Part shown: piece by piece, positions 1 through 64,000 of the stretch | Position numbering within the stretch: position 1 is the stretch's first letter | How the letters are laid out: every line of letters begins with the position of its first letter | From: Rhodothermales bacterium | Lineage (GTDB): Bacteria > Bacteroidota > Rhodothermia > Rhodothermales > Bin80 | DNA length: 64,000 bases | Direction: 5' to 3' | NCBI GenBank assembly: GCA_963663495.1 | Contig: OY760427.1 | Span: 2,524,040-2,588,039 of the forward strand | Made by a program: the position numbers and the translations under genes | Notes under the pieces: generated by a model | What the model saw: the letters and a program-made list of their open reading frames with translations, nothing else | Databases searched by the model: none | Told to the model about the DNA's origin: nothing

Positions 1-2344
1 ACAGGGCGTCAAGGGCCTGCCACCTTGGGGGCTCCCCGGTGGGAGCTGTATTGAGTCGGATAATGGTCGTCGGGGGCAGGTAAAGTTCCTCAATGTGCAT
101 CAGCACACCAGGCTCGGCCTTAGCGAGGCGCTCACCTTGGCTTGGCGTGATGCCAAACATCATGTTCAACACATCCGCTCCTGATCCGCAGGCCTCAACG
201 AACTGAGTGAGGGAGAGATCTTGAACTTCCCCGAGGCGTTTGATCGCTTCGGACAGTCGTCCCCCTACCTGTTCACGGAGGAGTTTGAATAGCGGTTCGC
301 GATCGCCGGCTGCGGTCACCTCCACCTGCACCTGGTCACGGAATTTCCTGTTAACGGCCTTCGCTGCACCGTCCAGTAGTCGGAATTCCTGCGCCTTGCA
401 GTCCTCCCATTCCGCCAGCAGGCTGCAGCGGCGCTCGGCGTGGGCCTTCTCGGTGCGTTGGACCGACTCCTGCCGCTTACTCAGAGGCCCCAACGCCTCA
501 ATCTGCCGCCGCACGCGCATGAACTCTTCGCCATCCCAGCGTGACTTCTGCAGCTCTCGGAGGATCTTCTCGTAAGTCTCCTGAACATTTTTCTTACGCA
601 TCTCCCACTTGGTGCGCACCGCGGCGACTCCCTGGTTGGCGCTCGCTAGCGCCTGCTCCAGCTTGATCGTGATTTGCTGAAGCTCAACATCTAACTTTTC
701 GAAGATGCGGTTCAGGCGCTCAAGGATCACCTTCCCAGGCAGATCCTCAAGCGCCTTGGCGGAGAGGAACACGCGGTCCAGCGGGACTTCCTGATTCAGG
801 ATTTTCAGACATTCGTTGAATAACGCGAGGCGCTCTGGAACGGAGGCAAGCAATCGCTCCTCGCGCACTAGCAAACTTTGTTCTTTGAGTCGGTCCTCAA
901 GCCCTGCTTCGCGAAAACGCTCCAGCGTCTCTTCAAGGCTCGGAAGCGCCGCCAAACGCTCCTCAATATGCATCCGATCGGCACGCGTTTTGAGCAGGTT
1001 ACTGCGACTCACCTCAAGCGCGCGGCGCAGATCGGCTTTCCTACGCGGAAGGTCGTCATCGCTCCTGACGAATCTGTCTAGCAGGCGGGTCAGCTTCTCG
1101 CCACTCCTGGTCAGCTCCGAGATTTCGTGCTGACCATAGATCTCAACATCTGGCAGTATTTCCTTGGGCGAAAGGCTGGATACCTCGCCATGTTCGTCCC
1201 GGACCAGCGGCGGGTTCGGGATTGTGCGTTCAATGGTGTACTCGCGAACCGCCGGACGATGGACGCGGACCCGGAGCGAAATCTTAGTCCCGTTCTTTAG
1301 GACATGGCGAATGATGCCCTGGTGGGCCCTGCGGGCCTCATCGCCGATGGCCTCAACACCCAGCACCGTGCGGATGCTCTCAATCACAGTCGACTTGCCG
1401 GTCCCGCGGCCCCCGACCAAGACATTGAGGTTCGGATTGAAGTGAATAGCGGCGCCATCAAGAAATCCTCCTTCCCACGCGATTGCGACGAGCTCAAAGT
1501 GCGCCTCCAGTTTCAGCTTGCCTGCCTTGGAATTTCGGCGGATACGCGAGCCGGGGTCCAGAAAAGCTTGGCGCAGCCCCTCAATCGTTACCTCTGACAT
1601 CTTGATCCAGCAGGTGGCCGATCGATCGTTGAGGTCTTCGGGCTCGGCGATATCCTTCGCGTTAACGACGGCGATAGCAAGGTCATCCTCGGCAGCCGGG
1701 TCGCGCCGATAGTCAGGGTTCCTGTTCTCCACGATCTGCCTGTAGGCGCAAGGCAACTCGCTAACGGAGCCGGGAATCTGGATCGCCTGCAGATCCTCGC
1801 TCTGCCACATCTGGATTCGCGGCTGACCAGTTAAATCCTTGAGCAAGCCGCTATCGTTAGTCACATGGGCAGCAATCGCGACACCGCCCTGCTCGCGCAC
1901 CTTTGCAAGGATATCCACAAAGGACTTATCAGCCAACTTGGTTGAGGGCTCCGTGTCTGTTATGCCGAACCCACCGAGGTAGCGCTCCAGGAGGCTATCC
2001 GAAGTATCGGGGGCATAGATGCACAAAACGTGAACACCCTCGCATGACGACAACTCGAAGCCGGGCAAGATATGGATTCCATGCCCTTTGGCTGCATCTT
2101 GAAACCCGCGAACACCGCCAATATGGTTGTGATCGGTGATGGCGAGCACGGAGATGTTGAGGTCCAATGCCTTGTGAACAATCGCTTCGGCATAGTCAAC
2201 CGCGTCGCCGGACGGTACAAGGCCCCGGTATGTGGACGCGTAATGGTGAGGGTTAACCTGAAGCGCGCAACGATGAAATAACGCGCCGCGCGGGAGGGTC
2301 TTTGCCTTGGTGATTACATCGCTGGTAGCCACGGGGCACCTCAT
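1..2344 (-). CDS. PHP-phosphoesterase + SMC-like P-loop ATPase (TrlF/Ppl-like putative defence protein), 3' end runs off the window
   Basis: Manual translation of the minus strand from ATG 2344 gives an open frame to base 2 (absent from the ORF track because there is no stop). It shows PHP motifs (RCALQVNP, LAITDHN, PGFEL, IAAHV), Walker A GGRGTGKST and coiled-coil segments. It ends at WQALDAL, where an LSxGQ ABC signature would be expected next. Confidence 0.8.
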   Translation of the reverse strand, partial: MRCPVATSDVITKAKTLPRGALFHRCALQVNPHHYASTYRGLVPSGDAVDYAEAIVHKALDLNISVLAITDHNHIGGVRGFQDAAKGHGIHILPGFELSSCEGVHVLCIYAPDTSDSLLERYLGGFGITDTEPSTKLADKSFVDILAKVREQGGVAIAAHVTNDSGLLKDLTGQPRIQMWQSEDLQAIQIPGSVSELPCAYRQIVENRNPDYRRDPAAEDDLAIAVVNAKDIAEPEDLNDRSATCWIKMSEVTIEGLRQAFLDPGSRIRRNSKAGKLKLEAHFELVAIAWEGGFLDGAAIHFNPNLNVLVGGRGTGKSTVIESIRTVLGVEAIGDEARRAHQGIIRHVLKNGTKISLRVRVHRPAVREYTIERTIPNPPLVRDEHGEVSSLSPKEILPDVEIYGQHEISELTRSGEKLTRLLDRFVRSDDDLPRRKADLRRALEVSRSNLLKTRADRMHIEERLAALPSLEETLERFREAGLEDRLKEQSLLVREERLLASVPERLALFNECLKILNQEVPLDRVFLSAKALEDLPGKVILERLNRIFEKLDVELQQITIKLEQALASANQGVAAVRTKWEMRKKNVQETYEKILRELQKSRWDGEEFMRVRRQIEALGPLSKRQESVQRTEKAHAERRCSLLAEWEDCKAQEFRLLDGAAKAVNRKFRDQVQVEVTAAGDREPLFKLLREQVGGRLSEAIKRLGEVQDLSLTQFVEACGSGADVLNMMFGITPSQGERLAKAEPGVLMHIEELYLPPTTIIRLNTAPTGEPPRWQALDAL

Positions 2345-2607
2345 GCTTCAAGTGGTCCTACTTTGTTGGAGCGGAGATGTGCCAGTCATAGCCCGAGTAT
2401 AATGAAGCTCTAGGTTAGGAGAAACCTTCCCCGTGGACGCTGATTTTGATTGTCCATACTTAGAGTTAGTGGTTGCCGCGCAGTACCGTCTGCTCCTTCA
2501 AGTCAGACGGTGGTCTTGGTGGTTGATAAGATCATATCGTAGGACCCCGCACCGGCAAGGCGATCTATCTTGGCTCGTCTATCCGTTAACCAATCCGCGG
2601 AGATCTT

Positions 2608-3355
2608 ATGGAACAACAACCCTTACCATTCACTTCAGCCTCCTCGCTGTTTATCGGCATGGATGTGCACAAAAAGACCGTAGTGCTTTGCGTGTACGAA
2701 AGCAATGCGGGCGTGCGTAATTGACGAACGACAATTATCAAATGATCGACCGAAGATTCACAAGTATTTCCGAAAAATTCAGCGTTGCTACGGTGTTGTA
2801 CTGTGCTGCTATGAAGCGCCGTCCTGCGGGTTTGGCTTGCAGCGGGCGCTGAAAGCGCAGGGCGTTTCGTGTGAAGTAATCGCTCCGTCATATATTCCGC
2901 GCCGGTCTGGCGAGCGCGTGAAGACGGATCGACGGGATGCGAAGGAGCTCGCTACACTGTATGCCGCTGGACTGCTGATGCCGGTGTGTATGCCGGAAGA
3001 AGAGCAGGAAGCGGCACGATCTCTTCCGCGCTGCCGCGCAGACTTGGTGAAGTCCACAACGCAATCCAAACAGCGCATTCTGTCCTTTCTTCAAGTCCGG
3101 GGTTTTCGGTTTACGGGTGGATCGAACTGGACGAAAGGCTTTTCGCACATGGATCCGTACCCTAACGATGACGGGTACGGCATGGTGCCAGATTTAGTAG
3201 GTCTATTTTTTCAAGACCGACTAGGAATGGGTCCGAGATACGATTTCGGCACACATTATAGCAGGGCTTTTCGGAGCTTCGGAAGGTGTGCCGCACAGGG
3301 AAGCTTGCATAATCGGCGTTCGGTTTCCAGCACGGCCACTGCTACCCATCGGTGA
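2608..3355 (+). pseudogene. IS110-family transposase, frameshifted and degenerate
   Basis: ATG 2608 gives MEQQ...FIGMDVHKKT (DEDD N-terminal motif). A frameshift near 2705 leads into CYEAPSCGFGL...VKTDRRDAKELA. The C-terminus is degenerate. Confidence 0.8.
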
Positions 3356-3570
3356 CGCTGATCTGAATTTACCCAACATCTGATCTATCGTGTTTGATTA
3401 CTCAGTTGGCCGTTAACGTTTGTTTGGTGACCTTTGTACCATGCCAAACTACCACTCCGAACGAGACCGAAAAAGGGAATGCGCGGGCACTTATTGGATC
3501 CGCCTCTCAACGCAGTCCCTCCCCAGAGAATGTGCGTATCCGTTACCCTGAACAATAATAACCTTGATTT

Positions 3571-3807
3571 GGGGATTATAGTACGTGAGTGACCAACTGT
3601 ACACAGTGAGGCACTAGTATCAATTTCATGGGTCATAGGGGTCGGTAACCCGAACGCCCCTCGCCGTGCAGCAGCCCCAATCCCGGAGGCCAGTATGTTT
3701 GCAGCCGCATTCAGGTCTGCATGATCCGTATGTCCACAGGACATACACTTGAATTTGCTCTGCGTCTTACGGTTACTCGCTTCTGTGTGCCCACACACAG
3801 AACACCG
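3571..3807 (-). pseudogene. tnpB: 3' remnant of a tnpB element (Zn finger, RuvC-III, omegaRNA core, right TIR)
   Basis: Near-identical to 6986-7221 (RCSVCGHTEASNRKTQSKF.CMSCGH.DHADLNAAANIL). Ends in GGGGATTATAGTACGTGAGTG at 3571. Confidence 0.85.
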
Positions 3808-3825
3808 CGGCGGCGTGCCATAGCA

Positions 3826-4129
3826 GGGAGTGATACCTGCCCCCCAGCGTCGTTGCCGCGCCAACGTTTAGTGCGATGGCAACGGGGATTTGGAAGAGAA
3901 CTGTAAAGACGCCAGAGCTACCGGGCGTTATAGCGCCGACGTATGTCCATCGCATAGGCGTGCGCCTCGCGCATCCCAAATGATGCTACGCTTCCCGCAT
4001 CCCCGGTGCAAGCATCATTCCGGTCCGAGGGCTCCGCACCTCTTGAAAGAACCAATCACTACACCGAACTTGCAAAACAGATTAATAAATATTATACAGT
4101 GTCGGGTATCTGAACTGGGCACACGGTAG
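3826..4129 (+). mobile_element. Right-end fragment of the DUF4338-IS4 element
   Basis: Near-identical to the reverse complement of 39934-~40240. Ends ...ACACGGTAG at 4129, followed by CACTAGCC (CTAG-centred like the TSD at 39926/42635). Confidence 0.85.
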
Positions 4130-4434
4130 CACTAGCCTCTGAAAAAGGACTTCACCGGCAGGAGAAGAGGGGGAGAAAGATGCCTTGGACCGTATAGTTC
4201 ATGTACATGTGCGTCCTCCACAATGTTCCGGTTCTTCTCCCCAAAACCCATGTTTTTTGTCCCAAAAGACGCTGATTGCTGACTGCATTCAGGCGCCTGG
4301 ACGATAAGCTGCACACCACTTCGAAATTCCCATATCGGCACACCAAACCCGGCGTATAATCACCTTGCACTAAGCTCTACAAGCGGACTACGCAGACCAA
4401 TGCTAAGCCCGCTTTACCATGTACTTTACCGTAC

Positions 4435-6041
4435 GAGCCTTTTGCAAAACCCCGGTGTATTCGGCGGCGGTGGCGACCCAAATGCCCAAATTTTCGGGTT
4501 TTTCGACATTACGCCGGGAGCATTGGCATGTGTTGCCTTTGGATCCAGATGTATAGGCGGTCCATAGGCGATGAAGGCTTCCCGGGGGGGCGAATTCGGG
4601 GCAGAATCCGTGCTTTGTGGGCACACCCATACTTGGCTCCTGCTTCGCACAAAACCCGATTAGCGCAATTTACGTCTGGATTCCTGTCTCTATTGCACCA
4701 TACGCAACAGCTGATCTACCGTCAGTACCAGCACGCCGAACATCAAGTGGCATGTCACCTTCTTGTGCCCACGCACGCGGACATTACGACCACCAAACTC
4801 ATCCTTGAGCCGCCCGAAGGCTCGCTCAACCGTTGAGCGCTCCCTGTAACGAACATCCTCAGGCGGTACCAATCCGGCTGCTCGCTGGGCCGTTTTCTCG
4901 CGGATAAGCGCCGCCTTACCTTTGCGTCGCGGATTATGGTCGATAATCGGCACATGCCCCAAGCCTTTACTGTGCTCGTGAATCTGCTTCGCGTCGTATG
5001 CACTGTCCATCAGATCATACAAATTGCGTACCCGCAGTTGAGATATCGTAGCCAACGGAATCGCCGCCTAGCTATCATGCAAAGATGCAGAGGAAACAAA
5101 ACCGCTGATCGGTACTCCTCCGTCGGCCACATCCATGTGCAACTTGTACACCGTCCATTTCTGCGTATATCCCTTCGCATTGCGCTTAACGCCTACCGTA
5201 TATCGCTTCGGTAACTCCTCCAACATCTCCTCTATCCCCATGGTACGCTGGCGCACCAGCCGCGGCAACTCCTTCGGAGGCTTTTCATCCTTGGTAGGAT
5301 GCGATGATTTGCACTCTTCTGGACGCTCCGACTCCTTTTTCAGTACCGGCTTCTCTCGCGCTGCTATTGCGGTCGAATCACGCGATAGGTGCCCCACCAA
5401 CTGCTCCGAATACCCCTCCTTTATCAGGGCCTCATGTACACGCGTCGGCAAATCCGCCTCTGAAAATTCCCTGAACACACGTGAAAAGGTCGCCTCACTC
5501 GGCACATCCTCTAACCGATGCCAACCACCCAAACGCCGCAGCGTCGGTTCCGAACGCAACCGCTCCACCAACGCTCTGGTCGTATCCATATTGAACACCA
5601 TCTTCGCTAGGAACGCCCGCGCGAGGGCAGCACGGCTCTTCAACGGACGCCCGGGTATACCGTCCTGAGCACTGGGCAGAAAGCGCTCAACTCGCACCAT
5701 CTCCAGTACCGAGAGCAGCTTCTTATGGCGCCCCTCCAAGGGGCCAATCGTTTCCTCCACCCAGGGGAAAAGCTCCCGTTGGCAGTTGATCCAGAAACCG
5801 CTTAACTTGGAATTGAAGGACATGAGAACCTTCGTTTCTTGCGAGTTTAGTTTCTCCTCCAAAGATACCTGACACGGAGGTTCCAGTCCCTCAAGTGTGC
5901 TTGTTAGCACACATTTTCATGGCCTGTAGAATCCTCCATCTGCACCCGCCGAGCAGTCAAATCTACCTGACCAGCCCCCTATCTTAGGAAATCGCATTTT
6001 CAGACAAAAACACCCCGATTCAAGGGTTTTGCAAAAGGCTC
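4435..6041 (-). mobile_element. IS5/IS1182-like (DUF772) insertion sequence
   Basis: Perfect 18-bp TIRs GAGCCTTTTGCAAAACCC (4435-4452) and GGGTTTTGCAAAAGGCTC (6024-6041), with GTAC on both flanks. Confidence 0.8.
4690..5823 (-). pseudogene. DUF772/DDE transposase with one in-frame stop
   Basis: ORFs 5068-5910 and 4690-5055 are in the same frame, separated by TAG in HDS*AAIPL. Motifs: VPSEATFSR, SRDSTAI, YKLHMD, MDSAYD, RSTVERAFGRLK. Confidence 0.8.
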
Positions 6042-6403
6042 GTACGGATACGCGGCGTGCAGGGAAACACCTTTCGGGAGGAACGCTAAGACATTGATCG
6101 GGGATCCGAATGGCCCGAGCCAACTTTCTGGGCCAGATCCTCAACGACAGGAATCGGCCGCTCAGTACCAGTGCTGTGTTCCCAGGGATTACTCGCTTCA
6201 CCCAGCCCCTGAGCCCCAGTTGTCGCCTCTCGTTTATCCGCTACTCGTTGCCTTAGCGTCCGCTGCCCCAGGGCAGCGGACAACCGGCCATGGCTTCTGG
6301 AAGATTATCGTCGTCATGGCCACCGTCCCCATAACGCGGCCAGTGCTCAAAGGAGACTCTGCACCACGGCAAAGTGATTTTTCCCGTTGTCGTTGCCTAC
6401 GCA

Positions 6404-6985
6404 CTACTCCTGCGACCCCGGCACCCAATGCTCTACAAGCACGGAACGGCCAATTATTTCAACGATGCGCATATAGCACTCAACGCCGTCCGAGTCGGTC
6501 AACCGGAGTGCTTCGCCGGGAACAAACGGAACCGGCTGCGGCCGACCCCGGCCAACGGAGATATTCCAAGCATACAGATAGGTGCGATCCAGCGTGTCGC
6601 GTATGGGGTTTAACCGCCCCTTCAAGCCGGGTAGACGGCCTGTCGCCTCGGCGAAGATGGCACTTCCGCCCTGCGGCAGCGGAGTCAGTTCAAGAGCGAG
6701 AGCACCGGTAGCGGGCAACCATTCACGCACTAGGCAGGCTGCATGGCCAGGTGCCGCGCCGAACACTATCATCGGCAGCTGGGTCGTATATAGTTCCACA
6801 GCGGCTTCGCCGTTCTCGTCCGCGACTGCCTGCTTCCAAGTTCGGTTCGGGAACAGCGCTAGGACACCCGCTCCTGGCAGGGGCTGATGGTCGGCTCTGA
6901 CAGTGACAACCACGCGGGAGGAAGTGGCGTCCTGCGGTGCGGCGGGGATCCGCAGCAGGATCTCCGCATCGTCAATCAATCTATA
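6404..6985 (-). pseudogene. C-terminal part of the AlbA_2/HATPase gene interrupted by the tnpB element
   Basis: YRL-IDDAEILLRIP continues in frame from RAPKYRL at 8440-8460 once the element and one TSD copy are removed. Confidence 0.8.
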
Positions 6986-6990
6986 GGGAA

Positions 6991-8238
6991 TTATATACGT
7001 GAGTGACCAACTGTACACAGTGAGGCACTAGTATCAATTTCACGGGTCATAGGGGTCGGTAACCCGAACGCCCCTCGCCGTGCAGAAGCCCCAATCCCGG
7101 AGGCCAGTATGTTTGCAGCCGCATTCAGGTCTGCATGATCCGCATGTCCACAGGACATACACGTGAATTTGCTCTGCGTCTTACGGTTACTCGCTTCTGT
7201 GTGCCCACACACAGAACACCGACTGGTATAGGCAGCGGTAACCTTTATCACCTTGCGGCACTTATAGCCCAGCATCTGATCCAACTGGCCCCAACCTGTT
7301 CGCAGTATTCCACGGTTGAGGCCAGACTTCTGTCTGACGTTTGTGCCAAAGCTCTCCATCGTCCCCTTAGCTGAACGTGTCATCGCTTTGATCTTTAGGT
7401 CCTCCAGTATCACCGTTGAGGAGCATTTGGCAATACTGCGACTTACCTGGTGGTTCGCATTCTTGAGGATGTTAGCACGCTTGCGCTGTATGCGGGCGAT
7501 TCTATGCTTCGGCCTGTTACGACGGTTGGAGCCTTTCTTCTGTCTCGCCAGTCTTCGCTGATGCCGCTTCAACTTGACATCAAGACGCTTCGTATCCGGT
7601 TGTCTGATAATGCTTGTATCGCCCTCTGTGGAGACCATAGCGATCTGCCCGCAATTACGGTCAATGCCTACAGCACTGCCGGTATCCTCTATTACAGGTG
7701 CCTCAATCTTGTAGCAGATGACAGCATACCCTTTGCCGGCGTTCTTCTTTACAGTGGCTTTGATGGGTATACCATCAGGGTACGGGTTGCCTCCCCGCCT
7801 GCGGAGCGCCATATATCCCACTTTCGGGATATACAGCTTGCCATCCCGAACCCTTACGTTATCCGGGATCGTGAACGAAGGCGTACTACCACGTCTGGAA
7901 TGGAATCTCGGTCTTCTCTTACCTTCCTTGAAGAATGCCTTCCATGCATCCGCCTGATATTTCAATGTGTATCTAACGACACCAAAGGAGTATTCAGGTA
8001 GCCACTCGACCGTGCGGCGCAGTGCCGTGAACCGCTTCCCCAGCGAGAAGAAGCTTACCGAGGGCGGCTTCTCTCCAGCCTCTTTCGCTTTCTTGTAGGC
8101 CTCGCTCTGCTCTGCGAGGATGGCATTCCACACAAACCTACACGCACCCGCTAATCCAGCAAGTTGCTTGGCGTTACTTCGACTTCCGGGCAACAGCCTG
8201 TATGTGATATTGCGGTATGCACTAACCGTTTCGGGCAT
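6991..8238 (-). CDS. tnpB: RNA-guided endonuclease TnpB, RuvC triad intact
   Basis: 415 aa. HTH (GACRFVWN), RuvC-I GIDRN, RuvC-II LEDL, Zn finger CSVC/CMSC, RuvC-III ADLNAA. Confidence 0.95.
   Translation of the reverse strand: MPETVSAYRNITYRLLPGSRSNAKQLAGLAGACRFVWNAILAEQSEAYKKAKEAGEKPPSVSFFSLGKRFTALRRTVEWLPEYSFGVVRYTLKYQADAWKAFFKEGKRRPRFHSRRGSTPSFTIPDNVRVRDGKLYIPKVGYMALRRRGGNPYPDGIPIKATVKKNAGKGYAVICYKIEAPVIEDTGSAVGIDRNCGQIAMVSTEGDTSIIRQPDTKRLDVKLKRHQRRLARQKKGSNRRNRPKHRIARIQRKRANILKNANHQVSRSIAKCSSTVILEDLKIKAMTRSAKGTMESFGTNVRQKSGLNRGILRTGWGQLDQMLGYKCRKVIKVTAAYTSRCSVCGHTEASNRKTQSKFTCMSCGHADHADLNAAANILASGIGASARRGAFGLPTPMTREIDTSASLCTVGHSRI
7031..7115 (-). ncRNA. Putative omegaRNA 3' scaffold core overlapping the tnpB 3' end
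   Basis: About 90% nucleotide identity with 52158-52243, although the two proteins are clearly diverged. It contains a 34-nt identical block, a GGGG-TCGG-GTTA-CCGA-CCCC nested stem and a CACGG/CCGTG pairing. The 5' boundary is unknown. Confidence 0.65.
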
Positions 8239-8439
8239 GGCACTGTGATATATAACTCCCTAATATATGAAAATTATATTCCATGCGTACCCACGTGTTG
8301 AGTTATTTGAAATAATTGCAGTTTTTCGTGAAAAGCGGGAACCGATTATGAACAACTGGCGAAAGCCATCCTGTCTGCACCACCAAAGCACAATAAGTAA
8401 CTCCTGCGAAAACGCGTGGCATTCAGCCATATAACTCCC

Positions 8440-9605
8440 AATCTATACTTCGGTGCCCGTCCTGATAGCTCGCGGGTCTTACGGATGATTGCAGGAACGC
8501 CATCTCCGCGGCGCTCCATGAAGTAGCGCCGGTCTGCAGAGCCGGGGGTGTCGTCCACTCCCATCCGCCCCATCACGGAGGCGATGGCCTCGTTTCGGGT
8601 CGCTTGCTTCAGCGCCATGCTCTCAATGGTCAGGCTATTGGGGAGCGTGCCGGGCGATTGGATTTCCAAGCGGTCGGAGAACATTGATAGGCGGATCCTG
8701 CTGCCGCGAATTGAATAATCTCGATGCGCCACGGCGTTCACGACCGCCTCAAAGATTGCCTTCTCACTGTACTGCGGCATGTTGATCCGTGCGGGCGTCT
8801 CGCGAGCGGCGACTCGCATGTTACGCCACGCAAACGACACCGCGGCCCTGATCTGTCGCTGGAGCGGACCGGTAATTTCCTGCGAGTCCACTTGTCCGGT
8901 CGTACGATCCGTTCCGCGATAGAGGGTTGCCGTAATGGCGGCATTGGGCAACCACTGCTCGGGGCATTGAGTGCACAATAGTACACCAGCCACGGTCGCG
9001 CATTGGACCCCGGAATCATTCGACGCGAGCAGCGCGAGCTTCGCTAGGCCGACCTCCGGCTCGGCGGCGCCCTCGGCGGTCAGCATCGGCACCCATAGCG
9101 CAGGGTCTAACGTGTCGAACCCTGTTCCCGCCACCGGCTGCTCGTCGAACCACAAGTGCCGACCCTGTGCGCGCCGCTGCCTCAACCGCATCGGTTCGTC
9201 GCCTATCAACCGGCGCTTGCTTGCTCCGACCCGGATCCAACTTCGACCGTCGTGCTCGTGCAGCGACTCGCCCCGTGGCACTTCGACCAAGACAAAGGCT
9301 TTGCCGTCCAGCTCCCGGTGATGCACATTGATGCGCAGGGCAGGCTTGATGGCGTCAGTACTCAACTCGGTCACTAGGTTGTTAAGCGTGGTCATCTGTT
9401 CGCGGGTCATACCTTGAAGGAGCCCCCCATCCGTTACGCCCATCAACAGCCGACCGCCGATCGCGTTGGCAAAAGCGATCATCTCGGCGGCGAGATGATC
9501 GCGACTGGGGCTTGCGAAACGTGTGCCAGAGAACTCTACCCGCTTGAACTCCCACCTACTGTCTTCGCCCAGTTGCAGCCGCTGCCGGATGTCCTCGTCA
9601 CGCAT
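8440..9605 (-). pseudogene. N-terminal part of an AlbA_2 (Schlafen-like) + HATPase_c_4 (RecG-C-like) protein, interrupted
   Basis: MRDEDIRQRLQLGEDSRWEFK, FANAIGGRLLMGVTD, EAVVNAVAHRDYSI, LEIQSPG. Rejoined with 6404-6977 it gives a 579-aa ORF. Confidence 0.85.
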
Positions 9606-9607
9606 CG

Positions 9608-9730
9608 TCAGAAGATCATCTCGGCGATGTACTTGGCCGCGTCTATTGAGTCGAGTAACGTATAGGACATAGCCCACAACTCGGCCTTATAGCTGGTCGT
9701 GGCGCCACTGTCATTCTGCTTGGAGGGCAT
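9608..9730 (-). pseudogene. hsdM: N-terminal remnant of type I R-M methyltransferase HsdM
   Basis: MPSKQNDSGATTSYKAELWAMSYTLLDSIDAAKY resembles the HsdM_N pattern YEAELW.MADALRGSMDAAEY. Confidence 0.55.
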
Positions 9731-10164
9731 CTCCTCTCGCTCGGTTCAGAATCGAATGCCCCGCGCACTGCCGGAGCCCTTCCCAAGATACGACATGTGT
9801 CGTGGCGCCGTACACCCTATCGGAGCAGAACAGGCCTACCCGCAGGTAGGCGTCCCGCGAGCTGGGCCTAGCCGTCTGTGCGCGCGGAGAAACTTGATCA
9901 TTACTGAGATCGGTGTCATCGACCATCTCAGGTAGTCGGACATCAACCCAAGGGCGAAACGGGGCGGTAGCACGCAGACGCTGCTCGGATCCAGGACACT
10001 CAGTGGGCCCGGATTTCCCGCAGATCTACTTGTGGAAGAGGCGGGCGAAGCGGCTCGCCGGAATTGAGGCGAAGTGCGGCTACGCCGCTCCGGTGATGGG
10101 TTCCCGAATCCGGGCTAGATTCCTATCCGAGGCAGCGCTTCCGCTTCCTGATCCCAGCCAAGGG

Positions 10165-10343
10165 CTGCCCTGTACCCATAAATCATCCATTACGGTTCGA
10201 TTGTTCGTCAGGTATGGTCAAATATCGCTGGCATGGCTGTCGGAATATCTCGGGTATTTCGGCCTAACAGGTATGGTGTGTGACTTGAGGTGAATAATGC
10301 CATCCTCTCGTGCGGATACGCCATCTCTTCCTGCGCCGCTTCC
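10165..10343 (+). repeat. 179-bp inverted repeat, partner at 13046-13224
   Basis: Manual alignment gives about 11 mismatches. Confidence 0.85.
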
Positions 10344-10503
10344 CTTGGCGCTGCATTGCCTACATCCACGAACCCTCGGCTGCAGTCTCCTGGCGATACT
10401 TCTGCCTCCAGTAATTCAACGGTCCGTACGAGATGCCGTGCTCTGCGCAAGACGCCGCTGCGGACCGGGTCCTTTCGTTATACTGCTCTACCAGCGGAAA
10501 CAT
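10208..10503 (-). pseudogene. Possible IS66 accessory tnpA remnant
   Basis: MFPLVEQYNERTRSAAASCAEHGISYGPLNYWRQKY resembles the IS66 TnpA HTH. It frameshifts into GFVDV...EMAYPH. Confidence 0.4.
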
Positions 10504-10676
10504 CTCTTCCGCCGTACGTCTGGGCTGTACCAGGCGGACGGTCCGGGGTCTGGGTTCTCACGTCTACGGGTAAGCTCTACAGAACCCGTCACCTAATCAA
10601 GATGCAAGTTCACCGCACGCTCACGCAGGTGTAGCCACTGGGGCATAGGCCCACATCAGGCAGGTTGATATGCCAT

Positions 10677-12986
10677 TTATATGAACCCAGATGAATTCCC
10701 GTGCGAACATGCACTCAATTGTTCGTCTCTTACCTCGTATCCCAATGTCATTAGGTGTAACCTCTCTAGGCCACGCCACATGATCTGGTAACCCACCGGT
10801 CCATCACGAGTGCGGTTCTGATAACCGCCGAGCACCGCTACGATCAGGATAGCAGCTCCCAAAGTACTGGGCTTCGGCAGCTTTACCCGTGCTGCATATC
10901 CATCCAAGAATCGCAGCTCCATCTCCGTGAAAAAGACATCCGCGTCCAGCTCCGGCACCTCCCGACCCAATTGCACCAAGGTCATGACGCGCCAGGATAT
11001 CACACAATACATCGTTATTGCTCGCTGCAGACGCAACGAGGTACGCAGACCCAAACGCTCTACCTTGCACCCACTCTTGAGCACGCGGAAGAAGTCTTCC
11101 ACCCGCCACCGCTTGAGATACATGGCCAACACCCGCCGTGCATCCGCTACGCTCCCTACCTCCATGCTGGTCAATAGCATCCACTCCACCGGCAGCGCAT
11201 CCCCCGGAGGCTCCACCTCCAACACATGCACCCCGTACATCACCACCGGCTCCTCCTCGTTCTTCGGATCCGGCAACAAGAACCTCCCGTAGCGTACCTC
11301 CACATTGACCATCCGGTAACTGCGACCCTTCCGTGCCTGCTTGCGCGCCTGCTTCTTGCGCGCCGTCACCCGCTGTATCTCTATCTCCACATTCCCCGGA
11401 GCCTTACCACTGCGCATTACCGCAAACAGCTTGCGATCATCCAACAGCTTGCGATCATGCTTCGCTCGTATCAATACCTCCGCCTTACCCTGTCTGCGCT
11501 GCTCGGCAAACATAGCAAAGCTGTCCGCCTCCCGGTCCGCAACACAGATCACCTGCGTCTCGCCGGACAGCTCCTCCGCCGCCTCGCATATATCCTTGAA
11601 CCCGTCTATCCACTGCTGCGTCCGCGGAGCATGCGGACCCTCCTCCGGATCCTTGAAGCTGCCACGCAACACCCCCAACGTCAATCCATCCTCCGTCACC
11701 ACCAGCGTCGCATGCAACGGCAACCCCAGCGTCTTCGCCGTCGTCTGATTACTCCCTATTACCTCCAAATCCGTACACGCCGGCCGCGTACTGTACCGCA
11801 ACTTCGTCGTGTCCCGGATGCATAACACGGTCTCCTGACTACGCATGCGCTCTATCGTACGCCCACGATGCGGCGCCAATATGTTCTCCGGCGTTACCGT
11901 TTTGTCCTTCTTGCTCTCCAATAACCGGTAATGCCCCTTCACCGCCGCGCGGTCCGCATCCGTATGCGCGGTAATGCTGTGGCCTATCACATCGGCCAAC
12001 ATGGACGTACTCTTTACCAGTCGCACAGACAACCGCCTGTCTCCCAATGGCGCTCCGCCAAACTCCGTTTCGGCCCACTGCGCACTGTCAATCCCCTCGT
12101 GCGGATCCCTCACCGGACGCAACTCCTCCTCCGGTTCCCCCAAGGTCCCGCGCCATTCTTTGTCCAACTCGTATACATACAGCCCCTTGGGATCCTCTTC
12201 CTTTGCCTCCTTGTGCCGCTTTCCGCCTGCGGTATGGCCGATCAATACAAAATTGTTCACCTCAAAACACGCTCCTTCCCCTTGGGGATCCACATACGTT
12301 TCGACAACCCAGGGACGGTAACAGTACCGTGCCTGAAAATCATCCGCCAACCGTCTCAATACCTTACCCAGTACATGGCTGGCCAAATCCTGACACTGCC
12401 CCCGTATCAGAAAACGACTCAAACACACCACACGGTGCAAATGCGCCTTGCGCTGCTCATCACTCCACGCCATCCAGTGCTCTCTGGGCGCCAGGCACAA
12501 CGCCGCCGCCGAAAATCCCACCGCTCCCAGGTAACCATGGGCACTGCCTATCAGATAGCGTACCTGCGCTCCCACAAATGTGGTCGTACGCCTCGGATGC
12601 TCAAAGTGCAGCAACGTGTTCCACACCATACGCTGCTCGTCCGTCTCAACCAACTCAATCGTCAACCCCCGGACACCGTGTACCGTGCCCGGTAACGCTA
12701 TCGGATCCGGTACCCGCTCCTCGCGCCTACGCGGTTCCGCCTTAGCCGCATTACAATTCTCGGGCTTGGGCAACACAATCCTCCCCCGGGCCTCCAACTT
12801 CGATAAAGCCTGCGCACAGTTGCTCACCTGCGGTTCGCCCCGTGCATCAACAAACCCGAACTCTTCACAGACAGCGCGCGCTATCTGCGTGCGAAACCGC
12901 CAACGATCGTCGGCAAGAACCCTGTCCAAACGCTCTCCATTGCAGGGAGCGGTGAGCGTTCGTAAGACCTGACCTCGTTGAAACAT
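10677..12986 (-). CDS. IS4 (Tn5-like) transposase with N-terminal DUF4338 (DruA-like) domain, intact
   Basis: 769 aa. YLIGSAHGYLGAVGFSAAA (DUF4338), WAETEFGGAPLGDRRL (Tn5-N), DDE residues in IRDTT, ADREAD and RWRVEDFFRVLKSGC. Left end CTACCAC at 13036. Confidence 0.9.
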   Translation of the reverse strand: MFQRGQVLRTLTAPCNGERLDRVLADDRWRFRTQIARAVCEEFGFVDARGEPQVSNCAQALSKLEARGRIVLPKPENCNAAKAEPRRREERVPDPIALPGTVHGVRGLTIELVETDEQRMVWNTLLHFEHPRRTTTFVGAQVRYLIGSAHGYLGAVGFSAAALCLAPREHWMAWSDEQRKAHLHRVVCLSRFLIRGQCQDLASHVLGKVLRRLADDFQARYCYRPWVVETYVDPQGEGACFEVNNFVLIGHTAGGKRHKEAKEEDPKGLYVYELDKEWRGTLGEPEEELRPVRDPHEGIDSAQWAETEFGGAPLGDRRLSVRLVKSTSMLADVIGHSITAHTDADRAAVKGHYRLLESKKDKTVTPENILAPHRGRTIERMRSQETVLCIRDTTKLRYSTRPACTDLEVIGSNQTTAKTLGLPLHATLVVTEDGLTLGVLRGSFKDPEEGPHAPRTQQWIDGFKDICEAAEELSGETQVICVADREADSFAMFAEQRRQGKAEVLIRAKHDRKLLDDRKLFAVMRSGKAPGNVEIEIQRVTARKKQARKQARKGRSYRMVNVEVRYGRFLLPDPKNEEEPVVMYGVHVLEVEPPGDALPVEWMLLTSMEVGSVADARRVLAMYLKRWRVEDFFRVLKSGCKVERLGLRTSLRLQRAITMYCVISWRVMTLVQLGREVPELDADVFFTEMELRFLDGYAARVKLPKPSTLGAAILIVAVLGGYQNRTRDGPVGYQIMWRGLERLHLMTLGYEVRDEQLSACSHGNSSGFI

Positions 12987-13045
12987 GCCGCAACATAAAA
13001 AACAAGTAGCGAAAGGTCAAGCACCTGAAGTGGTAGAATGGCAGT

Positions 13046-13224
13046 GGAAGCGGCGCAGGAAGAGATCGCGTATCCGCACGAGAGGACGGCATTATTCACC
13101 TCAAGTCACACACCATACCTGTCAGGTCGAAATACCCGAGATATTCCGACAGCCATGCCAGCGAGAGTTGACCAGAACTGACGAACAATCGAACCGTAAT
13201 GGATGATTTATGGGGGAAGGGCAG
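13046..13224 (-). repeat. Second copy of the 179-bp inverted repeat
   Basis: Reverse complement matches 10165-10343. Confidence 0.85.
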
Positions 13225-13722
13225 CGCCAAGCCTCCCGGAGACTCCAGAGACTCTGGAGCACGGACGATGTTTTCCTCCTCGGAAGGTGCTTCTGCCAAC
13301 TGCTCCCTAGTGCCGTCTGGAGCCGCATTATCCGACGGAAGCATAACATCCTCTTCCAGACTAGACGTCAACTGCTGCACACACTCGGTGAGGTGCCGCA
13401 ACAAGTCAAATTGCAGCTGCCGACCGGACGCGCCGGCATGACGCAGCCCCTGAATGAGCTGCGATAAATCATCTGATAAACTCATAAGTGATCATGGATC
13501 CGTATGGTGAAAGGGCTTAGGAAACCCAAGCCAACACCGAACCAATAATCACTTTTTCAGCCAACAAGGAATGGCACGCCGCCCGTTGTCGGTAGAACAA
13601 ATGTCCTTTGGGCATGTGTTCATACGTTGTGCCGAATTGGGATTGTCAGTAGGAGCGCATGTGTGAACATATAAGTTCCCCCTTGATGTAGACTTCCACA
13701 GTCCGGGGACTAATGCAAACAT

Positions 13723-14795
13723 CTACGCCTTAGCGTGCATACTGGTGGGGCACGGAGTAGTAGTTCTGTTCCACTTCAATGTGGGTATCCATGTTGAGGC
13801 GGGCCTTCTTCCATCGCCGGTAGACGTAGGGTTGCGCGGGCAACGGGCGCATCGCGGGCAGGTCCATTCCTCAAACTGACTGCACCGGCTTTGCGAGCGC
13901 TTCTGGAAGGGCGCATCATTGAGCTTCTCCAGCAACGGTGCTATGGAGGCATTCAGCTCCGCTATGCTGAAGTGCTTCAGATCACGCAGGGGCGCCAGAA
14001 TACGTCGCTCTACTGTCAATACAGCAAGCTCTGCAATAGGCTTGTCTCGCGGTTTTCTGGAGCGTGCAGGGAAGATTCCTATCCCGTAATGCTCGGCAAG
14101 CTCCTGATAGGACGGGTTAATGTCTGGATCATACCGATGTGCCTTGGTAACAGCCGCCTTCAGGTTGTCACATACCACCGCCTCGGGTAGCGCCCGGAAG
14201 AAATCAAACATCTGCGCATGCGCGTACAGCCAGCTGGCCTCTGGTCTGCCGTGGCTTCCGCATACGTGTAACGGGAACAGCCCGCACCTACAAAAACCTG
14301 GGCATTGAATTCGTGACCGGTATGCTTGCAATAATAGGGCATGGTTTGGCCGGCATAGTCCACAAATACCTTCTCGCCCGCCTTATGCTCAAAGCGCATC
14401 ACTACATCCTTTCTGCCGATGTATTGACGGTATTAATGGCAGAACCGGCTATAGCTGTACCCACCGGGATTCGCTTCCCGGTACTCTTCGTGCAACAGCC
14501 GCAAGGTGACTCCTTTACGGGCCAACTGCCGCTTTATCTCTTCCCAATCCAGATCCCGTTGACGCACCACAGGACCATCAGGCGCAGGAAATAACCGCGC
14601 CACAAGGTCCGCATCCAACACGCCGTCCGGCAGCGGCCAACTCAGTCCGACTACCTTCGCACGGCGCAAATACTTGCCCACCGTGTGGTCAGAAATACGC
14701 AGGCTACGCGCTATACTGCGGTTGCTACACTGAAGCTCATGATGGAGCCGTAGTATGTCTCACATTTTTCGCATGGAGATTTGTTCTCGGGGCAT
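13723..14795 (-). pseudogene. istA: IS21-family transposase IstA, stops and frameshifts
   Basis: RSIARSLRISDHTVGKYL, HKAGEKVFVDYAG, PEAVVCDNLKAAV and PARSRKPRDK are spread over several frames. Confidence 0.85.
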
Positions 14796-14939
14796 AGTGC
14801 TCTTTTATGGTGAAAAAGAGCAGCTGGAATCCCACCGTGACGTAAAGCTTCAGCACCAACCATACGACCCTGTGTCCGTCGAAATCTATCCGAACAGGAT
14901 ACTGGACCTTCTCGGAAAACGCAACAGAATTCGCCCAAT

Positions 14940-14994
14940 TAAGGGTGCGCACTTTCACGGGAATCGGTGCGCACTTTCCGTAGGAATATTCACA
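14940..14994 (-). repeat. IS21 left end with reiterated transposase-binding repeats
   Basis: GTGCGCACTTTC occurs twice (14945 and 14967). The minus strand begins TGTGAATATTCC. Confidence 0.65.
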
Positions 14995-15049
14995 TTGGAG
15001 GATAAGCAACGATCATTTCAAGATGCGTCACCTTGAGGTAGATCACATA

Positions 15050-16010
15050 ACTGACCAACAATCAAGCCATCATTAAGCGGCGATATGCGAATCGTCGCCA
15101 GGCATAGCCATCCCCCTCAATTCAAGTCCGCCAAGCATGATGGGTACCCACGACCCGGGCGATATCCCCGACGGTGAACTCGCGGTGCGTCCGATCCATC
15201 GTCTGGCCAAGCCTACCCTCGTTGATTAAATACATTTCTCCGCGCCGCTGTCACCAGCGCGCCAGTCAGCGCGGGCAGGCCGGGATCTGCGTTGAGCATG
15301 CTTTCAGTAGAAAAGCTGGCCGGCAAAGTAACCACGCACTCAACCATTTCGGCTTCAATCAGTCCCGTCGGTTCCCGCCCAGGCCCTACAGTAGCAACGA
15401 CATTGGCTCGTTGGCCAGCACGAACCCAGCAACACCCGTGAGCGCGAGATGGTGAACCAAAGTCTGCACCCAAACGAAGGTCGCGTTGCCCTTAAACAGA
15501 CCGTCGTAGCACCAATTCTTGTCTTCGGCCAGCCGCCCTCCGGGTACGAGACGTTGATCGCAGGAATAGCAAGGATGAAGTCGGCCTTTAAGTCCAGATG
15601 GTGGTTATCGTAGAGGCTGTCCTCGCGGGCGAGCCCCCCTTCGGTTCCCCGTATCGCACAGTTCATCTTCGTGAGCCGCCACATCGTGCTATTCGACTCC
15701 TGCCCGCAATTCAACGTGCCGCCCTACGCCTTGCCGCTGTTGGCGTGGGCGGATGAACTTGGCCTGCTGCGCAACCATACTTATGACCCACAGCAGGCGG
15801 TTGTAGATCCGCCCCCGGAAGGGCTCTAACACCCCGATGAGCAGTCTTACAACGCAGCGGGGGTTGTAGTACGCACAGCCTCTCTTCCAGTCAGCGCTTG
15901 CGCAATGCGATACGAAGTACTCGAAGAGGGGCCAAAACGCATCCTTGGAGCGGCCCTGGCGTCCCCCACGCGGACATTACCGATCAGATCCATCAACTGG
16001 CCCAAGCCCA
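15050..16010 (-). pseudogene. hsdM: Degenerate type I R-M HsdM (central part)
   Basis: Fragments [49 protein letters not shown] and [13 protein letters not shown] (NPPF motif decayed), with many stops and frameshifts. Confidence 0.75.
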
Positions 16011-16091
16011 ACAATACCATAAGGCTCTCCGATCAGCGACGACTTTCAGTAGTTCCCCGCATCTACGGAAAACGAATATTCTGTTTAATCC

Positions 16092-17312
16092 TCAATCCGT
16101 CCCTTCAACCTGATCCCTGAACAAGAAGGCAAAAGCAATCGTGAATACGGCCGTACCGATGGCGAAAAGCATCCAGAATGTTCGCCATCCCGGAAGGTCA
16201 AGCGTCCCGTTGTCCCCGAAATAATTGACAAATGCCCCAGAAACCTGCGTACCCAGAAAAAAGCCTACCCCCTGCGTAAGCAATACGAGAAGACCCTGAA
16301 CCTGGCCCCGAATCTCCTTCGTCGTCTTTTTATCAATGTAAATCTGTCCGGTAACAAAGAAGAAGTCGTAGCATATCCCGTGAATAAGGATGCCAATCAT
16401 GATGACCCAGAAAGTCCCGGTCATCGCCGCCGCAGAGAAAAGCGTGAAACGTGCAACCCACGCCAGCATACCCAACAGCAGCATCCACTTTACCCCCAGC
16501 CTGGCAAAGAAAAACGGGATCATCAGCATGAAGATGATTTCAGATAACTGTCCAAAGGACATCTCAAAGCTGGGATTTGCGAAATGAGATAAGCTCAGCT
16601 GCCCGTGCAAATCTTGGAAATAGATGGGCGCGTACGGAAAGTATGTCCCAAACGCGATGAAGATGAGCATCGCCGCGACCAGAAAGACCACGAAGGACGG
16701 ACTCTTCAGCTGCTTGAAGGCATCAATACCCGCAATCTGTTTCCATGAGGTCCTCATGCCCGCCGATGGTGGTGGTGTATTCGGGAGCGTGAAGCTGTAC
16801 AGGCCCAAGAACAAAGCGGCGCCACCACCAATGTACAGCGGAATACTTGATGCATCCTGTTGCAGCACGTATCCAATGAAAAGACCAATGGCTGCCCAGC
16901 CAAGCGTTCCGAATACCCGAACCACAGGAAATTCCTTTTCCTGGTTGGTCATGTGGTGAAATGCTAACGATGCAGTCAGCCCAAGTGTCGGGAAATAGCA
17001 CAAGGCATGCAATCCAAGAAGCGGCAGAAATAGGCTTGTACCTGCAAACTGGGGCATAGCAAGCATGGCTACCCCGGCAATCAGGCACAACACGCCCAGA
17101 ACCTTCTCGGAATCGAAAAAGCGATCAGCAACCATGCCTAGGAAAAACGGCGCAATCGTCGCGCATATGGGTCCCAATGCATACGCAATGCTAATGGCCC
17201 CTCCCATGTCCATGGTCTGCATGTAGTTGCCCAGCGTCGGAGCCCATGCCCCCCAGATGAGGTACTGAACAAACATCATCAGACTCAGTCGAGCCGTTAG
17301 TAATACGTTCAT
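16092..17312 (-). CDS. MFS nucleoside:H+ symporter (NupG/YegT family)
   Basis: 406 aa, about 12 TM. RLSLMMFVQYLIWGAW, FPVVRVFGTLGW, GQLSEIIFML, IHGICYDFFFVTGQIY. Confidence 0.9.
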   Translation of the reverse strand: MNVLLTARLSLMMFVQYLIWGAWAPTLGNYMQTMDMGGAISIAYALGPICATIAPFFLGMVADRFFDSEKVLGVLCLIAGVAMLAMPQFAGTSLFLPLLGLHALCYFPTLGLTASLAFHHMTNQEKEFPVVRVFGTLGWAAIGLFIGYVLQQDASSIPLYIGGGAALFLGLYSFTLPNTPPPSAGMRTSWKQIAGIDAFKQLKSPSFVVFLVAAMLIFIAFGTYFPYAPIYFQDLHGQLSLSHFANPSFEMSFGQLSEIIFMLMIPFFFARLGVKWMLLLGMLAWVARFTLFSAAAMTGTFWVIMIGILIHGICYDFFFVTGQIYIDKKTTKEIRGQVQGLLVLLTQGVGFFLGTQVSGAFVNYFGDNGTLDLPGWRTFWMLFAIGTAVFTIAFAFLFRDQVEGTD

Positions 17313-17367
17313 GAACGTTCCGAATGTTTAATCACATGAGGTATGCGCATTGTTGTACATCACACGG

Positions 17368-19347
17368 TCAGCCAGCCAAAGCGGCTATGGCGAGGGCCGC
17401 AGCCAGTACACGCGCGTTCCCAAAGTCCTGGATGGATGCAACCAGTGCCATCAGCGCCGCATTGCGGCTGTCATCCTCCATTGCTTCCGCATCCGTCAGG
17501 CCTTGGCGCAACTCAGATATTGCATCTGCCCCAAGTGCGCCGGCACGCTCAACCTGGTCTAACCGGGCGTGAGCAAGCACAAACGTGTTCGGCCAACGAT
17601 AGGTCGGCTGACCCTGTGCATTGAGGTACGCCAGCTCAACGGTGTTAGCAGCTGCAATTTCATTCTCTGTCAGGTACTCGCTCGCGGTCAGCGCAAAAAT
17701 GTCCAACCCCCGTGCGATCTCACTGCTGACAATCAGGCCGTTATACCAGTAAACGGACCAACTGCCCCCCATCTCCATGCGCTCGTCCGTCACCGGACCA
17801 CGGTCGTGATACGCGATTTCTATAGGATTTGCGATATCAGTCCAATCCATGAGAGAAATGCCCCCCTGATACCATGACTGCACAAACAGGTCGCGCCCCG
17901 GTACAGGGATCAGCGATCCATTGTGTGCTACACAGTTCTCCTGCGGCGTCTGGGGAGCAGGCAGCTTGTAGTAACTCTGGAACTCCATCTTACCGTCATT
18001 CAGCATAAAGAGCGCATTCGCACCCCACTCCGGCGGGTCTGATGCGCGGCATTTGGGGGCACCACCTCCCCCCCACTCGTCCGTGAACAGAATCTTGGAG
18101 CCATCATTATTAAAGGTGGCACTGTGCCAATAGGCAAAGTTGGAATCCGCTACGGCATCAAGCCTGAACGGATTGACCGGATCTGTGATGTCAAGAAGGA
18201 GCCCATAGCCCTCACACGCTCCCCCAGCAAGTCCGATCTCGGGGTAGAGTGTAATGTCATGGCACTGCGTAGGCCCCGGGTCCGGGGCGTCACTCTCTTC
18301 CTCATTTTCCTCCGCATTCCCCCCCATCATTTCAGCAAAGATTGATGGCAGGGCCTCTCTAAACGCCACGGAATCAGCTGCTGTCGCCGGCCCTTCCTTC
18401 CCTTGAGATTCCAGAAAACTCTCTATCAGACCGGCAACATAACGGTCTGGTAACACCGCTTGCCGGCCGGAGTACTCCACAACAAAGGCACCCGCTGCCC
18501 GCGCCTCTTCAATAGCTTTCACGTCATCGGGCGCCATGCCATGCCTGGGAGGCGCCACAAGCCCCTCAAAAATCCTCGGCGAATTGACGATCGCTGCCAG
18601 CGAAGGATCTGCCAGCGGCACCTGAATCACCTCAATCCGGAATAGCGCAGAATTAGGATCCTCGTCTGGCATCATGCCGGAGCACCCGGGTAGCTCCTCC
18701 GCCGGTCGGACCGGTGCAGAACCGGATACGTAAATGTACACATTCTCGTTGTCGTCCGGGTTCTTGAGCACACTGTGCGTATGAGAACCCCGGCATGTCT
18801 GCACGTTTGCAATATAGTTCGGATTCTGGATGTCGCTGATGTCAAAAATACGAATACCACGCAATCGGTCTGCGCTGACAGCCTCCTGCACGCCCTCGGT
18901 TCCGCAGTCCAGCCTGCCTCCCCGACCTTCACCGGACACAAACAGCAGATTCTCATAGACCGAAACATCACTCTGAGACGCCGGGCACAGATAGTCCTTA
19001 ACTAGCACAGGGACGGCCGGATCTGAAATATCCCAGATCAGCACACCGTTATAATTGCCCTGGATCGCATAGTCCCCCATAAAGGCCAAATCAGAATTGG
19101 TAACGCCAACAAACTGCTCCGGCGGCTGCGTTGTAGAGATATGGCCCAGGTTCCATATTGCTTCACCCGCGTCAAAGAGACCAGGGGCAAGCCCGACACG
19201 AGCATCCGACATCGCAGGCGCCATGTCACCAGCCTCAACAGCGGGATCATCCGTCTGCTGCGCAGTGGCAGTGATGGTAACGAGCATGATGGAGGCAAAC
19301 ACCCCCAGTACCTTGAAATCACTCATATCGTTTAATGTTAATTGCAT
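17368..19347 (-). CDS. Secreted LVIVD-repeat protein
   Basis: Signal peptide, NSDLAF, QSDVSVY, CRGSHTH, CHDIT, AYWHSATFNNDG, ENCVAHNG. Confidence 0.8.
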   Translation of the reverse strand: MQLTLNDMSDFKVLGVFASIMLVTITATAQQTDDPAVEAGDMAPAMSDARVGLAPGLFDAGEAIWNLGHISTTQPPEQFVGVTNSDLAFMGDYAIQGNYNGVLIWDISDPAVPVLVKDYLCPASQSDVSVYENLLFVSGEGRGGRLDCGTEGVQEAVSADRLRGIRIFDISDIQNPNYIANVQTCRGSHTHSVLKNPDDNENVYIYVSGSAPVRPAEELPGCSGMMPDEDPNSALFRIEVIQVPLADPSLAAIVNSPRIFEGLVAPPRHGMAPDDVKAIEEARAAGAFVVEYSGRQAVLPDRYVAGLIESFLESQGKEGPATAADSVAFREALPSIFAEMMGGNAEENEEESDAPDPGPTQCHDITLYPEIGLAGGACEGYGLLLDITDPVNPFRLDAVADSNFAYWHSATFNNDGSKILFTDEWGGGGAPKCRASDPPEWGANALFMLNDGKMEFQSYYKLPAPQTPQENCVAHNGSLIPVPGRDLFVQSWYQGGISLMDWTDIANPIEIAYHDRGPVTDERMEMGGSWSVYWYNGLIVSSEIARGLDIFALTASEYLTENEIAAANTVELAYLNAQGQPTYRWPNTFVLAHARLDQVERAGALGADAISELRQGLTDAEAMEDDSRNAALMALVASIQDFGNARVLAAALAIAALAG

Positions 19348-19358
19348 GGTGCGATCGC

Positions 19359-19970
19359 CTAATCCTCCAGCATTGTCTCCATCCTAGCGATCTCGGTAAT
19401 CTGATCCACGTGTATGGCCGACGCCAGCCTGAACGCTTCCTCGTCCCGTCCTACGCCATCCTGGTCAAAGAGGTCACGCACCATCACCACAGCCCCGTGA
19501 TGGTGCGTGATCATATAGGTCAGAAACAGACGATCAAACTCTGCTCCGTGCGCGTTTCGCAGTTCATCCAACTGCTCCTCAGGCAGCATTCCCGGCATCA
19601 TATGATGATGCGCATGACCAGGCATGTGCCCCCCGGCATGAACCTCCGGGACAGGTTGGTCGCGGTCTCGTAGCCATGTCTGCATGAGCTGAATTTCATC
19701 CTTTTGCGCATTGATGATTCGCGCAGCAAGAACAGATACAGCAGGCCCCGCACCGTTGTTCGGCGCTAGTGCAGACATCACCAAAGCCTGCGCATGGTGC
19801 GCAATCATCCCCGTCATGAAGTCTACCTCCGCCTGCACAAAATGGGACCTGGACTCAGCAATTCGCTGCCAGTACAAAGCCTCCAGGCTATCCTGATCCT
19901 GCGCCCAAAGCGGCTGCGTCAATGCAAACATCAATGCAAAACTTGGCAAGAATCGAATCACAGCTGACAT
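19359..19970 (-). CDS. DUF305 domain protein
   Basis: FMTGMIAHHAQALVMS, FLTYMITHHHGAVVM, QITEIARM. Typical partner of LVIVD genes. Confidence 0.85.
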   Translation of the reverse strand: MSAVIRFLPSFALMFALTQPLWAQDQDSLEALYWQRIAESRSHFVQAEVDFMTGMIAHHAQALVMSALAPNNGAGPAVSVLAARIINAQKDEIQLMQTWLRDRDQPVPEVHAGGHMPGHAHHHMMPGMLPEEQLDELRNAHGAEFDRLFLTYMITHHHGAVVMVRDLFDQDGVGRDEEAFRLASAIHVDQITEIARMETMLED

Positions 19971-20030
19971 TTGCTACGTGGCGCACGGGCAAACCTACAA
20001 TATAGCCCGTCGCATACTTGAACCGCAAGG

Positions 20031-23000
20031 TCAGAAGGTAGCCGTCATTTGAAGACGGACGGTATGAATCACCGGTAGCGCATCGGGCGCGCGGCCGTTA
20101 TAGTATAGGTTCGCCCTCAGCGCCCGAGTAAGTTGGTACCATGCCGACAGATTCCATAAACGGGACCTTCCAACTCCCCTCCCGTCGGTGAGCTCATAAT
20201 ATGCGAGCCCGGCCGGCAACGCACCATCTACAGCAACCGAGGTCCCTTCAGCGCCCATGCGGATACTGGCCCTCCCAGCAACACTGTACTCCACCGTTAA
20301 GGGAACCCTCCATACGACCGCATCGGATGATATGGCAGCCTTCTGTGCGAGTGCTGCTCCTATGGTCATGCGCCACGCCTCATCAATCGCGATGATTGCT
20401 GTCGGCTCAAGGCGATAGCTTCGAATGTCGTATGCTCGGGAAATAAATGACTGGCTGGTTGCTTGCTGATGCTCCTGCTCCACCTTCACACGCAGGCGAA
20501 CCTGCTTAATGGGAGTCATAAAACCTTCCAATCCCCATGTGTCCACCGCGCGGGAATCGGTACCTGCAGCTAGTGCATTGTGCGTGCGCACTGTCAGCAA
20601 TGATGTACTTATGCCGTAATCGGATTGATTGCGAAAGAGCGACAGCTCGTGCCTGGCTGACAGTAGTCCGCGGATGGAGTAGTCTTCGTGCCTGAATTGA
20701 CTCAGCCGGAACAGATAGATATCAGAAATATGGGGAGTGCTGCTTTTCTCCTGGATCCTCACGATGGTACGCAGAGATATATTGGCAAATCTCCGTAGCC
20801 ACGGCCTCTCCGCTTCCCGCCAGCGGCGCGCAAAATCCATGGTAAGAACCAGCCGTGACTGCATGCCAATCACGCTTTGCAGCGTGTCAGACGGCAGGAG
20901 CGTGCGCACGTAAACGCCCTCATCCTGCGTTGATTCCGGGACGAACTCCGCGACCTGTCGGATGCCGTCTCCATTGTCGTCATTCCAAACATATTCTCCA
21001 ATCTCGGCACCGGTACGAATGTAGATTTCCTGCATCACCGGAGTACGTTCGGACTGCGCATCGTAGTGCCAGTCAAGGCGGAACAAACGCTGCCACGGCT
21101 GCCAGCGTCCCGACCACTGCAGCACCACCGATTCCTCAGCCCTGGAATTCAGAGTGGTCCGGGAACGCCATCCGACCCGGCCCGAGGCCGAAAGAGCGCT
21201 GCGGGGCCTAATGTCATATCCGGTATCAAGGGTCACCCAGCGACCCTTGATACCTCCATCCGCATCCAGGTCCCAACGCACGCGGACTCCGCCGTCAAAC
21301 TCCAATTGATCCTTCTGCCACGACACGCCCGGACGTATCTCATTGTAGGCCTTTGACTTCAATCCTTGTGCCCCCGGTTCGGTTAGCGTCTGCCTGCGGT
21401 TTGAGCGTTTCAATGCGATCAGCGGTACAAAATGTCCCATGGGTCTGGAAACCTGTCCGGATAATCTCGTCCATGAACCACGCTCTCCAAGCACCGGATC
21501 ACGCGTGCGCATAGCCTCCCGACGATACGCGACATGTGGCCACCGTCCTTCCGCAAACTGCATACGAACCTCCGTTCTGTTCCCGGCAAATCCGTCGGGC
21601 AGAGCGATTCTTCCCACCTCCGCGCGGGCTGTTGAGTTCTCCGATAATTCCCACATGAACTTTGCTTCGTTAGTCTCATCCCCGACTGTGCTTCGCCCAG
21701 CAAGACCGCCCAGATGCCATCGGCGTCCAAACTCCACATGACGTATGCGGTCAAGCGGAGAATAGCGGGTACCTATTGACCTTCTCCGCGCCTCAAAGCT
21801 CATGGCACCAAGTCGCCTCGGCCCTAGCCTTCTGGGACGCACGCGTACGCCCGCCACGTATGCCGTACCCTGATCATCATCCTCATGCAGCGCCGAATAA
21901 CGGTTACCATCCAGCCCGGACGAAGCCCATTCCCCAAAAAATTCCACACCTTCAACAACCGCTAAGGCACCTCTCAGGTCAACGATACGCTGCGATTTCG
22001 GCTTGGGGATAGTGCGCCGCGGTACATAGTCCCCACGCCTAGACCCCCTCCAGACAAACAGAACGCCGTTCGTAGCAGCTCCCCTTCGCACATAATCACC
22101 GTTTCCTGTTCCTACATGCGTAAACTGTACGCGATAAACGGGGCCACCGTTGGCTCCTGTAGCGGGAGCGTAGTACTGCAAAGATGCGCCCTCAAATACC
22201 GTGTCGCGAACCGTGTACTGGACAAAGGGCGCATCGGGATCATACGGTACCGGTGTCGCGCTACTGATGTACACCGCCGAATCCCCAGCGGCAGTTAATC
22301 TGGCTAAATCGTCGTCGCTCAAGCCGAACTCCTCCCCAAATGTCCGTCCGTCAGCTTCTCGGAGCATGGCTGCGCCGAACGTAAACCGTGCCTGATCCCC
22401 AACTCTACCAAAGGATCCACGAATATCATTGGCCATGATGGTACGCGTAAACTCGGTTGTACGGTACTGATATTCAGCTCGGATACGGTGGTGATCCCGT
22501 ATGAGCCTCCGCGCCGTGAACGTGATTTCACCCGTTGCATAGTCAATGACGTAGTCCTCGGTTTCTCCCCGTGCAACCTGCCGACCATCCAAGTAAATCG
22601 TCTCAGACCCCGGCACTACAAAAATGAAGCGCTCACCGTTCTGGCCCAGAAGCTTGTACGGCCCTTGTACACCATCGGTAAGCGGGATACTGCTTCTTGT
22701 GTAAACGCCGCGCGCCGTGCCCACCGCGGATTGGACAGTAATGCCTCTGCCACTAGTTGTTACGCCAACGCCCTGCACCTTGCGCGCAAGCCTTGCCAGT
22801 TCAGCATCCTCGTACCGTACATCAATGTCTCCCAATTGAGCCTGCGTCTCGTGCGCATTGATTTCCACATAGACCCGATCAATCTCGCTCAGGCGCTGCG
22901 TTGTGCCTTCAGGAAGGATAGGAGTACTTTCGTCGGTCAACACGGCACGCACATCTACGTTCTCGGCAACCTGCCCTGCAACCTGCAGCCGAAGGCCGGA

Positions 23001-23483
23001 CTCGATCGTCGCATCCTGCCCATTTCCTGCCAGAACACCTCTCGTGATTGACCCCCTGGGTAGCAGCCTGAACTGATCCGAAGGTTCCGCCAGTTCCGTA
23101 GAAGCGATGCTGTCCGGCGGACCGCTGGTTGCGAACTGCCACTGGTAGCGGTCTCGCAGGCCAAGGTCCCATGTTCTGTACTGCACGGCAGCTGATTGCG
23201 ACGAATCAGCGACATCCATCCATAGATACCCTAAACGGTAGTCGATTTTGAAAGAGGTGGAATCACGCCTGGTACCGTTGAGAAAGACTTGCACCGACCC
23301 CGGCACAATAAATGGCCGTAGCGCAAAAGGCTGTATTGCTTGCAGATCCAGTGAATCACTATGCAGACCAAGCAGTGATGTAGCGGTATTCTGGGCGTCT
23401 GCGCTTGTGACCGCCCAAAAGGCTACCGACACGATGCCGATCCATCCCCGAATCGGGGTTAATAACCCAAATAAACTGTGCAA
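20031..23483 (-). CDS. Large conserved exported/outer-membrane hypothetical protein
   Basis: 1150 aa with a signal peptide, SGLRLQVAG...LTDESTPILPEG, DYVIDYATGEITF and a beta-strand-rich C-terminus ending in F. Confidence 0.7.
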   Translation of the reverse strand: MHSLFGLLTPIRGWIGIVSVAFWAVTSADAQNTATSLLGLHSDSLDLQAIQPFALRPFIVPGSVQVFLNGTRRDSTSFKIDYRLGYLWMDVADSSQSAAVQYRTWDLGLRDRYQWQFATSGPPDSIASTELAEPSDQFRLLPRGSITRGVLAGNGQDATIESGLRLQVAGQVAENVDVRAVLTDESTPILPEGTTQRLSEIDRVYVEINAHETQAQLGDIDVRYEDAELARLARKVQGVGVTTSGRGITVQSAVGTARGVYTRSSIPLTDGVQGPYKLLGQNGERFIFVVPGSETIYLDGRQVARGETEDYVIDYATGEITFTARRLIRDHHRIRAEYQYRTTEFTRTIMANDIRGSFGRVGDQARFTFGAAMLREADGRTFGEEFGLSDDDLARLTAAGDSAVYISSATPVPYDPDAPFVQYTVRDTVFEGASLQYYAPATGANGGPVYRVQFTHVGTGNGDYVRRGAATNGVLFVWRGSRRGDYVPRRTIPKPKSQRIVDLRGALAVVEGVEFFGEWASSGLDGNRYSALHEDDDQGTAYVAGVRVRPRRLGPRRLGAMSFEARRRSIGTRYSPLDRIRHVEFGRRWHLGGLAGRSTVGDETNEAKFMWELSENSTARAEVGRIALPDGFAGNRTEVRMQFAEGRWPHVAYRREAMRTRDPVLGERGSWTRLSGQVSRPMGHFVPLIALKRSNRRQTLTEPGAQGLKSKAYNEIRPGVSWQKDQLEFDGGVRVRWDLDADGGIKGRWVTLDTGYDIRPRSALSASGRVGWRSRTTLNSRAEESVVLQWSGRWQPWQRLFRLDWHYDAQSERTPVMQEIYIRTGAEIGEYVWNDDNGDGIRQVAEFVPESTQDEGVYVRTLLPSDTLQSVIGMQSRLVLTMDFARRWREAERPWLRRFANISLRTIVRIQEKSSTPHISDIYLFRLSQFRHEDYSIRGLLSARHELSLFRNQSDYGISTSLLTVRTHNALAAGTDSRAVDTWGLEGFMTPIKQVRLRVKVEQEHQQATSQSFISRAYDIRSYRLEPTAIIAIDEAWRMTIGAALAQKAAISSDAVVWRVPLTVEYSVAGRASIRMGAEGTSVAVDGALPAGLAYYELTDGRGVGRSRLWNLSAWYQLTRALRANLYYNGRAPDALPVIHTVRLQMTATF

Positions 23484-23580
23484 GCCGATGTTGTACAGCT
23501 ATTGAATCGAGGTGTCATATATCGCGGGCGCCGGGATGCAGCCTCCCCTCGTATCTGCCTCCCTGGTACTTGTTCCAAAC

Positions 23581-24276
23581 TCAGCGTTGTGTCACCTCGT
23601 TGGCGAGCTCATTGGTATCATCTGGACGGATTTCGACGCCGCTCCGCTCCAGAAGCTGACCGGCCATTTCGATTCCAGCTACCATCCCCCCAGCAAGGTC
23701 GCCGCTTCGAATTCCGTCACGAATCTTGTCAACAATGCCGCTCCAATCGTCCTCGTTAACCTTTTGATTGATGCCGGAATCTCCGATAACTTGTATGCGC
23801 CGCTCAAACAGGGAAACGAGCAGCATAATTCCCGTCCGTTCCCGCGTGCAGAACACTTCCTTCTCTACAAACGCTGCAAGCGCCCGCTGCCGTACAACAT
23901 GTGCGAGCCGTGCTTTGCCGACCAGGCTCCGCCGTGCGGCAGGTAAGAACATCGCTATACTTGCCCCCACAATCCCTGCACCAGCAATCAGCAAGGCCTG
24001 TGAGGTGCCGTGGGATAGCCACGACCAGCGCCATCCGACATGAAAAGCCTCAATAAGGAATACAACGAAGCACGCCATAACTCCTAGCAGCAGGGTGCCG
24101 CGGTAGATGGCGATTTCGTGGCTCGCGCTACGCGCCACAACGTAGGGTACAATTTCACCGCTTGTACGAGCTTCGGCACGGGCTACTGCATCCCGTATTC
24201 GGTTAAGTTCAGCTTTAGACAGTGCGTGCTTCATTATTTGGAGCGTCCAGGCATTATGGACTCGGTTGGTGGCCAA
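23581..24276 (-). CDS. TPM-domain membrane protein
   Basis: AVARAEARTSGEIVP, TRERTGIMLLVSLFERRIQVIGDSGI, PDDTNEL. Confidence 0.8.
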   Translation of the reverse strand: MATNRVHNAWTLQIMKHALSKAELNRIRDAVARAEARTSGEIVPYVVARSASHEIAIYRGTLLLGVMACFVVFLIEAFHVGWRWSWLSHGTSQALLIAGAGIVGASIAMFLPAARRSLVGKARLAHVVRQRALAAFVEKEVFCTRERTGIMLLVSLFERRIQVIGDSGINQKVNEDDWSGIVDKIRDGIRSGDLAGGMVAGIEMAGQLLERSGVEIRPDDTNELANEVTQR

Positions 24277-24958
24277 GTCTACGAGTTAGAATGGAATGTA
24301 CGGCAAGGCTGGCCATGGAAAGAAACCCGGCGACAAATACGAGGCGAATAACCTCAGATTCCCCGCTGATACGGTGTAGACTCGTAAAAACTGCTGTAGG
24401 GATTGTCCGCGTTCGTCCAGGAAGGTTACCCGCTATAACGATCGTCGCGCCGAATTCTCCCACGGCCCGCGCGAAGGCGATCACAACACCTGCTGCGATG
24501 CCCTTTGCGGCGAGGGGTAGGGTGACATGGCGAAAGGCTTCCCAGCGCCCGCCTCCGTAAACAAGGGCCGCCTCTTCCCACTCTGGATTTACTTGTTGAA
24601 AGGCTATCCTCATAGCCTGTACCATGAGCGGAAAGGCTATTACGCCGGAAGCAATTGCAGCTCCGAGGCTGGAAAATGCGATCTGTATGCCGAATGCACC
24701 CGAAAGCCACCTTCCTATAGGCCCGGATGGGCCGAGAAGAATCAGAAGTACATATCCCGTGATCACGGGAGGGAGCACCAACGGCAGCTGGACTAGATTT
24801 TCCAGCGCGAATGGTAGGATCCCACGCCGCCTGGCTAGGTAATGGGCCGACCAAATGCCAAAGGGTAGCGCCGCTAGCACAGCAACGACAGCAACCCGGA
24901 CAGAAAGCAGTACGATCTGCCATTCATCTCGCGTAAGGATCAGCGATTCTGCGGGCAT
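24254..24958 (-). CDS. modB: Molybdate ABC transporter permease
   Basis: LPLVLPPVITGY, FPLMV, AFARAVGEFGAT. Confidence 0.92.
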   Translation of the reverse strand: MPAESLILTRDEWQIVLLSVRVAVVAVLAALPFGIWSAHYLARRRGILPFALENLVQLPLVLPPVITGYVLLILLGPSGPIGRWLSGAFGIQIAFSSLGAAIASGVIAFPLMVQAMRIAFQQVNPEWEEAALVYGGGRWEAFRHVTLPLAAKGIAAGVVIAFARAVGEFGATIVIAGNLPGRTRTIPTAVFTSLHRISGESEVIRLVFVAGFLSMASLAVHSILTRRLGHQPSP

Positions 24959-24970
24959 CCGATTTGTCCC

Positions 24971-25726
24971 CTACATTGATTGCGACCGGAAGTCATAGGA
25001 TCGCCAAAGATCCAAGAATAACGTATCAGTAACGTGCGATAACAGCAACCCGGCTGCATTAGCCTGTTTCGTGTTGGTAACCACAGCAGCTCCGTACTGA
25101 ATCATTGGAGCACAGGGGGCATCCAGAGTTATTAATGCATGTACACCGGTAACGACGCTTATATCCGAAGCATACACGACTGCGGCCTCTGCCGCCCCAT
25201 TTGCAACTGTGTGAAGCGCAGCGCGAACGTCAAGCGTCGGAGCCAGATTCGTCTCAAGCGTTTGCCATAACCCCTCGCATTCCAAGGCCTGTCTCGTATA
25301 CACTCCCGCAGGCACATGCGACCAATCGGCGACAGCGATTCTACCAAACCCTTTTAACTGAGCAAGCGAATCCAGCGGAGGTACGGATAACTGCGCTGCA
25401 ACGACCAAGGTATTACCTACAGGCAGTCTTATTGCTGTGAAAACATATCCGCGCTCCTGTAAATGCGCCAGCCACTCCATGTTGGCAGACAAAAAAACAT
25501 CCACCGGGGCGCCGTGTTCAACCTGCCGGGCCAAAGTGGACGAGGCTCCGGTTCCCAATGATACGCGGTAGGATGGATGCGATAGTTCAAAATCCTGTAC
25601 TAATGCCTCGGCGATGTCCGTCAACGACGCGGCTGCTAGCATTACCAATTCCTGCTCTCCTCCCTGTCTACATCCGATCAGGTGAATCCCTGCCAGACAG
25701 ACCAGCCAAAAGGAGCGCCCCGTCAA
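24971..25726 (-). CDS. modA: Molybdate ABC transporter substrate-binding lipoprotein
   Basis: AAASLTD, GASSTLARQ, DVFLSAN, VPAGVY, DVRAAL. Confidence 0.92.
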   Translation of the reverse strand: MTGRSFWLVCLAGIHLIGCRQGGEQELVMLAAASLTDIAEALVQDFELSHPSYRVSLGTGASSTLARQVEHGAPVDVFLSANMEWLAHLQERGYVFTAIRLPVGNTLVVAAQLSVPPLDSLAQLKGFGRIAVADWSHVPAGVYTRQALECEGLWQTLETNLAPTLDVRAALHTVANGAAEAAVVYASDISVVTGVHALITLDAPCAPMIQYGAAVVTNTKQANAAGLLLSHVTDTLFLDLWRSYDFRSQSM

Positions 25727-26736
25727 TCGGCTTCGCGGTCCTGGATGTCCGCAAGCACCTCGCTTGCCCTGCGGTAATGCTCAGACTCTGGAGCGGCTAA
25801 CCCACGAACCTTCTCGAACTGAGCTACCGCCTGATCAAGTCGACTAATACGTGCCAGCATAAGGCCATAATTGAAGTTAGCATTCAGGTGATTCGGATCA
25901 GTTTCCAGCACCTTCTTGATTTCTGCCACCCCCTTCATCGGGTCTCCCGTGTTCAGATAAGCAGTGGCAAGGTCCGTCTGGACATCAATATTGTCCACAT
26001 CCATCGCAAGCGTTTGCTCATAGGCCAACACAGCACCTCCAGCCAGTCTTTGCTTCTTATTAGGGTCCGCCTCCGTTGCCATCGCGTCGTAGAACAGGTC
26101 GCCGGCAAGCTTCCAGTCCTCTAGTGCACCGTTGGATTGGGCCAAAAGGTGCTGCTCGGCCGCAGCTAGATCCGTACGCCCGGCGTCATGAAGAACCAGA
26201 ACCTTTTCGCGCTGGCGCAGAATTTTCTGTATTCCCTGCGCTTCGCTGATTAAGGAATCCAAGACTGAAATCTGAAAGTTCAACTCACCCTCCAATACCT
26301 CCGTATCCGGAAGCGTTGGCATATTAAGCTCCTCTGCGGTTGCTATTGGAAAAGTCGACTTACTAATGGTGCTGACCAGAAACAGGGTTACAACAAGCCC
26401 AAGGCCCGAGCAAACCATAATGGCCACCTGCCAACGTATCGCTGTCGGGTGAGTGGGAGTTGACAAGGGCTTGGATTCTAAGCGCGCACCACACTGGCTG
26501 CAATACACTGCGGCAGGGCCCGAAGGTGCATTGCATCGATTACACTGCTGCAAAGAATCTTCAAAAGCAGGTCTCGTTTCAAGCGACGCAGCGGCCGGGC
26601 CATCCCGGTATGAACGCGGGCCTGATCCTCCTGAAGCAAGGTTAACGTTATCCTGCCCTGTCCAGCCGCACAGATTGCAGGACGCGCCGCGCTCGCCAAG
26701 CCGAGCGCCGCATTCGTCACACGTTGGGTACTTCAT
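25723..26736 (-). CDS. Zinc-ribbon + TPR membrane protein
   Basis: CxxC pairs (CDECG/CNLCG, CNRCN/CSQCG), one TM segment and C-terminal TPR-like helices. Start moved to ATG 26736. Confidence 0.7.
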   Translation of the reverse strand: MKYPTCDECGARLGERGASCNLCGWTGQDNVNLASGGSGPRSYRDGPAAASLETRPAFEDSLQQCNRCNAPSGPAAVYCSQCGARLESKPLSTPTHPTAIRWQVAIMVCSGLGLVVTLFLVSTISKSTFPIATAEELNMPTLPDTEVLEGELNFQISVLDSLISEAQGIQKILRQREKVLVLHDAGRTDLAAAEQHLLAQSNGALEDWKLAGDLFYDAMATEADPNKKQRLAGGAVLAYEQTLAMDVDNIDVQTDLATAYLNTGDPMKGVAEIKKVLETDPNHLNANFNYGLMLARISRLDQAVAQFEKVRGLAAPESEHYRRASEVLADIQDREAD

Positions 26737-26963
26737 TCTCAAGTCTAACTTCGCAGGTAATAACAGGAATTGCGGCGGCAACTATACGCCTCACGCTACC
26801 ACGCATCACACGACAACCAACTCTCTACCCCGAGGCAAGAATGTTAATCGGAGCGCACATATTCACTGCCGGTGGTACGTATATCCGGCGCGGGAGTTCG
26901 CTACCGGGCAACAGGATGGCCAACGAAGCGTTTCCCGGATTACTATTACCGCTTAGGAACACT

Positions 26964-27719
26964 ATGCTCCGGTACCTTTTCTCTACCGCTCTGCTTACCA
27001 TTATTGCGTGTGCAGGTCCGCCATCGGCAGATAGCATCATTGCCCGGGCCATTGAAACTCACGGGGGGCCTGCATTACAGAATGCGAAGGTACGATTTCA
27101 GTTTCGCACGTACGACTATGTGATTCGCCGACAAGGCGGCGAATATTCGTACCAAAGGCGGTACGAGAACGAGGGATTGCAGGTTACCGAGGTTCTGACG
27201 AATGACGGGATTGTGCGTGCAGTGAACGGGCAACCCGTGGAATTGACGACCGAAGAGATGCAGACCATCTCCACTCCTCTTAATTCCGTTCCCTATTTCG
27301 CGCTGCTACCGTTCAATCTTGGGGACCAAGCCGTACAGGCACGCTATTTCGGTACATCCGTAATCAAGGGCGAGCCATACCATGAGATAGAGGTGACCTT
27401 TCGAACGGATGGTGGCGGACTTGACCACGAGGATCGCTTTGTGTACTGGTTTCACCAGCAGCGGTATACCATGGACTACCTGGCCTACGCGTTTCATACA
27501 GGAGACGGCGGAACGCGCTTCCGGGAAGCGTTCAATGTGCGGACCATTGGAGGTGTACGATTCGCGGATTATTACAACTACACCTCCGATACACTAGGGC
27601 AGCCGGGGGACCCCATCGAGACCTTTGATGATGTATTTAATGCGAGAAACACCCGCCTCCTTTCGGAAATCGTACTGGAGAATGTCCTTATAGAACCTCT
27701 AGCGGCTGACCATCAATGA
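26964..27719 (+). CDS. DUF6503-like lipoprotein
   Basis: MLRYLFSTALLTIIAC lipobox, AIETHGG, YFALLPFNL, DGGGLDHEDRFVYW. Confidence 0.7.
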   Translation: MLRYLFSTALLTIIACAGPPSADSIIARAIETHGGPALQNAKVRFQFRTYDYVIRRQGGEYSYQRRYENEGLQVTEVLTNDGIVRAVNGQPVELTTEEMQTISTPLNSVPYFALLPFNLGDQAVQARYFGTSVIKGEPYHEIEVTFRTDGGGLDHEDRFVYWFHQQRYTMDYLAYAFHTGDGGTRFREAFNVRTIGGVRFADYYNYTSDTLGQPGDPIETFDDVFNARNTRLLSEIVLENVLIEPLAADHQ

Positions 27720-30490
27720 GTCCGTTCCATCACACACAGTGTCCACTTCAGGAGCTGGATGCTGAAGTTAGAGGGACAGGTATAACCCGACCTCTGAGCT
27801 GGCAGATAAACCTGCTGGGCAAGCTGTTAGGACGTGCGGTAAACAATCAGGCAGGTGAACGCACTGTGCGTATCGTTGAGCGGTTACGGCTGCTGGCGAA
27901 GGAGGCAGCCGCCGAGTGTGACGATTCAAAGCGGGATGAGGCGGCTAGCATCATCAGGGGCTTAAGCCATACGGACCTTGAATGGGTGCTGCGTGCGTTT
28001 AGCACCTTTTTTCATCTGGTAAATCAGAGTGAGCAGCTGGAAATCATTCGAATAAACCGGGACAGGGCACTCCGCCCGGGTACACGGTCGCGGCCAGAGT
28101 CGATTGACGAGTCGGTTGGAGTGTTGAAGAGCTGCGGCTTGACCGCTGACGACTTGATTGATAACCTGCAGTCACTTGACATACAACCCACGCTTACCGC
28201 CCATCCGACTGAGGCACGAAGGCGTACTATTCTGTACAAGCAGCAGGATCTAGCCGAGCTCGTCCGCCAGTGGCAAAGCACGGAGCCCACGCCGGACGAG
28301 CGGCTTGATCTGACTGAAGAAATCCGCGACCAGATAGCCATTCTCCTAGCCACAGACCAGATTCATTCCAGTCGCCCCACCGTCACTGATGAAGTAGAGC
28401 ACGGACTGTACTACCTGCGCAACGCAATATGGGAGACCATCCCGAGAATCCATCAGGATGTTCGCAGGGCTGTACAGCGCCACTATGGCCGGACCATTGA
28501 AATCCCTGTCTTCCTTCGCTACAGATCCTGGATCGGTAGTGATCGGGATGGCAACCCGAATGTCACCGCAAACATTACGCGCAGGACCTTGGAGATGCAC
28601 CGACGCAAGGTGATTGGCCGGTACATCAGTGATTTAAAGGACCTCCGCCGTGAACTGAGCATTTCTGATGTTAAGGTCAGGTTACCCGAGGCATTGTACG
28701 ACTCTCTAAGGGAAGATGAACGCGAGCTGGAGTTAGCACCATCACAGTACAGGATCTTTGGCCGGGAGCCTATCAGGCGCAAGCTTGCGTTTATGATTGT
28801 GCGCCTGCAGGGCTCCATGACAGATGACGGAAGTAAACCCTACGGTATAGAGCAATTCAAGCATGACTTGCGACAATTGGAATCCGCGCTACGGGATGCC
28901 GGATTCGGATTCCTGGCGGATGAGGGGCGGCTAGGACGTGTGATCATACGTGCATCCGCATTTGGGTTTCATCTGGCGGCCCTTGACATCAGGCAACACA
29001 GCAGCCGACACGAAGAAGCCGTGGCATGCCTTCTTTCAATAGCCCAGGTTACAGACAGGTATGTCGGTTTGGACGAGGTGGACAAAATTGCGGTCTTGGA
29101 GCAGGAGCTTGGAAACCCCAGGCCACTCTTGGCGCCCCGCGAGAAAATTCCGGCACCTGCAAGGGATGTAATGGACACCTTTGAGGTGATCAGAGAAATC
29201 GTGGACTCGGACCCCGCAGCGCTCGGGTCCTACATCGTGAGTATGACACACGGTGTGAGTGATTTGCTTGAGGTCATGCTTCTGGCCAAGGAAGTGGGAC
29301 TATGGACCCTCCGCGAGGGTATTGTCTCGTCGCCCCTGGATATCGTCCCGCTGTTTGAGACTATTGGGGACCTACAGGTAGCGGATCAGCTGATGGCCAC
29401 ACTGTTTGCACTGTCGAGCTATCAGCAACATTTGGAGGCCCGCAGCGGTCTGCAGGAAATCATGCTGGGATATTCTGACAGCAACAAGGACGGGGGTTAC
29501 TGGATGGCTAACTGGGCCCTGCACCAGGCCCAGGGGCGTTTAGGACAGGTGTGCCGGGACCACGATGTAGATTTCAGGCTATTTCACGGAAGAGGAGGAT
29601 CTGTAGGCCGCGGCGGAGGGCGCGCAGGGCAAGCGATCATCGCAATGCCGAAGGCGGCCCAAAACGGCCGCATACGATTCACAGAGCAGGGGGAGGTCAT
29701 CTCTTACCGCTACGCATTGCCTGCCATTGCACATCGCCATCTGGAACAAATCACGGGTGCCATGATGCAGGCCGAGGCAGTTGCATCCCAGGGCGCCGAA
29801 GAATTGCGATATGCTGCGACCATGGATCGCATCGCACGCACCTCCATGGAGGCCTACCGCAACTTGGTGTTGAGCCCTGGGCTTTGGGCGTGGTATACCG
29901 CGATTACCCCAATTGAGCAGATAAGCCGGCTTCCCATTGCTTCACGCCCTGTGTCGCGATCCTCAGCCCGAGAGGTGGACTTCGAAGATCTGAGGGCCAT
30001 CCCGTGGGTCTTTGCATGGACACAGACTAGGTACGTCATCCCCGGGTGGTACGGTGTGGGAGCAGGTCTGGACGAAGCCATCAATGATGGCGCGCTGGCA
30101 GAATTGCGCGAAATGTACCGGTCCTGGCCATTCTTTCGAGCCATCATCGGGAACGCAGAAAGAGAAATGGCGCGTGCGCGCCTGAAAATCGCGGAGCGTT
30201 ATGCAAAACTGGCACAGGAAGATGGCCTGCATGAACATATTGAAGCAGACTTTATCCTGGCAAGTAAGGCGATTCTAGCAATCGCGGGCTCCGATAAACT
30301 GCTGGAAGGAAACCCGGTTATTCGCAAATCTATCGCGTTACGTAACCCCTACACCGATATCCTGAACCTGTTGCAGATTGAGCTCATGCGCCGTTACAGG
30401 AAGACCGATGGGGAAGAGCGGGCCCGTGTGCGCCAGGCCTTGTTTCTGAGCGTTAACGGCATCGCGGCGGCAATGCAGAGCACAGGCTAG
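27716..30490 (+). CDS. ppc: Phosphoenolpyruvate carboxylase
   Basis: TAHPTE, SWIGSDRDGNP, GYSDS, FHGRGGSVGRGG, LRAIPWVF, LRNPY. Confidence 0.97.
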   Translation: MSPFHHTQCPLQELDAEVRGTGITRPLSWQINLLGKLLGRAVNNQAGERTVRIVERLRLLAKEAAAECDDSKRDEAASIIRGLSHTDLEWVLRAFSTFFHLVNQSEQLEIIRINRDRALRPGTRSRPESIDESVGVLKSCGLTADDLIDNLQSLDIQPTLTAHPTEARRRTILYKQQDLAELVRQWQSTEPTPDERLDLTEEIRDQIAILLATDQIHSSRPTVTDEVEHGLYYLRNAIWETIPRIHQDVRRAVQRHYGRTIEIPVFLRYRSWIGSDRDGNPNVTANITRRTLEMHRRKVIGRYISDLKDLRRELSISDVKVRLPEALYDSLREDERELELAPSQYRIFGREPIRRKLAFMIVRLQGSMTDDGSKPYGIEQFKHDLRQLESALRDAGFGFLADEGRLGRVIIRASAFGFHLAALDIRQHSSRHEEAVACLLSIAQVTDRYVGLDEVDKIAVLEQELGNPRPLLAPREKIPAPARDVMDTFEVIREIVDSDPAALGSYIVSMTHGVSDLLEVMLLAKEVGLWTLREGIVSSPLDIVPLFETIGDLQVADQLMATLFALSSYQQHLEARSGLQEIMLGYSDSNKDGGYWMANWALHQAQGRLGQVCRDHDVDFRLFHGRGGSVGRGGGRAGQAIIAMPKAAQNGRIRFTEQGEVISYRYALPAIAHRHLEQITGAMMQAEAVASQGAEELRYAATMDRIARTSMEAYRNLVLSPGLWAWYTAITPIEQISRLPIASRPVSRSSAREVDFEDLRAIPWVFAWTQTRYVIPGWYGVGAGLDEAINDGALAELREMYRSWPFFRAIIGNAEREMARARLKIAERYAKLAQEDGLHEHIEADFILASKAILAIAGSDKLLEGNPVIRKSIALRNPYTDILNLLQIELMRRYRKTDGEERARVRQALFLSVNGIAAAMQSTG

Positions 30491-30930
30491 GACATCCACC
30501 AGAGCGAACAGGGTAAATATTGCTTCTGTAAGCAGATACGATGTTGAAGTCCAAAGGAGCCCGTCAGGGTCGTTGGGGTGCCACTAGGCCCGCGCGATGA
30601 ATGATACAATCGCGGCCAAGTTGATTCATCGGTCCGCATCCATTTATCACCCACGCGTTAATGCAACCTTTTCCTGACGTTCTGCGCACCACGACATGCT
30701 GCATGACTTGATTTGTTGTCTGGAGGCTGGGGTAAGGCCATCAGAGTAGTTGGTACCGGAATCGGTGTTCGGGGCTTTCCGTCCATAGCGGGGGTGCTCA
30801 AACGCGCCAGTTGCCTTCGGATAAGGCGGTACTGTTGCGTTTTGCTTTATGAATGGTTACATTCGTGCGGGGGGCTGTTGGGCAACTAGTGCTCCAGCTC
30901 GGGAAGGATGTTGCGAGCGAGGAATGATTT

Positions 30931-32658
30931 ATGTGTTATTGTAGGCTGGCGGTAGTGATAGTGTTCGTGCTGGTGGCAAGTTGTGACAGTGTGTTCGAGC
31001 CAGACATTGGACCTGCACAGTCCGAACATGTCGGTAACGTCCGGCTGTGGTATCAGGAAGCCATGGGCACCTCAAGTCTTGGCAAGGCGGCAGTGGACAG
31101 CACGGAGCTGGCAATTCTTGCTGCACTTGTACGAGAATATCCGCCCGACTGGCAGCAGGCAGTGGCATGGGTGGACGCGGATGGTGGGGTCCATGTAAGC
31201 ACCGTACTTGGATCGGACAAACCGGCTGTAAGCTTTTCTGATTCGAGTGTGTCAGTTGTACGTACCTTTATTGCCGACTTGGATGAAGCAGGAGAGGTAG
31301 AGGGGGCGAGACTGCTTGAGTTTGCCAATGTCCAGAAGCTGGACCCTGCTGATTTTGTGCAGTACCTGGCCATGTGGCTGACAGGCGACTTTGGCGACCT
31401 TACGATGCTTGTTGCAGAGTACAGTATCGGATATGCTGCTAAGCAGGCGGTGTTCTTTAGGCCCGGCAGCAGTGCTGCTGAGCCTGTAGCACTGTCTTTG
31501 GAGCAGAGGAAATCGGCTGGCAAGGCTCCGCCGGATGGTGTGTGGATGTGTTATGTATCGGAATTCAAACGTGGTTGGGAAATCTGCATAGAAGATGTGG
31601 AACCAGGGTTGGGCAAGGTCGGGTGTATTGAAGGCCCTGCCGAGATTGAGTACACATGTATCTATTTCCCTGGTCATAGCGGTGGCGGAGGAGGATCGGG
31701 TGGCGGCCGTGGTGGAGGAGGTGGAGGAGGTGGAGGAGGCGGAGGAGGCAATGATGACGATGACAACGATGACGAGACCAAGCAGGTCGTTTTTGCGCTG
31801 GATTGCGATAAGACCGTAACTCGCGGTAACAACGGCAGCTGCACCGTTACCGCCACGAAAGAAGACGAGCTGGTTGACCTTAGTCAGTACACCTTTAAAT
31901 GGACATCCTCAACAGGTGCAAGCCGTTCCGGCAAAGGTCTTTACACTTGGGGTGGCATCGCGACCGACAAGACAACCGTAAAGGTAGATGTCAGCGGATT
32001 CAGCGATTCCAAGAAGATCAAAGTGACTGCAAGGTCGAACTGGCGTTCAAAAGCAGTACGGGCAGATTGGGTCTATTCAAACAGGTATCCATATGATGGA
32101 TTCTACGAACTGTTTAACAAAGCCTCGCAAGTTCCAGCGCCGGGGGCAGGAACTGGACCTTGGGCGGGGCGATTCTACATGAAGGACCCGCCTGAAGTGC
32201 ACACGACGATACATATACACCACAAATTCGCCCAGTCGGGCCCTGCCTATCCGGGTGCAAATGACACCTGCGCGCGATCATCCACATTACGGGAAAATGA
32301 AACCCACCGGACTGTCAATAATCGCTGTGGCACATCTAAAGAATTGGAATCATATTTCCACATGGTTTTGGCACACGAGCGGGATCACGAGGCCGGAATC
32401 AACGAGTGTCTTACGTCCAGCTCAAAGGCGAAGGACACGATGAAGAAATTAGAAAAGACCGTTGCCAACAGCAGCGCCGACCTGCAGGATAGTGCACAAG
32501 ATTTATGGGAAGAGTTCTATGATAATTCACTGACACAGTCTGGGCTCTCGGGAAAATCCTATGCAAGCCTTGACGAGCACTTCTGGCACTACGGCATTAT
32601 CGGATGGAAGCTCGGTTGGGTTGTAATAGCTACGGAGAAATTAGTTGATAATTGTTAA
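30931..32658 (+). CDS. Lipoprotein with Gly-rich linker, Ig-like middle region and C-terminal HExxH (zincin-like) domain
   Basis: Lipobox VASC, poly-Gly/Asp linker at 31678-31785, AHERDHE motif. Function is inferred only. Confidence 0.65.
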   Translation: MCYCRLAVVIVFVLVASCDSVFEPDIGPAQSEHVGNVRLWYQEAMGTSSLGKAAVDSTELAILAALVREYPPDWQQAVAWVDADGGVHVSTVLGSDKPAVSFSDSSVSVVRTFIADLDEAGEVEGARLLEFANVQKLDPADFVQYLAMWLTGDFGDLTMLVAEYSIGYAAKQAVFFRPGSSAAEPVALSLEQRKSAGKAPPDGVWMCYVSEFKRGWEICIEDVEPGLGKVGCIEGPAEIEYTCIYFPGHSGGGGGSGGGRGGGGGGGGGGGGGNDDDDNDDETKQVVFALDCDKTVTRGNNGSCTVTATKEDELVDLSQYTFKWTSSTGASRSGKGLYTWGGIATDKTTVKVDVSGFSDSKKIKVTARSNWRSKAVRADWVYSNRYPYDGFYELFNKASQVPAPGAGTGPWAGRFYMKDPPEVHTTIHIHHKFAQSGPAYPGANDTCARSSTLRENETHRTVNNRCGTSKELESYFHMVLAHERDHEAGINECLTSSSKAKDTMKKLEKTVANSSADLQDSAQDLWEEFYDNSLTQSGLSGKSYASLDEHFWHYGIIGWKLGWVVIATEKLVDNC

Positions 32659-32669
32659 ATGGTGACGCA

Positions 32670-33341
32670 ATGAAGATGAAAACGATGTTGTTATTGTTCA
32701 TCCTGATTCCGGTCGGACTCCGGGCGCAATCGAACGGTCTGATGTTTAAGGACGGCGAATGGCAAAAACCGACGCCTGCTGCGGCTCTACGCGCATTCGA
32801 GGCAGACCCAAACGGCGATTCTGACGATTCCGATAAGCCCATCCTTGCCGTATTGCGCCAACGATATCAAGCGTTCACGGATGAAGAGCTGAACGCACTA
32901 GCCGAGAACCTCGTAGTAATGATTCGCGAAGGAACGCCTGAGCAAGCGTATAATGCGTTTGTTGTGCTGCTCTTTTCTGGCCGGCGACAGTTCGCCCCCA
33001 GTGAAGATACCCCATACGCGGGAGCAAAAGATATATTTATTCGCCTGTACGAGTCAGGCCTGGACAGAAGATCAGAGGGTAAGGGATTTTCCATAACCTG
33101 GAAATCCGCACTGCGGGGTGTTTACTCTGCCGGTGGATACGATTACGTTCGGAACCTGTTCGGAGCGAGTGAACTGCCGCCCCCTTGCCAATATCAACTA
33201 AGACGCCCGGTTGAAAATCCGTGCCCGAATAAGGGCACTTGGTGCGATGCCGGATTGATATTGTTGTCAAAAGAAGACGAGCATGCACCAGACAGCGAGC
33301 TGTGGCGCAGGCGCTGCGGCCAACCTAGGATAGGTTTTTAG
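32670..33341 (+). CDS. Secreted Cys-containing partner protein, copy 1
   Basis: Signal peptide MKMKTMLLLFILIPVGLRA|Q. Starts 11 nt after the lipoprotein stop. Confidence 0.75.
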   Translation: MKMKTMLLLFILIPVGLRAQSNGLMFKDGEWQKPTPAAALRAFEADPNGDSDDSDKPILAVLRQRYQAFTDEELNALAENLVVMIREGTPEQAYNAFVVLLFSGRRQFAPSEDTPYAGAKDIFIRLYESGLDRRSEGKGFSITWKSALRGVYSAGGYDYVRNLFGASELPPPCQYQLRRPVENPCPNKGTWCDAGLILLSKEDEHAPDSELWRRRCGQPRIGF

Positions 33342-33570
33342 GTCCATGTAGGAGATGCTGGAATGCAAGCAGCTGCACTGGTGATGGCCGCATTTATGAC
33401 TCTGGACGCAAACGGACGGCATATTGCTTACGGAGGGCGCAAAGTAAACGCCCACACCTACTTTAATGCTTCGTGCAATCAAGGTAGAACCGAGGGAAGG
33501 CAGACCTAGGCCTACCGTTCAACCGGTACCCCTACTTAACATTGTAATTCATGCCGCTTAGATTGGCGGC

Positions 33571-34809
33571 ATGGTGGTTCAACATCAGAATCTGAAGACA
33601 CTGCGTGCCGCTCCATGTGAGTTGACAGAGGTCATGGAGCAGCATCCTGACGATGGTCGCACAGCGATAAGTCGCCGTGTGAGTGAAACGTTTGGCTTTT
33701 ATGATGCCTTAGGGCGTGTGCAGCACAGCAGTTGTTTGCAGGCGCTCAAGACACTCGAAGCCGAGGGGGCGCTGTCCTTACCTACACCGAAGCGCGTGGT
33801 CCGAAGCACAGTGCCTCGTTTGTTGGACGAACCGGTACCTGCGCCTGTTGGAGTGCCGACATTGCTCAAGGATGTGCGCGGCCTGGAGTTGGAATTGGTA
33901 GAAGATGCCGGGCAGCGTGCGATCTGGAATACGCTTGTGGAGGCCGAGCATCCGTTGTGTGCGCCACGGTTTGCCGGACGGCAGTTGCGCTATCTTGTCG
34001 GGAGCGAGCATGGCTACATCGGAGCGATAGGCTTTGCGGCTGCGGCGCTGTATCTGAAGGCGCGCGACAGATGGATGGCGTGGTCGGACGAGCAGCGTGA
34101 GGACTACCGGGACCATGTCGTGGGTTTGAATCGGTTCCTGATTCGCTCCATGGTGCGGATCAGGAACCTTGCCAGCCATACATTGGGGAAGGTATTGCGT
34201 CGTTTTCCGGAGGATTTTGAGAACCGTTCAAACAGGTATCCATATGATGGATTCTACGAACTGTTTAACAAAGCCTCGCAAGTTCCAGCGCCGGGGGCAG
34301 GAACTGGACCTTGGGCGGGGCAATTCTACATGAAGGACCCGCCTGAAGTGCACACGACGATACATATACACCACAAATTCTCCCAGTCGGGCCCTGCCTA
34401 TCCGGGTGCAAATGACACCTGCGCGCGATCATCCACATTACGGGAAAATGAAACCCACCGGACTGTCAATAATCGCTGTGGCACATCTAAAGAATTGGAA
34501 TCATATTTCCACATGGTTTTGGCACACGAGCGGGATCACGAGGCCGGAATCAACGAGTGTCTTACGTCCAGCTCAAAGGCGAAGGACACGATGAAGAAAT
34601 TAGAAAAGACCGTTGCCAACAGCAGCGCCGACCTGCAGGATAGTGCACAAGATTTATGGGAAGAGTTCTATGATAATTCACTGACACAGTCTGGGCTCTC
34701 GGGAAAATCCTATGCAAGCCTTGACGAGCACTTCTGGCACTACGGCATTATCGGATGGGAGCTCGGTTGGGTTGGAATAGCTACGGAGAAATTAGTTGAT
34801 AATTGTTAA
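33571..34809 (+). CDS. Chimeric DUF4338(IS4)-HExxH ORF, copy 1
   Basis: The first ~220 aa match the IS4 at 41457-42575. From SNRYPYDG onward it matches the lipoprotein C-terminus. Confidence 0.75.
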   Translation: MVVQHQNLKTLRAAPCELTEVMEQHPDDGRTAISRRVSETFGFYDALGRVQHSSCLQALKTLEAEGALSLPTPKRVVRSTVPRLLDEPVPAPVGVPTLLKDVRGLELELVEDAGQRAIWNTLVEAEHPLCAPRFAGRQLRYLVGSEHGYIGAIGFAAAALYLKARDRWMAWSDEQREDYRDHVVGLNRFLIRSMVRIRNLASHTLGKVLRRFPEDFENRSNRYPYDGFYELFNKASQVPAPGAGTGPWAGQFYMKDPPEVHTTIHIHHKFSQSGPAYPGANDTCARSSTLRENETHRTVNNRCGTSKELESYFHMVLAHERDHEAGINECLTSSSKAKDTMKKLEKTVANSSADLQDSAQDLWEEFYDNSLTQSGLSGKSYASLDEHFWHYGIIGWELGWVGIATEKLVDNC

Positions 34810-34820
34810 ATGGTGACGCA

Positions 34821-35474
34821 ATGAAGATGAAAACGATGTTGTTATTGTTCATCCTGATTCCGGTCGGACTCCGGGCGCAATCGAACGGTCTGATGTTTAA
34901 GGACGGCGAATGGCAAAAACCGACGCCTGCTGCGGCTCTACGCGCATTCGAGGCAGACCCAAACGGCGATTCTGACGATTCCGATAAGCCCATCCTTGCC
35001 GTATTGCGCCAACGATATCAAGCGTTCACGGATGAAGAGCTGAACGCACTAGCCGAGAACCTCGTAGTAATGATTCGCGAAGGAACGCCTGAGCAAGCGC
35101 ATAATGCGTTTGATGTGCTGCTCTTTTCTGGCCGGCCACAGTTCGCCCCCAGTGAAGATACCCCATACGCGGGAGCAAAAGATATATTTATTCGCCTGTA
35201 CGAGTCAGGCCTGGACAGAAGATCAGACGGTCTAACCAGGAAAGTCGCACTGCTGGGTGTTTACTCTGCCGGTGGATACGATTACGTTCGGAACCTGTTC
35301 GGAGCGAGTGAACTGCCGCCCCCTTGCCAATATCAACTAAGGCGTTCGGTTGAAAATCCGTGCCCGAATAAGGGCACTTGGTGCGATGCCGGATTGATAT
35401 TGTTGTCAAATGAAGACGAGCATGCACCAGACAGCGAGCTGTGGCGCAGGCGCTGCGGCCAACCTAGGAGATAG
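34821..35474 (+). CDS. Secreted partner protein, copy 2
   Basis: Paralog of 32670-33341 with a variant central region and a 2-nt insertion at the extreme C-terminus. Confidence 0.75.
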   Translation: MKMKTMLLLFILIPVGLRAQSNGLMFKDGEWQKPTPAAALRAFEADPNGDSDDSDKPILAVLRQRYQAFTDEELNALAENLVVMIREGTPEQAHNAFDVLLFSGRPQFAPSEDTPYAGAKDIFIRLYESGLDRRSDGLTRKVALLGVYSAGGYDYVRNLFGASELPPPCQYQLRRSVENPCPNKGTWCDAGLILLSNEDEHAPDSELWRRRCGQPRR

Positions 35475-35711
35475 GTTTTTAGGTCCATGTAGGAGATGCT
35501 GGAATGCAAGCAGCTGCACTGGTGATGGCCGCATTTATGACTCTGGACGCAAACGGACGGCATATTGCTTACGGAGGGCGCAAAGTAGACGCCCACACCT
35601 ACTTTAATGCTCCGTGCAATCAAGGTAGAACCGAGGGAAGGCAGACCTAGGCCTACCGTTCAACCGGTACCCCTACTTAACTTTATAATTCATGCCGCTT
35701 AGATTGGCGGC

Positions 35712-36950
35712 ATGGTGGTTCAACATCAGATTCTGAAGACACTGCGTGCCGCTCCATGTGAGTTGACAGAGGTCATGGAGCAGCATCCTGACGATGGTCG
35801 CACAGCGATAAGTCGCAGTGTGAGTGAAGCGTTTGGCTTTTATGATGCCTTAGGGCGTGTGCAGCACAGCAGTTGTTTGCAGGCGCTCAAGACACTCGAA
35901 GCCGAGGGTGCGCTGTCCTTGCCTGCACCGAAGCGCGTGGTCCGAAGCGCTGTGCCTCGTTTGTTGGACGAACCGGTACCTGCGCCTGTTGGAGTGCCGA
36001 CGTTGCTCAAGGATGTGCGCGGCCTGGAGTTGGAATTGGTAGAAGATGCCGGGCAGCGTGCGATCTGGAATACGCTTGTGGAGGCCGAGCATCCGATGTG
36101 TGCGCCACGGTTTGCCGGGCGGCAGTTGCGCTATCTTGTCGGGAGCGAGCATGGCTACATCGGAGCGATAGGCTTTGCGGCTGCAGCGCTGTATCTGAAG
36201 GCGCGCGACAGATGGATGGCGTGGTCGGACGAGCAGCGTGAGGACTACCGGGACCATGTCGTGGGTTTGAATCGGTTCCTGATTCGCTCCATGGTGCGGA
36301 TCAGGAACCTTGCCAGCCATACACTGGGGAAGGTATTGCGTCGTTTTCCGGAGGATTTTGAGAACCGTTCAAACAGGTATCCATATGATGGATTCTACGA
36401 ACTGTTTAACAAAGCCTCGCAAGTTCCAGCGCCGGGGGCAGGAACTGGGCCTTGGGCGGGGCGATTCTACATGAAGGACCCGCCTGAAGTGCACACGACG
36501 ATACATATACACCACAAATTCTCCCAGTCGGGCCCTGCCTATCCGGGTGCAAATGACACCTGCGCGCGATCATCCACATTACGGGAAAATGAAACCCACC
36601 GGACTGTCAATAATCGCTGTGGCACATCTAAAGAATTGGAATCATATTTCCACATGGTTTTGGCACACGAGCGGGATCACGAGGCCGGAATCAACGAGTG
36701 TCTTACGTCCAGCTCAAAGGCGAAGGACACGATGAAGAAATTAGAAAAGACCGTTGCCAACAGCAGCGCCGACCTGCAGAATAGTGCACAAGATTTATGG
36801 GAAGAGTTCTATGATAATTCACTGACACAGTCTGGGCTCTCGGGAAAATCCTATGCAAGCCTTGACGAGCACTTCTGGCACTACGGCATTATCGGATGGG
36901 AGCTCGGTTGGGTTGGAATAGCTACGGAGAAATTAGTTGATAATTGTTAA
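35712..36950 (+). CDS. Chimeric DUF4338(IS4)-HExxH ORF, copy 2
   Basis: As copy 1. Confidence 0.75.
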   Translation: MVVQHQILKTLRAAPCELTEVMEQHPDDGRTAISRSVSEAFGFYDALGRVQHSSCLQALKTLEAEGALSLPAPKRVVRSAVPRLLDEPVPAPVGVPTLLKDVRGLELELVEDAGQRAIWNTLVEAEHPMCAPRFAGRQLRYLVGSEHGYIGAIGFAAAALYLKARDRWMAWSDEQREDYRDHVVGLNRFLIRSMVRIRNLASHTLGKVLRRFPEDFENRSNRYPYDGFYELFNKASQVPAPGAGTGPWAGRFYMKDPPEVHTTIHIHHKFSQSGPAYPGANDTCARSSTLRENETHRTVNNRCGTSKELESYFHMVLAHERDHEAGINECLTSSSKAKDTMKKLEKTVANSSADLQNSAQDLWEEFYDNSLTQSGLSGKSYASLDEHFWHYGIIGWELGWVGIATEKLVDNC

Positions 36951-36961
36951 ATGGTGACGCA

Positions 36962-37630
36962 ATGAAGATGAAAACGATGTTGTTATTGTTCATCCTGATT
37001 CCGGTCGGACTCCGGGCGCAATCGAACGGTCTGATGTTTAAGGACGGCGAATGGCAAAAACCGACGCCTGCTGCGGCTCTACGCGCATTCGAGGCAGACC
37101 CAAACGGCGCTGACGATTCCGATAAGCCCATCCTTGCCGTATTGCGCCAACGATATCAAGCGTTCACGGATGAAGAGCTGAACGCACTAGCCGAGAACCT
37201 CGTAGTAATGATTCGCGAAGGAACGCCTGAGCAAGCGGATAATGCGTTTGATGTGCTGCTCTTTTCTGGCCGGCGACAGTTCGCCCCCAGTGAAGATACC
37301 CCATACGCGGGAGCAAAAGATATATTTATTCGCCTGTACGAGTCAGGCCTGGACAGAAGATCAGAGGGTAAGGGATTTTCCATAACCTGGAAATCCGCAC
37401 TGCAGGGTGTTTACTCTGCCGGTGGATACGATTACGTTCGGAACCTGTTCGGAGCGAGTGAACTGCCGCCCCCTTGCCAATATCAACTAAGGCGTCCGGT
37501 TGAAAATCCGTGCCCGAATAAGGGCACTTGGTGCGATGCCGGATTGATATTGTTGTCAAATGAAGACGAGCATGCACCAGACAGCGAGCTGTGGCGCAGG
37601 CGCTGCGGCCAACCTAGGATAGGTTTTTAG
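36962..37630 (+). CDS. Secreted partner protein, copy 3
   Basis: Paralog with a 3-nt in-frame deletion. Confidence 0.75.
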   Translation: MKMKTMLLLFILIPVGLRAQSNGLMFKDGEWQKPTPAAALRAFEADPNGADDSDKPILAVLRQRYQAFTDEELNALAENLVVMIREGTPEQADNAFDVLLFSGRRQFAPSEDTPYAGAKDIFIRLYESGLDRRSEGKGFSITWKSALQGVYSAGGYDYVRNLFGASELPPPCQYQLRRPVENPCPNKGTWCDAGLILLSNEDEHAPDSELWRRRCGQPRIGF

Positions 37631-37859
37631 GTCCATGTAGGAGATGCTGGAATGCAAGCAGCTGCACTGGTGATGGCCGCATTTATGACTCTGGACGCAA
37701 ACGGACGGCATATTGCTTACGGAGGGCGCAAAGTAAACGCCCACACCTACTTTAATGCTTCGTGCAATCAAGGTAGAACCGAGGGAAGGCAGACCTAGGC
37801 CTACCGTTCAACCGGTACCCCTACTTAACTTTATAATTCATGCCGCTTAGATTGGCGGC

Positions 37860-39098
37860 ATGGTGGTTCAACATCAGATTCTGAAGACACTGCGTGCCGC
37901 TCCATGTGAGTTGACAGAGGTCATGGAACAGCATCCGGACGATGGTCGCACAGCGATAAGTCGCCGTGTGAGTGAAGCGTTTGGCTTTTATGATGCCTTA
38001 GGGCGTGTGCAGCACAGCAGTTGTTTGCAGGCGCTCAAGACACTCGAAGCCGAGGGGGCGCTGTCCTTACCTACACCGAAGCGCGTGGTCCGAAGCACAG
38101 TGCCTCGTTTGTTGGACGAACCGGTACCTGCGCCTGTTGGAGTGCCGACATTGCTCAAGGATGTGCGCGGCCTGGAGTTGGAATTGGTAGAAGATGCCGG
38201 GCAGCGTGCGATCTGGAATACGCTTGTGGAGGCCGAGCATCCGTTGTGTGCGCCACGGTTTGCCGGACGGCAGTTGCGCTATCTTGTCGGGAGCGAGCAT
38301 GGCTACATCGGAGCGATAGGCTTTGCGGCTGCGGCGCTGTATCTGAAGGCGCGCGACAGATGGATGGCGTGGTCGGACGAGCAGCGTGAGGACTACCGGG
38401 ACCATGTCGTGGGTTTGAATCGGTTCCTGATTCGCTCCATGGTGCGGATCAGGAACCTTGCCAGCCATACATTGGGGAAGGTATTGCGTCGTTTTCTGGA
38501 GGATTTTGAGAACCGTTCAAACAGGTATCCATATGATGGATACTGCGAACTGTTTAACAAAGCCTCACAAGTTCCAGCGCCGGGGGCAGGAACTGGGCCT
38601 TGGGCGGGGCGATTCTACATGAAGGACCCGCCTGAAGTGCACACGACGATACATATACACCACAAATTCGCCCAGTCGGGCCCTGCCTATCCGGGTGCAA
38701 ATGACACCTGCGCGCGATCATCCACATTACGGGAAAATGAAACCCACCGGACTGTCAATAATCGCTGTGGCACATCTAAAGAATTGGATTCATATTTCCT
38801 CATGGTTTTGGCACACGAGCGGGATCACGAGGCCGGAATCAACGAGTGTCTTACGTCCAGCTCAAGGGCAAAGGACACGATGAAGAAATTAGAAAAGACC
38901 GTTGCCAACAGCAGCACCGACCTGCAGGATAGTGCACAAGATTTATGGGAAAAGTTCTATGATAATTCACTGACACAGTCTGGGCTCTCGGGAAAATCCT
39001 ATGCAAGCCTTGACGAGCACTTCTGGTACTACGGCATTATCGGATGGGAGCTCGGTTGGGTTGGAATAGCTACGGAGAAATTAGTTGATAATTGTTAA
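37860..39098 (+). CDS. Chimeric DUF4338(IS4)-HExxH ORF, copy 3
   Basis: As copy 1. Confidence 0.75.
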   Translation: MVVQHQILKTLRAAPCELTEVMEQHPDDGRTAISRRVSEAFGFYDALGRVQHSSCLQALKTLEAEGALSLPTPKRVVRSTVPRLLDEPVPAPVGVPTLLKDVRGLELELVEDAGQRAIWNTLVEAEHPLCAPRFAGRQLRYLVGSEHGYIGAIGFAAAALYLKARDRWMAWSDEQREDYRDHVVGLNRFLIRSMVRIRNLASHTLGKVLRRFLEDFENRSNRYPYDGYCELFNKASQVPAPGAGTGPWAGRFYMKDPPEVHTTIHIHHKFAQSGPAYPGANDTCARSSTLRENETHRTVNNRCGTSKELDSYFLMVLAHERDHEAGINECLTSSSRAKDTMKKLEKTVANSSTDLQDSAQDLWEKFYDNSLTQSGLSGKSYASLDEHFWYYGIIGWELGWVGIATEKLVDNC

Positions 39099-39109
39099 AT
39101 GGTGACGCA

Positions 39110-39763
39110 ATGAAGATGAAAACGATGTTGTTATTGTTCATCCTGATTCCGGTCGGACTCCGGGCGCAATCGAACGGTCTGATGTTTAAGGACGGCGAAT
39201 GGCAAAAACCGACGCCTGCTGCGGCTCTACGCGCATTCGAGGCAGACCCAAACGGCGATTCTGACGATTCCGATAAGCCCATCCTTGCCGTATTGCGCCA
39301 ACGATATCAAGCGTTCACGGATGAAGAGCTGAACGCACTAGCCGAGAACCTCGTAGTAATGATTCGCGAAGGAACGCCTGAGCAAGCGCATAATGCGTTT
39401 GATGTGCTGCTCTTTTCTGTCCGGCGACAGTTCGCTGAAGATACCCCATACGCGGGAGCAAAAGATATATTTATTCGCCTGTACGAGTCAGGCCTGGACA
39501 GAAGATCAGACGGTCTAACCTGGAAAGCCGCACTGCAGGGTGTTTACTCTGCCGGTGGATACGATTACGTTCGGAACCTGTTCGGAGCGAGTGAACTGCC
39601 GCCCCCTTGCCAATATCAACTAAGACGCCCGGTTGAAAATCCGTGCCCGAATAAGGGCACTTGGTGCGATGCCGGATTGATATTGTTGTCAAATGAAGAC
39701 GAGCATGCACCAGACAGCGAGCTGTGGCGCAGGCGCTGCGGCCAACCTAGGATAGGTTTTTAG
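39110..39763 (+). CDS. Secreted partner protein, copy 4
   Basis: Paralog that is 6 nt and 12 nt shorter at two in-frame positions than copy 1. Confidence 0.75.
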   Translation: MKMKTMLLLFILIPVGLRAQSNGLMFKDGEWQKPTPAAALRAFEADPNGDSDDSDKPILAVLRQRYQAFTDEELNALAENLVVMIREGTPEQAHNAFDVLLFSVRRQFAEDTPYAGAKDIFIRLYESGLDRRSDGLTWKAALQGVYSAGGYDYVRNLFGASELPPPCQYQLRRPVENPCPNKGTWCDAGLILLSNEDEHAPDSELWRRRCGQPRIGF

Positions 39764-39933
39764 GTCCATGTAGGAGATGCTGGAATGCAAGCAGCTGCAC
39801 TGGTGATGGCCGCATTTATGACTCTGGACGCAAACGGACGGCATATTGCTTACGGAGGGCGCAAAGTAGACGCCCACACCTACTTTAATGCTCCGTGCAA
39901 TCAAGGTAGAACCGAGGGAAGGCAGACCTAGGC

Positions 39934-42634
39934 CTACCGTGCGCCCAGTTCAGATACCAGACACTGTATAATATTTGTCTGTTTTTGCAAGTTTGGTGTA
40001 GTGATTGGTTCTTTCAAGAGGTGCGGAGCCCTCGGACCGGAGTGATGCTTGCACCGGGGATGCGGGAAACGTAGCATCATTTGGCATGCGCGAGGCGCTT
40101 GCCTATGCGATGGACATACGTCGGCGCTATAACGCCCGGTAGCTCTGGCGTCTTTACAGTTCTCTTCCAAATCCCCGTTGCCATCGCACTAAACGTTGGC
40201 GCGGCAACGACGCTGGGGGGCAGGTATCACTCCCGGCTTTGGGTACGTTTATTGCTTCGCGTGCTCGTCATTCTCGCTTAACGATGAGAACTTCTCTCCG
40301 TATCATATGGTATCGCTTCTCAAGGACGGCAAAGGTCTTGGCCCCTATCTCCAACCGGCTGTAGCCGCGCCAGATGACCTTGGAGCCTGGAGGCCGGTCC
40401 TTCTTCCGATCCATATAGCCACCAAAGACGGCCACCACCCGAATAGCAGCCCCGAGTGTCTTTGGAGGCGGCAGTCCAAACTCGTCGGCAAGCTCGTGCA
40501 ACAGGCGCAGTTCCATCTCATCAAACAATCCTTCCGGCGACGCTTCGGGTTCCTCGCGCCCCAGAAGCGTCATCAATAGCAGGCGCCACGCCATCACCAT
40601 ACAGATCGTAATGGCATTGTGCAGACTCTTGGCCTGCCGCATACCCAGCCGCTCTACCGCACAGCCGCTCTTGAGCACACGGAACATGTCTTCCACACGC
40701 CACCGCAACACGTAGTAGCCTACCACCTCAATAGCTTGCTCCAGCGTCGTAACCTCTTGGGTCGTCAATAGATACCACTGTACCGGTCGCTCTCCGGCTG
40801 GCGGCTGCACCTCCCGAACATGAATCGCACTGACCTGCACCGGATCCTCCTGCGACTTACCCGGCGCCGGAAGCGATAGGCGGCGGAAACGTACCTGCAT
40901 CCGCGCCAGACGGCCCGACCGCCCCTTATGCTTGACTCGACCTGACTTCACGCGGCGGCTCAAACGAGCAATCGGCACTTCCATGTGTCCTGCCGGACGG
41001 CCCGACCGCATGGTCGCAAACAACTTGGGAGACTTTTTACCCAATAGCCGATTCACCTTGGCTCGCACCAATATGTCCACACGCCCTGCGCTGCGCTGCT
41101 GCGCCAGGATCGCAAACACATCCGCCTCGCGGTCCATGACACACAGCACACGGGTACGACCACTCAGATGCGAGGCGGCTTCCGCTATGTCCCGCACGCC
41201 GTCTATCCATAACTGTGTCTTAGGAGCAGGAGCCTCTTGGTCGGTTGTATAGGCACAGCGTAAGATCCCCAACGGCACACCGTCCTCACCCACCGCCAGC
41301 GTAGCGTGCAAATGCACTCCTTTTGCCTTTGATGTGGTCTGATTGTGCCCTATCACATCCAACCCCTCGCACGCCGGACGAGTACTGTAGCTGATGTCCG
41401 TGCCATCCTGGATGCACAGCACCGTCCGTTGCGTACGCATCCGCTCTATCGTGCGATCACGATGCGGCTGCAAAATCTTCTCCGGCGTGATCTCGTTCTC
41501 GGCCGCTTTCTCCAAAAAACGGTAGTATCCCCGCCCGATCAGCGTCCAGATTGGCCGTGATCAATTCTCCTGGAGTGCGTGAAAGCATGGCCACGCTGTG
41601 TACCAACTGGTCCGAACGGCGTTTGTCCCCCAACGGCGCTCCACCAAACTCCTGTTCTGCCCATGTATCACTGGCCAGCCCCGCACCCACCTCCAGCTCG
41701 GGATACGCCTCCACAACCGGCACTCCAAGCTCCTGCCTCCAATCACCACCCAGATCATACACGAAAACCGCCTTCTTCTCTTTGGTGCATGCATTACCAG
41801 GAGCATGACGCCCACGCCCCTTGGTTTTTCCCACACACTGAAACCCCGCAGCCCGAAAACACGTGCCGCGATGTTCGGGGCTCACAAAGGTCTCTATCAC
41901 CCACGGCACATACCCGTAATCGTTCTCAAAATCCTCCGGTAAACGACGCAATACCTTCCCCAGTGTATGGCTGGCAAGGTTCCTGATCCGCACCATGGAG
42001 CGAATCAGGAACCGATTCAAACCCACGACATGGTCCCGGTAGTCCTCACGCTGCTCGTCCGACCACGCCATCCATCTGTCGCGCGCCTTCAGATACAGCG
42101 CCGCAGCCGCAAAGCCTATCGCTCCGATGTAGCCATGCTCGCTCCCGACAAGATAGCGCAACTGCCGTCCGACAAACCGTGGCGCACACATCGGATGCTC
42201 GGCCTCCACAAGCGTATTCCAGATCGCACGCTGCCCGGCATCTTCTACCAATTCCAACTCCAGGCCGCGCACATCCTTGAGCAATGTCGGCACTCCAACA
42301 GGCGCAGGTACCGGTTCGTCCAACAAACGAGGCACTGTGCTTCGGACCACGCGCTTCGGTGCAGGCAAGGACAGCGCACCCTCGGCTTCGAGTGTCTTGA
42401 GCGCCTGCAAACAACTGCTGTGCTGCACACGCCCTAAGGCATCATAAAAGCCAAACGCTTCACTCACACGGCGACTTATCGCTGTACGACCATCGTCAGG
42501 ATGCTGCTCCATGACCTCTGTCAACTCACATGGAGCGGCACGCAGTGTCCTCAGAATCTGATGTTGAACCACCATGCCGCCAATCTAAGCGGCATGAATT
42601 GCAAAGTCAAGTAGGGGTACCGGTTTAACGGTAG
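39934..42634 (-). mobile_element. Full-length DUF4338-IS4 element
   Basis: Imperfect 18-bp TIRs starting CTACCGT. 8-bp TSD ACCTAGGC at 39926-39933 and 42635-42642. Confidence 0.9.
40268..42575 (-). pseudogene. DUF4338-IS4 transposase, frameshifted
   Basis: Split into 41457-42575 and 40268-41515 at DADRA/GYYRFL. DDE residues in IQDGT, MDREAD and RWRVEDMFRVLKSGC. Confidence 0.85.
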
Positions 42635-42797
42635 ACCTAGGCGGCGACTTCCAGGATGCACTGCGACACCGCGCCGACGAAATCAAGAGCTCCCAACCAC
42701 AGAATCGGATGTTCGCCGAGAACTCTCCAAAACGGGTTCTCAAAGGCACATCGGAGCAAACAAATGCTCCGTCCACCGGCCTATTCTGACATGCGCA

Positions 42798-43610
42798 TTA
42801 CAATTCCGATCGAAGACAGCGCAGCCGTGCTACCACGGACAAATGATCGGATGCAGTCATGCTCGGGATCGTTTCAAACGATAGCACCTCCAACTCCGTA
42901 CTCACCAGAATGTAGTCCAGTCGCCGAAGCAGCATACCCCTGAATCCGGTATAGGTCTCTTCCGGTCCCGACGGCGCGCTAAGCGGCACGGACCGCGCAT
43001 CAGCCAACCTGCCGGCAGTCAGCGTTTCCAATACTTCTGAGCCAGGTAACGCATTGAAATCACCCATCACAACCACGCAGCCCGTCGGGGATAAGTTGTC
43101 CGCCCTTTCCACAATCAAACGCGCACTCTGCAGACGAGCCTCCTCGCCGCGATGATCGAAGTGGGTGTTGATTATCATTGTCGTGTCCTCACTGATCTTG
43201 TCCTCAAACGCAGCCCATGTCGCAATCCGTGGCAAAGCAGCATCCCAACCGACACTCCCAATTTCCAGCGGAAACTGAGAAAGCCAGAACCTGCCACTGC
43301 GAACCACACGGAAACGGTCACGCCTGTAAAAGATTGCCGCGTACTCCCCGCCTTCATGCCCGTCATCACGCCCTACACCTATCCACCCAAAAGCCGGCAG
43401 CACTCGGGCCAGGTTCTGCATCTGGTGATGCAATGCTTCCTGAATACCGATGATATCCGCAGCGCTCATGATAGCGGCTACCTCTTCTGCCCGGTACTGC
43501 CAGCTCCGCTCCCCATCGCCGGGATTGTCATACCGAATATTGAAGGTCATAACCATTAACGAGGTGTCTGGAGATACACCTAATAGCCCTAGCAGAATAA
43601 GTACCGCCAT
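42798..43610 (-). CDS. Endonuclease/exonuclease/phosphatase family protein
   Basis: VMTFNIRY, IGIQEA, NTHFDH, GDFNA, RLDYI, SDHL. Confidence 0.9.
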   Translation of the reverse strand: MAVLILLGLLGVSPDTSLMVMTFNIRYDNPGDGERSWQYRAEEVAAIMSAADIIGIQEALHHQMQNLARVLPAFGWIGVGRDDGHEGGEYAAIFYRRDRFRVVRSGRFWLSQFPLEIGSVGWDAALPRIATWAAFEDKISEDTTMIINTHFDHRGEEARLQSARLIVERADNLSPTGCVVVMGDFNALPGSEVLETLTAGRLADARSVPLSAPSGPEETYTGFRGMLLRRLDYILVSTELEVLSFETIPSMTASDHLSVVARLRCLRSEL

Positions 43611-43614
43611 GCTC

Positions 43615-44697
43615 CTAACCTCCTATCGTTATCATGGGACGATTTTGTGAGGCGGCGATATTGAGCATGCCTGCGTGCCGCGCGTGTTTTCGCGCGACCG
43701 CACTACTGATTACCTGAAGCAGGTCACCATCCGAGGCTCCCATGCGAATCACATCGCGCAAGCTTACCTCCGCGGCACCAAACAGGCATACCTTCAGGTT
43801 ACCGTCGGCAGTAATCCGCAACCTGTTACACCCCTCACAAAAATTCTCGGTCATTGAGGTGATAAAGCTGACAGTCCCTTCAAAACCCGGAACCCTGTAG
43901 GTCTTGGCAGTGTCGTGGCGCAGGTTATGTACGCGCTCCAGCGGAAACCTTTGCCGGATGTGACGGAGCATGGCGCGGTAGGAATACAGGGCATCCACAC
44001 CCCACGAGTTGCCGTCAAACGGCATAAACTCTATAAAACGAACATCTACGGGTTTGTCGCGAGTCCACTCCACAAAATTCCCAAGCTCGTCGTCATTCAT
44101 ACCGCGCATTACGACACAGTTAACCTTTAGCGGGCAAAACCCCCTCCTGATCGCGCCGCGGATCGCAGCCATAACCAACCCACGTCCGCGGCGCCGCGTG
44201 ATACTGAAGAAGCGGTCGTCGCGCAGCGTATCCAGACTGATGTTTAGCTGGCTCAACCCAGCCGCCTGCAGCCGATCCAGCTTCTTGCTCAAAAGCAGAC
44301 CATTGGTTGTCATGGCCAGCGTCGAAAGGCCGGGCAGCGCCGCCAGACGGGCAACGATCGTTTCTACACCCGGCCGCAATAGAGGCTCTCCCCCGGTCAG
44401 TCTGATTTTTGTCACCCCCTGCTGCACAAAAAGGCGTGCGAGCCGCACGATTTCCTCATCCTGCAACAGCTCCTCCCCGGGCGTCCACTCAAGACCATCT
44501 TCAGGCATGCAGTAGCGACATCGCAAATTACAATGCTCTACCAGAGAAATTCGCAGGTACGTATGCCGACGACCAAAATTATCATCCAGAACATGGCGCT
44601 CTCCGCTGGACGGGTCATGCCGCAACCCGAAACCCTCCGGTACATGGTCCTGCGGATGGCTGCGCCGGCGGTCCTGCAACTGGTCAAGCTCTATCAT
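43615..44697 (-). CDS. moaA: GTP 3',8-cyclase
   Basis: CNLRCRYC, CEGCNRLRITADGNLKVCL, C-terminal IGG. Confidence 0.95.
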   Translation of the reverse strand: MIELDQLQDRRRSHPQDHVPEGFGLRHDPSSGERHVLDDNFGRRHTYLRISLVEHCNLRCRYCMPEDGLEWTPGEELLQDEEIVRLARLFVQQGVTKIRLTGGEPLLRPGVETIVARLAALPGLSTLAMTTNGLLLSKKLDRLQAAGLSQLNISLDTLRDDRFFSITRRRGRGLVMAAIRGAIRRGFCPLKVNCVVMRGMNDDELGNFVEWTRDKPVDVRFIEFMPFDGNSWGVDALYSYRAMLRHIRQRFPLERVHNLRHDTAKTYRVPGFEGTVSFITSMTENFCEGCNRLRITADGNLKVCLFGAAEVSLRDVIRMGASDGDLLQVISSAVARKHARHAGMLNIAASQNRPMITIGG

Positions 44698-45266
44698 GTA
44701 TCCAAGGCCGCAAGATCCTCTGGCGTATTGATGTTCACAAGGTACTCCTCTGCTACACGGACGTAGCGCGTATCACTAAGTGCATTCACAAGCGACCTGA
44801 GAGAAAGGATGCGTTGCCGCAGATGCATCTCCACCAAGGGTAGTGTGCTCTCGTGATACGCTGCACACAGCGGATGGACCCTACCTCCGGGCTCCACGCT
44901 GATTACGGCAGAAACAGGGTACATGGTCTGTTCAATGATTCTCCCCAGCAGTGACGGCGTAATGCGCGGCACATCGCAGGCGAGAACCAGGAGCCAAGGA
45001 GTCTTCATGGCCGTAAGGCCTGCATAGATTCCTGCAAGAGGACCCGCATCAGGCATCGGATCAACGACATGGATGGTTCCAGCCACACGGTAGTCTGTGC
45101 GATCGTCCCCTACACCGATGAAAATTCTGGTCGTCACAGTGGCAAGCGCAGCGGCTACATGGTCGATAATTCGCATTCCCTGCCACTGACATGTTGCTTT
45201 GTCACGCCCCAATCGCCGGCTGCTGCCCCCTGCCAATATCAGGCCCGTTATATTCGCACACCGCAT
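44694..45266 (-). CDS. mobA: Molybdenum cofactor guanylyltransferase
   Basis: LILAGGSSRRLGRDKA, GPLAGI, LACDVP, NINTPED. Confidence 0.92.
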   Translation of the reverse strand: MRCANITGLILAGGSSRRLGRDKATCQWQGMRIIDHVAAALATVTTRIFIGVGDDRTDYRVAGTIHVVDPMPDAGPLAGIYAGLTAMKTPWLLVLACDVPRITPSLLGRIIEQTMYPVSAVISVEPGGRVHPLCAAYHESTLPLVEMHLRQRILSLRSLVNALSDTRYVRVAEEYLVNINTPEDLAALDT

Positions 45267-47509
45267 CAGTCCAAGCGGATAACCACGGACTTTGACGCTG
45301 GAGTATTGCTGCGGGAAGCCGTATGGCTAATCGGCACCAGTACATTGGCCTCCGGGAAGTAGGTGGCTGCGCACCGCGACGGAATGGGATACGGTATGGC
45401 ACGAAACCCTTGTACGGACCGCGATTCGCCATCATACAAACTCGTAATAACAACCTCCTGACCCGCACTAATGCCTTCACGCTTCATGTCCTGCGGATTA
45501 AGGAAGATTACGTTGCGCCCCTTCTTTATGCCTCGGTAACGGTCTCCCAGTCCGTATACTTCAGTGTTGAACTGATCATGACTCCGAATAGTCATCATCG
45601 TGTACTCTCCGTCATCAAGGCGAAAGGACGGAGGATTGTGAATTGTGAACTGCGCCTTTCCCGATGGTGTAACAAATTGCCGGTTGCACGCAGGGTTCGG
45701 AAGTGCGAAGCCATTCGGGCGGCGAACAAGCTCATTATACCGGTCAAAGCCGGGGATCACTTCCTCAATCGCGGATCGAATATGATCGTAGTCGCCTGCA
45801 AAGTGCTTCCACGGACTATGCTCTCCGAGGACCCGTGCGGCCAGACTGGCAACTATCCATATTTCACTCCGTAAGTCACTGGACGCCGGCTCAAGAACAC
45901 CGGTGGTTCCGTGAACGATGCCCATGGAGTTTTCTACCGAGAGCACTTGGGGGCGCCCCCGCTGCACGTCACGCTCAGTGCGTGCCAGGCACGGCAGAAT
46001 AATTGATTCCTTCCCGGGTGTCAAATGGCTACGGTTGAGAGTCGTGGAAACGTGAGCCGCCAAGGTGCAGTTCGACAACGCCTCGGCGGTATAGGTTGTG
46101 TCCGGTGCAGCAGATACGAAGTTGCCTCCCAAAGAAAGAAAAACCCCTATGTCTCCGCGATGCATGGCCCGGATTGCATCAACCGTGTCTAGTCCGGGCT
46201 CAAGCGGCGGACGAAAACCAAAACGGTTGCCCAAGTACTCCAGGAAGGCAATCGTGGGTCGGGAAGTGATCCCGACCGTCCGATCTCCCTGTACATTGGA
46301 ATGGCCGCGCACAGGACACACTCCTGCACCTGGCTTTCCAATGCACCCCTTGAGTAACATTAGGTTTACGATCGACTGAATGTTGGCGACCGCATGCTCG
46401 TGCTGCGTCATTCCCATAGCCCAGCACGCAACAATACGATCTGAACGCATGATCGCCTGCGCGATCTTTTCAATCACACGTGACGGCACACCACTGAGCT
46501 CAACGAGGCGCTCGTCACTCATTGACATCAGGTGGCTACGCAGTTCTTCAAACCCCTGCGTGTACCGATGAATGAACTTGCGGTCAAGAACATTACCGGG
46601 GTCATTTTCCTCGGCCTCAAGCATTTGCTTCATCACCGCGCTCAAGAACGCCACATCTCCCCCAATACGCACCTGAGCAAAATATCTTGTCAGCGGAACA
46701 GCCTTGCCGACAATGGCTGCGAGTTTTTGCGGATTGCGAAAACGCGACAGACCCGCTTCGGGCAGCGGGTTAACATGAACTATAATGGCACCACGCAGCG
46801 CAGCCTCCTCCAGCGTTGACAGCATGCGAGGATGATTCGTGCCCGGGTTCTGACCGATCACCAGGATGAGGTCCGCACGCGAAAAATCTTCCAGCTTTAC
46901 CGTGCCTTTCCCCACGCCCAAGGTCTCCTTCAACGCGACACCGCTGGATTCGTGGCACATGTTAGAGCAATCCGGCAGGTTGTTCGTACCAAATCTGCGA
47001 GCCAACAGTTGAAACAGAAATGCTGCTTCGTTGCTTGCCCTTCCTGAGGTATAGAAGACAGCTCTGTCCGGACTGCTCAGTGCCCGCAGATGGTCTGCAA
47101 CCGATCGCAGCGCCGTATCCCAGGAGATGGGTTGGTAATGATCTTTACCCTTGTGCAAAACCATGGGAGTCGTGAGCCTCCCTTGCCTGTTCAGCCAGTG
47201 ATCCGGCTGCTTCCCCAGTTCGACCACGGACCAACGCCGGAAAAACTCAGGTGTCACCCTTTTCCTGGTGGCTGCATTCGCAACGGCCTTAACCCCATTC
47301 TCGCAAAATTCTGCTGCGGAAGGAACGGTCGGGTCCGGCCAGGCACAGCTTGGACAGTCAAAGCCTTCCTGCTGGTTAACAGCGCGAAGTGTTTTGATGG
47401 TGCGCACAAGTCCCATCTTCCCTAGTCCGTGACGCGCCGCACTTAGGATGGCCGCCAAGCCTCCCGACTCCTCCTTCGGCGATGACCACCCGACTTTCTT
47501 CATCCTCAC
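45266..47509 (-). CDS. FdhF/YdeP-family molybdopterin oxidoreductase
   Basis: GFDCPSCAWPD, EFCENG, NLPDCSNMCHE, RGHSNVQGDRT, RSHDQFNT. Confidence 0.9.
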   Translation of the reverse strand: MRMKKVGWSSPKEESGGLAAILSAARHGLGKMGLVRTIKTLRAVNQQEGFDCPSCAWPDPTVPSAAEFCENGVKAVANAATRKRVTPEFFRRWSVVELGKQPDHWLNRQGRLTTPMVLHKGKDHYQPISWDTALRSVADHLRALSSPDRAVFYTSGRASNEAAFLFQLLARRFGTNNLPDCSNMCHESSGVALKETLGVGKGTVKLEDFSRADLILVIGQNPGTNHPRMLSTLEEAALRGAIIVHVNPLPEAGLSRFRNPQKLAAIVGKAVPLTRYFAQVRIGGDVAFLSAVMKQMLEAEENDPGNVLDRKFIHRYTQGFEELRSHLMSMSDERLVELSGVPSRVIEKIAQAIMRSDRIVACWAMGMTQHEHAVANIQSIVNLMLLKGCIGKPGAGVCPVRGHSNVQGDRTVGITSRPTIAFLEYLGNRFGFRPPLEPGLDTVDAIRAMHRGDIGVFLSLGGNFVSAAPDTTYTAEALSNCTLAAHVSTTLNRSHLTPGKESIILPCLARTERDVQRGRPQVLSVENSMGIVHGTTGVLEPASSDLRSEIWIVASLAARVLGEHSPWKHFAGDYDHIRSAIEEVIPGFDRYNELVRRPNGFALPNPACNRQFVTPSGKAQFTIHNPPSFRLDDGEYTMMTIRSHDQFNTEVYGLGDRYRGIKKGRNVIFLNPQDMKREGISAGQEVVITSLYDGESRSVQGFRAIPYPIPSRCAATYFPEANVLVPISHTASRSNTPASKSVVIRLD

Positions 47510-47814
47510 GTATGTCTACAGGGCAGGTCCATCTCAATTAACACCCTAATCTTACCAGCGGTCCCGTTCCAAAGCGTCGCATTTTTCGACTTATCCCAGC
47601 CTTGTACCGCGAGCTTCGGTATACGCACGGTGATAGCGCCTGCCTCAAAGGCAGCTTCCAGGTTTTCCTTACCGATCAGGACCCGATAGATCAAACATTT
47701 ATCGTTTGAAAAAGGCAGTGCACAAACTACCTCACCTGACGTTGTGAGGGTTGAGACATCCGCTGCTGATAGCCGAATTCGCAGCGAATCCCCGTGGAGG
47801 CGCAGCTTCACAGG
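47506..47814 (-). CDS. Small conserved hypothetical protein
   Basis: (M)KLRLHGDSLRIRLS...VLIEMDLPC. A GTG start is assumed. It lies in the fdhD operon. Confidence 0.6.
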   Translation of the reverse strand, partial: PVKLRLHGDSLRIRLSAADVSTLTTSGEVVCALPFSNDKCLIYRVLIGKENLEAAFEAGAITVRIPKLAVQGWDKSKNATLWNGTAGKIRVLIEMDLPCRHT

Positions 47815-48632
47815 ATCCTGTTCCGACCTGCGTACACATTGAATTGGGTGCATTTTGCAAATCCGACAAGTGTAAGCCCATACTTCCGTGCCAGGTCCAC
47901 GGCCAGCGTTGTTGGTGCTCCGACAGCAACAATGACAGAAATCCCTGCCATATATGCCTTTTGAATGACTTCAAAGCTTACGCGCCCGCTCACGGCTAGT
48001 GCCGCCGCACGCGGGTGCGCATACCCTTCCATGACCTGCCAACCTACAACCTTGTCCACCGCATTGTGACGTCCCACATCCTCCATCACTATCATTAACT
48101 CCCCGGTCTCCTGCAGCAGGGCCGCGCCATGCAGTCCTCCTGTACTCCGGAAAACAGTCTGACTCGCAAGTAGCCGATCAGGAAGCTCCCGAATCACATC
48201 GGCCCGCATTGTTACCTCCACGGGGGCAAAACGGCGCCGATTCGGCAGATCCAGCGCCTGCTTGGATTTCTTGCCACACACGCCGCAACTGCTGAAAATA
48301 TTGAACAACCGATTCAGCCGCTTGCACGCCGTCCTGGGATGGCGACCGAGCGAGATATTTACAGCGTCCGTCAGCCGAGGATCGGGACCCGCACGGATAA
48401 CATCGGACAACGAATGGATTATCCCCTCTGCAAAAAGGAAGCCAACAGCGAGCGCTACATCATCTCCCGGCGTACGCATGGTTACAGCCACCGTCTGCAC
48501 CCGCGCATTCGGCTGCTTCATGCGTATCTCCAGTGGTGCCTCTACCGCGACGGAATCTTTTACCTTGGAAATCGCAGTCGTCGTATACCGTGTCACCCCC
48601 CTCGAAAGCGCTCCGGGGCGTGTCGTTTTCAT
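47808..48632 (-). CDS. fdhD: Formate dehydrogenase accessory sulfurtransferase
   Basis: EAPLEI, MRTPGDD, SSCGVCG, TGGLHGA, EDVGRHNAVDK. Start moved to ATG 48632. Confidence 0.93.
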   Translation of the reverse strand: MKTTRPGALSRGVTRYTTTAISKVKDSVAVEAPLEIRMKQPNARVQTVAVTMRTPGDDVALAVGFLFAEGIIHSLSDVIRAGPDPRLTDAVNISLGRHPRTACKRLNRLFNIFSSCGVCGKKSKQALDLPNRRRFAPVEVTMRADVIRELPDRLLASQTVFRSTGGLHGAALLQETGELMIVMEDVGRHNAVDKVVGWQVMEGYAHPRAAALAVSGRVSFEVIQKAYMAGISVIVAVGAPTTLAVDLARKYGLTLVGFAKCTQFNVYAGRNRIL

Positions 48633-48738
48633 GCTAACCTTTTGCACAAGACAGCGCATACATGAATATACGACAGGATGCGTGTAGCAACCTTTTGACC
48701 CGCCTTCCGGTTGAACGGGCGCCCAAATAGGTTTCGTA

Positions 48739-49941
48739 ATGGCGATAGCATTAGCTTTCAGCGGCGGTTTGGATACATCGTTCTGTGTTCCGTATCTGAA
48801 GGAGACATTCCGGGAGCCCGTTATTACCGTGACCATCGATACGGGCGGGCTGGAGCCCGGCGCACACGCTGCGCTGGAAGAAAAGGCCCTGAGCCTTGGT
48901 GCCTCTCGGCATTTTACCATTGATGGAAAGCCAGCTCTCTTTGATGACCACTTGCAGTACCTCATTATGGGCAATGTCCTGCGTGGCAGCGTTTACCCGC
49001 TGTGCGTGGGTTCCGAACGCGTGGTGCAAGCCACAAAGCTGGTGGAGGTGGCCAAGGCACAAGGCGCCCGTGCCATCGCTCATGGATGCACCGGAGCTGG
49101 TAATGATCAGGTTCGGTTTGATGTGGTTATCCGCCTCCTTGCGGACGACATGGAGATCATCGCCCCAATTCGAGATAAAGGGCTTACCCGTCAGGAAACT
49201 ACGGAATATCTTGGATCAAGGGGCCATACCATACCACCATCAACTACCTCTTACTCGGTAAATACCGGCCTCTGGGGCACCACTATAGGAGGAGCTGAGA
49301 CGCACACTACCACCGCTCCCCTCCCCGACCATGCATACCCTGACACCATATCCCCAACAAAAGCTCCCGACGCTGCAGAATCTATCGAGCTGATTTTCGA
49401 AAAAGGACTGCCCGTGGCACTTTCCGGCCAGCCGCTGGACGGCGTTGACCTCGTACTTGGCTTAAGCACCGTGGGGGCACGGCATGGCATCGGACGCGGT
49501 ATCCATGTGGGCGACACGATTTTGGGACTCAAAGGACGCGTTGCATTTGAAGCACCAGGGCCAATGATACTGTTGGCAGCCCATCGCGAACTGGAAAAGA
49601 TCGTGCTCACCAAGTGGCAACGGTTCCAGAAGGATCAGTTGGCAGAATTGTATGGCATGCTGCTCCACGAGGGACAACACTTTGATCCGGTGATGCGCGA
49701 TATTGAGGCATTCTTGCAGTCGTCGCAGACGGTCGTCAGCGGTACCGTGCAGGTACGGCTCTATAAGGGGAATGTCTCGGTGATCGGTTGCGACAGTCCC
49801 CATTCCATGTTCAACACGGATATCGCTCATTACGGGGAACATGCCTCCTTGTGGGACGGACGCGATGCGGAAGGATTCTGTCGCATCGTAGGGTTGCAAG
49901 CCTATCTGGCCCGCAAATCGCGAGTGGAGCCCGGTGATTGA
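48739..49941 (+). CDS. argG: Argininosuccinate synthase
   Basis: ALAFSGGLDTS, AHGCTGAGNDQVRF, KGRVAFEAP. Confidence 0.96.
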   Translation: MAIALAFSGGLDTSFCVPYLKETFREPVITVTIDTGGLEPGAHAALEEKALSLGASRHFTIDGKPALFDDHLQYLIMGNVLRGSVYPLCVGSERVVQATKLVEVAKAQGARAIAHGCTGAGNDQVRFDVVIRLLADDMEIIAPIRDKGLTRQETTEYLGSRGHTIPPSTTSYSVNTGLWGTTIGGAETHTTTAPLPDHAYPDTISPTKAPDAAESIELIFEKGLPVALSGQPLDGVDLVLGLSTVGARHGIGRGIHVGDTILGLKGRVAFEAPGPMILLAAHRELEKIVLTKWQRFQKDQLAELYGMLLHEGQHFDPVMRDIEAFLQSSQTVVSGTVQVRLYKGNVSVIGCDSPHSMFNTDIAHYGEHASLWDGRDAEGFCRIVGLQAYLARKSRVEPGD

Positions 49942-50968
49942 CTGCATGTCCTGCGAAACCACATCGTCTGTTGCAGTGCTGCATGGCGGAGGCTATGCAG
50001 GGCGTGAGCTGATCCAACTCCTTGTACGCCATCCCTACACGGCACTGACTGCGGTCACAAGCCGCACATTCGCCGGCGGGCCCGTCCATACCGCCCACCC
50101 GTCGCTACGCGGCCAGACGGACCTGCGATATGTGAACCCCGCAAATGTGGACCTGCTTGCAATGGATGCCCTTATCCTCGCTGCCGAGCACGGCAAAGCA
50201 GCTGCCGTCGTCCATCAACTGGTCCGGGCCGGATACGATGGTGTAATTATTGATTTAAGTGCAGACTTCAGGTTTGCGGATGCCGGTGAGTATGAAAAAC
50301 GGTTCAACCGTTCTCACCCGGCCCCGGATCTGGTGCCACGTTTTTCGTACGGGCTTGCAGAGGTTTGCGCACCGTACGGCGGGCGCTTCATTGCGAATCC
50401 CGGCTGCTTCGCCACTGGCATTGCGTTGGCCTTGCGGCCGATTTCTCAGGCTATAGGTGCGGTGACAGCGCAGGTCACAGCCCTTACGGGCGCGTCCGGA
50501 TCAGGAACACTACCCAAACCCACGACCCACTTTCCGTCGAGAGACGGAAATGTGCGTGCCTACCGCCCGCTGAACCACCAGCACCTGCCTGAAGTGCTGA
50601 GCATGTTGGAGCCGGGATCCAATGTGGCCTTTGTGCCTGTTTCCGGGCCTTGGACGCGCGGAATTTGGGGGATGGCCTATGTGCAGCTGCCAGGCAGCGT
50701 AAGCATGCAGGAGGTGGACGGCTGGTTCAGTGCGGCGTATCCGGCCGGCCGCTGTGTGCGCACATGGTCCGGCCAGCTCCCCGAATTGCACTATGCGCTA
50801 GGAACACCCTATTGCGATATTGGGTGGACCATCAGAGACGGCGTGCTGGTCATCGTTTTCGCGCTGGACAACCTGCTGAAAGGCGCCGCCTCCCAAGCGG
50901 TGCAGAACCTCAATCTGGTAATGGGCTGGCCAGAAACAGCCGGATTGATAAGGGGTTTATATGCCTGA
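49934..50968 (+). CDS. argC: N-acetyl-gamma-glutamyl-phosphate reductase (last codons altered by an insertion)
   Basis: GGGYAG, DLSADFR, ANPGCFAT, DNLLKGAASQAVQN. Confidence 0.93.
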   Translation: MIDCMSCETTSSVAVLHGGGYAGRELIQLLVRHPYTALTAVTSRTFAGGPVHTAHPSLRGQTDLRYVNPANVDLLAMDALILAAEHGKAAAVVHQLVRAGYDGVIIDLSADFRFADAGEYEKRFNRSHPAPDLVPRFSYGLAEVCAPYGGRFIANPGCFATGIALALRPISQAIGAVTAQVTALTGASGSGTLPKPTTHFPSRDGNVRAYRPLNHQHLPEVLSMLEPGSNVAFVPVSGPWTRGIWGMAYVQLPGSVSMQEVDGWFSAAYPAGRCVRTWSGQLPELHYALGTPYCDIGWTIRDGVLVIVFALDNLLKGAASQAVQNLNLVMGWPETAGLIRGLYA

Positions 50969-52270
50969 GTACCCCCGACTATGAACCTTTGGCTTGATGG
51001 ATGTTATGCCCGCAAAGGGTTGTAACAATTCTGCCCGCGTTTGTTCTGTCTATAGAACAATTGAATACCGGCTGCCTCCGGGGAGCAAGAGCAAGGGAAA
51101 GAAACTAGCCGGGATTGCTGGTGCTTGCAGGTTCGTGTGGAACGCCATACTGGCGCAGTGCATCCAGGGATACAAACGGGCAAATGAGTCGGGAGAGAAG
51201 CCTCCGTCCGTGAAGTACTTCTTCCCTCTTGGAAAACGGTTTAAAGAACTATGAGATCGCACCGAGTGGCTGCCGAAGTACTCGTTCAGCGTGGTGCGCT
51301 ATACGCTGAAGGTCCAACCCGACGCATGGAAGGCTTGCTTCAATCAAGGTAGGGCTAAACCGAAGTTCAAAGCCAAATACAGAAGCAATCCATCATTCAC
51401 CATTCCTGAAGCGGTCAAGATAAAGGATAGACGGATGTTCATCCCCAAGCTTGGATACCTGAAGATCCGACGTAAAGGAGGCAACCCGTATCCGGATGGG
51501 GTTCCTGTAAAAGCCGTGATTCTGCAACGGGTGGGCAAATGGTATGCCTGCACATGCTACAGGATTGAAGCACCTGAGATAGAAGACAATGGCGTTGCCA
51601 CAGGGATAGACCGTACCTGCGGACAGGTTGCCACCGTCTCCACCGATGGCAAGCGCGAGATCATACGGCAACCGGACGGTAAGCGTAATACGGCAAAACT
51701 GCACCGGTATCAACGGAAATCAGCCCGACAGCAGAAAGGATCCAACCGCAGATATCGCACTAAGAAGCGACTCTGGAAAGCTCACCGAGCGATTGCGATG
51801 ACCCGCAGGGATACCAATCACCAAGCAAGCCGGAGGATCGCGAATCGCTCTTCTACGGTTGTGCTGCCAGATCTTTATGTCGTGGCGATGACTTCATCTG
51901 CCAAAGGGACTGCTGACAATCCAGGCAAGAACGTCGCCCGGAAGGCAGGGCTGAACCGTAGCATTAATGCCACCGGATGGGGGCAGTTAGACGGGATGCT
52001 GCAGTACAAATGCCGGGAAGTGCTCAAGATCCCAGCCCCTTACACGAGTCAGGACTGCAACAACTGCGGTCGCCGGGACAAAGCGAATAGATTGACCCAA
52101 AGTAAATTCAAGTGTGTCTCATGTGGATACACCGACAATGCGGACCCTAACGCTGCCGCAAACATATTGGTCTCCGGGATTGGGGCGACTGCACGGCGAG
52201 GGGCGTTCGGGTTACCGACCCCATTGATCTGTGAAATTGATACGCGAGGGCACTCACGTAGATAATTCCC
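50952..52270 (+). mobile_element. Second TIR/TSD-bounded tnpB element
   Basis: Left end GGGGTTTATATGCCTGAGTA, right end CACTCACGTAGATAATTCCC. ATTGATAA is duplicated at 50944-50951 and 52271-52278. Confidence 0.9.
50994..52265 (+). pseudogene. tnpB: TnpB with an in-frame TGA (51252-51254) and RuvC-II E replaced by P
   Basis: ORFs 50994-51254 and 51291-52265 are in the same frame. Motifs GIDRT, LPDL (LEDL in the other copy), CNNC/CVSC, ADPNAA. Confidence 0.9.
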
Positions 52271-52294
52271 ATTGATAACCTAACCGGTACACTC

Positions 52295-53452
52295 TTGACC
52301 ACTGCACAAATTATTGCAGCCGAACAGGCGTGCCTGATCCCCACATACAGCAAGCTACCGCTAGCGCTTGTAGCGGGCGAGGGGCCATGGGTATGGGATG
52401 CAGACGGCAACCGCTATCTGGACTTTTACGGAGGACACTGCGTAGCGCTGCTGGGTCATTGCCCTCCACTTGTGACATCTATGCTGGAACGGCAAGCCAA
52501 TAAGCTGCTGTTCTACTCGAATGTGGTATATAGCGATGTCCGGGCTCGCGCCGCAGCGTCCCTGACACGCCTGGCCCCCTCCGGTCTGGATCGGGTCTTC
52601 TTCTGTAACTCCGGTACGGAGGCTGTGGAGACGGCTCTCAAGCTGGCTCGAACAACAACGGGCAGGCCGCACATTATCACAATGGAGGGCGACTTTCACG
52701 GCCGCACACTGGGTAGTTTGGCCACAACGTGGAATCCCGAATACCGCGCCCCGTTTCAGTCCCTGCTGTCTGAAGTATCGTTTGTGCCCTTTGGTGACCT
52801 GAATGCATTAACAGCAAGCATGGATGCACACGTGGCCGCCGTTTTTCTGGAGCCCATTCAAAGCATCGCGGGCATCCGAGAAGCGCCACCAGAATATTAC
52901 AGAGAGGCGCGGCGCCTCGCGGATGCGAACGGCTCACTCGTCATATTCGACGAAATTCAAACAGGTGTCGGACGCACCGGGAAGTTTTCTGTCGCTGAGC
53001 ACTACGGTATGGTACCGGACATCATCACGCTTGCAAAGAGCCTGGGCTCCGGCTTGCCTGTTGGTGCCACCCTCACGACGGAATCCATTGCCAATGGTGT
53101 ACAGCTTGGCGATCACGGCTCCACCTTCGGTGGCGGCATGATCGCCATGGCCGCCGTGGAAGCTACGTTGCAGGCAATTGAACAAGGCGACCTGATGGCC
53201 CGCGCAGCCCATATCTTTGATGCCATTGCGGCAGGCGTTGCTCCGCACATAACCGGGATTCTCGGTCGGGGCTGCCTTATCGGCCTCCAGTTCAAACAGC
53301 CGGCGTCCACTATTCTCACCGAACTGCGGTCCGAGGGCGTACTGGTGGGCGCATCGGCCGATCCCTGTGTGCTCCGGGTAATGCCACCAATCATTGCGAG
53401 TGATCAAAACGTAGCCTTTTTCGCGGACGCATTAGCTAAAGTGTGTACCTGA
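52295..53452 (+). CDS. argD: Acetylornithine/succinylornithine aminotransferase
   Basis: YLDFYGG, NSGTEAVE, FHGRTLG, FDEIQTG, AKSLGSG. Confidence 0.9.
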   Translation: MTTAQIIAAEQACLIPTYSKLPLALVAGEGPWVWDADGNRYLDFYGGHCVALLGHCPPLVTSMLERQANKLLFYSNVVYSDVRARAAASLTRLAPSGLDRVFFCNSGTEAVETALKLARTTTGRPHIITMEGDFHGRTLGSLATTWNPEYRAPFQSLLSEVSFVPFGDLNALTASMDAHVAAVFLEPIQSIAGIREAPPEYYREARRLADANGSLVIFDEIQTGVGRTGKFSVAEHYGMVPDIITLAKSLGSGLPVGATLTTESIANGVQLGDHGSTFGGGMIAMAAVEATLQAIEQGDLMARAAHIFDAIAAGVAPHITGILGRGCLIGLQFKQPASTILTELRSEGVLVGASADPCVLRVMPPIIASDQNVAFFADALAKVCT

Positions 53453-54459
53453 TGGACAAACTGCAGCACTTGTTGACATGGGCTGAGCGGAGCAATGCAG
53501 ATTGGGAGCACCACCTGCATGCTACGCAGTCGCACCGCGATACCCCGGGCATGCGCAAGAACCTGTCACGCTGTTTGGGGCTTGTCTTCTTTAACCCTTC
53601 GCTCCGCACACGCACATCCATGGAGGTTGCTGCAGCCCACTTGGGTGTGCATGTAACCACAATAATACCCGGTAGCGGGGCATGGCAGTTTGAGTGGCGA
53701 GACGGTGTAGTAATGGACGGAAAGGAGCCAGAGCATATTCGCGAGGCGATCGGCGTGCTGTCCCGCTACTATGATGCATTGGGCGTCCGCATTTTTGCTT
53801 CTGGTTCGGACCTCACAATGGACCGGAACGAAACGCTGTTTCGAGGCATCCTCGCATCTGCCGGCGTTCCTGTGATCAACTTGGAATCCGCTTTCTACCA
53901 CCCGTGCCAAGCGCTCGGGGATGCTGCTATGCTACGCGAGCATTTTGGCGGCGCAACTCGCGGACAGAAGCTTGTCATCGCCTGGTGTTACCACCCGAAG
54001 GCGTTACCTCTGGCGGTACCGCATTCCGCGCTACTCATGGCATCCCGCCTCGGCATGGATGTAACCATCGCACGTCCAGAGGGCTTTGACCTGGATGCGT
54101 CCGTAATGGACCGAGCAGGTGCGTTTGCCGAGGATAACGGCGGCAGTGTGAGCATATCAGCTGATTTGGCGGCGGCAGTGCGGGGGGCAAGCGTTCTGTA
54201 CGCCAAGGCATGGGGAGGCATGCGGCGCTATGCGGATGCCGACGGCGAGGCTATAGTGCGAGAACAGCACCGCCAATGGCGCGTCACCGAAGAACTTATG
54301 CAAACCATGAATGATGGCATCTTTGTGCACTGCCTGCCTGCTCGAAGAGGTGTTGTGGTGGACGACGATGTTCTGGATGGCCACCAAGCGCGCCACCTAC
54401 TACAGGCCGAGTATCGCCTGCACGCACAAAAGGCGATTCTTGACACGCTCCTGAGTTAG
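53452..54459 (+). CDS. argF: N-acyl(acetyl/succinyl)-ornithine carbamoyltransferase ArgF'
   Basis: FNPSLRTRTS (SLRT), HPCQAL, YHPKALP, HCLPARR. Confidence 0.88.
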   Translation: MDKLQHLLTWAERSNADWEHHLHATQSHRDTPGMRKNLSRCLGLVFFNPSLRTRTSMEVAAAHLGVHVTTIIPGSGAWQFEWRDGVVMDGKEPEHIREAIGVLSRYYDALGVRIFASGSDLTMDRNETLFRGILASAGVPVINLESAFYHPCQALGDAAMLREHFGGATRGQKLVIAWCYHPKALPLAVPHSALLMASRLGMDVTIARPEGFDLDASVMDRAGAFAEDNGGSVSISADLAAAVRGASVLYAKAWGGMRRYADADGEAIVREQHRQWRVTEELMQTMNDGIFVHCLPARRGVVVDDDVLDGHQARHLLQAEYRLHAQKAILDTLLS

Positions 54460-54460
54460 C

Positions 54461-55234
54461 ATGCTGCACACGACTGTCGTAAAGCTGGGCGGCGCAGTAA
54501 GCACCGGACCCACGTTCTGGAGACAGGTTCTACAGCTGTCGGCAACGCGCCGTATCGTGATCGTGCACGGCGGGGGTGCACAATCCACAAGAATGGCGCA
54601 CCGGCTGAACCACATCCCGAAAATGGTACACGGTCGCCGCATAACCGGAGATATTGACCTTGATATTGCACGGTGGGTGATGCGCGGGGCGGTCAATTTG
54701 GGGCTTGTCAGCGAGGCTCTAACGCATGGGATAAGGCCTGTAGGCCTGTCTGGCGTTGACGGCGGCATGGTACGTGTCACGCGCAGGCCCCCATGGACCA
54801 TTGATGGCGAGAAGATTGACTTCGGGTGGGTCGGCGATATCGACAAAGTCTGTACTGATGCGCTCACTGCGCTGATGGCCGGGGGATTCCTGCCTGTCAT
54901 TGCTCCACTGGGCGTTGATACGCTGGGGCAGATCTATAATGTAAATGCAGACACCGTGGCGGGGATGGTAGCAGAAGCGCTGGATGCACATACATTGCTC
55001 CTTGTCACCCCCTCCGGCGGTTTGCGCCGTAAGGCAAATGACCCGACTACTTTGGTTTCAACGTTCGCAGCAGTGGATTGGGACGAGGCACAACCGGGGG
55101 GATGGATTACAGATGGGATGCGGGTAAAGATGAGCGTAGCCGCGCGCGCTGCGGCCTCTGGCATAGAAGATGTATTCGTTCTGGGGCCCGATGATCTTGT
55201 TAACCGCGCAACCGCTACACGCGTCACACCATGA
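54461..55234 (+). CDS. argB: Acetylglutamate kinase
   Basis: VVKLGG, VHGGGAQ, NVNADTVA, GMRVK. Confidence 0.88.
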   Translation: MLHTTVVKLGGAVSTGPTFWRQVLQLSATRRIVIVHGGGAQSTRMAHRLNHIPKMVHGRRITGDIDLDIARWVMRGAVNLGLVSEALTHGIRPVGLSGVDGGMVRVTRRPPWTIDGEKIDFGWVGDIDKVCTDALTALMAGGFLPVIAPLGVDTLGQIYNVNADTVAGMVAEALDAHTLLLVTPSGGLRRKANDPTTLVSTFAAVDWDEAQPGGWITDGMRVKMSVAARAAASGIEDVFVLGPDDLVNRATATRVTP

Positions 55235-56334
55235 GTGGCCGCATCCTATCCGTTGTAGACTTTCTCAGGGAGCTCGTGCGGTTTCCGTCGTTGAGCCTTG
55301 AGGAGGAGTCCGTGGCGACGTATGTCGCATCCTATGTGGAGGATGCAGGGCTCACGGTACATCGCTATCAAAACAATATTTGGTTTGGTCTCGGGACCGG
55401 TCGGAGGCGCCTGCTCCTGGCCTCTCACCTTGATGTTGTGCCCCCCTCCGCGGGCCATCCCTATGATCCTTTTGATCCTGTCATAGATAAGGATTGCATC
55501 TTCGGGCGCGGGTCAGTGGATGCTAAAGGGTGCGGAGCCGCCATGACGACGGCACTGCTGCAACTGTATAAGGAAGGATATTATCCGGCGGAAGGTACCG
55601 TGATGGTTGCGCTGACAGCCTGTGAGGAGAGTCATCCCGAACTCAACGGGCTCCGCCAAATTCGGCCGCGGCTACCGCGCCTGAGTGCAGCGCTGGTAGG
55701 TGAGCCTACAAACATCACTCCCGTTGTCGCGCAAAAGGGGTTACTGGTCTTGAAGGCAATTGCCAGAGGGCGCAGTGCGCATGCTGCACGTGCTGCCCTC
55801 GGGGACAATGCCATTCTCAAAGCTGCGAGGGATATACAGCTGTTGACCGAATATTCCTTTGAGGGTGAGGATCCCGTACTTGGCCTACCGACCTTGGAAG
55901 TTACGACTATACATGGAGGCACTGCCAATAACGTGGTCCCCGATACCTGCACGTTTGAGATTGATATCCGCTCTACTCCCGCGTATACACACAGAGGGAT
56001 TGTCAAGAATCTGCGGGCTCAGCTGGAGTCCGAGGTGGCGGTCCATAGTCAGCGGATTATCCCGGTCAGCACCGCAATTAACGAGGACATTGTACAGGCG
56101 TGCCTCACCGCAATTCGCGGATCGGAACCCCTCGGATCCCCGACAGCGAGCGATTGGATCTACCTGTCTGACGTTCCTGCAGTCAAGATTGGCCCGGGCA
56201 GCAGTGCGCTATCCCACACGGCGATGGAGCACATGCCGATATCAGAGCTGGAGGAATCGGTTACTGCGTACAAGGACATAATCAAGGCGTATTTTGCCCG
56301 GCATGCGGGGCGCATGCCGGCAGCGTCAGACTGA
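55231..56334 (+). CDS. argE: M20 acyl-ornithine deacylase
   Basis: SHLDVVP, GRGSVDAKG, ACEE, VGEPT, SAHAA, GPG...HT. Confidence 0.82.
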   Translation: MSGRILSVVDFLRELVRFPSLSLEEESVATYVASYVEDAGLTVHRYQNNIWFGLGTGRRRLLLASHLDVVPPSAGHPYDPFDPVIDKDCIFGRGSVDAKGCGAAMTTALLQLYKEGYYPAEGTVMVALTACEESHPELNGLRQIRPRLPRLSAALVGEPTNITPVVAQKGLLVLKAIARGRSAHAARAALGDNAILKAARDIQLLTEYSFEGEDPVLGLPTLEVTTIHGGTANNVVPDTCTFEIDIRSTPAYTHRGIVKNLRAQLESEVAVHSQRIIPVSTAINEDIVQACLTAIRGSEPLGSPTASDWIYLSDVPAVKIGPGSSALSHTAMEHMPISELEESVTAYKDIIKAYFARHAGRMPAASD

Positions 56335-56457
56335 CTGGCGGCTGCCCCGCGTACTGAATCTCTGCTTCATCGGCAGGTGTGGATGCGCTTCCACCGGGAA
56401 CAGCACGCCTACCGCACATGGGAGGCGGCACTGCGATCGCGCGTTATTCCACTAGCT

Positions 56458-58062
56458 TCACCCCGCGGCGGCAATGGCAGAAGCGTTGGTCTCACGGCGG
56501 CGCACAAGGAAATAGCGGATACCATCCGATAGTGCCTGCCAGCTGGCCTCCAATATGTTGGGCGAAACCCCAACGGTATTCCAAGTGCTCTCGCCTCTGG
56601 TATCGCTGTGTTCAATCAACACCCTTACCACGGCCTCGGTGGCATCCTGCGGGCTGAGCACCCGCACCTTGTAATCCACGAGGCGAATATGCTCCATTTC
56701 CGGGTAAGACCGGCACAATGCCTTGTGCAGCGCCTTGGACAGCGCGTCAACGGGACCGACGCCCTCGGCCACCGCCAGTTCGCGGTGGCCGTCCACCTTG
56801 ATAGCAACCGTGGCTTGGGACCAGTCAAGACTATCCTGGACCCGTTCGCTATGCACATGTACGCGATCCAGTGTGAACATCTCGGTTTGCTCCCCCTGAA
56901 CGCTCCGCAATAGCAATTCGAACGATGCCTCAGCCCCCTGAAACTCGTATCCGCAGCTTTCCAGCTCCTTGATTCGCTTGACAGCCCGCCGTGCCTCGTC
57001 GCGATTACCCAGCTCAAGCCCCATCTCGCGGGCCTTGTAGCGCACATTCGATCGGCCGGAGAGGTCGGATACCAATACACGGCGTTTATTACCGACAAGA
57101 GAGGGCTCCAGGTGTTCGTATGCCCGAGGTTCTTTCATCACCGCAGAGACATGTATCCCCCCTTTGTGCGCAAACGCGCTACGTCCAACAAACGGAGCCC
57201 GATCAAGGGGCACAAGGTTTGCTACCTCGTTTACGAATAGAGAGAGGTCAGCCAGCTTGGCCAAGGCAGTTTGCGTGACGCAGTCAAAACCCATCTTGAG
57301 CTGCAGGCACGCTATCGCCGCACAAAGGTCTACATTGCCCGTTCGCTCGCCAATGCCGTTGATGGTGCCCTGCACATGGCGCGCCCCCGCTTCCACCGCT
57401 GCCAGCGTATTTGCGACGCCGCAGCCGCTGTCGTTATGGGCATGTATTCCGATCACGCCATCAAACGCTGCACACACATCGGAAACCATCGCCAATATGT
57501 CGCTTGGTAATGTACCACCGTTTGTATCACACAGAGCCAGCACATCCGCACCTGCCTCGGCAGCCGCCTGCAGGGTGGCGTGCGCATATTCCTTATCCGC
57601 CTTGCACCCGTCAAAAAAATGCTCCGCGTCATAAATCACGCGTCGTCCCTTGCTTCGCAGGTAAGCAATGCTGGAGAAAATCATGTCAAGGTTCTGGTCG
57701 CGCGTCACACCAAGCGCGCGTTCCACATGCAATGTCCAACTCTTCCCGAACAACGAAACCGTGCCGGTCCCCGCTGCCAGCATAGCCTTAATATTGGGGT
57801 CATCCTCTACAGTCCGGTCAGAGCGCCGCGTAGATCCAAACGCGCAGATGTCGGCGTGCGACCATCGCCGCGTACGCGCACTCTCGAAAAATGCATGATC
57901 CTTGGGGTTGGAACCCGGCCACCCTCCCTCAATAACGTCAATACCAAAAGCGTCAAGCCGCTGGGCTATGCGGACTTTGTCACGGACAGACATGGTGACG
58001 TGTTCACCTTGGGTACCATCACGGAGCGTTGTGTCAAAGAGTTCTATCGCAGGGCTAGGCAT
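56458..58062 (-). CDS. cimA: Citramalate synthase
   Basis: DTTLRDGTQGE, IEGGWPGSNPKD, YDAEHFFDG, SAFAHKGGIH, VSDLSGRSN. Confidence 0.9.
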   Translation of the reverse strand: MPSPAIELFDTTLRDGTQGEHVTMSVRDKVRIAQRLDAFGIDVIEGGWPGSNPKDHAFFESARTRRWSHADICAFGSTRRSDRTVEDDPNIKAMLAAGTGTVSLFGKSWTLHVERALGVTRDQNLDMIFSSIAYLRSKGRRVIYDAEHFFDGCKADKEYAHATLQAAAEAGADVLALCDTNGGTLPSDILAMVSDVCAAFDGVIGIHAHNDSGCGVANTLAAVEAGARHVQGTINGIGERTGNVDLCAAIACLQLKMGFDCVTQTALAKLADLSLFVNEVANLVPLDRAPFVGRSAFAHKGGIHVSAVMKEPRAYEHLEPSLVGNKRRVLVSDLSGRSNVRYKAREMGLELGNRDEARRAVKRIKELESCGYEFQGAEASFELLLRSVQGEQTEMFTLDRVHVHSERVQDSLDWSQATVAIKVDGHRELAVAEGVGPVDALSKALHKALCRSYPEMEHIRLVDYKVRVLSPQDATEAVVRVLIEHSDTRGESTWNTVGVSPNILEASWQALSDGIRYFLVRRRETNASAIAAAG

Positions 58063-58074
58063 AATGCGTGGAAT

Positions 58075-58638
58075 TTAGGTGGCAATAAGCCCGGACTGCC
58101 GGGCGTATTCAAACACGTTGCCAGCCCGCAAGATATCCGCCACATCTCCCAGAGGCCGGAGCAGGTGTTCTTCTCCAGTTGTCTTGTTTACTAGTAATCC
58201 CAACTTAGTGTCTATTGAAACAATATCTCCAGTGCGAACGCGATCGTTAACGCGCTCCTGGGACTCAAACGGAACCAGGAACCCACCATCCACCGCGTTC
58301 CTATAAAAAATGCGTGCGTAGCTCGTTGCCACTACAGCCTTGCCGCCGGCTTCCGCCAACGCAAACGGAGCATGTTCTCGACTGGAGCCGCACCCAAAAT
58401 TGCTGCCTGCGATGACGATGGTATACTCTGATTGATAGGCGTCCGAGCGCGTGAACGGCAGGCTACCAAATGGTAGTCCCTGACCAGTGTCAGGAATCCC
58501 GCTCATCGCAAAACGGCCATACATACGGCGCTCCTCTGGCCTGCGCAAACTGTACACCAGATGTTCCGCAGGGATGATCTGGTCTGTATCTATGGCATCG
58601 CCTACTACATAGGCTTTCCCTTCCATCATTGCTTCCAT
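58075..58638 (-). CDS. leuD: 3-isopropylmalate dehydratase small subunit
   Basis: IDTDQIIP, NFGCGSSREHA, ARIFYRN. Confidence 0.9.
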   Translation of the reverse strand: MEAMMEGKAYVVGDAIDTDQIIPAEHLVYSLRRPEERRMYGRFAMSGIPDTGQGLPFGSLPFTRSDAYQSEYTIVIAGSNFGCGSSREHAPFALAEAGGKAVVATSYARIFYRNAVDGGFLVPFESQERVNDRVRTGDIVSIDTKLGLLVNKTTGEEHLLRPLGDVADILRAGNVFEYARQSGLIAT

Positions 58639-58641
58639 TGC

Positions 58642-59934
58642 CTATACCAGAACTGTTCGTGGATCAGTAATTACACCGGACAGCGACGATGCAGCCACCG
58701 TAAGAGGTGAAGCCAGGTAGACGGAGGCCTGCTTGGAGCCCATCCTGCCCGGAAAATTTCTATTGGTCGTCGAAATGACGACCTCCGTACCCATGTTGCG
58801 CCCGAACGTATCTGGAGGGCCGCCCAGGCACGCTGCGCAGCTGGCGTTGCCCAGCTTGCATCCCGCCTGCTCAAAGATGTCATACAAAGACATGCCATCC
58901 ACATGCGTGGAATGCAGCGCGCGCCCGATCTCTGTAGTAGCAGGAACGATGAAGGTATCAATAGCCACCTCATTGCCTTTGATTATGCCGGCGGCGGCCT
59001 CAAAATCCTCCAGCTTGCCCCCGGTACAACTGCCCACATAGGCCCTATCAAGGCGGGTTCCAGCGACTTCGGTCACCATCGCTCTGTTGTCCGGGCGGTG
59101 CGGTTTGGCGACCACAGGCTCAAGCTTGGAAACATCGTACACATACTCGGAATGGAATCGTGCCGATTGCCCGCTCCTTACAATTTCGAAGGACGCATCC
59201 GTCCGTTCCCGAACGTATGCCATCGTAACATCATCGGGCGCAATAACACCGTTCTTGCCGCCAGCCTCTATAGCCATGTTGGTCAGCGTCATACGCTCCT
59301 GCATGTTAAGACTGTACACCGCCTCACCATCGAATTCCATCGCCCGGTACGTCGCGCCATCACAGCCAATCTCCCCTATGACGGCAAGAATCAGATCTTT
59401 AGCCATAAGGTATGGCGGCAACGCACCATCAAAGACAAAACGCATCGTCTCAGGAACCTTTAACCAAATCTTACCGGTACCCATAATCAGCGCCGCGTCG
59501 GTATTGCCCACGCCGGTAGAGAACAGCCCAAAGGCGCCTGATGTACAGGTATGGCTGTCGGTTCCGATGAGAAGCGATCCTGGGCGGTTAAAGCCTTCTT
59601 CCGCAAGAGCTATATGACAAACACCCTTGTACCGTGGAGTGCCCACATCATAAAAATGTGGCAGGCTCTGGTCCGCTGCAAACTCCCGTAACAGCCGGAC
59701 ATTGCGGTTCGCGTGGTGGTTTGCGGTAAAAATGTAGTGGTCCGGTAACACGACGAGCTTCTCGGGATCCCATACGCGCGCATCCTGGCCAAACTCCCGT
59801 CGAAAAATGTCAATCGTGGGTGGACCGCAGACATCGTGCGTCATGAGGATATCAACATCCACCCAGATGCTGTCACCTGGTGCCACCCGTTTTCGGCCTG
59901 CGTGTTTCGCGAGAATTTTTTCCGTGATTGTCAT
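58642..59934 (-). CDS. leuC: 3-isopropylmalate dehydratase large subunit (short, homoaconitase-like type)
   Basis: MTITEKIL, DSHTCTSG, GSCTGG, SCAACLG, TNRNFPGRMG. Confidence 0.9.
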   Translation of the reverse strand: MTITEKILAKHAGRKRVAPGDSIWVDVDILMTHDVCGPPTIDIFRREFGQDARVWDPEKLVVLPDHYIFTANHHANRNVRLLREFAADQSLPHFYDVGTPRYKGVCHIALAEEGFNRPGSLLIGTDSHTCTSGAFGLFSTGVGNTDAALIMGTGKIWLKVPETMRFVFDGALPPYLMAKDLILAVIGEIGCDGATYRAMEFDGEAVYSLNMQERMTLTNMAIEAGGKNGVIAPDDVTMAYVRERTDASFEIVRSGQSARFHSEYVYDVSKLEPVVAKPHRPDNRAMVTEVAGTRLDRAYVGSCTGGKLEDFEAAAGIIKGNEVAIDTFIVPATTEIGRALHSTHVDGMSLYDIFEQAGCKLGNASCAACLGGPPDTFGRNMGTEVVISTTNRNFPGRMGSKQASVYLASPLTVAASSLSGVITDPRTVLV

Positions 59935-59935
59935 G

Positions 59936-61549
59936 CTATTCCATACCTCCTTCGAACGACTGTATGATACCGCCGCCGACAAATTCTACGCTCTTGCGAT
60001 CCGACCGGAATGATTCCAGTTGGTTCAATGCTTCAATGTAAGCATCTGCTGACGCCTTGAGAACATCGGTGCTGCGCGCTACACCGCGAAAAAAGGCTCC
60101 ACCATCCTCCACGAGCACCGTAACCTCTCCCATGGCGTCCTTGCCCTCGGTCACAGATCGAATGGCGTAGCTGTTGAGGTCATGGTGACTACCGGTTGCC
60201 TGGTCAATTGCCTTATATATGGCATTTACCGGACCATCGCCGGCGGCAACTTCCTTGCAGGTCGTACCGAGGCCATAATGAAACACCAGAACCTCCGCCC
60301 TTGGCCTGCGAGCGGTACCGCACGAGACATGCATCTGATCCAAGCGGTAGTAGGTCCGTTCCGGCTTGCCTTCGGCCTCGCGAACCAAGTGTACGAGGTC
60401 TTCGTCAGATATCTCCTTCTTGCGGTCCGCGAGCTCCACAAACGAGCTGTAAATCTCTTCGCGGCCATCGTCACTGACATTAATGCCCATCTTGGTCAAC
60501 CGGCTGAAGAGCCCGCGCCGGCCGCTGTGCCTGCCTAGACGGATTCTTTCAGCCCGCTGCCCGACATCCTCAGCACGCATGATCTCATATGTCTCACGGC
60601 TTTGCAGCACACCGTGCTGATGAATGCCGGCCTCATGGCTAAAGGCATTACCTCCCACCACCGCCTTGTTCGGCGGGACAGAAAATCCAGTTGCTACGGA
60701 TACCATCCTGCTTGTTTCCGTCAGGAGGGGTGTCTCTACGTTAGTATGCGCATCAAACCGAGCACCGCGCACCGCAAGTGCCATCACGACCTCCTCCAAC
60801 GATGCGTTACCTGCACGCTCTCCGATGCCATTTACCGTGCATTCCACTTGCCGGGCACCGCCCACAATTCCTGCAAGCGAGTTTGCAACCGCAAGGCCCA
60901 AGTCGTCGTGGCAGTGCGTAGAGAGCACCACATCGCTCCCGATACCACAGCGCTTCGTCACAGTCTTGAAGATTTCGGCGTATTCCTTCGGGAGGCAGTA
61001 CCCGGTTGTATCCGGGATATTTATCGTAGTGGCTCCGGCCTCCACCGCCACCGCTACCGCCTCACACAGAAAACCGATATCCGTTCTGCCGGCATCCTCG
61101 GCGCTAAACTCCACATCGTCCGTGACAGCCCTCGCCATACGTACCGACTCGTCAGCCATGCGAAGGATCGTCTGCCGCTTTTCTACCAAGCTCTGGCCGA
61201 ACCTGCTGTCAGCAAACTTGGCCATGAGGTGAATATCACTCGTAGCGACAAAAGTATGGATCCTCTTTTTGGAACCCGTACACAATGCCTCTGCGGCGGC
61301 CTGAATGTCGCCGGGTACCGTACGAGCAAGCGCACAGATTACGGGGCCTTCCACATCAGACGCAATACGCTGCACCGCTTCGAACTGTGTCGGCGACGAA
61401 ACCGGGAAGCCGGCCTCAATGATGTCCACGCGTAAAGCTGCCAATTGCTTCGCGATTCGCAGCTTCTCTCCAAGCGTCATTGCCGCACCCGGGGCCTGTT
61501 CCCCGTCGCGCAGCGTCGTATCAAATATCAGGACTTGCCTGCCTGCCAT
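59936..61549 (-). CDS. leuA: 2-isopropylmalate synthase
   Basis: DTTLRDGEQ, EAGFP, PDTTG, HCHDDLG, NGIGERAGN, HEAGIHQHG. Confidence 0.95.
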   Translation of the reverse strand: MAGRQVLIFDTTLRDGEQAPGAAMTLGEKLRIAKQLAALRVDIIEAGFPVSSPTQFEAVQRIASDVEGPVICALARTVPGDIQAAAEALCTGSKKRIHTFVATSDIHLMAKFADSRFGQSLVEKRQTILRMADESVRMARAVTDDVEFSAEDAGRTDIGFLCEAVAVAVEAGATTINIPDTTGYCLPKEYAEIFKTVTKRCGIGSDVVLSTHCHDDLGLAVANSLAGIVGGARQVECTVNGIGERAGNASLEEVVMALAVRGARFDAHTNVETPLLTETSRMVSVATGFSVPPNKAVVGGNAFSHEAGIHQHGVLQSRETYEIMRAEDVGQRAERIRLGRHSGRRGLFSRLTKMGINVSDDGREEIYSSFVELADRKKEISDEDLVHLVREAEGKPERTYYRLDQMHVSCGTARRPRAEVLVFHYGLGTTCKEVAAGDGPVNAIYKAIDQATGSHHDLNSYAIRSVTEGKDAMGEVTVLVEDGGAFFRGVARSTDVLKASADAYIEALNQLESFRSDRKSVEFVGGGIIQSFEGGME

Positions 61550-61574
61550 GCCGGCTTCCAGTTTGGTTTAGGAA

Positions 61575-61966
61575 TTATGAGGCTGAGGTACCCCCACAAA
61601 TCTGCATCGTCAGCACTTTCTGGATTCCCTCACCGTTGGCGCTGTTGTGGAAAATCACTTCGATGGGTTCCGCGCCGCTTGTCCACAAGCGAACCGTAAC
61701 GAGACCAGCCATCGTGCCGCCGAACTCAACCGCAAACTTGCGACCTTAGAGAGCGGCACCGTGATGTAGTTCTTCTTGGTTCCGGTTATGCCCTTCTTAT
61801 CAATGGTGAGAATGCGGCGGTCGGTGACGATGAACAAGTCCCGAATTGTCTTGCAGGCGTACTCGACAGGCTCGCCGTCCGCCAGTACATGAGCGTAATC
61901 CGCCTGCACTCGTGCAGTATCAATACCCCCGTACATCTCCGATAGCGTCTTCGAAATACTGCCCAT
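61575..61966 (-). pseudogene. Bacterial PH-domain protein, apparently frameshifted
   Basis: IRDLFIVTDRRILTIDKKGITG matches bPH_1. The expected KFAVE...VRLWTSG continuation is in another frame after ~61740. Confidence 0.6.
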
Positions 61967-62045
61967 AATGCCCCTGAATAATGCTAATTGATCAAACGAG
62001 AATGAAAAGGCAGTTAAGGTCGCCTTGAATCCCCCTTTGGTGTAC

Positions 62046-63119
62046 CTATATCGCTGACGGGTTTACATGCATCGCCGCCATACGTTGCAGCACGACACTT
62101 GCTACTTCCCTGGTTGAAGCGCTCCCTCCCAGATCTCGGGTGAGTACGCCTCGGTTGATGGCCTCCGTGACTCCGCTACGGACCTGATGTGCGGCTGATG
62201 CCTCTCCTAAATGGTCCAGCATCATTGCCGCACTCAATATCGCCCCCATGGGGTTGGCAATGCCCTTTCCGGCGATGTCCGGTGCACTACCGTGGACCGG
62301 CTCAAACAGGCCTGCGCTGCCGCCAACGCTCGCCGATGGCAGTACGCCCAGGGAGCCGGGCAGCGTTGCGGCAAGGTCGGAGAGAATATCGCCAAACAGG
62401 TTGGCCGTCACGACCACATCAAACCGGCGCGGGTCCAGCACCATTTGCATTGCCGCGTTATCCACGTACAAGTCTGCGAGCTCAATTTGGTCAAACTCCT
62501 CACTATGTAATGCGTGCACGGTGTCACGCCATAGTCGCGAAACCTCCAGAACATTGGACTTATCCACCGATGTTACACTTCCGTTACGTGCTTCGGCGAG
62601 CCGGAAGGCAATCCGTGCAATGCGGATTATCTCTTCCCTATCGTACCGCATCGTATTGATCGCCGTGCCGTTGGCATTGCCCCTGGGCTCACCGAAGTAA
62701 ATCCCTCCGGTCAACTCGCGGACAATCACCATGTCTGCGCCTGCCGATGTTGCTACCGGTGAAAGTCTACCCAAGGCATCCGGGACGCTGATAGGACGCA
62801 GGTTCGCGTAAGCATCAAGAAGCTTCCGCAGAGACAACAACCCTGCCTCACAGCGCCTAGGTCCCGTCTCATGGTCCCATTTTGGGCCTCCAACAGCTCC
62901 AAGCAGGACCGCGTCGGTATCCGTGCAGGCTGCCCGCGTGGCTGCGGGCAGCGGATCTCCGGTTGCATCCAAGGCCTCCCCTCCCACCAGATGAAAAGCG
63001 AAGTCCATCGAAAAGTCGAAGGCCTCTGCCGCACCCTGCAAGATACGCACGGCTTCTCCTGTAACCTCGGGTCCTACTCCGTCTCCGGGTAGGACGACAA
63101 CATTGTACGCGCGGCTCAA
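62046..63119 (-). CDS. leuB: 3-isopropylmalate dehydrogenase
   Basis: LPGDGVGPEV, RELTGGIYFG, VDKSNVL, NLFGDILSD, EPVHGSAPDIAG. Confidence 0.96.
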   Translation of the reverse strand: MSRAYNVVVLPGDGVGPEVTGEAVRILQGAAEAFDFSMDFAFHLVGGEALDATGDPLPAATRAACTDTDAVLLGAVGGPKWDHETGPRRCEAGLLSLRKLLDAYANLRPISVPDALGRLSPVATSAGADMVIVRELTGGIYFGEPRGNANGTAINTMRYDREEIIRIARIAFRLAEARNGSVTSVDKSNVLEVSRLWRDTVHALHSEEFDQIELADLYVDNAAMQMVLDPRRFDVVVTANLFGDILSDLAATLPGSLGVLPSASVGGSAGLFEPVHGSAPDIAGKGIANPMGAILSAAMMLDHLGEASAAHQVRSGVTEAINRGVLTRDLGGSASTREVASVVLQRMAAMHVNPSAI

Positions 63120-63125
63120 AGTGTA

Positions 63126-64000
63126 TTACGCCGCCACGGGTTCTTCCTGCGGCACTTCTGCCCGCCGCAGCCAACTCATCATTTTGCGCAACTTTTTGCC
63201 AACAACTTCAACCGGATGATGCCGGGTTCGTGATCGGAGTCGATTAAAGTTGCGGTATCCGGATTCGCATTCGTTGATCCATTCCTCGGCGAAGGCGCCC
63301 GTCTGTATCTCATCCAGTATGCGGCGCATTTCCTGTTTAACCGTACTGTTAACCACGCGTGCTCCGCGCGTGTAGTTGCCATACTCAGCGGTGTCGCTGA
63401 TGCTGTAATTCATATACTCCAGCCCGCCTTCATAATACAGGTCAACGATGAGTTTCAGCTCGTGCAGGACCTCAAAATACGCGAGCTCGGGGGGATATCC
63501 GGCCTCTACCAGCGTTTCAAACCCGGCCTGAATGAGACCCTGAGAGCCTCCGCACAGGACTGCCTGTTCTCCAAACAGGTCGGTTTCTGTCTCGTCTTTA
63601 AAGGTGGTTTCGATCACGCCAGCCCGCGTACCGCCAATGGCATCGGCATAGCTGAGCGCAATGTCCAGCGCATTACCGGTGGAGTTCTGGGCTACCGCAA
63701 CCAGGCACGGCGTGCCGATGCCTTCGGTGTAGGTACGGCGAACCAGGTGTCCGGGTGACTTGGGCGCCACCATAAACACATCCACCCCCTCAGGAGGATT
63801 TATCTGACCGTAATGAACATTGAAGCCATGTCCGAAGGCCAGCGCGTTGCCCGGACGCATACGATGCGCGATCTGCGCATCGTACACCCGCTTCTGGTCC
63901 TGATCAGGGATAAGAATCATGACCACGTCTCCCCAGGCCGCCGCCTCTTCGATGCCCAAAGTCATAAGTCCGTGGCGCTCTGCCTCCGCTTTGGAAGCGG
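63126..64000 (-). CDS. ilvC: Ketol-acid reductoisomerase, 5' end outside the window
   Basis: [49 protein letters not shown]. Confidence 0.96.

Follow-up and report, generated by a model that had tools for sequence, protein, structure and literature searches.

Transposons with IS1595-type ends that carry tnpB and a structured 3′ RNA, probably mobilised in trans

TnpB is usually described as bound to IS200/605 and IS607 elements, whose scarless excision suits a homing role. In the 64-kb stretch of DNA analysed here (hereafter the window), a tnpB gene instead lies in a transposon with terminal inverted repeats and an 8-bp target-site duplication, and these ends are common to elements that encode IS1595-family transposases. 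We consider it likely that the element is a non-autonomous member of the IS1595 lineage (DDE), with tnpB and a 3′ RNA scaffold as its cargo and an IS1595-type transposase acting in trans.

The element spans positions 6986–8439 (1454 bp) and lies between two perfect 8-bp copies of AATCTATA. Its features, together with those of the interrupted host gene and of a second copy in the window, are as follows.

6404–6985, minus strand: host gene, distal part, in frame with 8448–9677 after removal of the element and one duplication
6978–6985, no strand: target-site duplication on the tnpB 3′ side, AATCTATA, same as 8440–8447
6986–7005, minus strand: right-end terminal inverted repeat (tnpB-downstream), GGGAATTATATACGTGAGTG reading inward
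6986–7105, minus strand: candidate omegaRNA scaffold, a conserved structured region that overlaps the last ~40 tnpB codons and reaches the element end
6991–8238, minus strand: tnpB, 415 aa, intact ORF, the only long ORF within the element
8241–8260, minus strand: inner repeat of the left end in direct orientation, GGGAGTTATATATCACAGTG, located 22 bp upstream of the tnpB start codon
8273–8301, minus strand: sigma-70-like promoter match TCAACA-17-TATAAT facing tnpB, a consensus match only
8420–8439, minus strand: left-end terminal inverted repeat (tnpB-upstream), GGGAGTTATATGGCTGAATG as reverse complement
8440–8447, no strand: target-site duplication on the tnpB 5′ side, AATCTATA, same as 6978–6985
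8448, minus strand (tnpB strand): G just outside the left duplication, candidate last TAM base, present in 40/41 bounded elements
8448–9677, minus strand: host gene, proximal part, with SLFN_AlbA_2 and HATPase_c_4 (Pfam, ORF 8346–9677)
50952–52270, plus strand (50944–52278 with the duplication): second, decayed copy with a perfect duplication, ATTGATAA

The right and left terminal inverted repeats are alike at 15 of 20 positions, and the first-pass annotation, made from the sequence of the window, had correctly described imperfect inverted repeats of about 20 bp, a perfect 8-bp duplication and tnpB as the only full gene between them. With tnpB as its only ORF, it encodes no DDE_Tnp_IS1595 transposase and so does not qualify as an autonomous member of IS1595. 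When 6986–8447 is deleted in silico, an open frame of 606 codons spans the junction; counted from the ATG of MRDEDIR it has 579 aa, the host product that the same annotation expected excision to restore. The inner copy of the left end lies 179 bp inward of the outer left end, with the promoter-like match between the two, and is found in this element alone among 41 elements. The short elements at locus L002 and at the second site in the window terminate close to the position that the inner copy occupies.

A scan of the 64-kb window with a degenerate 20-mer end consensus (≤3 mismatches) returned five matches against 0.04 expected, and both tnpB copies in the window carry an 8-bp target-site duplication. 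The second copy, flanked by ATTGATAA at 50944–50951 and 52271–52278, sits between argC-like and argD-like ORFs and has a G at 50943, just outside its duplication. It has decayed: a stop codon lies at 51252–51254, and LPDL replaces the catalytic LEDL (relative to P0010). This copy, the inner left-end copy and a codon loss in the TSQ motif of the first copy (below) had escaped the first-pass annotation.

The 415-aa protein is TnpB. It contains the Pfam domains HTH_OrfB_IS605 (PF12323), OrfB_IS605 (PF01385) and Cas12f1-like_TNB (PF07282), aligns over its full length to ISDra2 TnpB (8H1J/8EXA) and has the HTH/WED-REC, RuvC and zinc finger architecture. The RuvC catalytic D-E-D and the CxxC..CxxC zinc finger are all present, and the ORF contains the motifs GIDRN, LEDL, DLNAAANI, CSVCGH and CMSCGH. 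Compared with the cluster representative P0001, the protein at 6991–8238 has lost the Q of the conserved TSQ motif (one codon), and among the relatives examined many individual tnpB copies are pseudogenes. Pairwise dN/dS between elements is nevertheless 0.11–0.15, about 0.13 (window tnpB versus L002, dN 0.13 and dS 1.03; L080 versus L037, dN 0.03 and dS 0.21). Together with the intact catalytic residues and the covarying RNA structure described next, this makes TnpB look functional as a family.

The last ~120 nt of the elements are far better conserved than the remainder. Indeed, the two window copies are nearly identical over their last ~130 nt, though only ~70% identical over tnpB. Across 28 elements, RNAalifold predicts nested helices in which 17 of the 29 consensus pairs show compensatory changes; in one hairpin, two pairs account for 18 and 10 double changes. 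Single-sequence folding of the region is not significant (z = −0.33), so that covariation is what supports the structure, and an Rfam search of the 3′ region returned no match. On this covariation, the 3′ end of tnpB is overlapped by a structured RNA that reaches the end of the element. The structure extends into the right inverted repeat, and in most elements the tnpB stop codon lies 5–29 bp from the outer right end; the repeat would therefore serve both the transposase and the RNA.

The arrangement is common to a whole clade. Genomes other than the source genome yielded 80 loci with a 42–80% identical TnpB, in MAGs labelled Rhodothermales, Rhodothermaceae, Paracoccaceae, Rhodobacteraceae, Arenicellales and Gammaproteobacteria; the MAG name of one relative, SB0678, presumably denotes a marine-sponge sample. 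Element bounds, set by a blind search for 8-bp direct repeats and by motif search, define ~40 relatives of 1273–1465 bp from several bacterial orders, with TnpB 44–78% identical. All have GGGRNTTATAT at both ends, and each has its own 8-bp AT-rich duplication, perfect or 7/8. Two hold-out loci fetched later (L204 and L205) conform to this pattern, the left end of the L013 tnpB element is identical to the right end of the window element at 20/20 positions, and a second TnpB clade, 30–33% identical, lies inside ends of the same type in L232 and L243/L164. On viral contigs we found no relative of the window TnpB. These ~40 independent insertions bear out the expectation of the first-pass annotation that other copies of the clade would have inverted repeats and duplications, and inverted repeats with a variable 8-bp duplication as a trait of the whole clade rule out transposition by a Y1 or serine recombinase.

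Copy number appears high in the source genome. The cluster of the window TnpB (≥90% identity) comprises 212 distinct protein variants; 14 of the 15 cluster members listed lie on one contig of 5,919,514 bp, which also carries three further TnpB clusters. Two copies in 64 kb fit with ~200 copies genome-wide.

The mover is probably a transposase encoded elsewhere, since the ends and 8-bp duplications match those of IS1595-family insertion sequences. The 19-mer at the end of the window element, GGGAATTATATACRTGWGT, occurs exactly in at least 120 metagenome stretches and also in 60 viral-contig stretches. Among the 120 metagenome loci listed, ~45 have an IS1595 transposase just inside the end, and only one has a TnpB. 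In five loci (L201, L087, L119, L120 and L096) IS1595 transposases lie between ends 18–19/20 identical to those of the window element; autonomous elements with the same ends, which the first-pass annotation had proposed looking for, do exist. Three of these are complete autonomous elements with perfect 8-bp duplications (L087, 1816 bp with ends 18/20 identical, L119 and L120), and L096 is complete with a duplication of 7/8. The L201 element, with ends 19/20 identical to the right end of the window element, runs off its contig. The transposases of L087, L120 and L201 have the Pfam domains Zn_ribbon_IS1595 (PF12760) and DDE_Tnp_IS1595 (PF12762). Furthermore, six MITEs (L112, L135, L138, L140, L177 and L199) have the same ends and 8-bp duplications. 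The window ends begin GGGAATTAT, which fits what we take to be the ISfinder consensus of the ISNwi1 group of IS1595 (ends 'ggnnatTAT', 8-bp direct repeat).

IS1595 elements also occur in MAGs that carry tnpB elements. L035 contains, at 4691–6022, a 1332-bp element with perfect 22-bp ends GGGAATTATATACGAGAATCCC (17/20 identical to those of the window element), the duplication CTTCCAAT and a degraded gene with Zn_ribbon_IS1595 and DDE_Tnp_IS1595. L082, from the same MAG, contains an IS1595 transposon of 3.7 kb that carries methyltransferase and endonuclease genes as passengers and has a duplication of 7/8. In L073, an element at 6894–9621 with ends GGGAATTATATCGAAYAGTAAC encodes an intact 338-aa IS1595 transposase and a methyltransferase passenger; it lies 243 bp from a tnpB element and has no duplication. 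Where a MAG has both kinds of element, their ends fully agree over the first 11–14 bases only, and the best end matches (18–19/20) come from unrelated soil, peat and viral contigs. No element carrying both a transposase and tnpB was found. The 64-kb window contains no IS1595 transposase that we could find, two transposase searches placed none on the source contig among the matches listed (120 of ~8000 in each), and tblastn detected no transposase inside the large inverted-repeat pairs of L051, L066, L069, L072 and L073. The first-pass annotation had proposed that tnpB was captured by an IS1595-type element and is moved in trans: the ends and duplications support this well, except that the searches of the window and the source contig just described returned no transposase. 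ISL3 was also considered as the mobilising family, since an ISL3 element adjoins the L001 copy and ISL3 too makes 8-bp duplications; it was rejected, as the ISL3 ends (GGCTTCCGC...) are unlike those of the tnpB elements and the ISL3 element beside that copy inserted separately.

With every bounded element turned so that tnpB reads on the plus strand, the consensus of the duplication is AAANNWWN. The adjoining outer base upstream of tnpB, position −9, is G in 40/41 elements, compared with a C at the mirror position in 14/41 (Fisher, 4e-10). The G recurs in almost all further left flanks, including those of the hold-outs L204 and L205 and of the distant clade in L232. As a control we took autonomous IS1595 elements bearing these ends, removed duplicates and grouped the rest by the orientation of the transposase gene; here G occurs in 14/32 left and 11/34 right flanks (p = 0.45), so that the left flanks of tnpB elements differ from those of autonomous elements (40/41 versus 14/32; Fisher, 1e-7). 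A small first control had hinted that the asymmetry is a family-wide trait, and the hint disappeared in the larger, de-duplicated set. A 9-bp duplication as the source of the flanking G was likewise rejected, because at the right end the position concerned is occupied by the terminal C of the element itself. We put forward the G beside the left duplication as a candidate for the final TAM base. For TnpB, a TAM of a single base would be unusually short.

These observations suggest how the element might move and persist. An IS1595-type transposase from elsewhere would recognise the GGGRNTTATAT... ends, excise the element and insert it at AT-rich sites through an 8-bp staggered cut, which would create the duplication. 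TnpB and its RNA are maintained by selection. The transcript most likely continues through the right inverted repeat into the flank, in which case the guide would consist of the 8-bp duplication and the downstream host sequence. We favour the inference that the RNA-protein complex cleaves the empty site, made up of the G, the duplication and the flank with G as the last TAM base, and that recombination then restores the element; the occupied site would be protected because the element ends in C. TnpB homing would on this account be adapted to a cut-and-paste DDE transposon, with a guide that starts with the duplication, a TAM that ends in G and the loss of insertions that lack the G. We advance this extension tentatively, at somewhat less than even chances. 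Against the preferred model we count the codon deletion in a conserved motif of the window copy, the many pseudogenes among relatives, the one-base length of the TAM and the L073 element that has no duplication.

A less probable account keeps the IS1595-type element and its mobilisation in trans and makes TnpB mere cargo, the G being an orientation-specific preference of the cognate transposase. Autonomous relatives do favour G or C at this position (24/32 left and 23/34 right flanks), their duplication is A-rich on the sense strand, and IS1595 relatives carry unrelated passengers (methyltransferases, an endonuclease); furthermore, the cognate transposase of the sponge-associated lineage may lie outside the sample compared. 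However, the two flanks of autonomous elements show no significant difference, the right mirror position of tnpB elements is at that baseline, and a symmetric DDE complex is not expected to read a single flank. Purifying selection on TnpB and RNA covariation, across elements whose TnpB are 44–78% identical, argue in addition that protein and RNA both contribute to fitness.

It is very unlikely that tnpB and its RNA form an independent, self-moving IS605- or IS607-like unit nested in an IS1595-derived MITE. Such a unit could draw on the MITEs with the same ends and on the duplicated left end of the first window copy, but the inner copy is a direct rather than an inverted repeat and is unique to the lineage of that copy. 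Moreover, the 80 genome loci contain no tnpB module outside the inverted repeats, the stop codon is close to the outer right end in most elements, and the RNA structure reaches the inverted repeat itself, so that a distinct right end could not fit further in. We give almost no credence to an ordinary IS200/IS605 (IS1341-type) or IS607 element moved by a Y1 or serine TnpA and flanked by coincidental repeats: the TnpB is typical, with IS605 OrfB domains and an alignment to ISDra2 TnpB, and tnpB-only elements are common in IS200/IS605, but the ~40 insertions each have a different duplicated 8-mer exactly at their ends, elements with a DDE transposase have these same inverted repeats at their ends, no gene for a Y1 or serine recombinase was seen next to any copy, and the absence of repeats and duplications that defines both families, on which the first-pass annotation had relied and which the literature confirms, is contradicted (PMC13565253; PMC4810608).

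TnpB in DDE transposons has precedents. Altae-Tran et al. (2023) described six DDE-associated TnpB branches (DDE-1 to DDE-6) in transposons bounded by inverted terminal repeats, together with solo TnpB copies that are mobilised in trans and whose flanking ends resemble those of elements encoding a transposase (PMC10691335). The window element resembles these branches in that TnpB lies in an inverted-repeat transposon with the tnpB 3′ end within 250 bp of the transposon end, and in having a solo TnpB between ends that match transposase-bearing elements. It differs in that those branches were found through a co-encoded transposase, whereas here no element has both genes, and in the transposase family: IS630 (PMC10691335), or ISL2, IS630 and IS1031 in a 2026 review (PMC13565253), compared with IS1595 here. 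IS1595 is absent from the main text of the former (supplementary data apart) and from the DDE families of the latter, and our literature search found no report linking TnpB to IS1595. The novelty that the first-pass annotation attached to a TnpB moved in trans within a DDE transposon is accordingly reduced, as the concept is published (PMC10691335), and what stands is the family, which the main text of that paper does not name. The >200 variants in the source genome, attributed from 14 of 15 listed members on one contig, contradict the limit in the same study, which found no TnpB clusters above about 30 copies (PMC10691335).

Compared with ISNwi1-like IS1595 elements, the window element shares the initial end sequence, 8-bp AT-rich duplications, abundant non-autonomous derivatives and the carriage of passenger genes (a methyltransferase in L073, a methyltransferase and an endonuclease in L082). 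It differs in being without a transposase gene, in having an RNA-guided nuclease and its RNA as passenger, and in a right inverted repeat that doubles as the 3′ end of the putative RNA scaffold. In IS1341-type tnpB-only elements the content is likewise confined to tnpB and an RNA that overlaps its 3′ end, and the transposase acts in trans; but these elements bear subterminal hairpins in place of inverted repeats, insert without duplication on the 3′ side of a fixed 4–5-nt site, and are moved by a Y1 transposase (PMC13565253; PMC4810608). A parallel in layout is offered by Fanzor1/Fanzor2* in eukaryotic and viral transposons with inverted repeats and target-site duplications: a non-autonomous cut-and-paste transposon encodes nothing but a nuclease of the TnpB family, and the guide RNA has to extend across the inverted repeat and then the duplication (Yoon et al., 2023, PMC10711439); unlike these, the window element is prokaryotic, has the canonical RuvC arrangement and belongs with another transposase family. 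For Fanzor in eukaryotic elements of this kind, it has been proposed that the duplication belongs to the RNA scaffold (PMC10711439). This proposal is hard to apply here, because a variable 8-mer cannot supply an invariant part of a scaffold.

A constrained TnpB and its RNA appear here as a pure passenger of an IS1595-type DDE element, with relatives spread over Rhodothermales, Paracoccaceae, Arenicellales and other gammaproteobacterial MAGs. In the absence of a co-encoded transposase, gene-neighbourhood surveys would miss the link to IS1595, which is visible from the element ends only. New are the >200 protein variants attributed to one 5.9-Mb genome and the near-invariant one-sided G beside the duplication as a candidate TAM. 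The G offers a testable handle on TnpB retention with cut-and-paste transposons and on how a guide handles the duplication, a question that arises for Fanzor too. If the homing reading is true, retention by TnpB, and not transposase preference alone, would influence at which sites the elements survive; it would also contribute to their rise to >200 copies per genome and to their dispersal among phyla of sponge-associated bacteria.

The tnpB elements of Rhodothermales MAG loci L007, L009, L012–L014 and L056 share a conserved left region, comprising approximately the first 150 nt of the element, in which a palindrome (CAATAGGATGG...CCATCCACCCTATTG) lies 5′ of the tnpB ATG. The window copy has a left region that is not homologous to it. 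In the autonomous IS1595-family elements of metagenome loci L087, L096, L119 and L120, the transposase begins 350–770 bp inside the left end. With a total length of 1.5–1.8 kb, these elements are longer than ISNwi1-type insertion sequences, which measure approximately 1.1–1.2 kb.

In one Paracoccaceae lineage, a shared module of ~87 bp with the terminal sequence GGGGGTTACACCCGCTGGAC abuts the end of the tnpB element. It is found on one side or the other in inverted orientation, at the left ends in L019, L020, L023, L025 and L034 and at the right ends in L059 and L077. The elements that it abuts have an altered base at the first position of their inverted repeat. The module may be a further small mobile element that targets the tnpB element terminus.

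Other mobile-element genes lie in the window and in the Rhodothermales MAG locus L001, and DruA-like ORFs in the window:

Window 4690–5910, minus strand: IS5/IS1182-like transposase split into two ORFs, DUF772 (280 aa) and DDE_Tnp_1 (121 aa)
Window 10677–12986, minus strand: 769-aa ORF, a fusion of a DruA-like domain (PF14236) with a Tn5-type transposase
Window 30931–33341: ORF pair (575 aa and 229 aa) directly upstream of the three tandem DruA-like pairs
Window 33571–39763, plus strand: three tandem gene pairs, each a 412-aa DruA-like ORF followed by a 223–228-aa ORF
Window 40268–42575, minus strand: second copy of the DruA-like/Tn5-type transposase ORF (372-aa DruA-like part, 415-aa transposase part)
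L001 5296–6701: ISL3-family IS, on the downstream side of the tnpB element, 50 bp away

The IS5/IS1182-like transposase, which adjoins the window tnpB insertion, probably represents an IS that has decayed or undergone a frameshift. The ISL3-family IS has its own ends (GGCTTCCGC.../GGCTCTTCAC...), unrelated to those of the tnpB element. The transposase part of the 769-aa fusion contains Tnp_DNA_bind, DDE_Tnp_1 and Dimer_Tnp_Tn5, and its second copy appears to be split into two ORFs. The 223–228-aa ORFs of the tandem pairs had no match in Pfam.

The inverted repeat downstream of tnpB contains an outward-facing promoter-like match:

Window 6990–7017, minus strand: outward-facing TATAAT (TGTACA-16-TATAAT match)

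The outward-facing TATAAT is present at every right end of the tnpB element family and might initiate or strengthen transcription towards the flanking DNA, the presumed location of the guide.

Follow-up and report, generated by a model that had tools for sequence, protein, structure and literature searches.

In the IS200/IS605 element ISDra2, the omegaRNA scaffold of TnpB measures 116 nt; its stem-1 loop is paired to positions -6 to -2, stem 4 lies directly before this strand and position -1 is unpaired (PMC10097598). TnpB-family nucleases are also carried by transposons with TIRs. Fanzor reRNAs have been described in such transposons for SfAV Fanzor1 and for algal and mollusc Fanzor2* (Yoon et al. 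2023, PMC10711439), as have TnpB branches associated with DDE transposases, DDE-1 to DDE-6 (Altae-Tran et al. 2023, PMC10691335; summary PMC13565253); both are known precedents for the elements considered here. According to the accessible parts of the latter two sources, DDE-associated TnpBs have IS630, ISL2 and IS1031 as named partners and resemble our elements in the inverted terminal repeats around tnpB, in a tnpB 3′ end less than 250 bp from the element end, and in solo tnpB copies, which there have ends in common with transposase-bearing copies. No description of RNA anatomy relative to the TIR was found in the accessible part of Altae-Tran et al. 2023 (PMC10691335).

In this study, we analysed a 64-kb stretch of Rhodothermales DNA (the window) and confirmed in it, at the coordinates given there, the features that the original prediction had named, namely three tnpB 3′ ends with structured RNA, a 25-nt or 7-nt segment and a 20-bp TIR. 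We put a probability of about 75% on the reading that the 3′ portion of a TnpB omegaRNA lies here, its scaffold extending across the TIR as far as the element's last base, with a guide from the flank, a single-G TAM and mobilisation in trans. The encoded protein is homologous to ISDra2 TnpB (IS200/IS605; PDB 8H1J, 8EXA) over residues 13-384 (E 1e-21), and the predicted RNA likewise overlaps the tnpB 3′ end and has the order stem-1 loop, stems 2/3, stem 4, pseudoknot strand and guide, its scaffold measuring 119 nt as against 116 nt in ISDra2. The carrier, however, has TIRs and 8-bp TSDs, whereas ISDra2 has subterminal hairpins and no TSD. Also unlike ISDra2, the candidate TAM is a single G rather than TTGAT, stem 4 and the pseudoknot strand would consist of TIR sequence recognised by a transposase, and the guide would begin with the 8 nt of the TSD. 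With the Fanzors our elements have in common a TnpB-family nuclease inside a cut-and-paste TIR/TSD transposon and TIR bases within the predicted guide-RNA scaffold. In contrast to the Fanzors, our elements live in bacteria and encode a compact, canonical TnpB that has the canonical glutamate; they apparently retain the pseudoknot lost in Fanzor1, and their TSD, being 8 bp and variable, would be no part of the scaffold.

Three tnpB copies in the window

The elements and their ends are as follows.

6986..8439 (-): composite mobile element A, bounded by the outer left end LE1 and the right end RE, with the 8-bp duplication TATAGATT on either side
6991-8238 (-): tnpB copy A, 415 aa, recognised by Pfam domains
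6986..7005 (-): right TIR CACTCACGTATATAATTCCC, recognised by TIR match
8239..8260 (-): inner left TIR LE2 GGGAGTTATATATCACAGTGCC, taking up the 22 bp before the start codon of tnpB
8269..8439 (-): MITE-like piece, with outer left TIR LE1 at 8418-8439 and a degenerate right end at 8269-8282; 8 bp links it to LE2
8440..8448 (-): left TSD copy TATAGATT (TSD 8440-8447); the G before it, at 8448, is the candidate TAM base
3571..3817 (-): copy B, a dead, 5′-truncated 3′ fragment of tnpB, 98% identical to A
50952..52270 (+): copy C, from a second lineage, complete as an element but with a tnpB pseudogene
50944-50951 and 52271-52278 (+): TSD of copy C ATTGATAA, with G at 50943

The two TSD copies of element A are identical at 8/8 positions (8440-8447 vs 6978-6985). 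Its TnpB has the Pfam domains HTH_OrfB_IS605 (PF12323), OrfB_IS605 (PF01385) and Cas12f1-like TNB (PF07282), and we found a RuvC-like nuclease, a zinc ribbon and an N-terminal HTH/WED-REC part, with the zinc finger intact. The catalytic D-E-D triad (D193/E279/D370) is also intact; its columns are invariant in the alignment of relatives and align with D191/E278/D361 of ISDra2 TnpB, and the zinc finger aligns with that of ISDra2 as well. The stop codon TAA (6991-6993) falls within the TIR. The stretch 8260-8439 had been considered a long 5′ leader like that of L006/L011-type relatives, but it is not homologous to it and was reread as the MITE-like piece. In copy B the scaffold (3571-3690) has one stem pair broken and one extra base in the TIR tip. 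Copy C, whose TnpB lineage shows 61% protein identity to the A/B lineage, has an in-frame stop near 51252 and an E to P change in RuvC-II.

Element ends and mobilisation

Among the related loci the TIRs measure 20-30 bp, with perfect 30-bp TIRs in L046 and L056. AT-rich 8-bp TSDs were found in 39 elements, a set defined by at most one mismatch between the two copies, and most were identical at 8/8 positions. The base 5′ of the left TSD (-1) is G in 38/39 elements, while C follows the right TSD (+1) in 15/39; the G is replaced by A in L009, whose TSD is imperfect, and in L086, and by C in L083. Positions 1-3 of the TSD are strongly A/T, and the AT-richness is roughly symmetric (1-3 and 6-8). 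The elements of L085 and L086 were identified by eye, both having been missed by a strict generic TIR and TSD scan of the metagenome loci.

TIRs together with a fixed-length TSD are what is found in DDE-type cut-and-paste insertion sequences, and the combination of 20-30-bp TIRs with perfect 8-bp AT-rich TSDs points to tnpB-only units that would be mobilised in trans by a DDE-type transposase. The original prediction was correct that in IS605 the guide is the host DNA directly after the right end; the present elements, however, are not IS605-type because of these TIRs and TSDs. Neither the IS200/IS605 family, including its tnpB-only IS1341 group, nor IS607 fits them. Both families lack TIRs and TSDs; IS200/IS605 elements have subterminal hairpins and a Y1 TnpA and insert 3′ of a fixed tetra- or pentanucleotide, while IS607 has a serine recombinase as TnpA and GG at its ends. 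No Y1 transposase occurred in the window or the loci and no serine recombinase among the scanned ORFs. A transposase with matching TIRs was found neither in the window nor in 161 fetched loci, and TIR-pair scans of 80 loci yielded no autonomous partner. Candidate inner ORFs were assigned by Pfam to Peptidase_M78 with HTH, SNF2 helicase, IS4-type DDE, phage integrase and IS91-type proteins, none of them TIR-bounded. A 3.3-kb TIR-bounded unit in L050 proved to be a tnpB element with a nested, unrelated IS4-like insertion.

IS630, ISL2 and IS1031 have TSDs of 2-3 bp. The TSD of 8 bp and the negative partner searches set our elements apart from TnpBs partnered with those families, as far as the accessible parts of their description go. 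The ISNwi1 group of the IS1595 family (ISfinder) has ends of the form ggnnatTAT and 8-bp TSDs, and some members carry passenger genes. These ends and this TSD length presumably fit GGGAATTATAT plus an 8-bp TSD. The resemblance is a putative one: we saw no transposase of the IS1595 type with such ends, and a literature search on IS1595/ISNwi1 yielded no usable description.

Scaffold, guide and rival readings

We mapped the RNA features below onto the right ends.

6986..7104 (-): where the omegaRNA scaffold of copy A is predicted to lie; its 119 nt (-119 to -1) run up to the terminal base of the element, as judged from covariation, the covariance model and mapping onto ISDra2
7088..7104 (-): P1 hairpin (stem-1 analogue) GCCU/GGGC; its loop GGGAUU (7093-7098) is the 5′ strand of the proposed pseudoknot
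7041..7082 (-): nested stems CACGG/CCGUG, GGGG/CCCC and UCGG/CCGA (stems 2/3 analogue), from covariation
6995..7034 (-): terminal hairpin (stem-4 analogue), in which AUAC (7031-7034), next after GAAAUUG, closes with GUAU (6995-6998) inside the TIR
7006..7030 (-): 25-nt variable segment, which in the fold caps the terminal hairpin and contains the inner stem ACUG/CAGU
6986-6992 (-): TIR tip AAUUCCC, proposed 3′ pseudoknot strand; its partner, the GGGAUU loop, lies about 110 nt upstream
6966..6985 (-): predicted guide of copy A TATAGATTGATTGACGATGC, right TSD (6978-6985) plus host flank, placed by scaffold topology
52170..52270 (+): the 101-nt omegaRNA scaffold of copy C, whose stem 4 (52240-52261), AUACGCGAG/CUCACGUAG, is short in the fold

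A covariance model of the scaffold, a check that the original prediction had called for, recovered exactly three sites in the window, all of them tnpB 3′ ends (copy A, 6986-7131, 143.9 bits; B, 124.6; C, 120.7), the next match reaching 11 bits; an Rfam scan of the entire window gave no match. With the covarying stems, it describes a structured RNA that overlaps the tnpB 3′ end and reaches the right element end. The predicted GGGG/CCCC, TCGG/CCGA and CACGG/CCGTG pairings are present and covary across relatives, 97-100% of cells being paired with many compensatory changes. In P1, pair 105-117 (alignment A2) is CG in 19 sequences and GC in 7. The terminal stem is paired in 93-95% of cells (27 and 32 lineages), compared with 80-81% in shuffles and 28-58% in slid controls, and its covariation score of 0.35 (0.12 in shuffles) was reached by 0/500 shuffles. 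Its AUAC/GUAU closing pairs change to AUCG/CGAU and others in 8-10 lineages (AU to CG, CG to GC). Minimum free energy folds of 34 lineages nearly all give one hairpin whose 3′ arm is the inner TIR, with the final ~9 nt unpaired in most.

Pairing of the TIR tip with the GGGAUU loop can be proposed from the alignments, with modest covariation. A pseudoknot of 5-6 bp is possible in 34/34 lineages, with several compensatory variants, modest statistics and an ambiguous register in the window's lineage. The paired arm and tip variants are GGGACU:AGUCCC (9 lineages), GGGAAU:AUUCCC (L085/86), GGAAUU:AAUUCC (L083), GGGGUU:AGCCCC (L047/48) and GGGAUU:AAUCCC (L008). Most of the pairing is an invariant GGG:CCC, and the count for the pseudoknot alone lies above all but 1/500 shuffles. 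For the lineage of the window itself, a 6-bp pairing includes a U.U mismatch unless it is shifted by 1 nt, which brings in a G.U pair; tested alone, the shifted register showed no covariation. The 5′ arm overlaps the codons for G-I-G, so protein constraint and shared ancestry may add to the correlated changes.

Mapped onto ISDra2, these features suggest the following arrangement. Downstream of the nested stems, GAAAUUGAUAC would fold back onto the inner TIR half (AUAC:GUAU) as the equivalent of stem 4, and the TIR tip and GGGAUU loop would form the guide-adjacent pseudoknot of TnpB and Cas12 RNAs. Most likely, TnpB still takes its guide from the host DNA directly outside the element; we infer the positions of the omegaRNA 3′ end and of the guide start from sequence comparison. 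The guide would be transcribed host flank, its first 8 nt the right TSD and the next ~8-12 nt unique flank; the sequence predicted for copy A is unique within the window. An empty allele, consisting of G, 8 bp and flank, would be cleavable, the occupied right junction (...TTCCC, 8 bp and flank) would be spared, and at the left junction the match to the guide would be limited to 8 nt. The G at -1 may then serve as a minimal TAM that distinguishes empty sites from the CCC-ended occupied junction. A single base is unusually short for a TnpB TAM. By cutting empty alleles the nuclease would favour copying of the element through recombination, a role that has been proposed for TnpB of IS605.

The original prediction had favoured another arrangement, in which the scaffold ends at GAUAC and a fixed, element-encoded guide made of segment plus TIR (TAGTGCCTCACTGTGTACAG) is present in all copies and targets the ends of sibling elements, such as their inverted left ends, or another locus. 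Conservation between the two lineages of the window indeed falls right after GATAC: the A/B/C alignment is near-identical from GCAAACATA to GAAATTGATAC, then reads TAGTGCCTCACTGTGTACAGTTGGT (A, B) or GCGAGGG (C), then CACTCACGTA.ATAATTCCC. Copies A and B being near-identical, only two independent lineages are compared there, and the stop reported at GATAC turns out to be an 18-nt indel within one hairpin, beyond which conservation returns at the TIR. The TIR is also present inverted at every left end, so a guide containing it would have many potential targets; such a guide would, however, be self-destructive unless a TAM rule prevented it. The segment is the same in all copies of one lineage, and is thus lineage-specific rather than copy-specific; it is missing from copy C and from the 78%-identical relatives L001/L081, the former with an intact 8-bp TSD. 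It forms the tip of a covarying hairpin, whereas a guide must be single-stranded. Outside copies A and B the segment matched nothing in the window, nor anything in phage and plasmid collections. A scaffold ending at GATAC would moreover have only 74 nt and possess neither stem 4 nor the 3′ pseudoknot strand, features common to all TnpB and Cas12 guide RNAs. Judged by alignment and fold, the segment is a dispensable hairpin tip and not a built-in guide, and we regard the fixed internal guide as highly improbable. The covariation, the folds, the tabulated pseudoknot pairs and the ISDra2 mapping instead support what the original prediction had offered as its alternative, a scaffold that has absorbed the TIR and a guide that starts at the TSD.

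Two further explanations both appear unlikely to us. In one, the conserved hairpin and TIR are subterminal palindromes bound by the transposase at the DNA level, the clade has no functional guide RNA, and TnpB is a passenger in decay or put to another use. In the window two copies out of three are dead, and in several lineages, among them some Paracoccaceae, the left end bears an inverted copy of the right-end hairpin, so that the palindrome could partly serve transposase binding. Yet the right-end hairpin is on average the more stable (-13.5 vs -11.0 kcal/mol, Wilcoxon p = 0.005) and in the window's lineage the left end lacks it. The upstream stems covary strongly though far outside any TIR, covariation ties a loop in the coding region to the TIR tip, and full-length ORFs with an intact D-E-D triad persist in relatives to ~50% identity; a single 90%-identity cluster has 212 members. 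In the other, the scaffold also takes in part or all of the 8-bp TSD, as has been proposed for eukaryotic Fanzor transposons, and the guide starts inside or after it, the AT-rich TSD start and the G upstream forming a TAM-like signal. Incorporation of RF nucleotides (IS607) and of TSDs (eukaryotic TIR elements) in the reRNA scaffold has been reported (Yoon et al. 2023, PMC10711439). The A/T bias of TSD positions 1-3 would suit such a signal, and the structure in the PDB nearest to the RuvC part of copy A TnpB is that of Cas12n. The TSD, however, differs at every insertion and hence cannot be a conserved scaffold element, and the symmetry of its AT-richness fits a transposase preference rather than a TAM.

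Significance and the wider family

If the scaffold does run through the TIR, the same ~22-30 nt would act as transposase-binding TIR in double-stranded DNA and as stem 4 plus pseudoknot strand in RNA, one short sequence under a double constraint, read as DNA by the transposase and as RNA by TnpB. The TAM would be reduced to a lone G that does no more than separate empty sites from the occupied junction ending in CCC. In some lineages the left TIR looks like a decayed inverted copy of the omegaRNA 3′ half, which suggests that the TIRs may derive from the guide-RNA gene; were this so, prokaryotes would have a counterpart to the captures from which Fanzors arose. We propose only tentatively, as a possibility more doubtful than probable, that a bacterial TnpB clade (Rhodothermales, Paracoccaceae and gammaproteobacterial MAGs) resides in an undescribed TIR/8-bp-TSD transposon with dual-use ends of this length, a single-G TAM and guide-gene-derived TIRs. 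Such elements would illustrate the path of an RNA-guided nuclease from hairpin-ended IS605-type elements into a TIR/TSD transposon, and a guide-RNA 3′ end rebuilt from a transposase recognition sequence would be a bacterial parallel to the proposed Fanzor route. This may have practical application, as a single-G TAM, if true, would give nucleases of ~400 aa an unusually wide targeting range in genome editing.

The best named plasmid relatives of this TnpB are at most 37% identical, and more distant relatives (below ~36% identity) are without the TIR and TSD. Within the family, one 90%-identity cluster comprises 212 protein variants, almost all on a single 5.9-Mb contig, a strong expansion that makes the family well suited to studying whether cut-and-paste elements profit from TnpB homing.

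The tnpB copies and their carrier element

tnpB copies of the window
Copy A: 6991-8238, minus strand, intact tnpB
Copy B: 3571-3817, minus strand, 3′ tnpB fragment, 98% identity to A
Copy C: 50952-52270, plus strand, second lineage, ~61% protein identity

The 415-aa ORF of copy A has the TnpB domains of Pfam (HTH_OrfB_IS605, OrfB_IS605 and the Cas12f1-like TNB), and the scaffold and variable segment lie at its 3′ end. ISDra2 TnpB (8H1J/8EXA) is among its nearest solved relatives (E 1e-21, residues 13-384); D193, E279 and D370 lie opposite the catalytic D191, E278 and D361 of ISDra2 and do not vary among 14 aligned relatives. The RuvC half is nearer in sequence to solved Cas12n (type V-N, 9J09, E 2e-23) than to ISDra2, and shares with 9J09 an insertion that ISDra2 lacks (MTxSAKGTxExPGxNVxxKSGLNR, residues ~286-309). 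Copy C is a pseudogene, with one in-frame stop near 51252 and an E-to-P change at the RuvC-II catalytic residue. The element, which with its TSDs spans 50944-52278, is inserted into the final codons of argC in an arg operon, with argD on its other side, and replaces the ArgC C-terminus (...GLIT-stop becoming ...GLIRGLYA-stop). Copy B is broken at 3817/3818 by a different repeated element (3818-4135), whose termini recur inverted at 39928-40242 (97% over 260 nt). The protein of copy A belongs to a 90%-identity cluster of 212 members, and nearly all members read lie on the same 5.92-Mb contig, which indicates a family strongly expanded in the source genome.

A protein-level scan, with each species represented by one genome, yielded 80 loci, all in MAGs; these belong to Rhodothermales (up to 78% identity), Paracoccaceae, Arenicellales and other Gammaproteobacteria. 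Virtually all show GGGRMTTATAT... as their left end and ...ATATAAKYCCC as their right, which form TIRs of 20-30 bp (perfect across 30 bp in the loci L046 and L056), and each element has an 8-bp AT-rich direct duplication on both sides; a uniform rule (TSD with at most one mismatch) retained 39 elements, window copies A and C included. As TIRs and TSDs are both absent from IS200/IS605 and IS607 elements (PMC13565253), the carrier elements qualify for neither group. The tnpB elements look like non-autonomous cut-and-paste units mobilised in trans by a DDE-type transposase. Their end consensus and 8-bp TSD resemble what we take to be those of the ISNwi1 group of IS1595. No transposase for these TIRs was found in the window or among 161 loci; the IS4-type gene at L050 4120-5925 (552 aa, DDE_Tnp_1), considered as an autonomous partner, is an unrelated nested insertion that interrupts tnpB near residue 370. 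In a metagenome scan the TIR/TSD architecture was kept down to ~37-41% protein identity (L085-L087), and no such TIR or TSD was seen in relatives beyond that; three of five inspected distant relatives share the terminal motif ...GGAGGAWGTCAAG.

In the element of copy A the left-end TIR occurs twice (8418-8439 and 8239-8260, within 8239-8447, minus strand). The two are separated by a MITE-like stretch of ~170 bp, whose right end (8269-8282) is degenerate, and a further 8 bp (ATATATTA). A perfect TSD (TATAGATT) is common to the outer left end and the right end of tnpB alone, so the MITE and the tnpB element seem to have moved as one composite. At L047, a second omegaRNA-like match (2555-2703, 81.8 bits) runs up to a right-end TIR, which lies ~220 bp upstream of the main element's left end; this match could be a remnant or else a copy that lacks tnpB.

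The TIR as part of the predicted scaffold

A three-way alignment reproduced exactly the described succession of conserved RNA, a segment of 25 nt (A, B) or 7 nt (C), and TIR. A covariance model of the scaffold recovered these three tnpB 3′ ends (144, 125 and 121 bits) and nothing else in the window, where the next match scored 11 bits; an Rfam search gave no match for the window. Among the relatives, the segment following GAAAT.GATAC is the same across copies of one lineage and different between lineages, and is thus not a per-copy guide. The named structure was counted on 27 and on 32 lineages, against shuffles and against a 3′ partner slid by 1-3 columns.

Pairing and covariation of the named structure
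Cells paired: observed 93-95%; shuffles 80-81%
Cells paired, 3′ partner slid 1-3 columns: 28-58%
Covariation score: observed 0.35; shuffles 0.12 (0/500 reach the observed value)

Each of the originally described stems (CACGG/CCGUG, GGGG/CCCC and UCGG/CCGA) has multiple compensatory changes, and the closing stem AUAC/GUAU (AUCG/CGAU in Paracoccaceae lineages) has compensatory changes as well. An unbiased search for covarying column pairs across the relatives' alignment recovered the known stems, and in two of its pairs the AC in GATAC is linked with the TIR-core GT (CG/GC/UG and AU/CG). When the tail is folded by MFE in 34 lineages, a single hairpin results nearly every time, with a 5′ arm starting at GAUAC or its equivalent, a 3′ arm made of the inner TIR, and the last ~9 nt (AUAAUUCCC) unpaired in most lineages. 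In copy A the 25-nt segment folds as the apical portion of the hairpin (inner stem ACUG/CAGU). The hairpin is short in copy C, L001 and L081 (AUACGCGAG/CUCACGUAG in C; AUACGUAAGUA/UACUUUCGUAU in L001); the 18-nt lineage difference thus comes down to an indel at a tip that the hairpin can do without. The tnpB stop of copy A (TAA, 6991-6993) lies within the TIR and 5 nt short of where the element ends, so that the predicted scaffold, its final 5 nt excepted, overlaps the ORF; relatives have their stop at variable sites shortly past GATAC.

In the 116-nt ISDra2 scaffold, stem 1 joins -116..-111 to -91..-86, its loop (-106..-102) forms a pseudoknot with -6..-2, stems 2/3 are central, and stem 4 stands just before the 3′ pseudoknot strand, with -1 unpaired beside the guide (PMC10097598). 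The scaffold of copy A, predicted at 119 nt, maps onto it element by element.

Scaffold of copy A, counted back from the element's last base (-1), just 5′ of the predicted guide
P1 hairpin: -119..-103
Loop arm GGGAUU: -113..-108
Nested stems: -97..-56
Terminal hairpin: -49..-10
Tip: -7..-1

The P1 hairpin, GCCU...GGGC, ~110 nt upstream, has a pair (105-117) that covaries CG/GC, and its loop GGGAUU is able to pair with the TIR tip. Loop and tip vary together between lineages.

Loop and tip sequences
GGGACU with AGUCCC: 9 lineages
GGGAAU with AUUCCC: L085, L086
GGAAUU with AAUUCC: L083 (synonymous GGG-to-GGA change)
GGGGUU with AGCCCC: L047, L048
GGGAUU with AAUCCC: L008

The pseudoknot-only count exceeds all but 1/500 shuffles. 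Covariation support for the pseudoknot is modest, because three pairs are invariant G:C, the window lineage shows a mismatched U.U unless the register moves by 1 nt with a G.U pair, and the 5′ arm is coding sequence; the shifted register by itself shows no covariation.

The original prediction, a guide fixed inside the element, finds no support in a variable segment that is a hairpin tip and constant within a lineage. A scaffold stopping at GATAC would have just 74 nt, without the stem 4 and 3′ pseudoknot strand that structural papers call conserved in TnpB and Cas12 guide RNAs. Given the covarying stem and the ISDra2 topology, the best-supported reading is the alternative raised alongside it, in which the TIR has become part of the scaffold and the TSD marks the start of the guide. 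That hairpin and TIR are conserved purely at the DNA level is improbable, although it is kept alive by several Paracoccaceae lineages whose left end consists of a long, decayed copy of the 3′ half of the omegaRNA in inverted orientation, with minus-strand covariance model matches of 15-35 bits vs 95-150 bits at true right ends; the right-end hairpin is on average stabler than its left-end counterpart (-13.5 vs -11.0 kcal/mol, p = 0.005). Part of the palindrome may also be important as DNA, or the TIRs may instead have arisen from the guide-RNA region; the left-end copies are no rescue for an internal guide. Such copies occur at L070 2786-2922, minus strand, and near 2775-2940 in L020, L066, L056, L059, L027 and L014, and TIR similarity in these elements reaches far past 30 bp.

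Predicted guide and candidate TAM

From the topology of the predicted scaffold, we infer that the guide would begin directly after ...UUCCC, with the right TSD copy and then unique flank (TATAGATTGATTGACGATGC in copy A, ATTGATAACCTAACCGGTAC in copy C, each unique in the window). A separate clue comes from the flank logo of the 39 elements, in which G stands just 5′ of the left TSD in 38/39, C at the mirror position past the right TSD in only 15/39, and TSD AT-richness is about symmetric. Exceptions to the G are L009 (A, imperfect TSD), L083 (C) and L086 (A). Symmetric preferences would be expected of a transpososome with two-fold symmetry, so the asymmetry points to something oriented with tnpB, for which a TAM requirement is the simplest candidate; we give this TAM reading roughly even odds. 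A 1-nt TAM would be unusually short. The empty allele (G + 8 bp + flank) would then present a TAM and complete target, the occupied right junction (CCC + 8 bp + flank) would lack the TAM, and at the left junction the guide match would be limited to 8 nt.

A TIR within the scaffold is already known for Fanzors in TIR transposons, where the TIR and even the TSD are part of the reRNA (Yoon et al. 2023, PMC10711439), and DDE-associated TnpBs with inverted terminal repeats have already been described in a survey (PMC10691335; PMC13565253). Apparently new are the 8-bp-TSD family of tnpB elements, the dual use of the TIR as stem 4 and pseudoknot strand in a bacterial TnpB, its RNA role being predicted, and the single-G asymmetry beside the left TSD.

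Neighbouring features of the window

2705-3355: IS110-type fragment
5068-5910: IS5-like DUF772 transposase fragment
8346-9677: gene beside the left end of element A, encoding a 443-aa Schlafen AlbA_2 + HATPase_c_4 protein
10677-12986: 769-aa ORF, a fusion of a DruA domain and a Tn5-like transposase with DNA-binding, DDE and dimerisation domains; inverted repeats of 180 nt flank it (10164-13225)
32076-40050: four ~2.15-kb units in tandem, with long stretches of 98-99% identity, each with a 412-aa DruA-domain ORF and a ~225-aa ORF
41922-42641: inverted 720-nt copy of the ~2.15-kb unit, downstream of the tandem units

What the first reader, a model, noticed from the sequence alone, without database searches (positions are those of the whole stretch)
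32076..39933. IS-driven tandem amplification with an alternating (ABAB) mosaic pattern
Seen: four copies of C-domain + partner. Partner copies 1 and 3 share the long GKGFSIT variant and the intergenic GTAAAC/GCTTCG alleles. Copies 2 and 4 share the short DGLT variant and GTAGAC/GCTCCG. IS fragments 1 and 3 match each other, while fragment 2 shares alleles with the full IS at 42.5 kb. Inference: monomer duplication, divergence, then a ~4.3-kb dimer duplication plus gene conversion, i.e. an accordion-type array.
Basis: partly seen in the sequence, partly recalled or inferred. Interest (0 to 1): 0.65.

Follow-up and report, generated by a model that had tools for sequence, protein, structure and literature searches.

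The report
Four-copy tandem gene amplification, IS-joined
A sponge-associated bacterium carries a real, old four-copy head-to-tail amplification of the tail of a secreted HExxH protein gene plus its partner gene, glued together by a piece of an insertion sequence; this is an ordinary kind of rearrangement, but the cargo is an uncharacterised gene pair whose partner gene is multiplied in related genomes too.

Summary
The array is real. Units of 2151, 2141 and 2148 bp plus a partial 1425-bp unit span 32076-39940. Each unit holds the last 583 bp of a 575-aa HExxH lipoprotein gene, a complete secreted partner gene, a 163-bp spacer and the first 720 bp of an IS4-family element. All three joints are identical (IS nt 720, CG, gene), so there was one founding illegitimate join followed by unequal crossing-over.

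Short-read contigs from four independent runs show three array haplotypes at about 2:1:1, summing to 2.9-5.3 times flank depth. That argues against strain haplotypes stitched together by the assembler.

The ABAB pattern exists but is local: one 30-bp partner patch, two spacer SNPs and the 3' half of the IS pieces. It is interrupted by ABBA sites and absent from the C-domain, where copy 4 is the outlier. A clean dimer duplication is only partly supported; patchy gene conversion fits better.

- The IS pieces are inverted relative to the complete IS, which abuts copy 4 at the same boundary through a shared 14-bp terminal repeat. This fits a template-switch or inversion-duplication origin.
- Partner genes are also present in three copies in two related genomes.

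This is a new member of a known kind, of moderate interest.

The parts
30931..32658 (+). Full-length gene: 575-aa predicted lipoprotein (lipobox VASC). Order is an N-terminal region, a Gly/Asp-rich linker, an Ig-like region and a C-terminal HExxH domain (HERDH).
   Evidence: ORF. Homologues align over the whole length at 37% identity. No Pfam or NCBIfam match.
32076..34226 (+). Unit 1 (2151 bp): C-domain coding part of the intact gene, partner 1, spacer, IS piece 1 and the CG filler.
34227..36367 (+). Unit 2 (2141 bp)
36368..38515 (+). Unit 3 (2148 bp)
38516..39940 (+). Unit 4 (partial, 1425 bp): C-domain, partner 4 and spacer. It ends in the 14-bp IS terminal repeat, which is also the right end of the complete IS.
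32670..33341 (+). Partner gene copy 1 (223 aa from the ATG; signal peptide; long GKGFSIT variant).
   Evidence: family alignment
34821..35474 (+). Partner gene copy 2 (short DGLT variant; a 2-bp insertion alters the last 3 codons).
36962..37630 (+). Partner gene copy 3 (long variant; 3-bp deletion).
39110..39763 (+). Partner gene copy 4 (short variant; 6-bp deletion).
33505..34224 (+). IS piece 1: the first 720 bp of the IS, read from its left end. It is followed by the CG filler at 34225-34226.
   Evidence: 97.8% identical to 42641-41922; joint sequence
35646..36365 (+). IS piece 2
37794..38513 (+). IS piece 3. Together with 41922-42641 it forms a 720-bp inverted repeat around unit 4 and the IS body.
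33571..34809 (+). Chimeric ORF 1 (412 aa): the first about 218 aa of the transposase (a truncated DUF4338/DruA-like domain) fused in frame to the HExxH C-domain. It has no signal peptide.
35712..36950 (+). Chimeric ORF 2 (412 aa)
37860..39098 (+). Chimeric ORF 3 (412 aa)
39927..42641 (-). Complete IS4-family element (2715 bp) with 14-bp terminal inverted repeats CCTAGG(C/T)CTACCGT. In this copy the transposase is split into 372-aa and 415-aa ORFs. There is no target-site duplication.
   Evidence: Pfam DruA + Tnp_DNA_bind + DDE_Tnp_1 + Dimer_Tnp_Tn5. NF033590 scores 290 bits against a cutoff of 160. Adding the 8 nt seen in other genomic copies gives a single 771-aa ORF. Flanks examined.
27716..30490 (+). 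PEP carboxylase: conserved left neighbour of the inserted block.
42798..43610 (-). Exo/endonuclease/phosphatase-family gene. In related genomes it directly follows PEP carboxylase.

Best explanation
This is a genuine chromosomal gene duplication-amplification, fixed in an uncultivated sponge-associated Rhodothermales bacterium.

Founding event. One illegitimate event joined nt 720 of an IS4-family element to codon 383 of the upstream HExxH lipoprotein gene. The joint has a 2-nt filler (CG) and no homology. This created a 2.15-kb repeat unit made of the C-domain, the partner gene, the spacer and the IS piece.

Expansion and divergence. Unequal homologous crossing-over between units then raised the copy number to four. 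The copies have since diverged by 0.5-2.2% and exchanged short patches by gene conversion, among themselves and, for IS piece 2, with a full-length IS. This produces a locally ABAB-looking mosaic.

Origin of the IS piece (inferred, about 40% confident). The founding event was probably a replication template switch of the tandem-inversion-duplication or ODIRA type. The nascent strand crossed from the right terminal repeat of the complete IS to its left terminal repeat (14 nt, 13 of 14 complementary) and copied 720 nt of the IS backwards. It then switched again into the gene. This explains why the IS pieces are inverted relative to the complete IS and start exactly at the shared 14-mer.

Consequence. 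There are four intact partner genes. There are also three leaderless chimeric ORFs that begin with the transposase start codon.

Likely benefit (inferred). The selected benefit, if any, is partner dosage or diversity. The partner looks like a secreted helical-repeat binding protein for the HExxH domain, of inhibitor or immunity type.
For: Shown:
- Four copies, with three identical joints GAGAAC-CG-TTCAAAC.
- An X3 short-read contig independently carries the IS-to-gene joint (loose end at 32076).
- A 327-bp contig carries the joint from the partner end into the IS left end.
- Unitigs for the three haplotypes at 33203/33206/33207 (ACC = U1 + U4, GTT = U2, GTC = U3) have depths 15.4/8/6, 38.9/21.9/19.4, 99.6/58/38.5 and 169.4/89.5/67.8 in X1, X2, X4 and X5. 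That is about 2:1:1 in each run. The sums are 2.9, 4.5, 5.3 and 5.2 times flank depth.
- The source contig is 5.9 Mb.
- The IS pieces lie on the + strand and the complete IS on the - strand. Both abut the same ...GAAGGCAGA boundary through CCTAGGCCTACCGT.
- Incompatible site partitions alternate along the unit at least 4 times.

Support for the partner as the selected cargo:
- All three indels within the body of the partner coding sequence are in frame (3, 6 and 12 bp). The fourth (2 bp) alters only the last three codons.
- Substitutions are 16 nonsynonymous to 3 synonymous. Two sites are tri-allelic (32949 Y/H/D/H and 33115 R/L/Q/Q; p about 0.02). These fall in columns that vary across the family.
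- The HExxH-partner pair is conserved in relatives.
- Three tandem partner paralogues occur in L086 and in L087.
- The partner model is a helical repeat with pLDDT 87, and the indel lies in a loop.
Against: - No long reads could be examined. Order and orientation within the array, and the joint from U4 to the IS right end, rest on the assembly alone; no short-read contig spans 39911-39970.
- The U4-private alleles and the short partner variant are absent from the X1-X5 Logan contigs, which collapse variants. They are seen only in part, in X7.
- The second joint has no microhomology or inverted repeat, which the template-switch model does not predict directly.
- The complete IS lacks a target duplication, so its local history is more complex than a simple insertion.
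- The IS pieces differ from this IS copy at 15-17 of 720 sites, so they may derive from another copy.
- A dN/dS of about 1.3-1.7 is not significantly different from neutral drift.
- No expression data were found.
- Neither the HExxH domain nor the partner has been tested for function.
Confidence: 0.7

Rival explanations
1. Different founder event. The IS first inserted after the partner gene in the + orientation. An illegitimate sister-strand exchange between IS nt 720 and the gene made the duplication. The terminal complete IS was later flipped in place by recombination between its own 14-bp terminal repeats, or it was replaced through a 14-bp direct-repeat deletion from a tail-to-tail IS pair.
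For: The joint from the partner spacer to the IS left end looks like a normal transposase-made insertion joint. The IS is at about 15-20 times flank depth in the genome, so insertions are frequent. IS piece 2 shares 5 alleles with a full-length IS, which shows that the pieces and full copies do interact.
Against: It needs at least one more event than the template-switch model. It equally fails to explain the missing target duplication. A 14-bp inverted repeat is a poor substrate for recombination, although the template-switch model has the same weakness.
Confidence: 0.25
2. The array is a selected functional system rather than a neutral relic. It would provide extra, diversifying copies of an inhibitor or immunity-like partner, possibly transcribed from the IS left end. 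Alternatively, the 5'-truncated C-domain copies could serve as silent cassettes that donate variation to the expressed gene by gene conversion.
For: Partner multiplication recurs in L086 and L087. The partner copies keep their reading frame. Their variation is concentrated in positions that vary across the family, with two tri-allelic sites. The copies persist at 1-2% divergence in all runs. Patchy gene conversion is evident. No terminator-like site lies between the partner and the IS piece, and there is one sigma-70-like match at 33536-33564.
Against: The C-domain copies are 94.8-97.9% identical, so they offer little diversity. dN/dS is not significantly above 1. The promoter match is at chance level (1 found against 0.6 expected). 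The in-frame fusion has a one-in-three chance of arising at random. There are no expression or binding data. Paralogues in other genomes are partner-only duplications without gene fragments or IS pieces.
Confidence: 0.25
3. Assembly artefact: strain haplotypes, or a collapsed or expanded repeat, wrongly laid out in tandem.
For: The copies differ by 1-2%, as co-existing strains might. The source is a host-associated community. The Logan contigs do not show every variant.
Against: Array depth is 2.9-5.3 times flank depth in four runs. Haplotype depth is 2:1:1 in every run, as expected from U1 + U4, U2 and U3. The chimeric joints are present in independent short-read contigs. The contig is 5.9 Mb.
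Confidence: 0.05
4. Part of the signal comes from an excised 2.15-kb circle (C-domain, partner, IS piece) rather than from chromosomal copies.
For: A circle would give the same two joints and extra depth.
Against: Three distinct haplotypes hold fixed 2:1:1 ratios across samples. The assembly places them in one chromosome. The unit contains no replication or excision function.
Confidence: 0.03

Closest known systems
Bacterial gene duplication-amplification (tandem arrays that expand by RecA-dependent unequal crossing-over; reviews by Sandegren & Andersson 2009 and Reams & Roth 2015, cited from my own knowledge)
   Same: Head-to-tail units share one novel join-point. Read depth is elevated. Copies are later homogenised or exchanged by gene conversion.
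   Different: Typical natural cases form between directly repeated IS or rrn copies and are unstable and nearly identical. Here the join lies between an IS interior and a gene interior with no homology. The copies are 0.5-2.2% diverged, and the same state is seen in every run examined.
Tandem inversion duplication (Kugelberg et al. 2010 Genetics 185:65, listed as ref. 24 in PMC4689423) and ODIRA inverted triplication (PMC4689423, PMC10766183)
   Same: Direct copies are separated by a short inverted segment. One joint lies at a short inverted repeat, here the 14-bp IS terminal repeats. The other joint is asymmetric, as expected after a palindromic junction is remodelled.
   Different: The inverted repeat arms are 2.7 kb apart rather than adjacent. 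No intermediate has been observed. ODIRA needs a replication origin inside the amplicon, and none is evident. Here the link is inference from the final structure only.
Orphan toxin-CT/immunity cassettes downstream of cdiA or rhs genes (Poole et al. 2011 PLoS Genet, own knowledge) and arrays of orphan immunity genes in Bacteroidales (Ross et al. 2019 Nature, own knowledge)
   Same: 5'-truncated copies of the 3' end of a secreted protein gene, each followed by its partner gene, sit downstream of the intact gene and are interspersed with transposase fragments.
   Different: Here the cassettes are near-identical copies of the same pair, not different toxins. The protein has no known delivery domain. 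The partner is secreted. Neither toxicity nor protection has been shown.
Secreted metalloprotease plus adjacent periplasmic inhibitor pairs (for example AprA/AprI and Serratia Inh; own knowledge)
   Same: An extracytoplasmic HExxH protein is encoded immediately upstream of a signal-peptide-bearing partner of about 220 aa or less.
   Different: There is no sequence or fold similarity. The C-domain model has no PDB match. The partner resembles ARM/HEAT repeats only weakly (best E 0.15), whereas AprI is a beta-barrel.
Poxvirus 'gene accordion' (Elde et al. 2012 Cell, own knowledge)
   Same: Tandem amplification followed by divergence of the copies.
   Different: The defining rapid expansion and contraction under selection is not seen. 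Copy number is about the same in all runs examined.

Membership tests
Tandem gene duplication-amplification array | Two or more head-to-tail copies sharing one identical novel join-point | tested here: met
   Three identical joints...GATTTTGAGAAC-CG-TTCAAACAGG..., at 34224/34227, 36365/36368 and 38513/38516.
Tandem gene duplication-amplification array | Copy number above that of the flanks in independent sequencing data | tested here: met
   The haplotype unitigs sum to 2.9-5.3 times flank depth in X1, X2, X4 and X5, in a 2:1:1 ratio.
IS-mediated amplification by homologous recombination between flanking IS copies (including IS26-type translocatable units) | Complete IS copies, or long direct repeats, bounding the original unit, so that the joint is a clean IS copy | tested here: not met
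   Each joint holds only the first 720 bp of the IS, fused to the gene interior through a 2-nt filler. There is no IS sequence at the left border, 30491-32075.
Tandem inversion duplication / ODIRA | An inverted segment lying between direct copies | tested here: met
   The 720-bp pieces are on the + strand and the parental complete IS is on the - strand.
Tandem inversion duplication / ODIRA | Joints located at short inverted repeats (quasi-palindromes) | tested here: inconclusive
   Joint 1 coincides with the 14-bp IS terminal repeats (13 of 14 complementary), but these are 2.7 kb apart. Joint 2 shows no inverted repeat or microhomology. The similarity of 32065-32100 to the IS end is weak (score in the top 1% of windows).
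Tandem inversion duplication / ODIRA | A symmetric inverted-triplication precursor | not testable with these tools
   This needs ancestral or sister strains, or long reads.
Polymorphic toxin with orphan CT/immunity cassettes (CDI/Rhs type) | Cassettes encode divergent C-terminal toxin domains on a conserved N-terminal delivery region | tested here: not met
   The C-domain copies are 94.8-97.9% identical. Homologues share the whole architecture rather than swapped C-termini. No Rhs, FHA or LXG domains were found.
Polymorphic toxin with orphan CT/immunity cassettes (CDI/Rhs type) | The partner neutralises a toxic activity of the C-domain | not testable with these tools
   This requires co-expression assays.
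IS4 family insertion sequence (the element at 39927-42641) | DDE transposase of the IS4/Tn5 type | tested here: met
   PF01609 and PF02281 match. NF033590 scores 289.9 bits against a cutoff of 160 on the restored 771-aa ORF.
IS4 family insertion sequence (the element at 39927-42641) | Terminal inverted repeats and a flanking target-site duplication | tested here: inconclusive
   14-bp terminal repeats are present. There is no direct repeat of any length at the two flanks, GAAGGCAGA and CGGCGACTT.
Gene 'accordion' | Copy number expands and contracts between samples or over time | tested here: inconclusive
   Copy number is about four in X1, X2, X4 and X5. X3 is at about 1.6-2.3 times by contig depth, and X6-X8 are too shallow to judge.

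The most novel reading that the evidence does not exclude
The HExxH lipoprotein and its secreted helical-repeat partner form a previously undescribed effector and inhibitor (immunity-like) pair, largely confined to sponge-associated Rhodothermales and Gemmatimonadota. In this reading the partner is under recurrent selection for more and more varied copies. The window would then show that process caught in the act, with an IS-derived joint supplying each extra copy with a start site, and with gene conversion shuffling a hypervariable binding loop.
Probability: 0.2. Interest if true: 0.6.

Novelty: new member of a known kind. Interest (0 to 1): 0.35.

Why it matters
- Tandem amplifications are usually seen as short-lived laboratory events. 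This one is fixed and 1-2% diverged in an uncultivated symbiont, and its joints can be read base by base. It is a natural record of how such arrays start, here possibly by a template switch at IS terminal repeats, and how they age by patchy gene conversion.
- The array points to an uncharacterised two-gene module. The HExxH domain gives a confident model (pLDDT 94.5) with no PDB fold match. Its secreted partner is independently multiplied in related genomes, which suggests a binding or neutralising relationship worth testing.
- For genome annotation, the three 412-aa ORFs are transposase and C-domain chimeras, not genuine genes.

Tried and rejected
- Exact-protein look-ups of the 575-aa protein, the chimera and the partner found nothing on record.
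- The word-index search with the full protein returned only the window's own chimera, probably because the Gly-rich linker swamped the candidate list.
- The PDB sequence search with the family profile hit only scFv Gly-Ser linkers, an artefact.
- Foldseek gave no match for the C-domain model (best E 4.2). For the partner it gave only weak ARM/HEAT-like matches (best E 0.15).
- The genome-contig scan with the C-domain found no close relative. The metagenome scan returned one locus with a single partner.
- I tested whether the gene sequence at the breakpoint is a pseudo-IS-end used by the transposase. The similarity is only in the top 1% of windows, and the geometry (direct, not inverted, relative to the IS pieces) does not make a transposon, so I rejected it as the main explanation.
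- I looked for a left terminal repeat or target duplication that would make the whole 12-kb block a transposon. None was found.
- I considered homologous recombination between distant inverted IS copies as the cause of the orientation flip. I rejected it on logic, because such an inversion keeps the orientation of the IS relative to its left flank.
- No RNA runs were found.
- Short-read contigs could not confirm the joint from U4 to the IS right end or the U4-private alleles, because they collapse variants.
- The Kugelberg 2010 paper is not held in the library.
Full report
**What is in the sequence**

Self-comparison of 30-43.5 kb shows four direct copies with start-to-start spacings of 2151, 2141 and 2148 bp. 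U1 is 32076-34226, U2 34227-36367 and U3 36368-38515. U4 is partial, 38516-39940. Each full unit has five parts.
- The last 583 bp of a 575-aa ORF (30931-32658). This ORF has a lipoprotein-type signal (VASC), a Gly/Asp-rich linker, an Ig-like region and a C-terminal domain with an HERDH motif.
- A complete partner ORF. It starts at an ATG 12 nt after the upstream stop codon, has a signal peptide and encodes 217-223 aa.
- A 163-bp spacer.
- The first 720 bp of an insertion sequence.
- Two bases, CG.

The three joints are identical...GATTTTGAGAAC-CG-TTCAAACAGG.... Because the joint is in frame, each one creates a 412-aa chimeric ORF. Its first 218 or so residues come from the transposase and the rest is the HExxH domain, with no signal peptide.

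**The IS**

The complete element is 39927-42641 on the minus strand (2715 bp). It has 14-bp terminal inverted repeats, CCTAGG(C/T)CTACCGT.
- Its two overlapping ORFs carry DruA/DUF4338, Tnp_DNA_bind, DDE_Tnp_1 and the Tn5 dimerisation domain.
- The X1 IS contig (depth 187, about 18 times flank), which represents other genomic copies, carries 8 extra nt after 41524. Adding them gives one 771-aa ORF. That ORF scores 290 bits on the NCBIfam IS4 model NF033590, against a cutoff of 160.
- DUF4338 has been described as a GNAT-like domain (PMC10853773).
- IS depth in short-read contigs is about 15-20 times flank depth, so the genome holds many copies.
- This copy has no target-site duplication. Its flanks are GAAGGCAGA and CGGCGACTT.

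The three IS pieces read from the IS left end on the plus strand. The complete IS has its left end at 42641 and reads on the minus strand. U4 ends at the same boundary (...GAAGGCAGA|CCTAGGCCTACCGT) as U1-U3. After the shared 14-mer, however, the sequence continues as the IS right end (GCGCCC...) rather than the left end (TCAACC...). The pieces are therefore inverted copies of the far end of the neighbouring IS, joined through the terminal repeat.

**Is the array real?**

The window comes from a 5.9-Mb contig. Five runs from one host organism (two studies) and three sponge metagenomes hold the sequence. Only Logan short-read contigs were available, and these collapse variants, but three observations are informative.
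- The three haplotypes at 33203/33206/33207 (ACC in U1 and U4, GTT in U2, GTC in U3) appear as separate unitigs. Their depths are 15.4/8/6 in X1, 38.9/21.9/19.4 in X2, 99.6/58/38.5 in X4 and 169.4/89.5/67.8 in X5. That is 2:1:1 in every run. The sums are 2.9, 4.5, 5.3 and 5.2 times flank depth.
- A 1045-bp collapsed contig of the unit sits at 2.6 times flank depth in X1 and 3.1 times in X4.
- An X3 contig carries the IS-to-gene joint, and a 327-bp contig carries the joint from the partner into the IS left end.

Strain haplotypes stitched in tandem would give a total depth equal to the flank. This is not what is seen.

Some things remain unconfirmed. No contig spans the joint from U4 to the IS right end. 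The U4-private alleles are seen only in an X7 contig. Long reads were not available.

**The ABAB claim**

- ABAB sites: 33077, the 12-bp indel at 33081-33092, 33093 and 33105 form one 30-bp patch. The others are 33447 and 33471. In the IS pieces, 33768-34183 shows U1 = U3 and U2 different at 10 sites; at five of these U2 matches the complete IS.
- Sites against the pattern: 32157 is AABB. 32230, 33203 and 33206 are ABBA. In 33541-33688, U2 = U3 and U1 differs.
- The C-domain has no ABAB site. U4 has 10 private SNPs there against 1 in its remaining 846 bp (p = 0.0008).
- U4 is equidistant from the other three copies (21-23 SNPs).
- Among the sites present in all four copies, 5 of 9 informative SNPs are ABAB (p about 0.43). 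Adding the IS-piece sites gives 11 of 16 (p about 0.012), but the sites are clustered.

At least four switches between incompatible partitions occur along 2.1 kb. The data fit repeated short-tract conversion and unequal exchange among copies. They do not fit one clean dimer duplication.

**Context**

PEP carboxylase places the organism in Rhodothermales; the nearest representative is 70% identical at the amino-acid level. In relatives L002, L003 and L004, PEP carboxylase is followed within about 20 bp by the exo/endonuclease/phosphatase gene and moaA. In the window these neighbours are separated by 30491-42797. The gene, the array and the IS are therefore a 12.3-kb insertion. No recognisable left terminal repeat or duplication marks its border.

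**What is being amplified**

The C-domain has 137 homologues at E of 1e-3 or better among 1.84 billion representative proteins, always at the C-terminus.
- GPW, two Cys, one Asn, HExxH and one Trp are invariant. The Gly-rich linker and the Ig-like region are shared as well.
- There is no Pfam, NCBIfam or PDB sequence match.
- The AlphaFold model is confident (pLDDT 94.5), yet Foldseek finds nothing in the PDB (best E 4.2).
- The few homologues that carry a source name are 'hypothetical protein' from a Bacteroidota MAG and Candidatus Palauibacter; most of those looked up are unnamed.

The gene pair is conserved. In L082, a 454-aa homologue is followed 19 nt later by a 226-aa partner, each 37% identical to the window proteins.

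The partner family has 31 clusters. Its model (pLDDT 87) is a helical repeat that resembles ARM/HEAT proteins only weakly.

Partner multiplication recurs.
- L086 has three tandem partner paralogues, 72-76% identical, after one HExxH gene.
- The related L085 has the third type directly after the gene.
- L087 has three copies, one split by an IS1595 plus restriction-modification insertion.

Within the window, the three indels in the body of the partner coding sequence are in frame. Substitutions are 16 nonsynonymous to 3 synonymous. Two sites are tri-allelic (p about 0.02). The changes fall in columns that vary across the family, including a surface loop.

**Mechanism**

Shown:
- There was one founding join, because all joints are identical.
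- Unit number then changed by homologous exchange.
- Copies diverged and converted one another.

Inferred, for the founding event:
- A two-step template switch of the tandem-inversion-duplication or ODIRA kind fits best (PMC4689423, PMC10766183; Kugelberg 2010 as cited there).
- It predicts an inverted IS segment that starts exactly at the terminal repeat, and a last unit that abuts the parental IS.
- I give it about 40%.
- A + strand insertion followed by in-place inversion or replacement is the main rival.
- The second joint has no homology, so neither model is proven.

Inferred, for function:
- The selective reading is partner dosage or diversity, possibly transcribed from the IS left end.
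- The recurrence of partner arrays in other genomes supports it.
- No expression or binding data support it.
- The one promoter-like match is at chance level.

**Verdict**

This is a real and well-preserved example of a known class, gene duplication-amplification. It has an unusual inverted-IS joint and an uncharacterised cargo. The ABAB dimer-duplication story is only partly supported.

Noticed in passing
window 32068-32655 (also 34227-34806, 36368-36947, 38516-39095): The HExxH C-domain gives a very confident AlphaFold model (pLDDT 94.5) with no Foldseek match in the PDB and no Pfam or NCBIfam family. It has 137 homologues, always C-terminal; the few with a source name come from a Bacteroidota MAG and Candidatus Palauibacter. 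It may be an undescribed metal-dependent hydrolase fold.
   Followed up: partly
L086 2358-4718; L087 7995-13683; L085 10001-10678: Related genomes carry three tandem partner paralogues after a single HExxH gene. In L087 the second copy is split by an insertion of IS1595, an N6/N4 methyltransferase and a SacI-like restriction enzyme, and a DDE transposase lies between the gene and the first partner.
   Followed up: partly
window 41457-41524: The local complete IS lacks 8 nt (GTATCCCC) that are present in the X1 IS contig (depth 187, about 18 times flank). This splits the 771-aa DUF4338-Tn5-type transposase into two ORFs, so this copy is probably defective. The NCBIfam model IS4_FS_Nterm also matches, so a natural two-ORF arrangement is not excluded.
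   Followed up: partly
window 37794-38513 and 41922-42641: IS piece 3 and the left 720 bp of the complete IS are 97.6% identical inverted repeats. They bracket unit 4 and the IS body, so this 3.4-kb segment could flip by homologous recombination. Only one isomer is in the assembly.
   Followed up: no
window 10164-13225: 180-bp inverted repeats (94% identical; 10164-10343 and 13046-13225) bracket a 769-aa ORF on the minus strand. Within it, 11044-12639 is 67-70% identical in nucleotides to the IS at 39927-42641. This is a second, related IS4-like element with long terminal repeats.
   Followed up: no
window 3571-4135 and 6986-7221: A 319-bp fragment (3818-4135) is 94% identical to the right end of the IS. 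A 237-bp repeat (3571-3807 = 6986-7221, 97%) lies nearby. The left part of the window is also littered with IS debris.
   Followed up: no
window 30491-42797: In related Rhodothermales, PEP carboxylase is followed directly by the exo/endonuclease/phosphatase gene and moaA. Here 12.3 kb lies between them, comprising the HExxH gene, the array and the IS. This block has slightly lower GC (0.53 against 0.56) and no recognisable left border.
   Followed up: partly
window 31640-31760: The Gly/Asp low-complexity linker attracts very deep unrelated contigs. One X3 contig there has a 37-nt 'goes back' joint. This may be length polymorphism of the GGN repeat or cross-mapping from host DNA.
   Followed up: no
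window 32065-32100: The gene sequence at the left breakpoint (GGTCTA..TTCAAACAGGTATCCATA) resembles the IS left end (GGTCTACCGTTAAACCGGTACCCCTA). The CG filler extends this to a 9-nt identity (ACCGTTCAA) with the end of the IS pieces. The score is only in the top 1% of windows, so this may be coincidence.
   Followed up: partly

Follow-up and report, generated by a model that had tools for sequence, protein, structure and literature searches.

Tandem amplification of a secreted armadillo/HEAT-like protein gene next to an IS4-family insertion sequence and non-synonymous divergence at a putative binding surface in a Rhodothermales bacterium

Orphan C-terminal toxin/immunity modules located downstream of rhs/cdiA genes were reportedly described by Poole et al. 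in 2011. Such modules normally encode differing toxin types and are horizontally acquired. The locus presented here, which lies in a 64-kb window (the whole stretch of DNA that was analysed) of a Rhodothermales bacterium, has a similar layout, in which a full gene and its partner gene are followed by units of a 5'-truncated C-terminal (CT) fragment plus partner, with transposase remnants between them. It differs from the orphan modules in that its CT fragments, almost identical duplicates of one another, continue in frame from a transposase N-terminus, and in that the N-terminal part of the full-length protein, a lipoprotein, is less conserved across taxa than its CT. Tandem gene amplifications are also the subject of the innovation-amplification-divergence model, which is said to go back to Bergthorsson, Andersson and Roth in 2007 and Nasvall et al. 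in 2012. As in that model, one illegitimate join is repeated in each unit, one complete gene is amplified and divergence is concentrated in a putative functional surface, whereas the case described here is a natural locus known from sequence alone. A third comparison is offered by the esaG/tipC type VII immunity arrays (PMC9484751), in which tandem small partner paralogues likewise lie downstream of the gene they pair with, near-identical blocks flank variable segments and paralogue recombination shapes the array. Unlike these arrays, the present one involves no protein of a known toxin/immunity family and no linked secretion system, and it is young and was made by an insertion sequence (IS)-junction duplication that also copied a toxin-less gene fragment. 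One feature of toxin/immunity pairs, a partner directly downstream of the CT coding end across taxa, is seen at 10 of the 16 loci; no toxin family or trafficking domain was recognised, since comparison with Pfam, NCBIfam and PDB sequences gave no match, and the CT copies, which differ at 16 of 583 nt, are not divergent orphan toxin types.

The array starts with a full-length lipoprotein-like gene of 575 aa (30931..32658, + strand), identified from its ORF and translation. It is followed by partner gene copy c1 (32670..33341, 223 aa, A-type), whose hypervariable patch comprises codons 94-149 (32949..33116), and by a spacer (33342..33504) that recurs after c2, c3 and c4, the last reaching 39927. 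The spacer is joined to the 5' 720 bp of an IS4-family IS (copy 1, 33505..34224), which is 97.8% identical to the 5' end of a full IS (42641-41922), carries the terminal repeat CCTAGGCCTACCGT at 33505-33518 and has its tnp start at 33571. At 34225/34226 this fragment continues into CT-domain coding sequence. The resulting chimeric ORF of 412 aa (33571..34809) is devoid of a signal peptide and fuses the N-terminal ~220 aa of the transposase in frame to CT copy c2. Partner copy c2 (34821..35474, 217 aa, B-type, patch 35100-35255) comes next, and the same order is repeated with IS fragment 2 (35646..36365), the 412-aa chimeric ORF with CT copy c3 (35712..36950) and partner copy c3 (36962..37630, 222 aa, A-type, patch 37238-37405), and then with IS fragment 3 (37794..38513), the 412-aa chimeric ORF with CT copy c4 (37860..39098) and partner copy c4 (39110..39763, 217 aa, B-type, patch 39389-39538 with a 6-nt deletion). 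All these features are on the + strand. The full-length IS (39928..42641) has the opposite orientation (- strand) and adjoins the c4 spacer at the same nucleotide where the IS fragments adjoin the other spacers.

This full IS carries the 14-bp terminal sequence CCTAGGCCTACCGT at both ends and was assigned to the IS4 family by NF033590 (E=2.7e-85) and by the domains DDE_Tnp_1, Dimer_Tnp_Tn5 and Tnp_DNA_bind. Its transposase is split in two ORFs (41457-42575 and 40268-41515), and an intact relative of 769 aa is encoded at 10677-12986. No target-site duplication is visible around 39928-42641, where the flanks differ (…aaggcaga / cggcgactt…), which a post-insertion rearrangement would account for. 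The N-terminal part of the chimeric ORFs contains a DruA/DUF4338-like transposase domain. A reading of the 412-aa ORFs as Druantia or other defence genes was rejected, since the DruA-like part corresponds to the first 220 aa of the IS4 transposase. 'DruA'-like ORFs at this locus should thus be annotated as fragments of an IS4 transposase N-terminus and not as Druantia genes.

The tandem unit measures 2141-2151 bp and consists of the last 580 bp of the lipoprotein gene, the whole partner gene, the spacer and the 720-bp IS 5' end; of these, only the partner represents a complete gene, and the IS/CT junction is identical in three units. This anatomy indicates that an IS4-family IS came to sit downstream of a two-gene module, a HExxH lipoprotein followed by a secreted armadillo/HEAT-like partner, and that an illegitimate join between IS nucleotide 720 and the middle of the lipoprotein gene made a tandem duplication that was later amplified to four units. 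The four copies thus stem from an IS4-associated tandem amplification whose higher-order structure is ABAB, visible as a 13/24 site pattern in patch and spacer and in the near-identity of IS fragments 1 and 3. The array is young (95-98% protein identity). Because all three 2:2 site patterns (12/34, 13/24 and 14/23) are present among the copies, an exchange of segments between them is indicated, and gene conversion or unequal exchange among units appears to have contributed to keeping the copies near-identical. A scan for promoter and terminator consensus sequences gave counts at or below shuffle expectation.

The initial annotation had pointed to an entirely non-synonymous patch in the partner gene. 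An alignment of the four array units recovered every difference it had listed, all at the given positions, and added two sites that it had missed (33077, GAG/GAC, E/D136 and 33093, ATA/CTA, I/L142). Altogether, codons 94-149 contain 10 variable sites and 12 inferred base changes, each of them non-synonymous, and no synonymous change, as had been claimed. Besides the two added sites these are 32949 (T/C/G/C; codon 94, TAT/CAT/GAT, Y/H/D), 32962 (T/A; codon 98, V/D), 32980 (G/T; G104V in c4), 32986 (G/C; R106P in c2), 33099 (T/A; W144R in c2), 33105-33106 (TCC/GTC/GCC; codon 146, S/V/A) and 33115 (G/T/A; codon 149, R/L/Q). Codons 94, 146 and 149 were hit repeatedly and show three states each among the four copies. 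An apparent synonymous GCC>GCT change was discarded as an alignment artefact of the 6-nt in-frame deletion in c4 (equivalent to 32996-33001 of c1). A 12-nt in-frame indel (33081-33092) separates c1 and c3, which have the segment, from c2 and c4, which lack it.

The flanks of the patch are quiet. Partner codons 1-93 (279 nt) contain no substitution and a single 3-nt deletion in c3 (DS to A near codon 50), in line with the near-identity reported for them initially, and codons 150 to the end contain two non-synonymous and two synonymous true substitutions. The end of c2 reads PRR instead of PRIGF owing to a 2-nt insertion at 35468-35469. Since the ORF-internal indels of 3, 6 and 12 nt are all multiples of three and the sole out-of-frame one is this 2-nt insertion at the extreme 3' end, the reading frames are being kept. 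Within the patch, four substitutions and the 12-nt indel form an A/B haplotype block (33077-33105) that may have arisen in one or two complex events, so that the number of independent events would be below that counted. The inserted 12 nt are reverse-complementary to the sequence just downstream, and the A-type patch can form a hairpin (-5.4 to -7.2 kcal/mol, z -1.3 to -2.3) whereas the B-type does not fold; a hairpin origin of the insertion is only suggestive. Conversion of the patch variants from a diverged paralogue was ruled out, because the nearest non-self relatives are at most 45% identical and no synonymous differences were imported.

The clustering of changes in the patch is real and moderately to strongly significant. 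Scan statistics for the densest 168-bp window gave p=0.006 within the partner gene; for the shared unit of 1443 bp as a whole, p was 0.015 when events were counted and 0.098 when unique sites were, values to be read with the caution that counts are small (four sequences, 12 changes) and that the window was picked after viewing the data. The non-synonymous rate in the patch (12 changes at 126 sites) exceeds that of synonymous and intergenic array sites used as four-copy neutral proxies (odds ratio 6.8, p=8e-5), that of neutral proxies including the IS fragment (odds ratio 4.0, p=9e-4) and that of the rest of the partner gene (2/385, p=2e-6). This contrast may be inflated by concerted evolution, which could depress neutral divergence as it appears here: the proxies underestimate the age of the array if gene conversion homogenised the rest of the unit. 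For 12 non-synonymous changes out of 12, p=0.03; the value falls to ~0.002 under the assumption, prompted by the family alignment, that constraint acts on roughly half of the non-synonymous sites. Two triallelic sites are also unexpected from drift, as stated initially (p ~0.04-0.05). Transitions and transversions stand at 3:9 in the patch and at 16:6 elsewhere (Fisher p=0.012).

None of the four partner ORFs is truncated; each has its start codon and encodes a signal peptide. The c1 product has a Sec signal peptide, an all-alpha armadillo/HEAT-like core and four conserved cysteines. Its family, for which neither Pfam nor NCBIfam has a model, comprises ~190 cluster representatives, and the members are secreted, all-alpha and armadillo/HEAT-like and share conserved motifs and the four cysteines. 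A profile of 38 members matches the designed armadillo-repeat proteins (ArmRPs) 4rv1 (E=7.6e-10) and 4hxt (E=3.6e-6) over profile positions 81-147 (~67 residues), and one member has a weak HEAT_2 match. The AF2 model of the partner is all-alpha (pLDDT 85.7); its best Foldseek hits in the PDB were topped by ARM/HEAT proteins, none of them significant (best E 0.18, TM <=0.37). The partner thus resembles ArmRPs and importin-alpha in profile, in its all-alpha model and in having variable residues at H3-type positions, but has only about two repeat-like units, with a beta-hairpin/helix part at the N-terminus and a disulfide-rich part at the C-terminus, and is a secreted bacterial protein of ~220 aa.

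Mapping on a predicted structure, a check proposed with the initial annotation, divides the patch into a helix (90-104), a loop (105-118), a helix (119-128), a loop (129-143) and the start of a further helix (144-153). According to this model, the variable residues occupy exposed, family-variable positions on two consecutive H3-like helices and the adjoining loops; in the armadillo profile match, 94/98 and 142/146 fall on equivalent positions of these helices. H3-type helix positions form the binding groove in ArmRPs and are the typical ligand face of armadillo/HEAT proteins. The variable sites coincide with family columns of ~3-bit entropy beside the invariant core columns A96, L100 and L148, and the conserved core (A96, L100, TPYAGA, FIRLYES, L148) is free of change.

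The lipoprotein consists of a signal peptide with a lipobox (LVAS|C), an N-terminal domain, a poly-Gly/Asp linker, an Ig-like segment and the CT domain. The latter comprises the C-terminal ~192 aa, encoded from 32080, and carries HERDHEAGINE. Its conserved motifs are HE+xHExG...CL and an invariant Glu 22 residues past the second His; H99, E100, H103, E104, G106 and E125 do not vary among seven CT domains taken from different genomes. The CT domain thus shows the HExxH motif and a candidate third ligand downstream, as in zincins, and these residues are putative metal ligands. No Pfam or NCBIfam family was found for the lipoprotein, its homologues or the CT alignment, and the CT gave no PDB sequence match; its single-sequence AF2 model (pLDDT 35) is unusable. 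The lipoprotein family lies directly upstream of the partner, with a gap of 10-60 nt, in the 10 of 16 related Rhodothermales/Gemmatimonadota loci mentioned above. These loci were found with a subset of 10 partner sequences, the family-wide alignment being too diverse, and the CT homologues were recovered only via synteny in them, as a k-mer search with the CT domain gave no homologues and the search with the 575-aa protein was swamped by the poly-Gly linker. Among the CT copies of the array, 13 of the differences are non-synonymous and three synonymous (pN/pS 1.19). Nine substitutions (seven non-synonymous, two synonymous) are private to the CT part of c4; amounting to 1.6%, they hint at an older array than the neutral proxies indicate. 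The most likely candidate ligand of the partner would be the HExxH domain carried by the adjacent lipoprotein, or competitor-made versions of that domain, a proposal based on the conserved adjacency of the two genes.

How the patch came to differ can be read in several ways. Neutral drift at weakly constrained surface and loop positions, with the rest of the unit homogenised by conversion and the patch escaping by chance, is unlikely but deserves serious consideration. The variable sites are the least conserved family columns, the mosaic site patterns show that conversion occurs, and the nine private changes in the c4 CT (pN/pS ~1) imply that some segments are older or less homogenised than others. 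The dN/dS comparison with homologues, also proposed initially, gave a divided answer. Single-copy orthologues L002 and L003 have an omega of 0.15 in the patch-equivalent region, not above other regions, so the family is not under constant diversifying selection, a result that fits drift. At L014, however, where three partner paralogues lie in tandem, dN is 0.35 for the region equivalent to the patch and 0.08 for its flanks, with omega at 0.49-0.62 and 0.16-0.26, respectively, which would provide an independent parallel to the patch divergence. Drift is further at odds with the lack of synonymous changes, the three codons with three states each and the transversion-rich spectrum, and the survival of a divergent island in an array that is being homogenised points in itself to selection opposing that process. 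Nor can the pattern readily be ascribed to an assembly or consensus artefact, such as strain variants of a single- or lower-copy locus laid out in tandem, or sequencing errors. The array has been seen in a single assembly, metagenome scans with an exact 29-mer and with peptide patterns turned up neither close relatives nor strain variants, and tandem repeats of 2.1 kb are hard to assemble. Yet each of the three IS/CT junctions has private differences to its left and right, the A/B alternation reaches into the spacer and the IS fragment and, unlike errors, indels in the ORFs respect the frame while substitutions avoid conserved residues and synonymous sites. An artefact is accordingly improbable.

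Two programmed sources of variation were also weighed. DGR hypermutation, with the reverse transcriptase (RT) and template repeat outside the window, would share with the patch its localised, multi-allelic, all non-synonymous and transversion-rich variation, which resembles random replacement at fixed template positions; the ligand-binding role of the partner is putative here. The initial annotation had held A-to-N mutagenesis to be compatible with the data, a suggestion that does not stand. Within the patch, 36 A columns and 34 T columns show the same base in every one of the four copies (for the A columns, probability ~3e-7 at 90% retention per adenine per copy), and the allele sets of the variable columns (AT, GT, CG, CGT, AC, CT, AGT) have no base in common, with no specificity for A or T. 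Its remarks that the window lacks an RT and a template repeat and that indels fit DGRs poorly were borne out: Pfam scans found no RT (RVT) domain in any ORF of at least 150 aa in the window, blastn with 32900-33160 (word size 7, E up to 10) found no fifth patch copy, and the in-frame 6- and 12-nt indels, like the mid-gene position instead of a C-terminal variable region, are a misfit. Moreover, four separate genes vary here and not one, and a DGR is a highly improbable source. A cassette system akin to vls/pilS, in which c2-c4 are donors for segmental conversion into an expressed c1 located downstream of the intact lipoprotein gene, is improbable as well. The array adjoins the only unit with native promoter context, variation is confined to a segment between identical flanks and the mosaic 2:2 patterns indicate conversion, but the donors of such systems are promoterless, truncated silent cassettes, and each copy here is a whole gene that brings its own start codon and signal peptide. 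There are only three donors, the array is a recent IS-junction amplification, and the surroundings of the patch showed no element that promotes recombination, such as a G4 or repeats.

Diversifying selection on a binding surface after the amplification, combined with gene conversion among copies, is the best reading and, in our judgement, a reasonably probable one. This part of the initial interpretation is thus retained, and the fast non-synonymous rate, the lack of synonymous change and the exposed positions support it. Under diversifying selection, copies with differing binding surfaces would have been favoured once the gene was amplified, and a small repertoire of binding specificities would have resulted. 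The partner may be a periplasmic inhibitor or immunity-like protein whose ligand is the lipoprotein HExxH domain or its variants. More exotically, a local non-DGR mutational process, for example driven by hairpins or template switching, may have fed the patch.

The partner family is paired with an equally unannotated family of HExxH lipoproteins. It is tempting, though still tentative, to view the two as an undescribed antagonism or protease-inhibitor module of Rhodothermales and Gemmatimonadota, whose specificity would be set by the H3-type groove, and the present locus as an amplification followed by adaptive divergence into a repertoire. If this holds true, the four natural variants would mark the specificity-determining surface of an unannotated family and constitute a ready panel for binding or neutralisation assays. 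The locus also illustrates cleanly, in a natural setting, how a tandem amplification at an IS junction is followed by divergence of its sole complete gene.

The array genes span 30931-39763 on the forward strand. A 575-aa lipoprotein ORF (30931-32658, +) is directly followed by the first copy (c1; 32670-33341, +) of the partner, a small secreted repeat protein, and three further copies, c2 (34821-35474, +), c3 (36962-37630, +) and c4 (39110-39763, +), are each paired with one 412-aa ORF. Successive partner starts are spaced by 2151, 2141 and 2148 bp, and about 1443 bp (32076-33518 in c1 coordinates) are common to all four units. The amplified unit takes in 580 bp from the 3' end of the lipoprotein gene, the complete partner, a spacer and the 5' end of an insertion sequence (IS); the partner is the only gene amplified whole. 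In the 412-aa ORFs, the first 220 aa match DruA/DUF4338 in Pfam, a label that was rejected since this segment is the 5'-terminal 720 bp of an IS4-family element. Three units share a single in-frame junction between nucleotide 720 of the IS and the lipoprotein gene (34225/34226 and equivalents). Judged from the sequence, the array is therefore a tandem amplification built on one illegitimate junction.

A full IS copy (about 39928-42641, -), 97.8% identical to the fragments, lies inverted right after c4, its transposase split into ORFs at 41457-42575 (DruA and Tnp_DNA_bind) and 40268-41515 (DDE_Tnp_1 and Tn5 dimerisation; NF033590, E=2.7e-85). The spacer meets the IS terminal repeat (CCTAGGCCTACCGT) at the identical nucleotide in all four units, and in c4 the abutting element runs in the opposite orientation to the fragments of the other units. 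No target-site duplication was found in the flanks of 39928 and 42641. This absence and the orientation suggest that the region was rearranged later, for instance by a deletion running from the 14-bp terminal repeat of one IS copy to that of a second, oppositely oriented one. An intact related transposase of 769 aa is encoded at 10677-12986 (-), and a 3'-end fragment at 3818-4135 is 94% identical over 319 bp. In the IS4-family transposases of the window, DruA/DUF4338 is the N-terminal domain and is followed by Tnp_DNA_bind, DDE_Tnp_1 and Tn5 dimerisation domains; DruA matches here mark transposases, not Druantia defence.

Alignment of the four units revealed 32 variable sites in the shared stretch: 16 in the 583 bp coding for the C-terminal (CT) domain of the upstream gene, none in partner codons 1-93 (279 bp), 10 in codons 94-149 (168 bp; 32949-33116, the patch), 4 in the remaining 225 bp of the partner and 2 in the 177-bp spacer. 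Every codon difference listed for the patch in the initial annotation was recovered, together with its in-frame indels (a 6-nt deletion in c4 and a 12-nt indel whose longer form is found in c1 and c3), and two overlooked differences, E/D136 and I/L142, were added. The preceding codons, described there as near-identical, differ by a 3-nt deletion in c3, and the patch proved as entirely non-synonymous as claimed: its 10 sites imply 12 changes, none of them synonymous. Codon 109 seems to show a synonymous change, but only because of the way the 6-nt deletion is aligned. Non-synonymous and synonymous changes number 2 and 2 in the partner outside the patch, 13 and 3 in the CT domain (pN/pS 1.19; 9 changes private to c4) and 7 and 9 in the IS fragment, where the majority form one block of the middle fragment that looks imported from another IS copy. 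The nine private substitutions of the c4 CT copy (38520-39095; 576 bp) comprise 7 non-synonymous and 2 synonymous changes, with 3 more in the flanking 660-bp IS fragment and 1 in the c4 partner; this excess could mean that the segment is older and escaped homogenisation, or that an orphan fragment has drifted. Partner-ORF indels are multiples of three throughout except for one 2-nt insertion in c2, which alters the final three codons and nothing else. The partner genes are thus kept intact while one segment changes fast.

Sites 33077-33105, the 12-nt indel and both spacer sites all split 13|24, and IS fragments 1 and 3 are likewise nearly identical to each other, which makes the array an ABAB higher-order repeat (A-type, c1 and c3; B-type, c2 and c4). 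Site patterns 12|34 and 14|23 are present too, indicating that segments were exchanged among copies. With the A next to it, the A-type 12-nt insertion AAGGGATTTTCC is the reverse complement of TGGAAATCC, which lies a few nucleotides further downstream (33081-33107; also 37370-37396); the two form a hairpin, folding as DNA at -5.4 to -7.2 kcal/mol, in A-type copies only. The insertion may be hairpin- or template-switch-derived, and some of the A/B block may have arisen in one complex event.

Four sequences, small counts and a window picked post hoc limit all of the following statistics. Scan statistics for the densest 168-bp window gave p=0.006 inside the partner gene and, across the whole shared unit, p=0.015 for events and p=0.098 for unique sites. 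The patch holds 12 non-synonymous changes in 126 N sites, compared with 7/459 when synonymous and spacer sites are pooled over the four-copy region (odds ratio 6.8, p=8e-5), 16/618 once IS-fragment synonymous sites are added (odds ratio 4.0, p=9e-4) and 2/385 N sites in the partner outside the patch (p=2e-6). The main rival explanation, neutral drift with concerted evolution, accounts for where the changes fall, but leaves unaccounted for the missing synonymous changes (12/12 non-synonymous, p=0.03), the recurrent changes at the same codons (two triallelic sites, p about 0.04-0.05) and the shifted spectrum, with transitions to transversions at 3:9 in the patch and 16:6 elsewhere (p=0.012). Mutagenesis by a diversity-generating retroelement, offered as an alternative in the initial annotation, was rejected: neither a reverse transcriptase nor a template copy of the patch was found in the 64-kb window, 36 A and 34 T columns are invariant and no base specificity is apparent. 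The indels and the mid-gene position of the patch are also a misfit.

The partner carries a Sec-type signal peptide (MKMKTMLLLFILIPVGLRA|Q) and has no match in Pfam or NCBIfam. An exhaustive profile search assembled a family of 190 cluster representatives; members measure 210-300 aa, carry signal peptides and share four conserved cysteines as well as the motifs PTPxxAL, AVLRQ, ELDAFA, GTPYAGA, FIRxYES, GGxDYVRxLF, PPxC, ENPCPN and WCDAG. Its profile matches designed armadillo-repeat proteins (4rv1, E=7.6e-10). The AF2 model built on the family alignment is confident and all-alpha (pLDDT 85.7; helices 71-87, 90-104, 119-128, 144-153 and 157-166), and Foldseek ranks ARM/HEAT proteins top, with whole-fold matches below significance. 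Mapped on this model, the variable residues lie on helices and in loops (104-111 and 136-141). In the HMM alignment, residues 94/98 of one H3-type helix correspond in position to 142/146 of the next; the variable helix residues interleave with the invariant core columns A96, L100 and L148 and have a family-wide entropy of about 3 bits. Residues 138-143 are an insertion found in this genome alone.

The CT domain matched no database family. Seven homologues have in common GTGPW, several cysteines, HE+xHExG..CL and an invariant Glu 22 residues past the second His, and the HExxH region is possibly a gluzincin-like metal site. A scan of GTDB representative genomes yielded 16 loci with partner homologues, from MAGs of Rhodothermales and Gemmatimonadota. 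Ten of these have a lipoprotein homologue (Ig-like segment and CT domain) whose end lies immediately 5' of the partner; in five with sufficient upstream flank the lipoprotein is missing, and the partner is in some cases a pair of tandem paralogues. Such diverged Gemmatimonadota pairs lie in L001 (8871-9584 and 10001-10753, about 41% identity), L016 (4764-5345 and 6001-6591) and L005 (6001-6681 and 8528-9187), with no lipoprotein gene within 6-10 kb, and are regarded as orphan partners.

The Rhodothermales locus L014 contains three tandem partner paralogues of 75-85% identity, the middle one (6867-10816; 3' remnant at 10709-10816) broken by an IS1595-type zinc-ribbon transposase and a restriction-modification pair. 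Besides the transposase, the insertion contains an ORF resembling DNA methyltransferases and one more ORF; together they may form a mobile restriction-modification unit. In the patch-equivalent region of L014, dN is 0.35 versus 0.08 in the flanks and omega 0.49-0.62 versus 0.16-0.26, and one paralogue pair has a converted segment. Between the single-copy orthologues L002 and L003 the patch-equivalent omega is 0.15, not raised, and the codon-94-equivalent column is again Y versus D. With the paralogues fast and the orthologues not, rapid patch change is, on these sequence comparisons, a feature of multi-copy arrays rather than a permanent family property.

Elsewhere in the window, IS elements are very dense in the first 13 kb. 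TnpB/IS605 OrfB-like genes (OrfB_IS605 and Cas12f1-like TNB) lie at 3385-3864 (-), 6991-8238 (-) and 51291-52265 (+), the last embedded in an arginine biosynthesis cluster (argG-like, 48739-49941; argC-like, 49934-50968; aminotransferase, OTCase, kinase and M20 genes, 52295-56334). Other transposase remnants, of the IS110 DEDD and DUF772/IS5-like types, are at 2705-3355 (+) and 5068-5910 (-). Between mobile elements, 8346-9677 (-) encodes a 443-aa protein that combines Schlafen AlbA_2 with HATPase_c_4. A 1150-aa ORF without a Pfam match (20031-23483, -) adjoins genes for an LVIVD-repeat protein (17368-19347) and a DUF305 protein (19359-19970).

Among the closest likenesses to this locus are the esaG and tipC arrays, tandem non-identical immunity paralogues moulded by recombination (PMC9484751), the orphan CT/immunity modules of rhs and cdi, and the amplification-divergence of tandem duplications. 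The sequences establish how the array is built, where the changes fall and that they alter amino acids, as well as the conserved gene pairing and the helical-repeat character of the partner. In the reading preferred here, the amplified copies would be selected for differing binding surfaces, their ligand would be the HExxH domain, own or foreign, and the partner would act as a periplasmic inhibitor or immunity-like protein. The locus behaves like the three likenesses named above, but is not classed as a toxin-immunity system because it has no known toxin family, trafficking domain or activity. It represents a known kind of evolutionary pattern, with two unannotated protein families.
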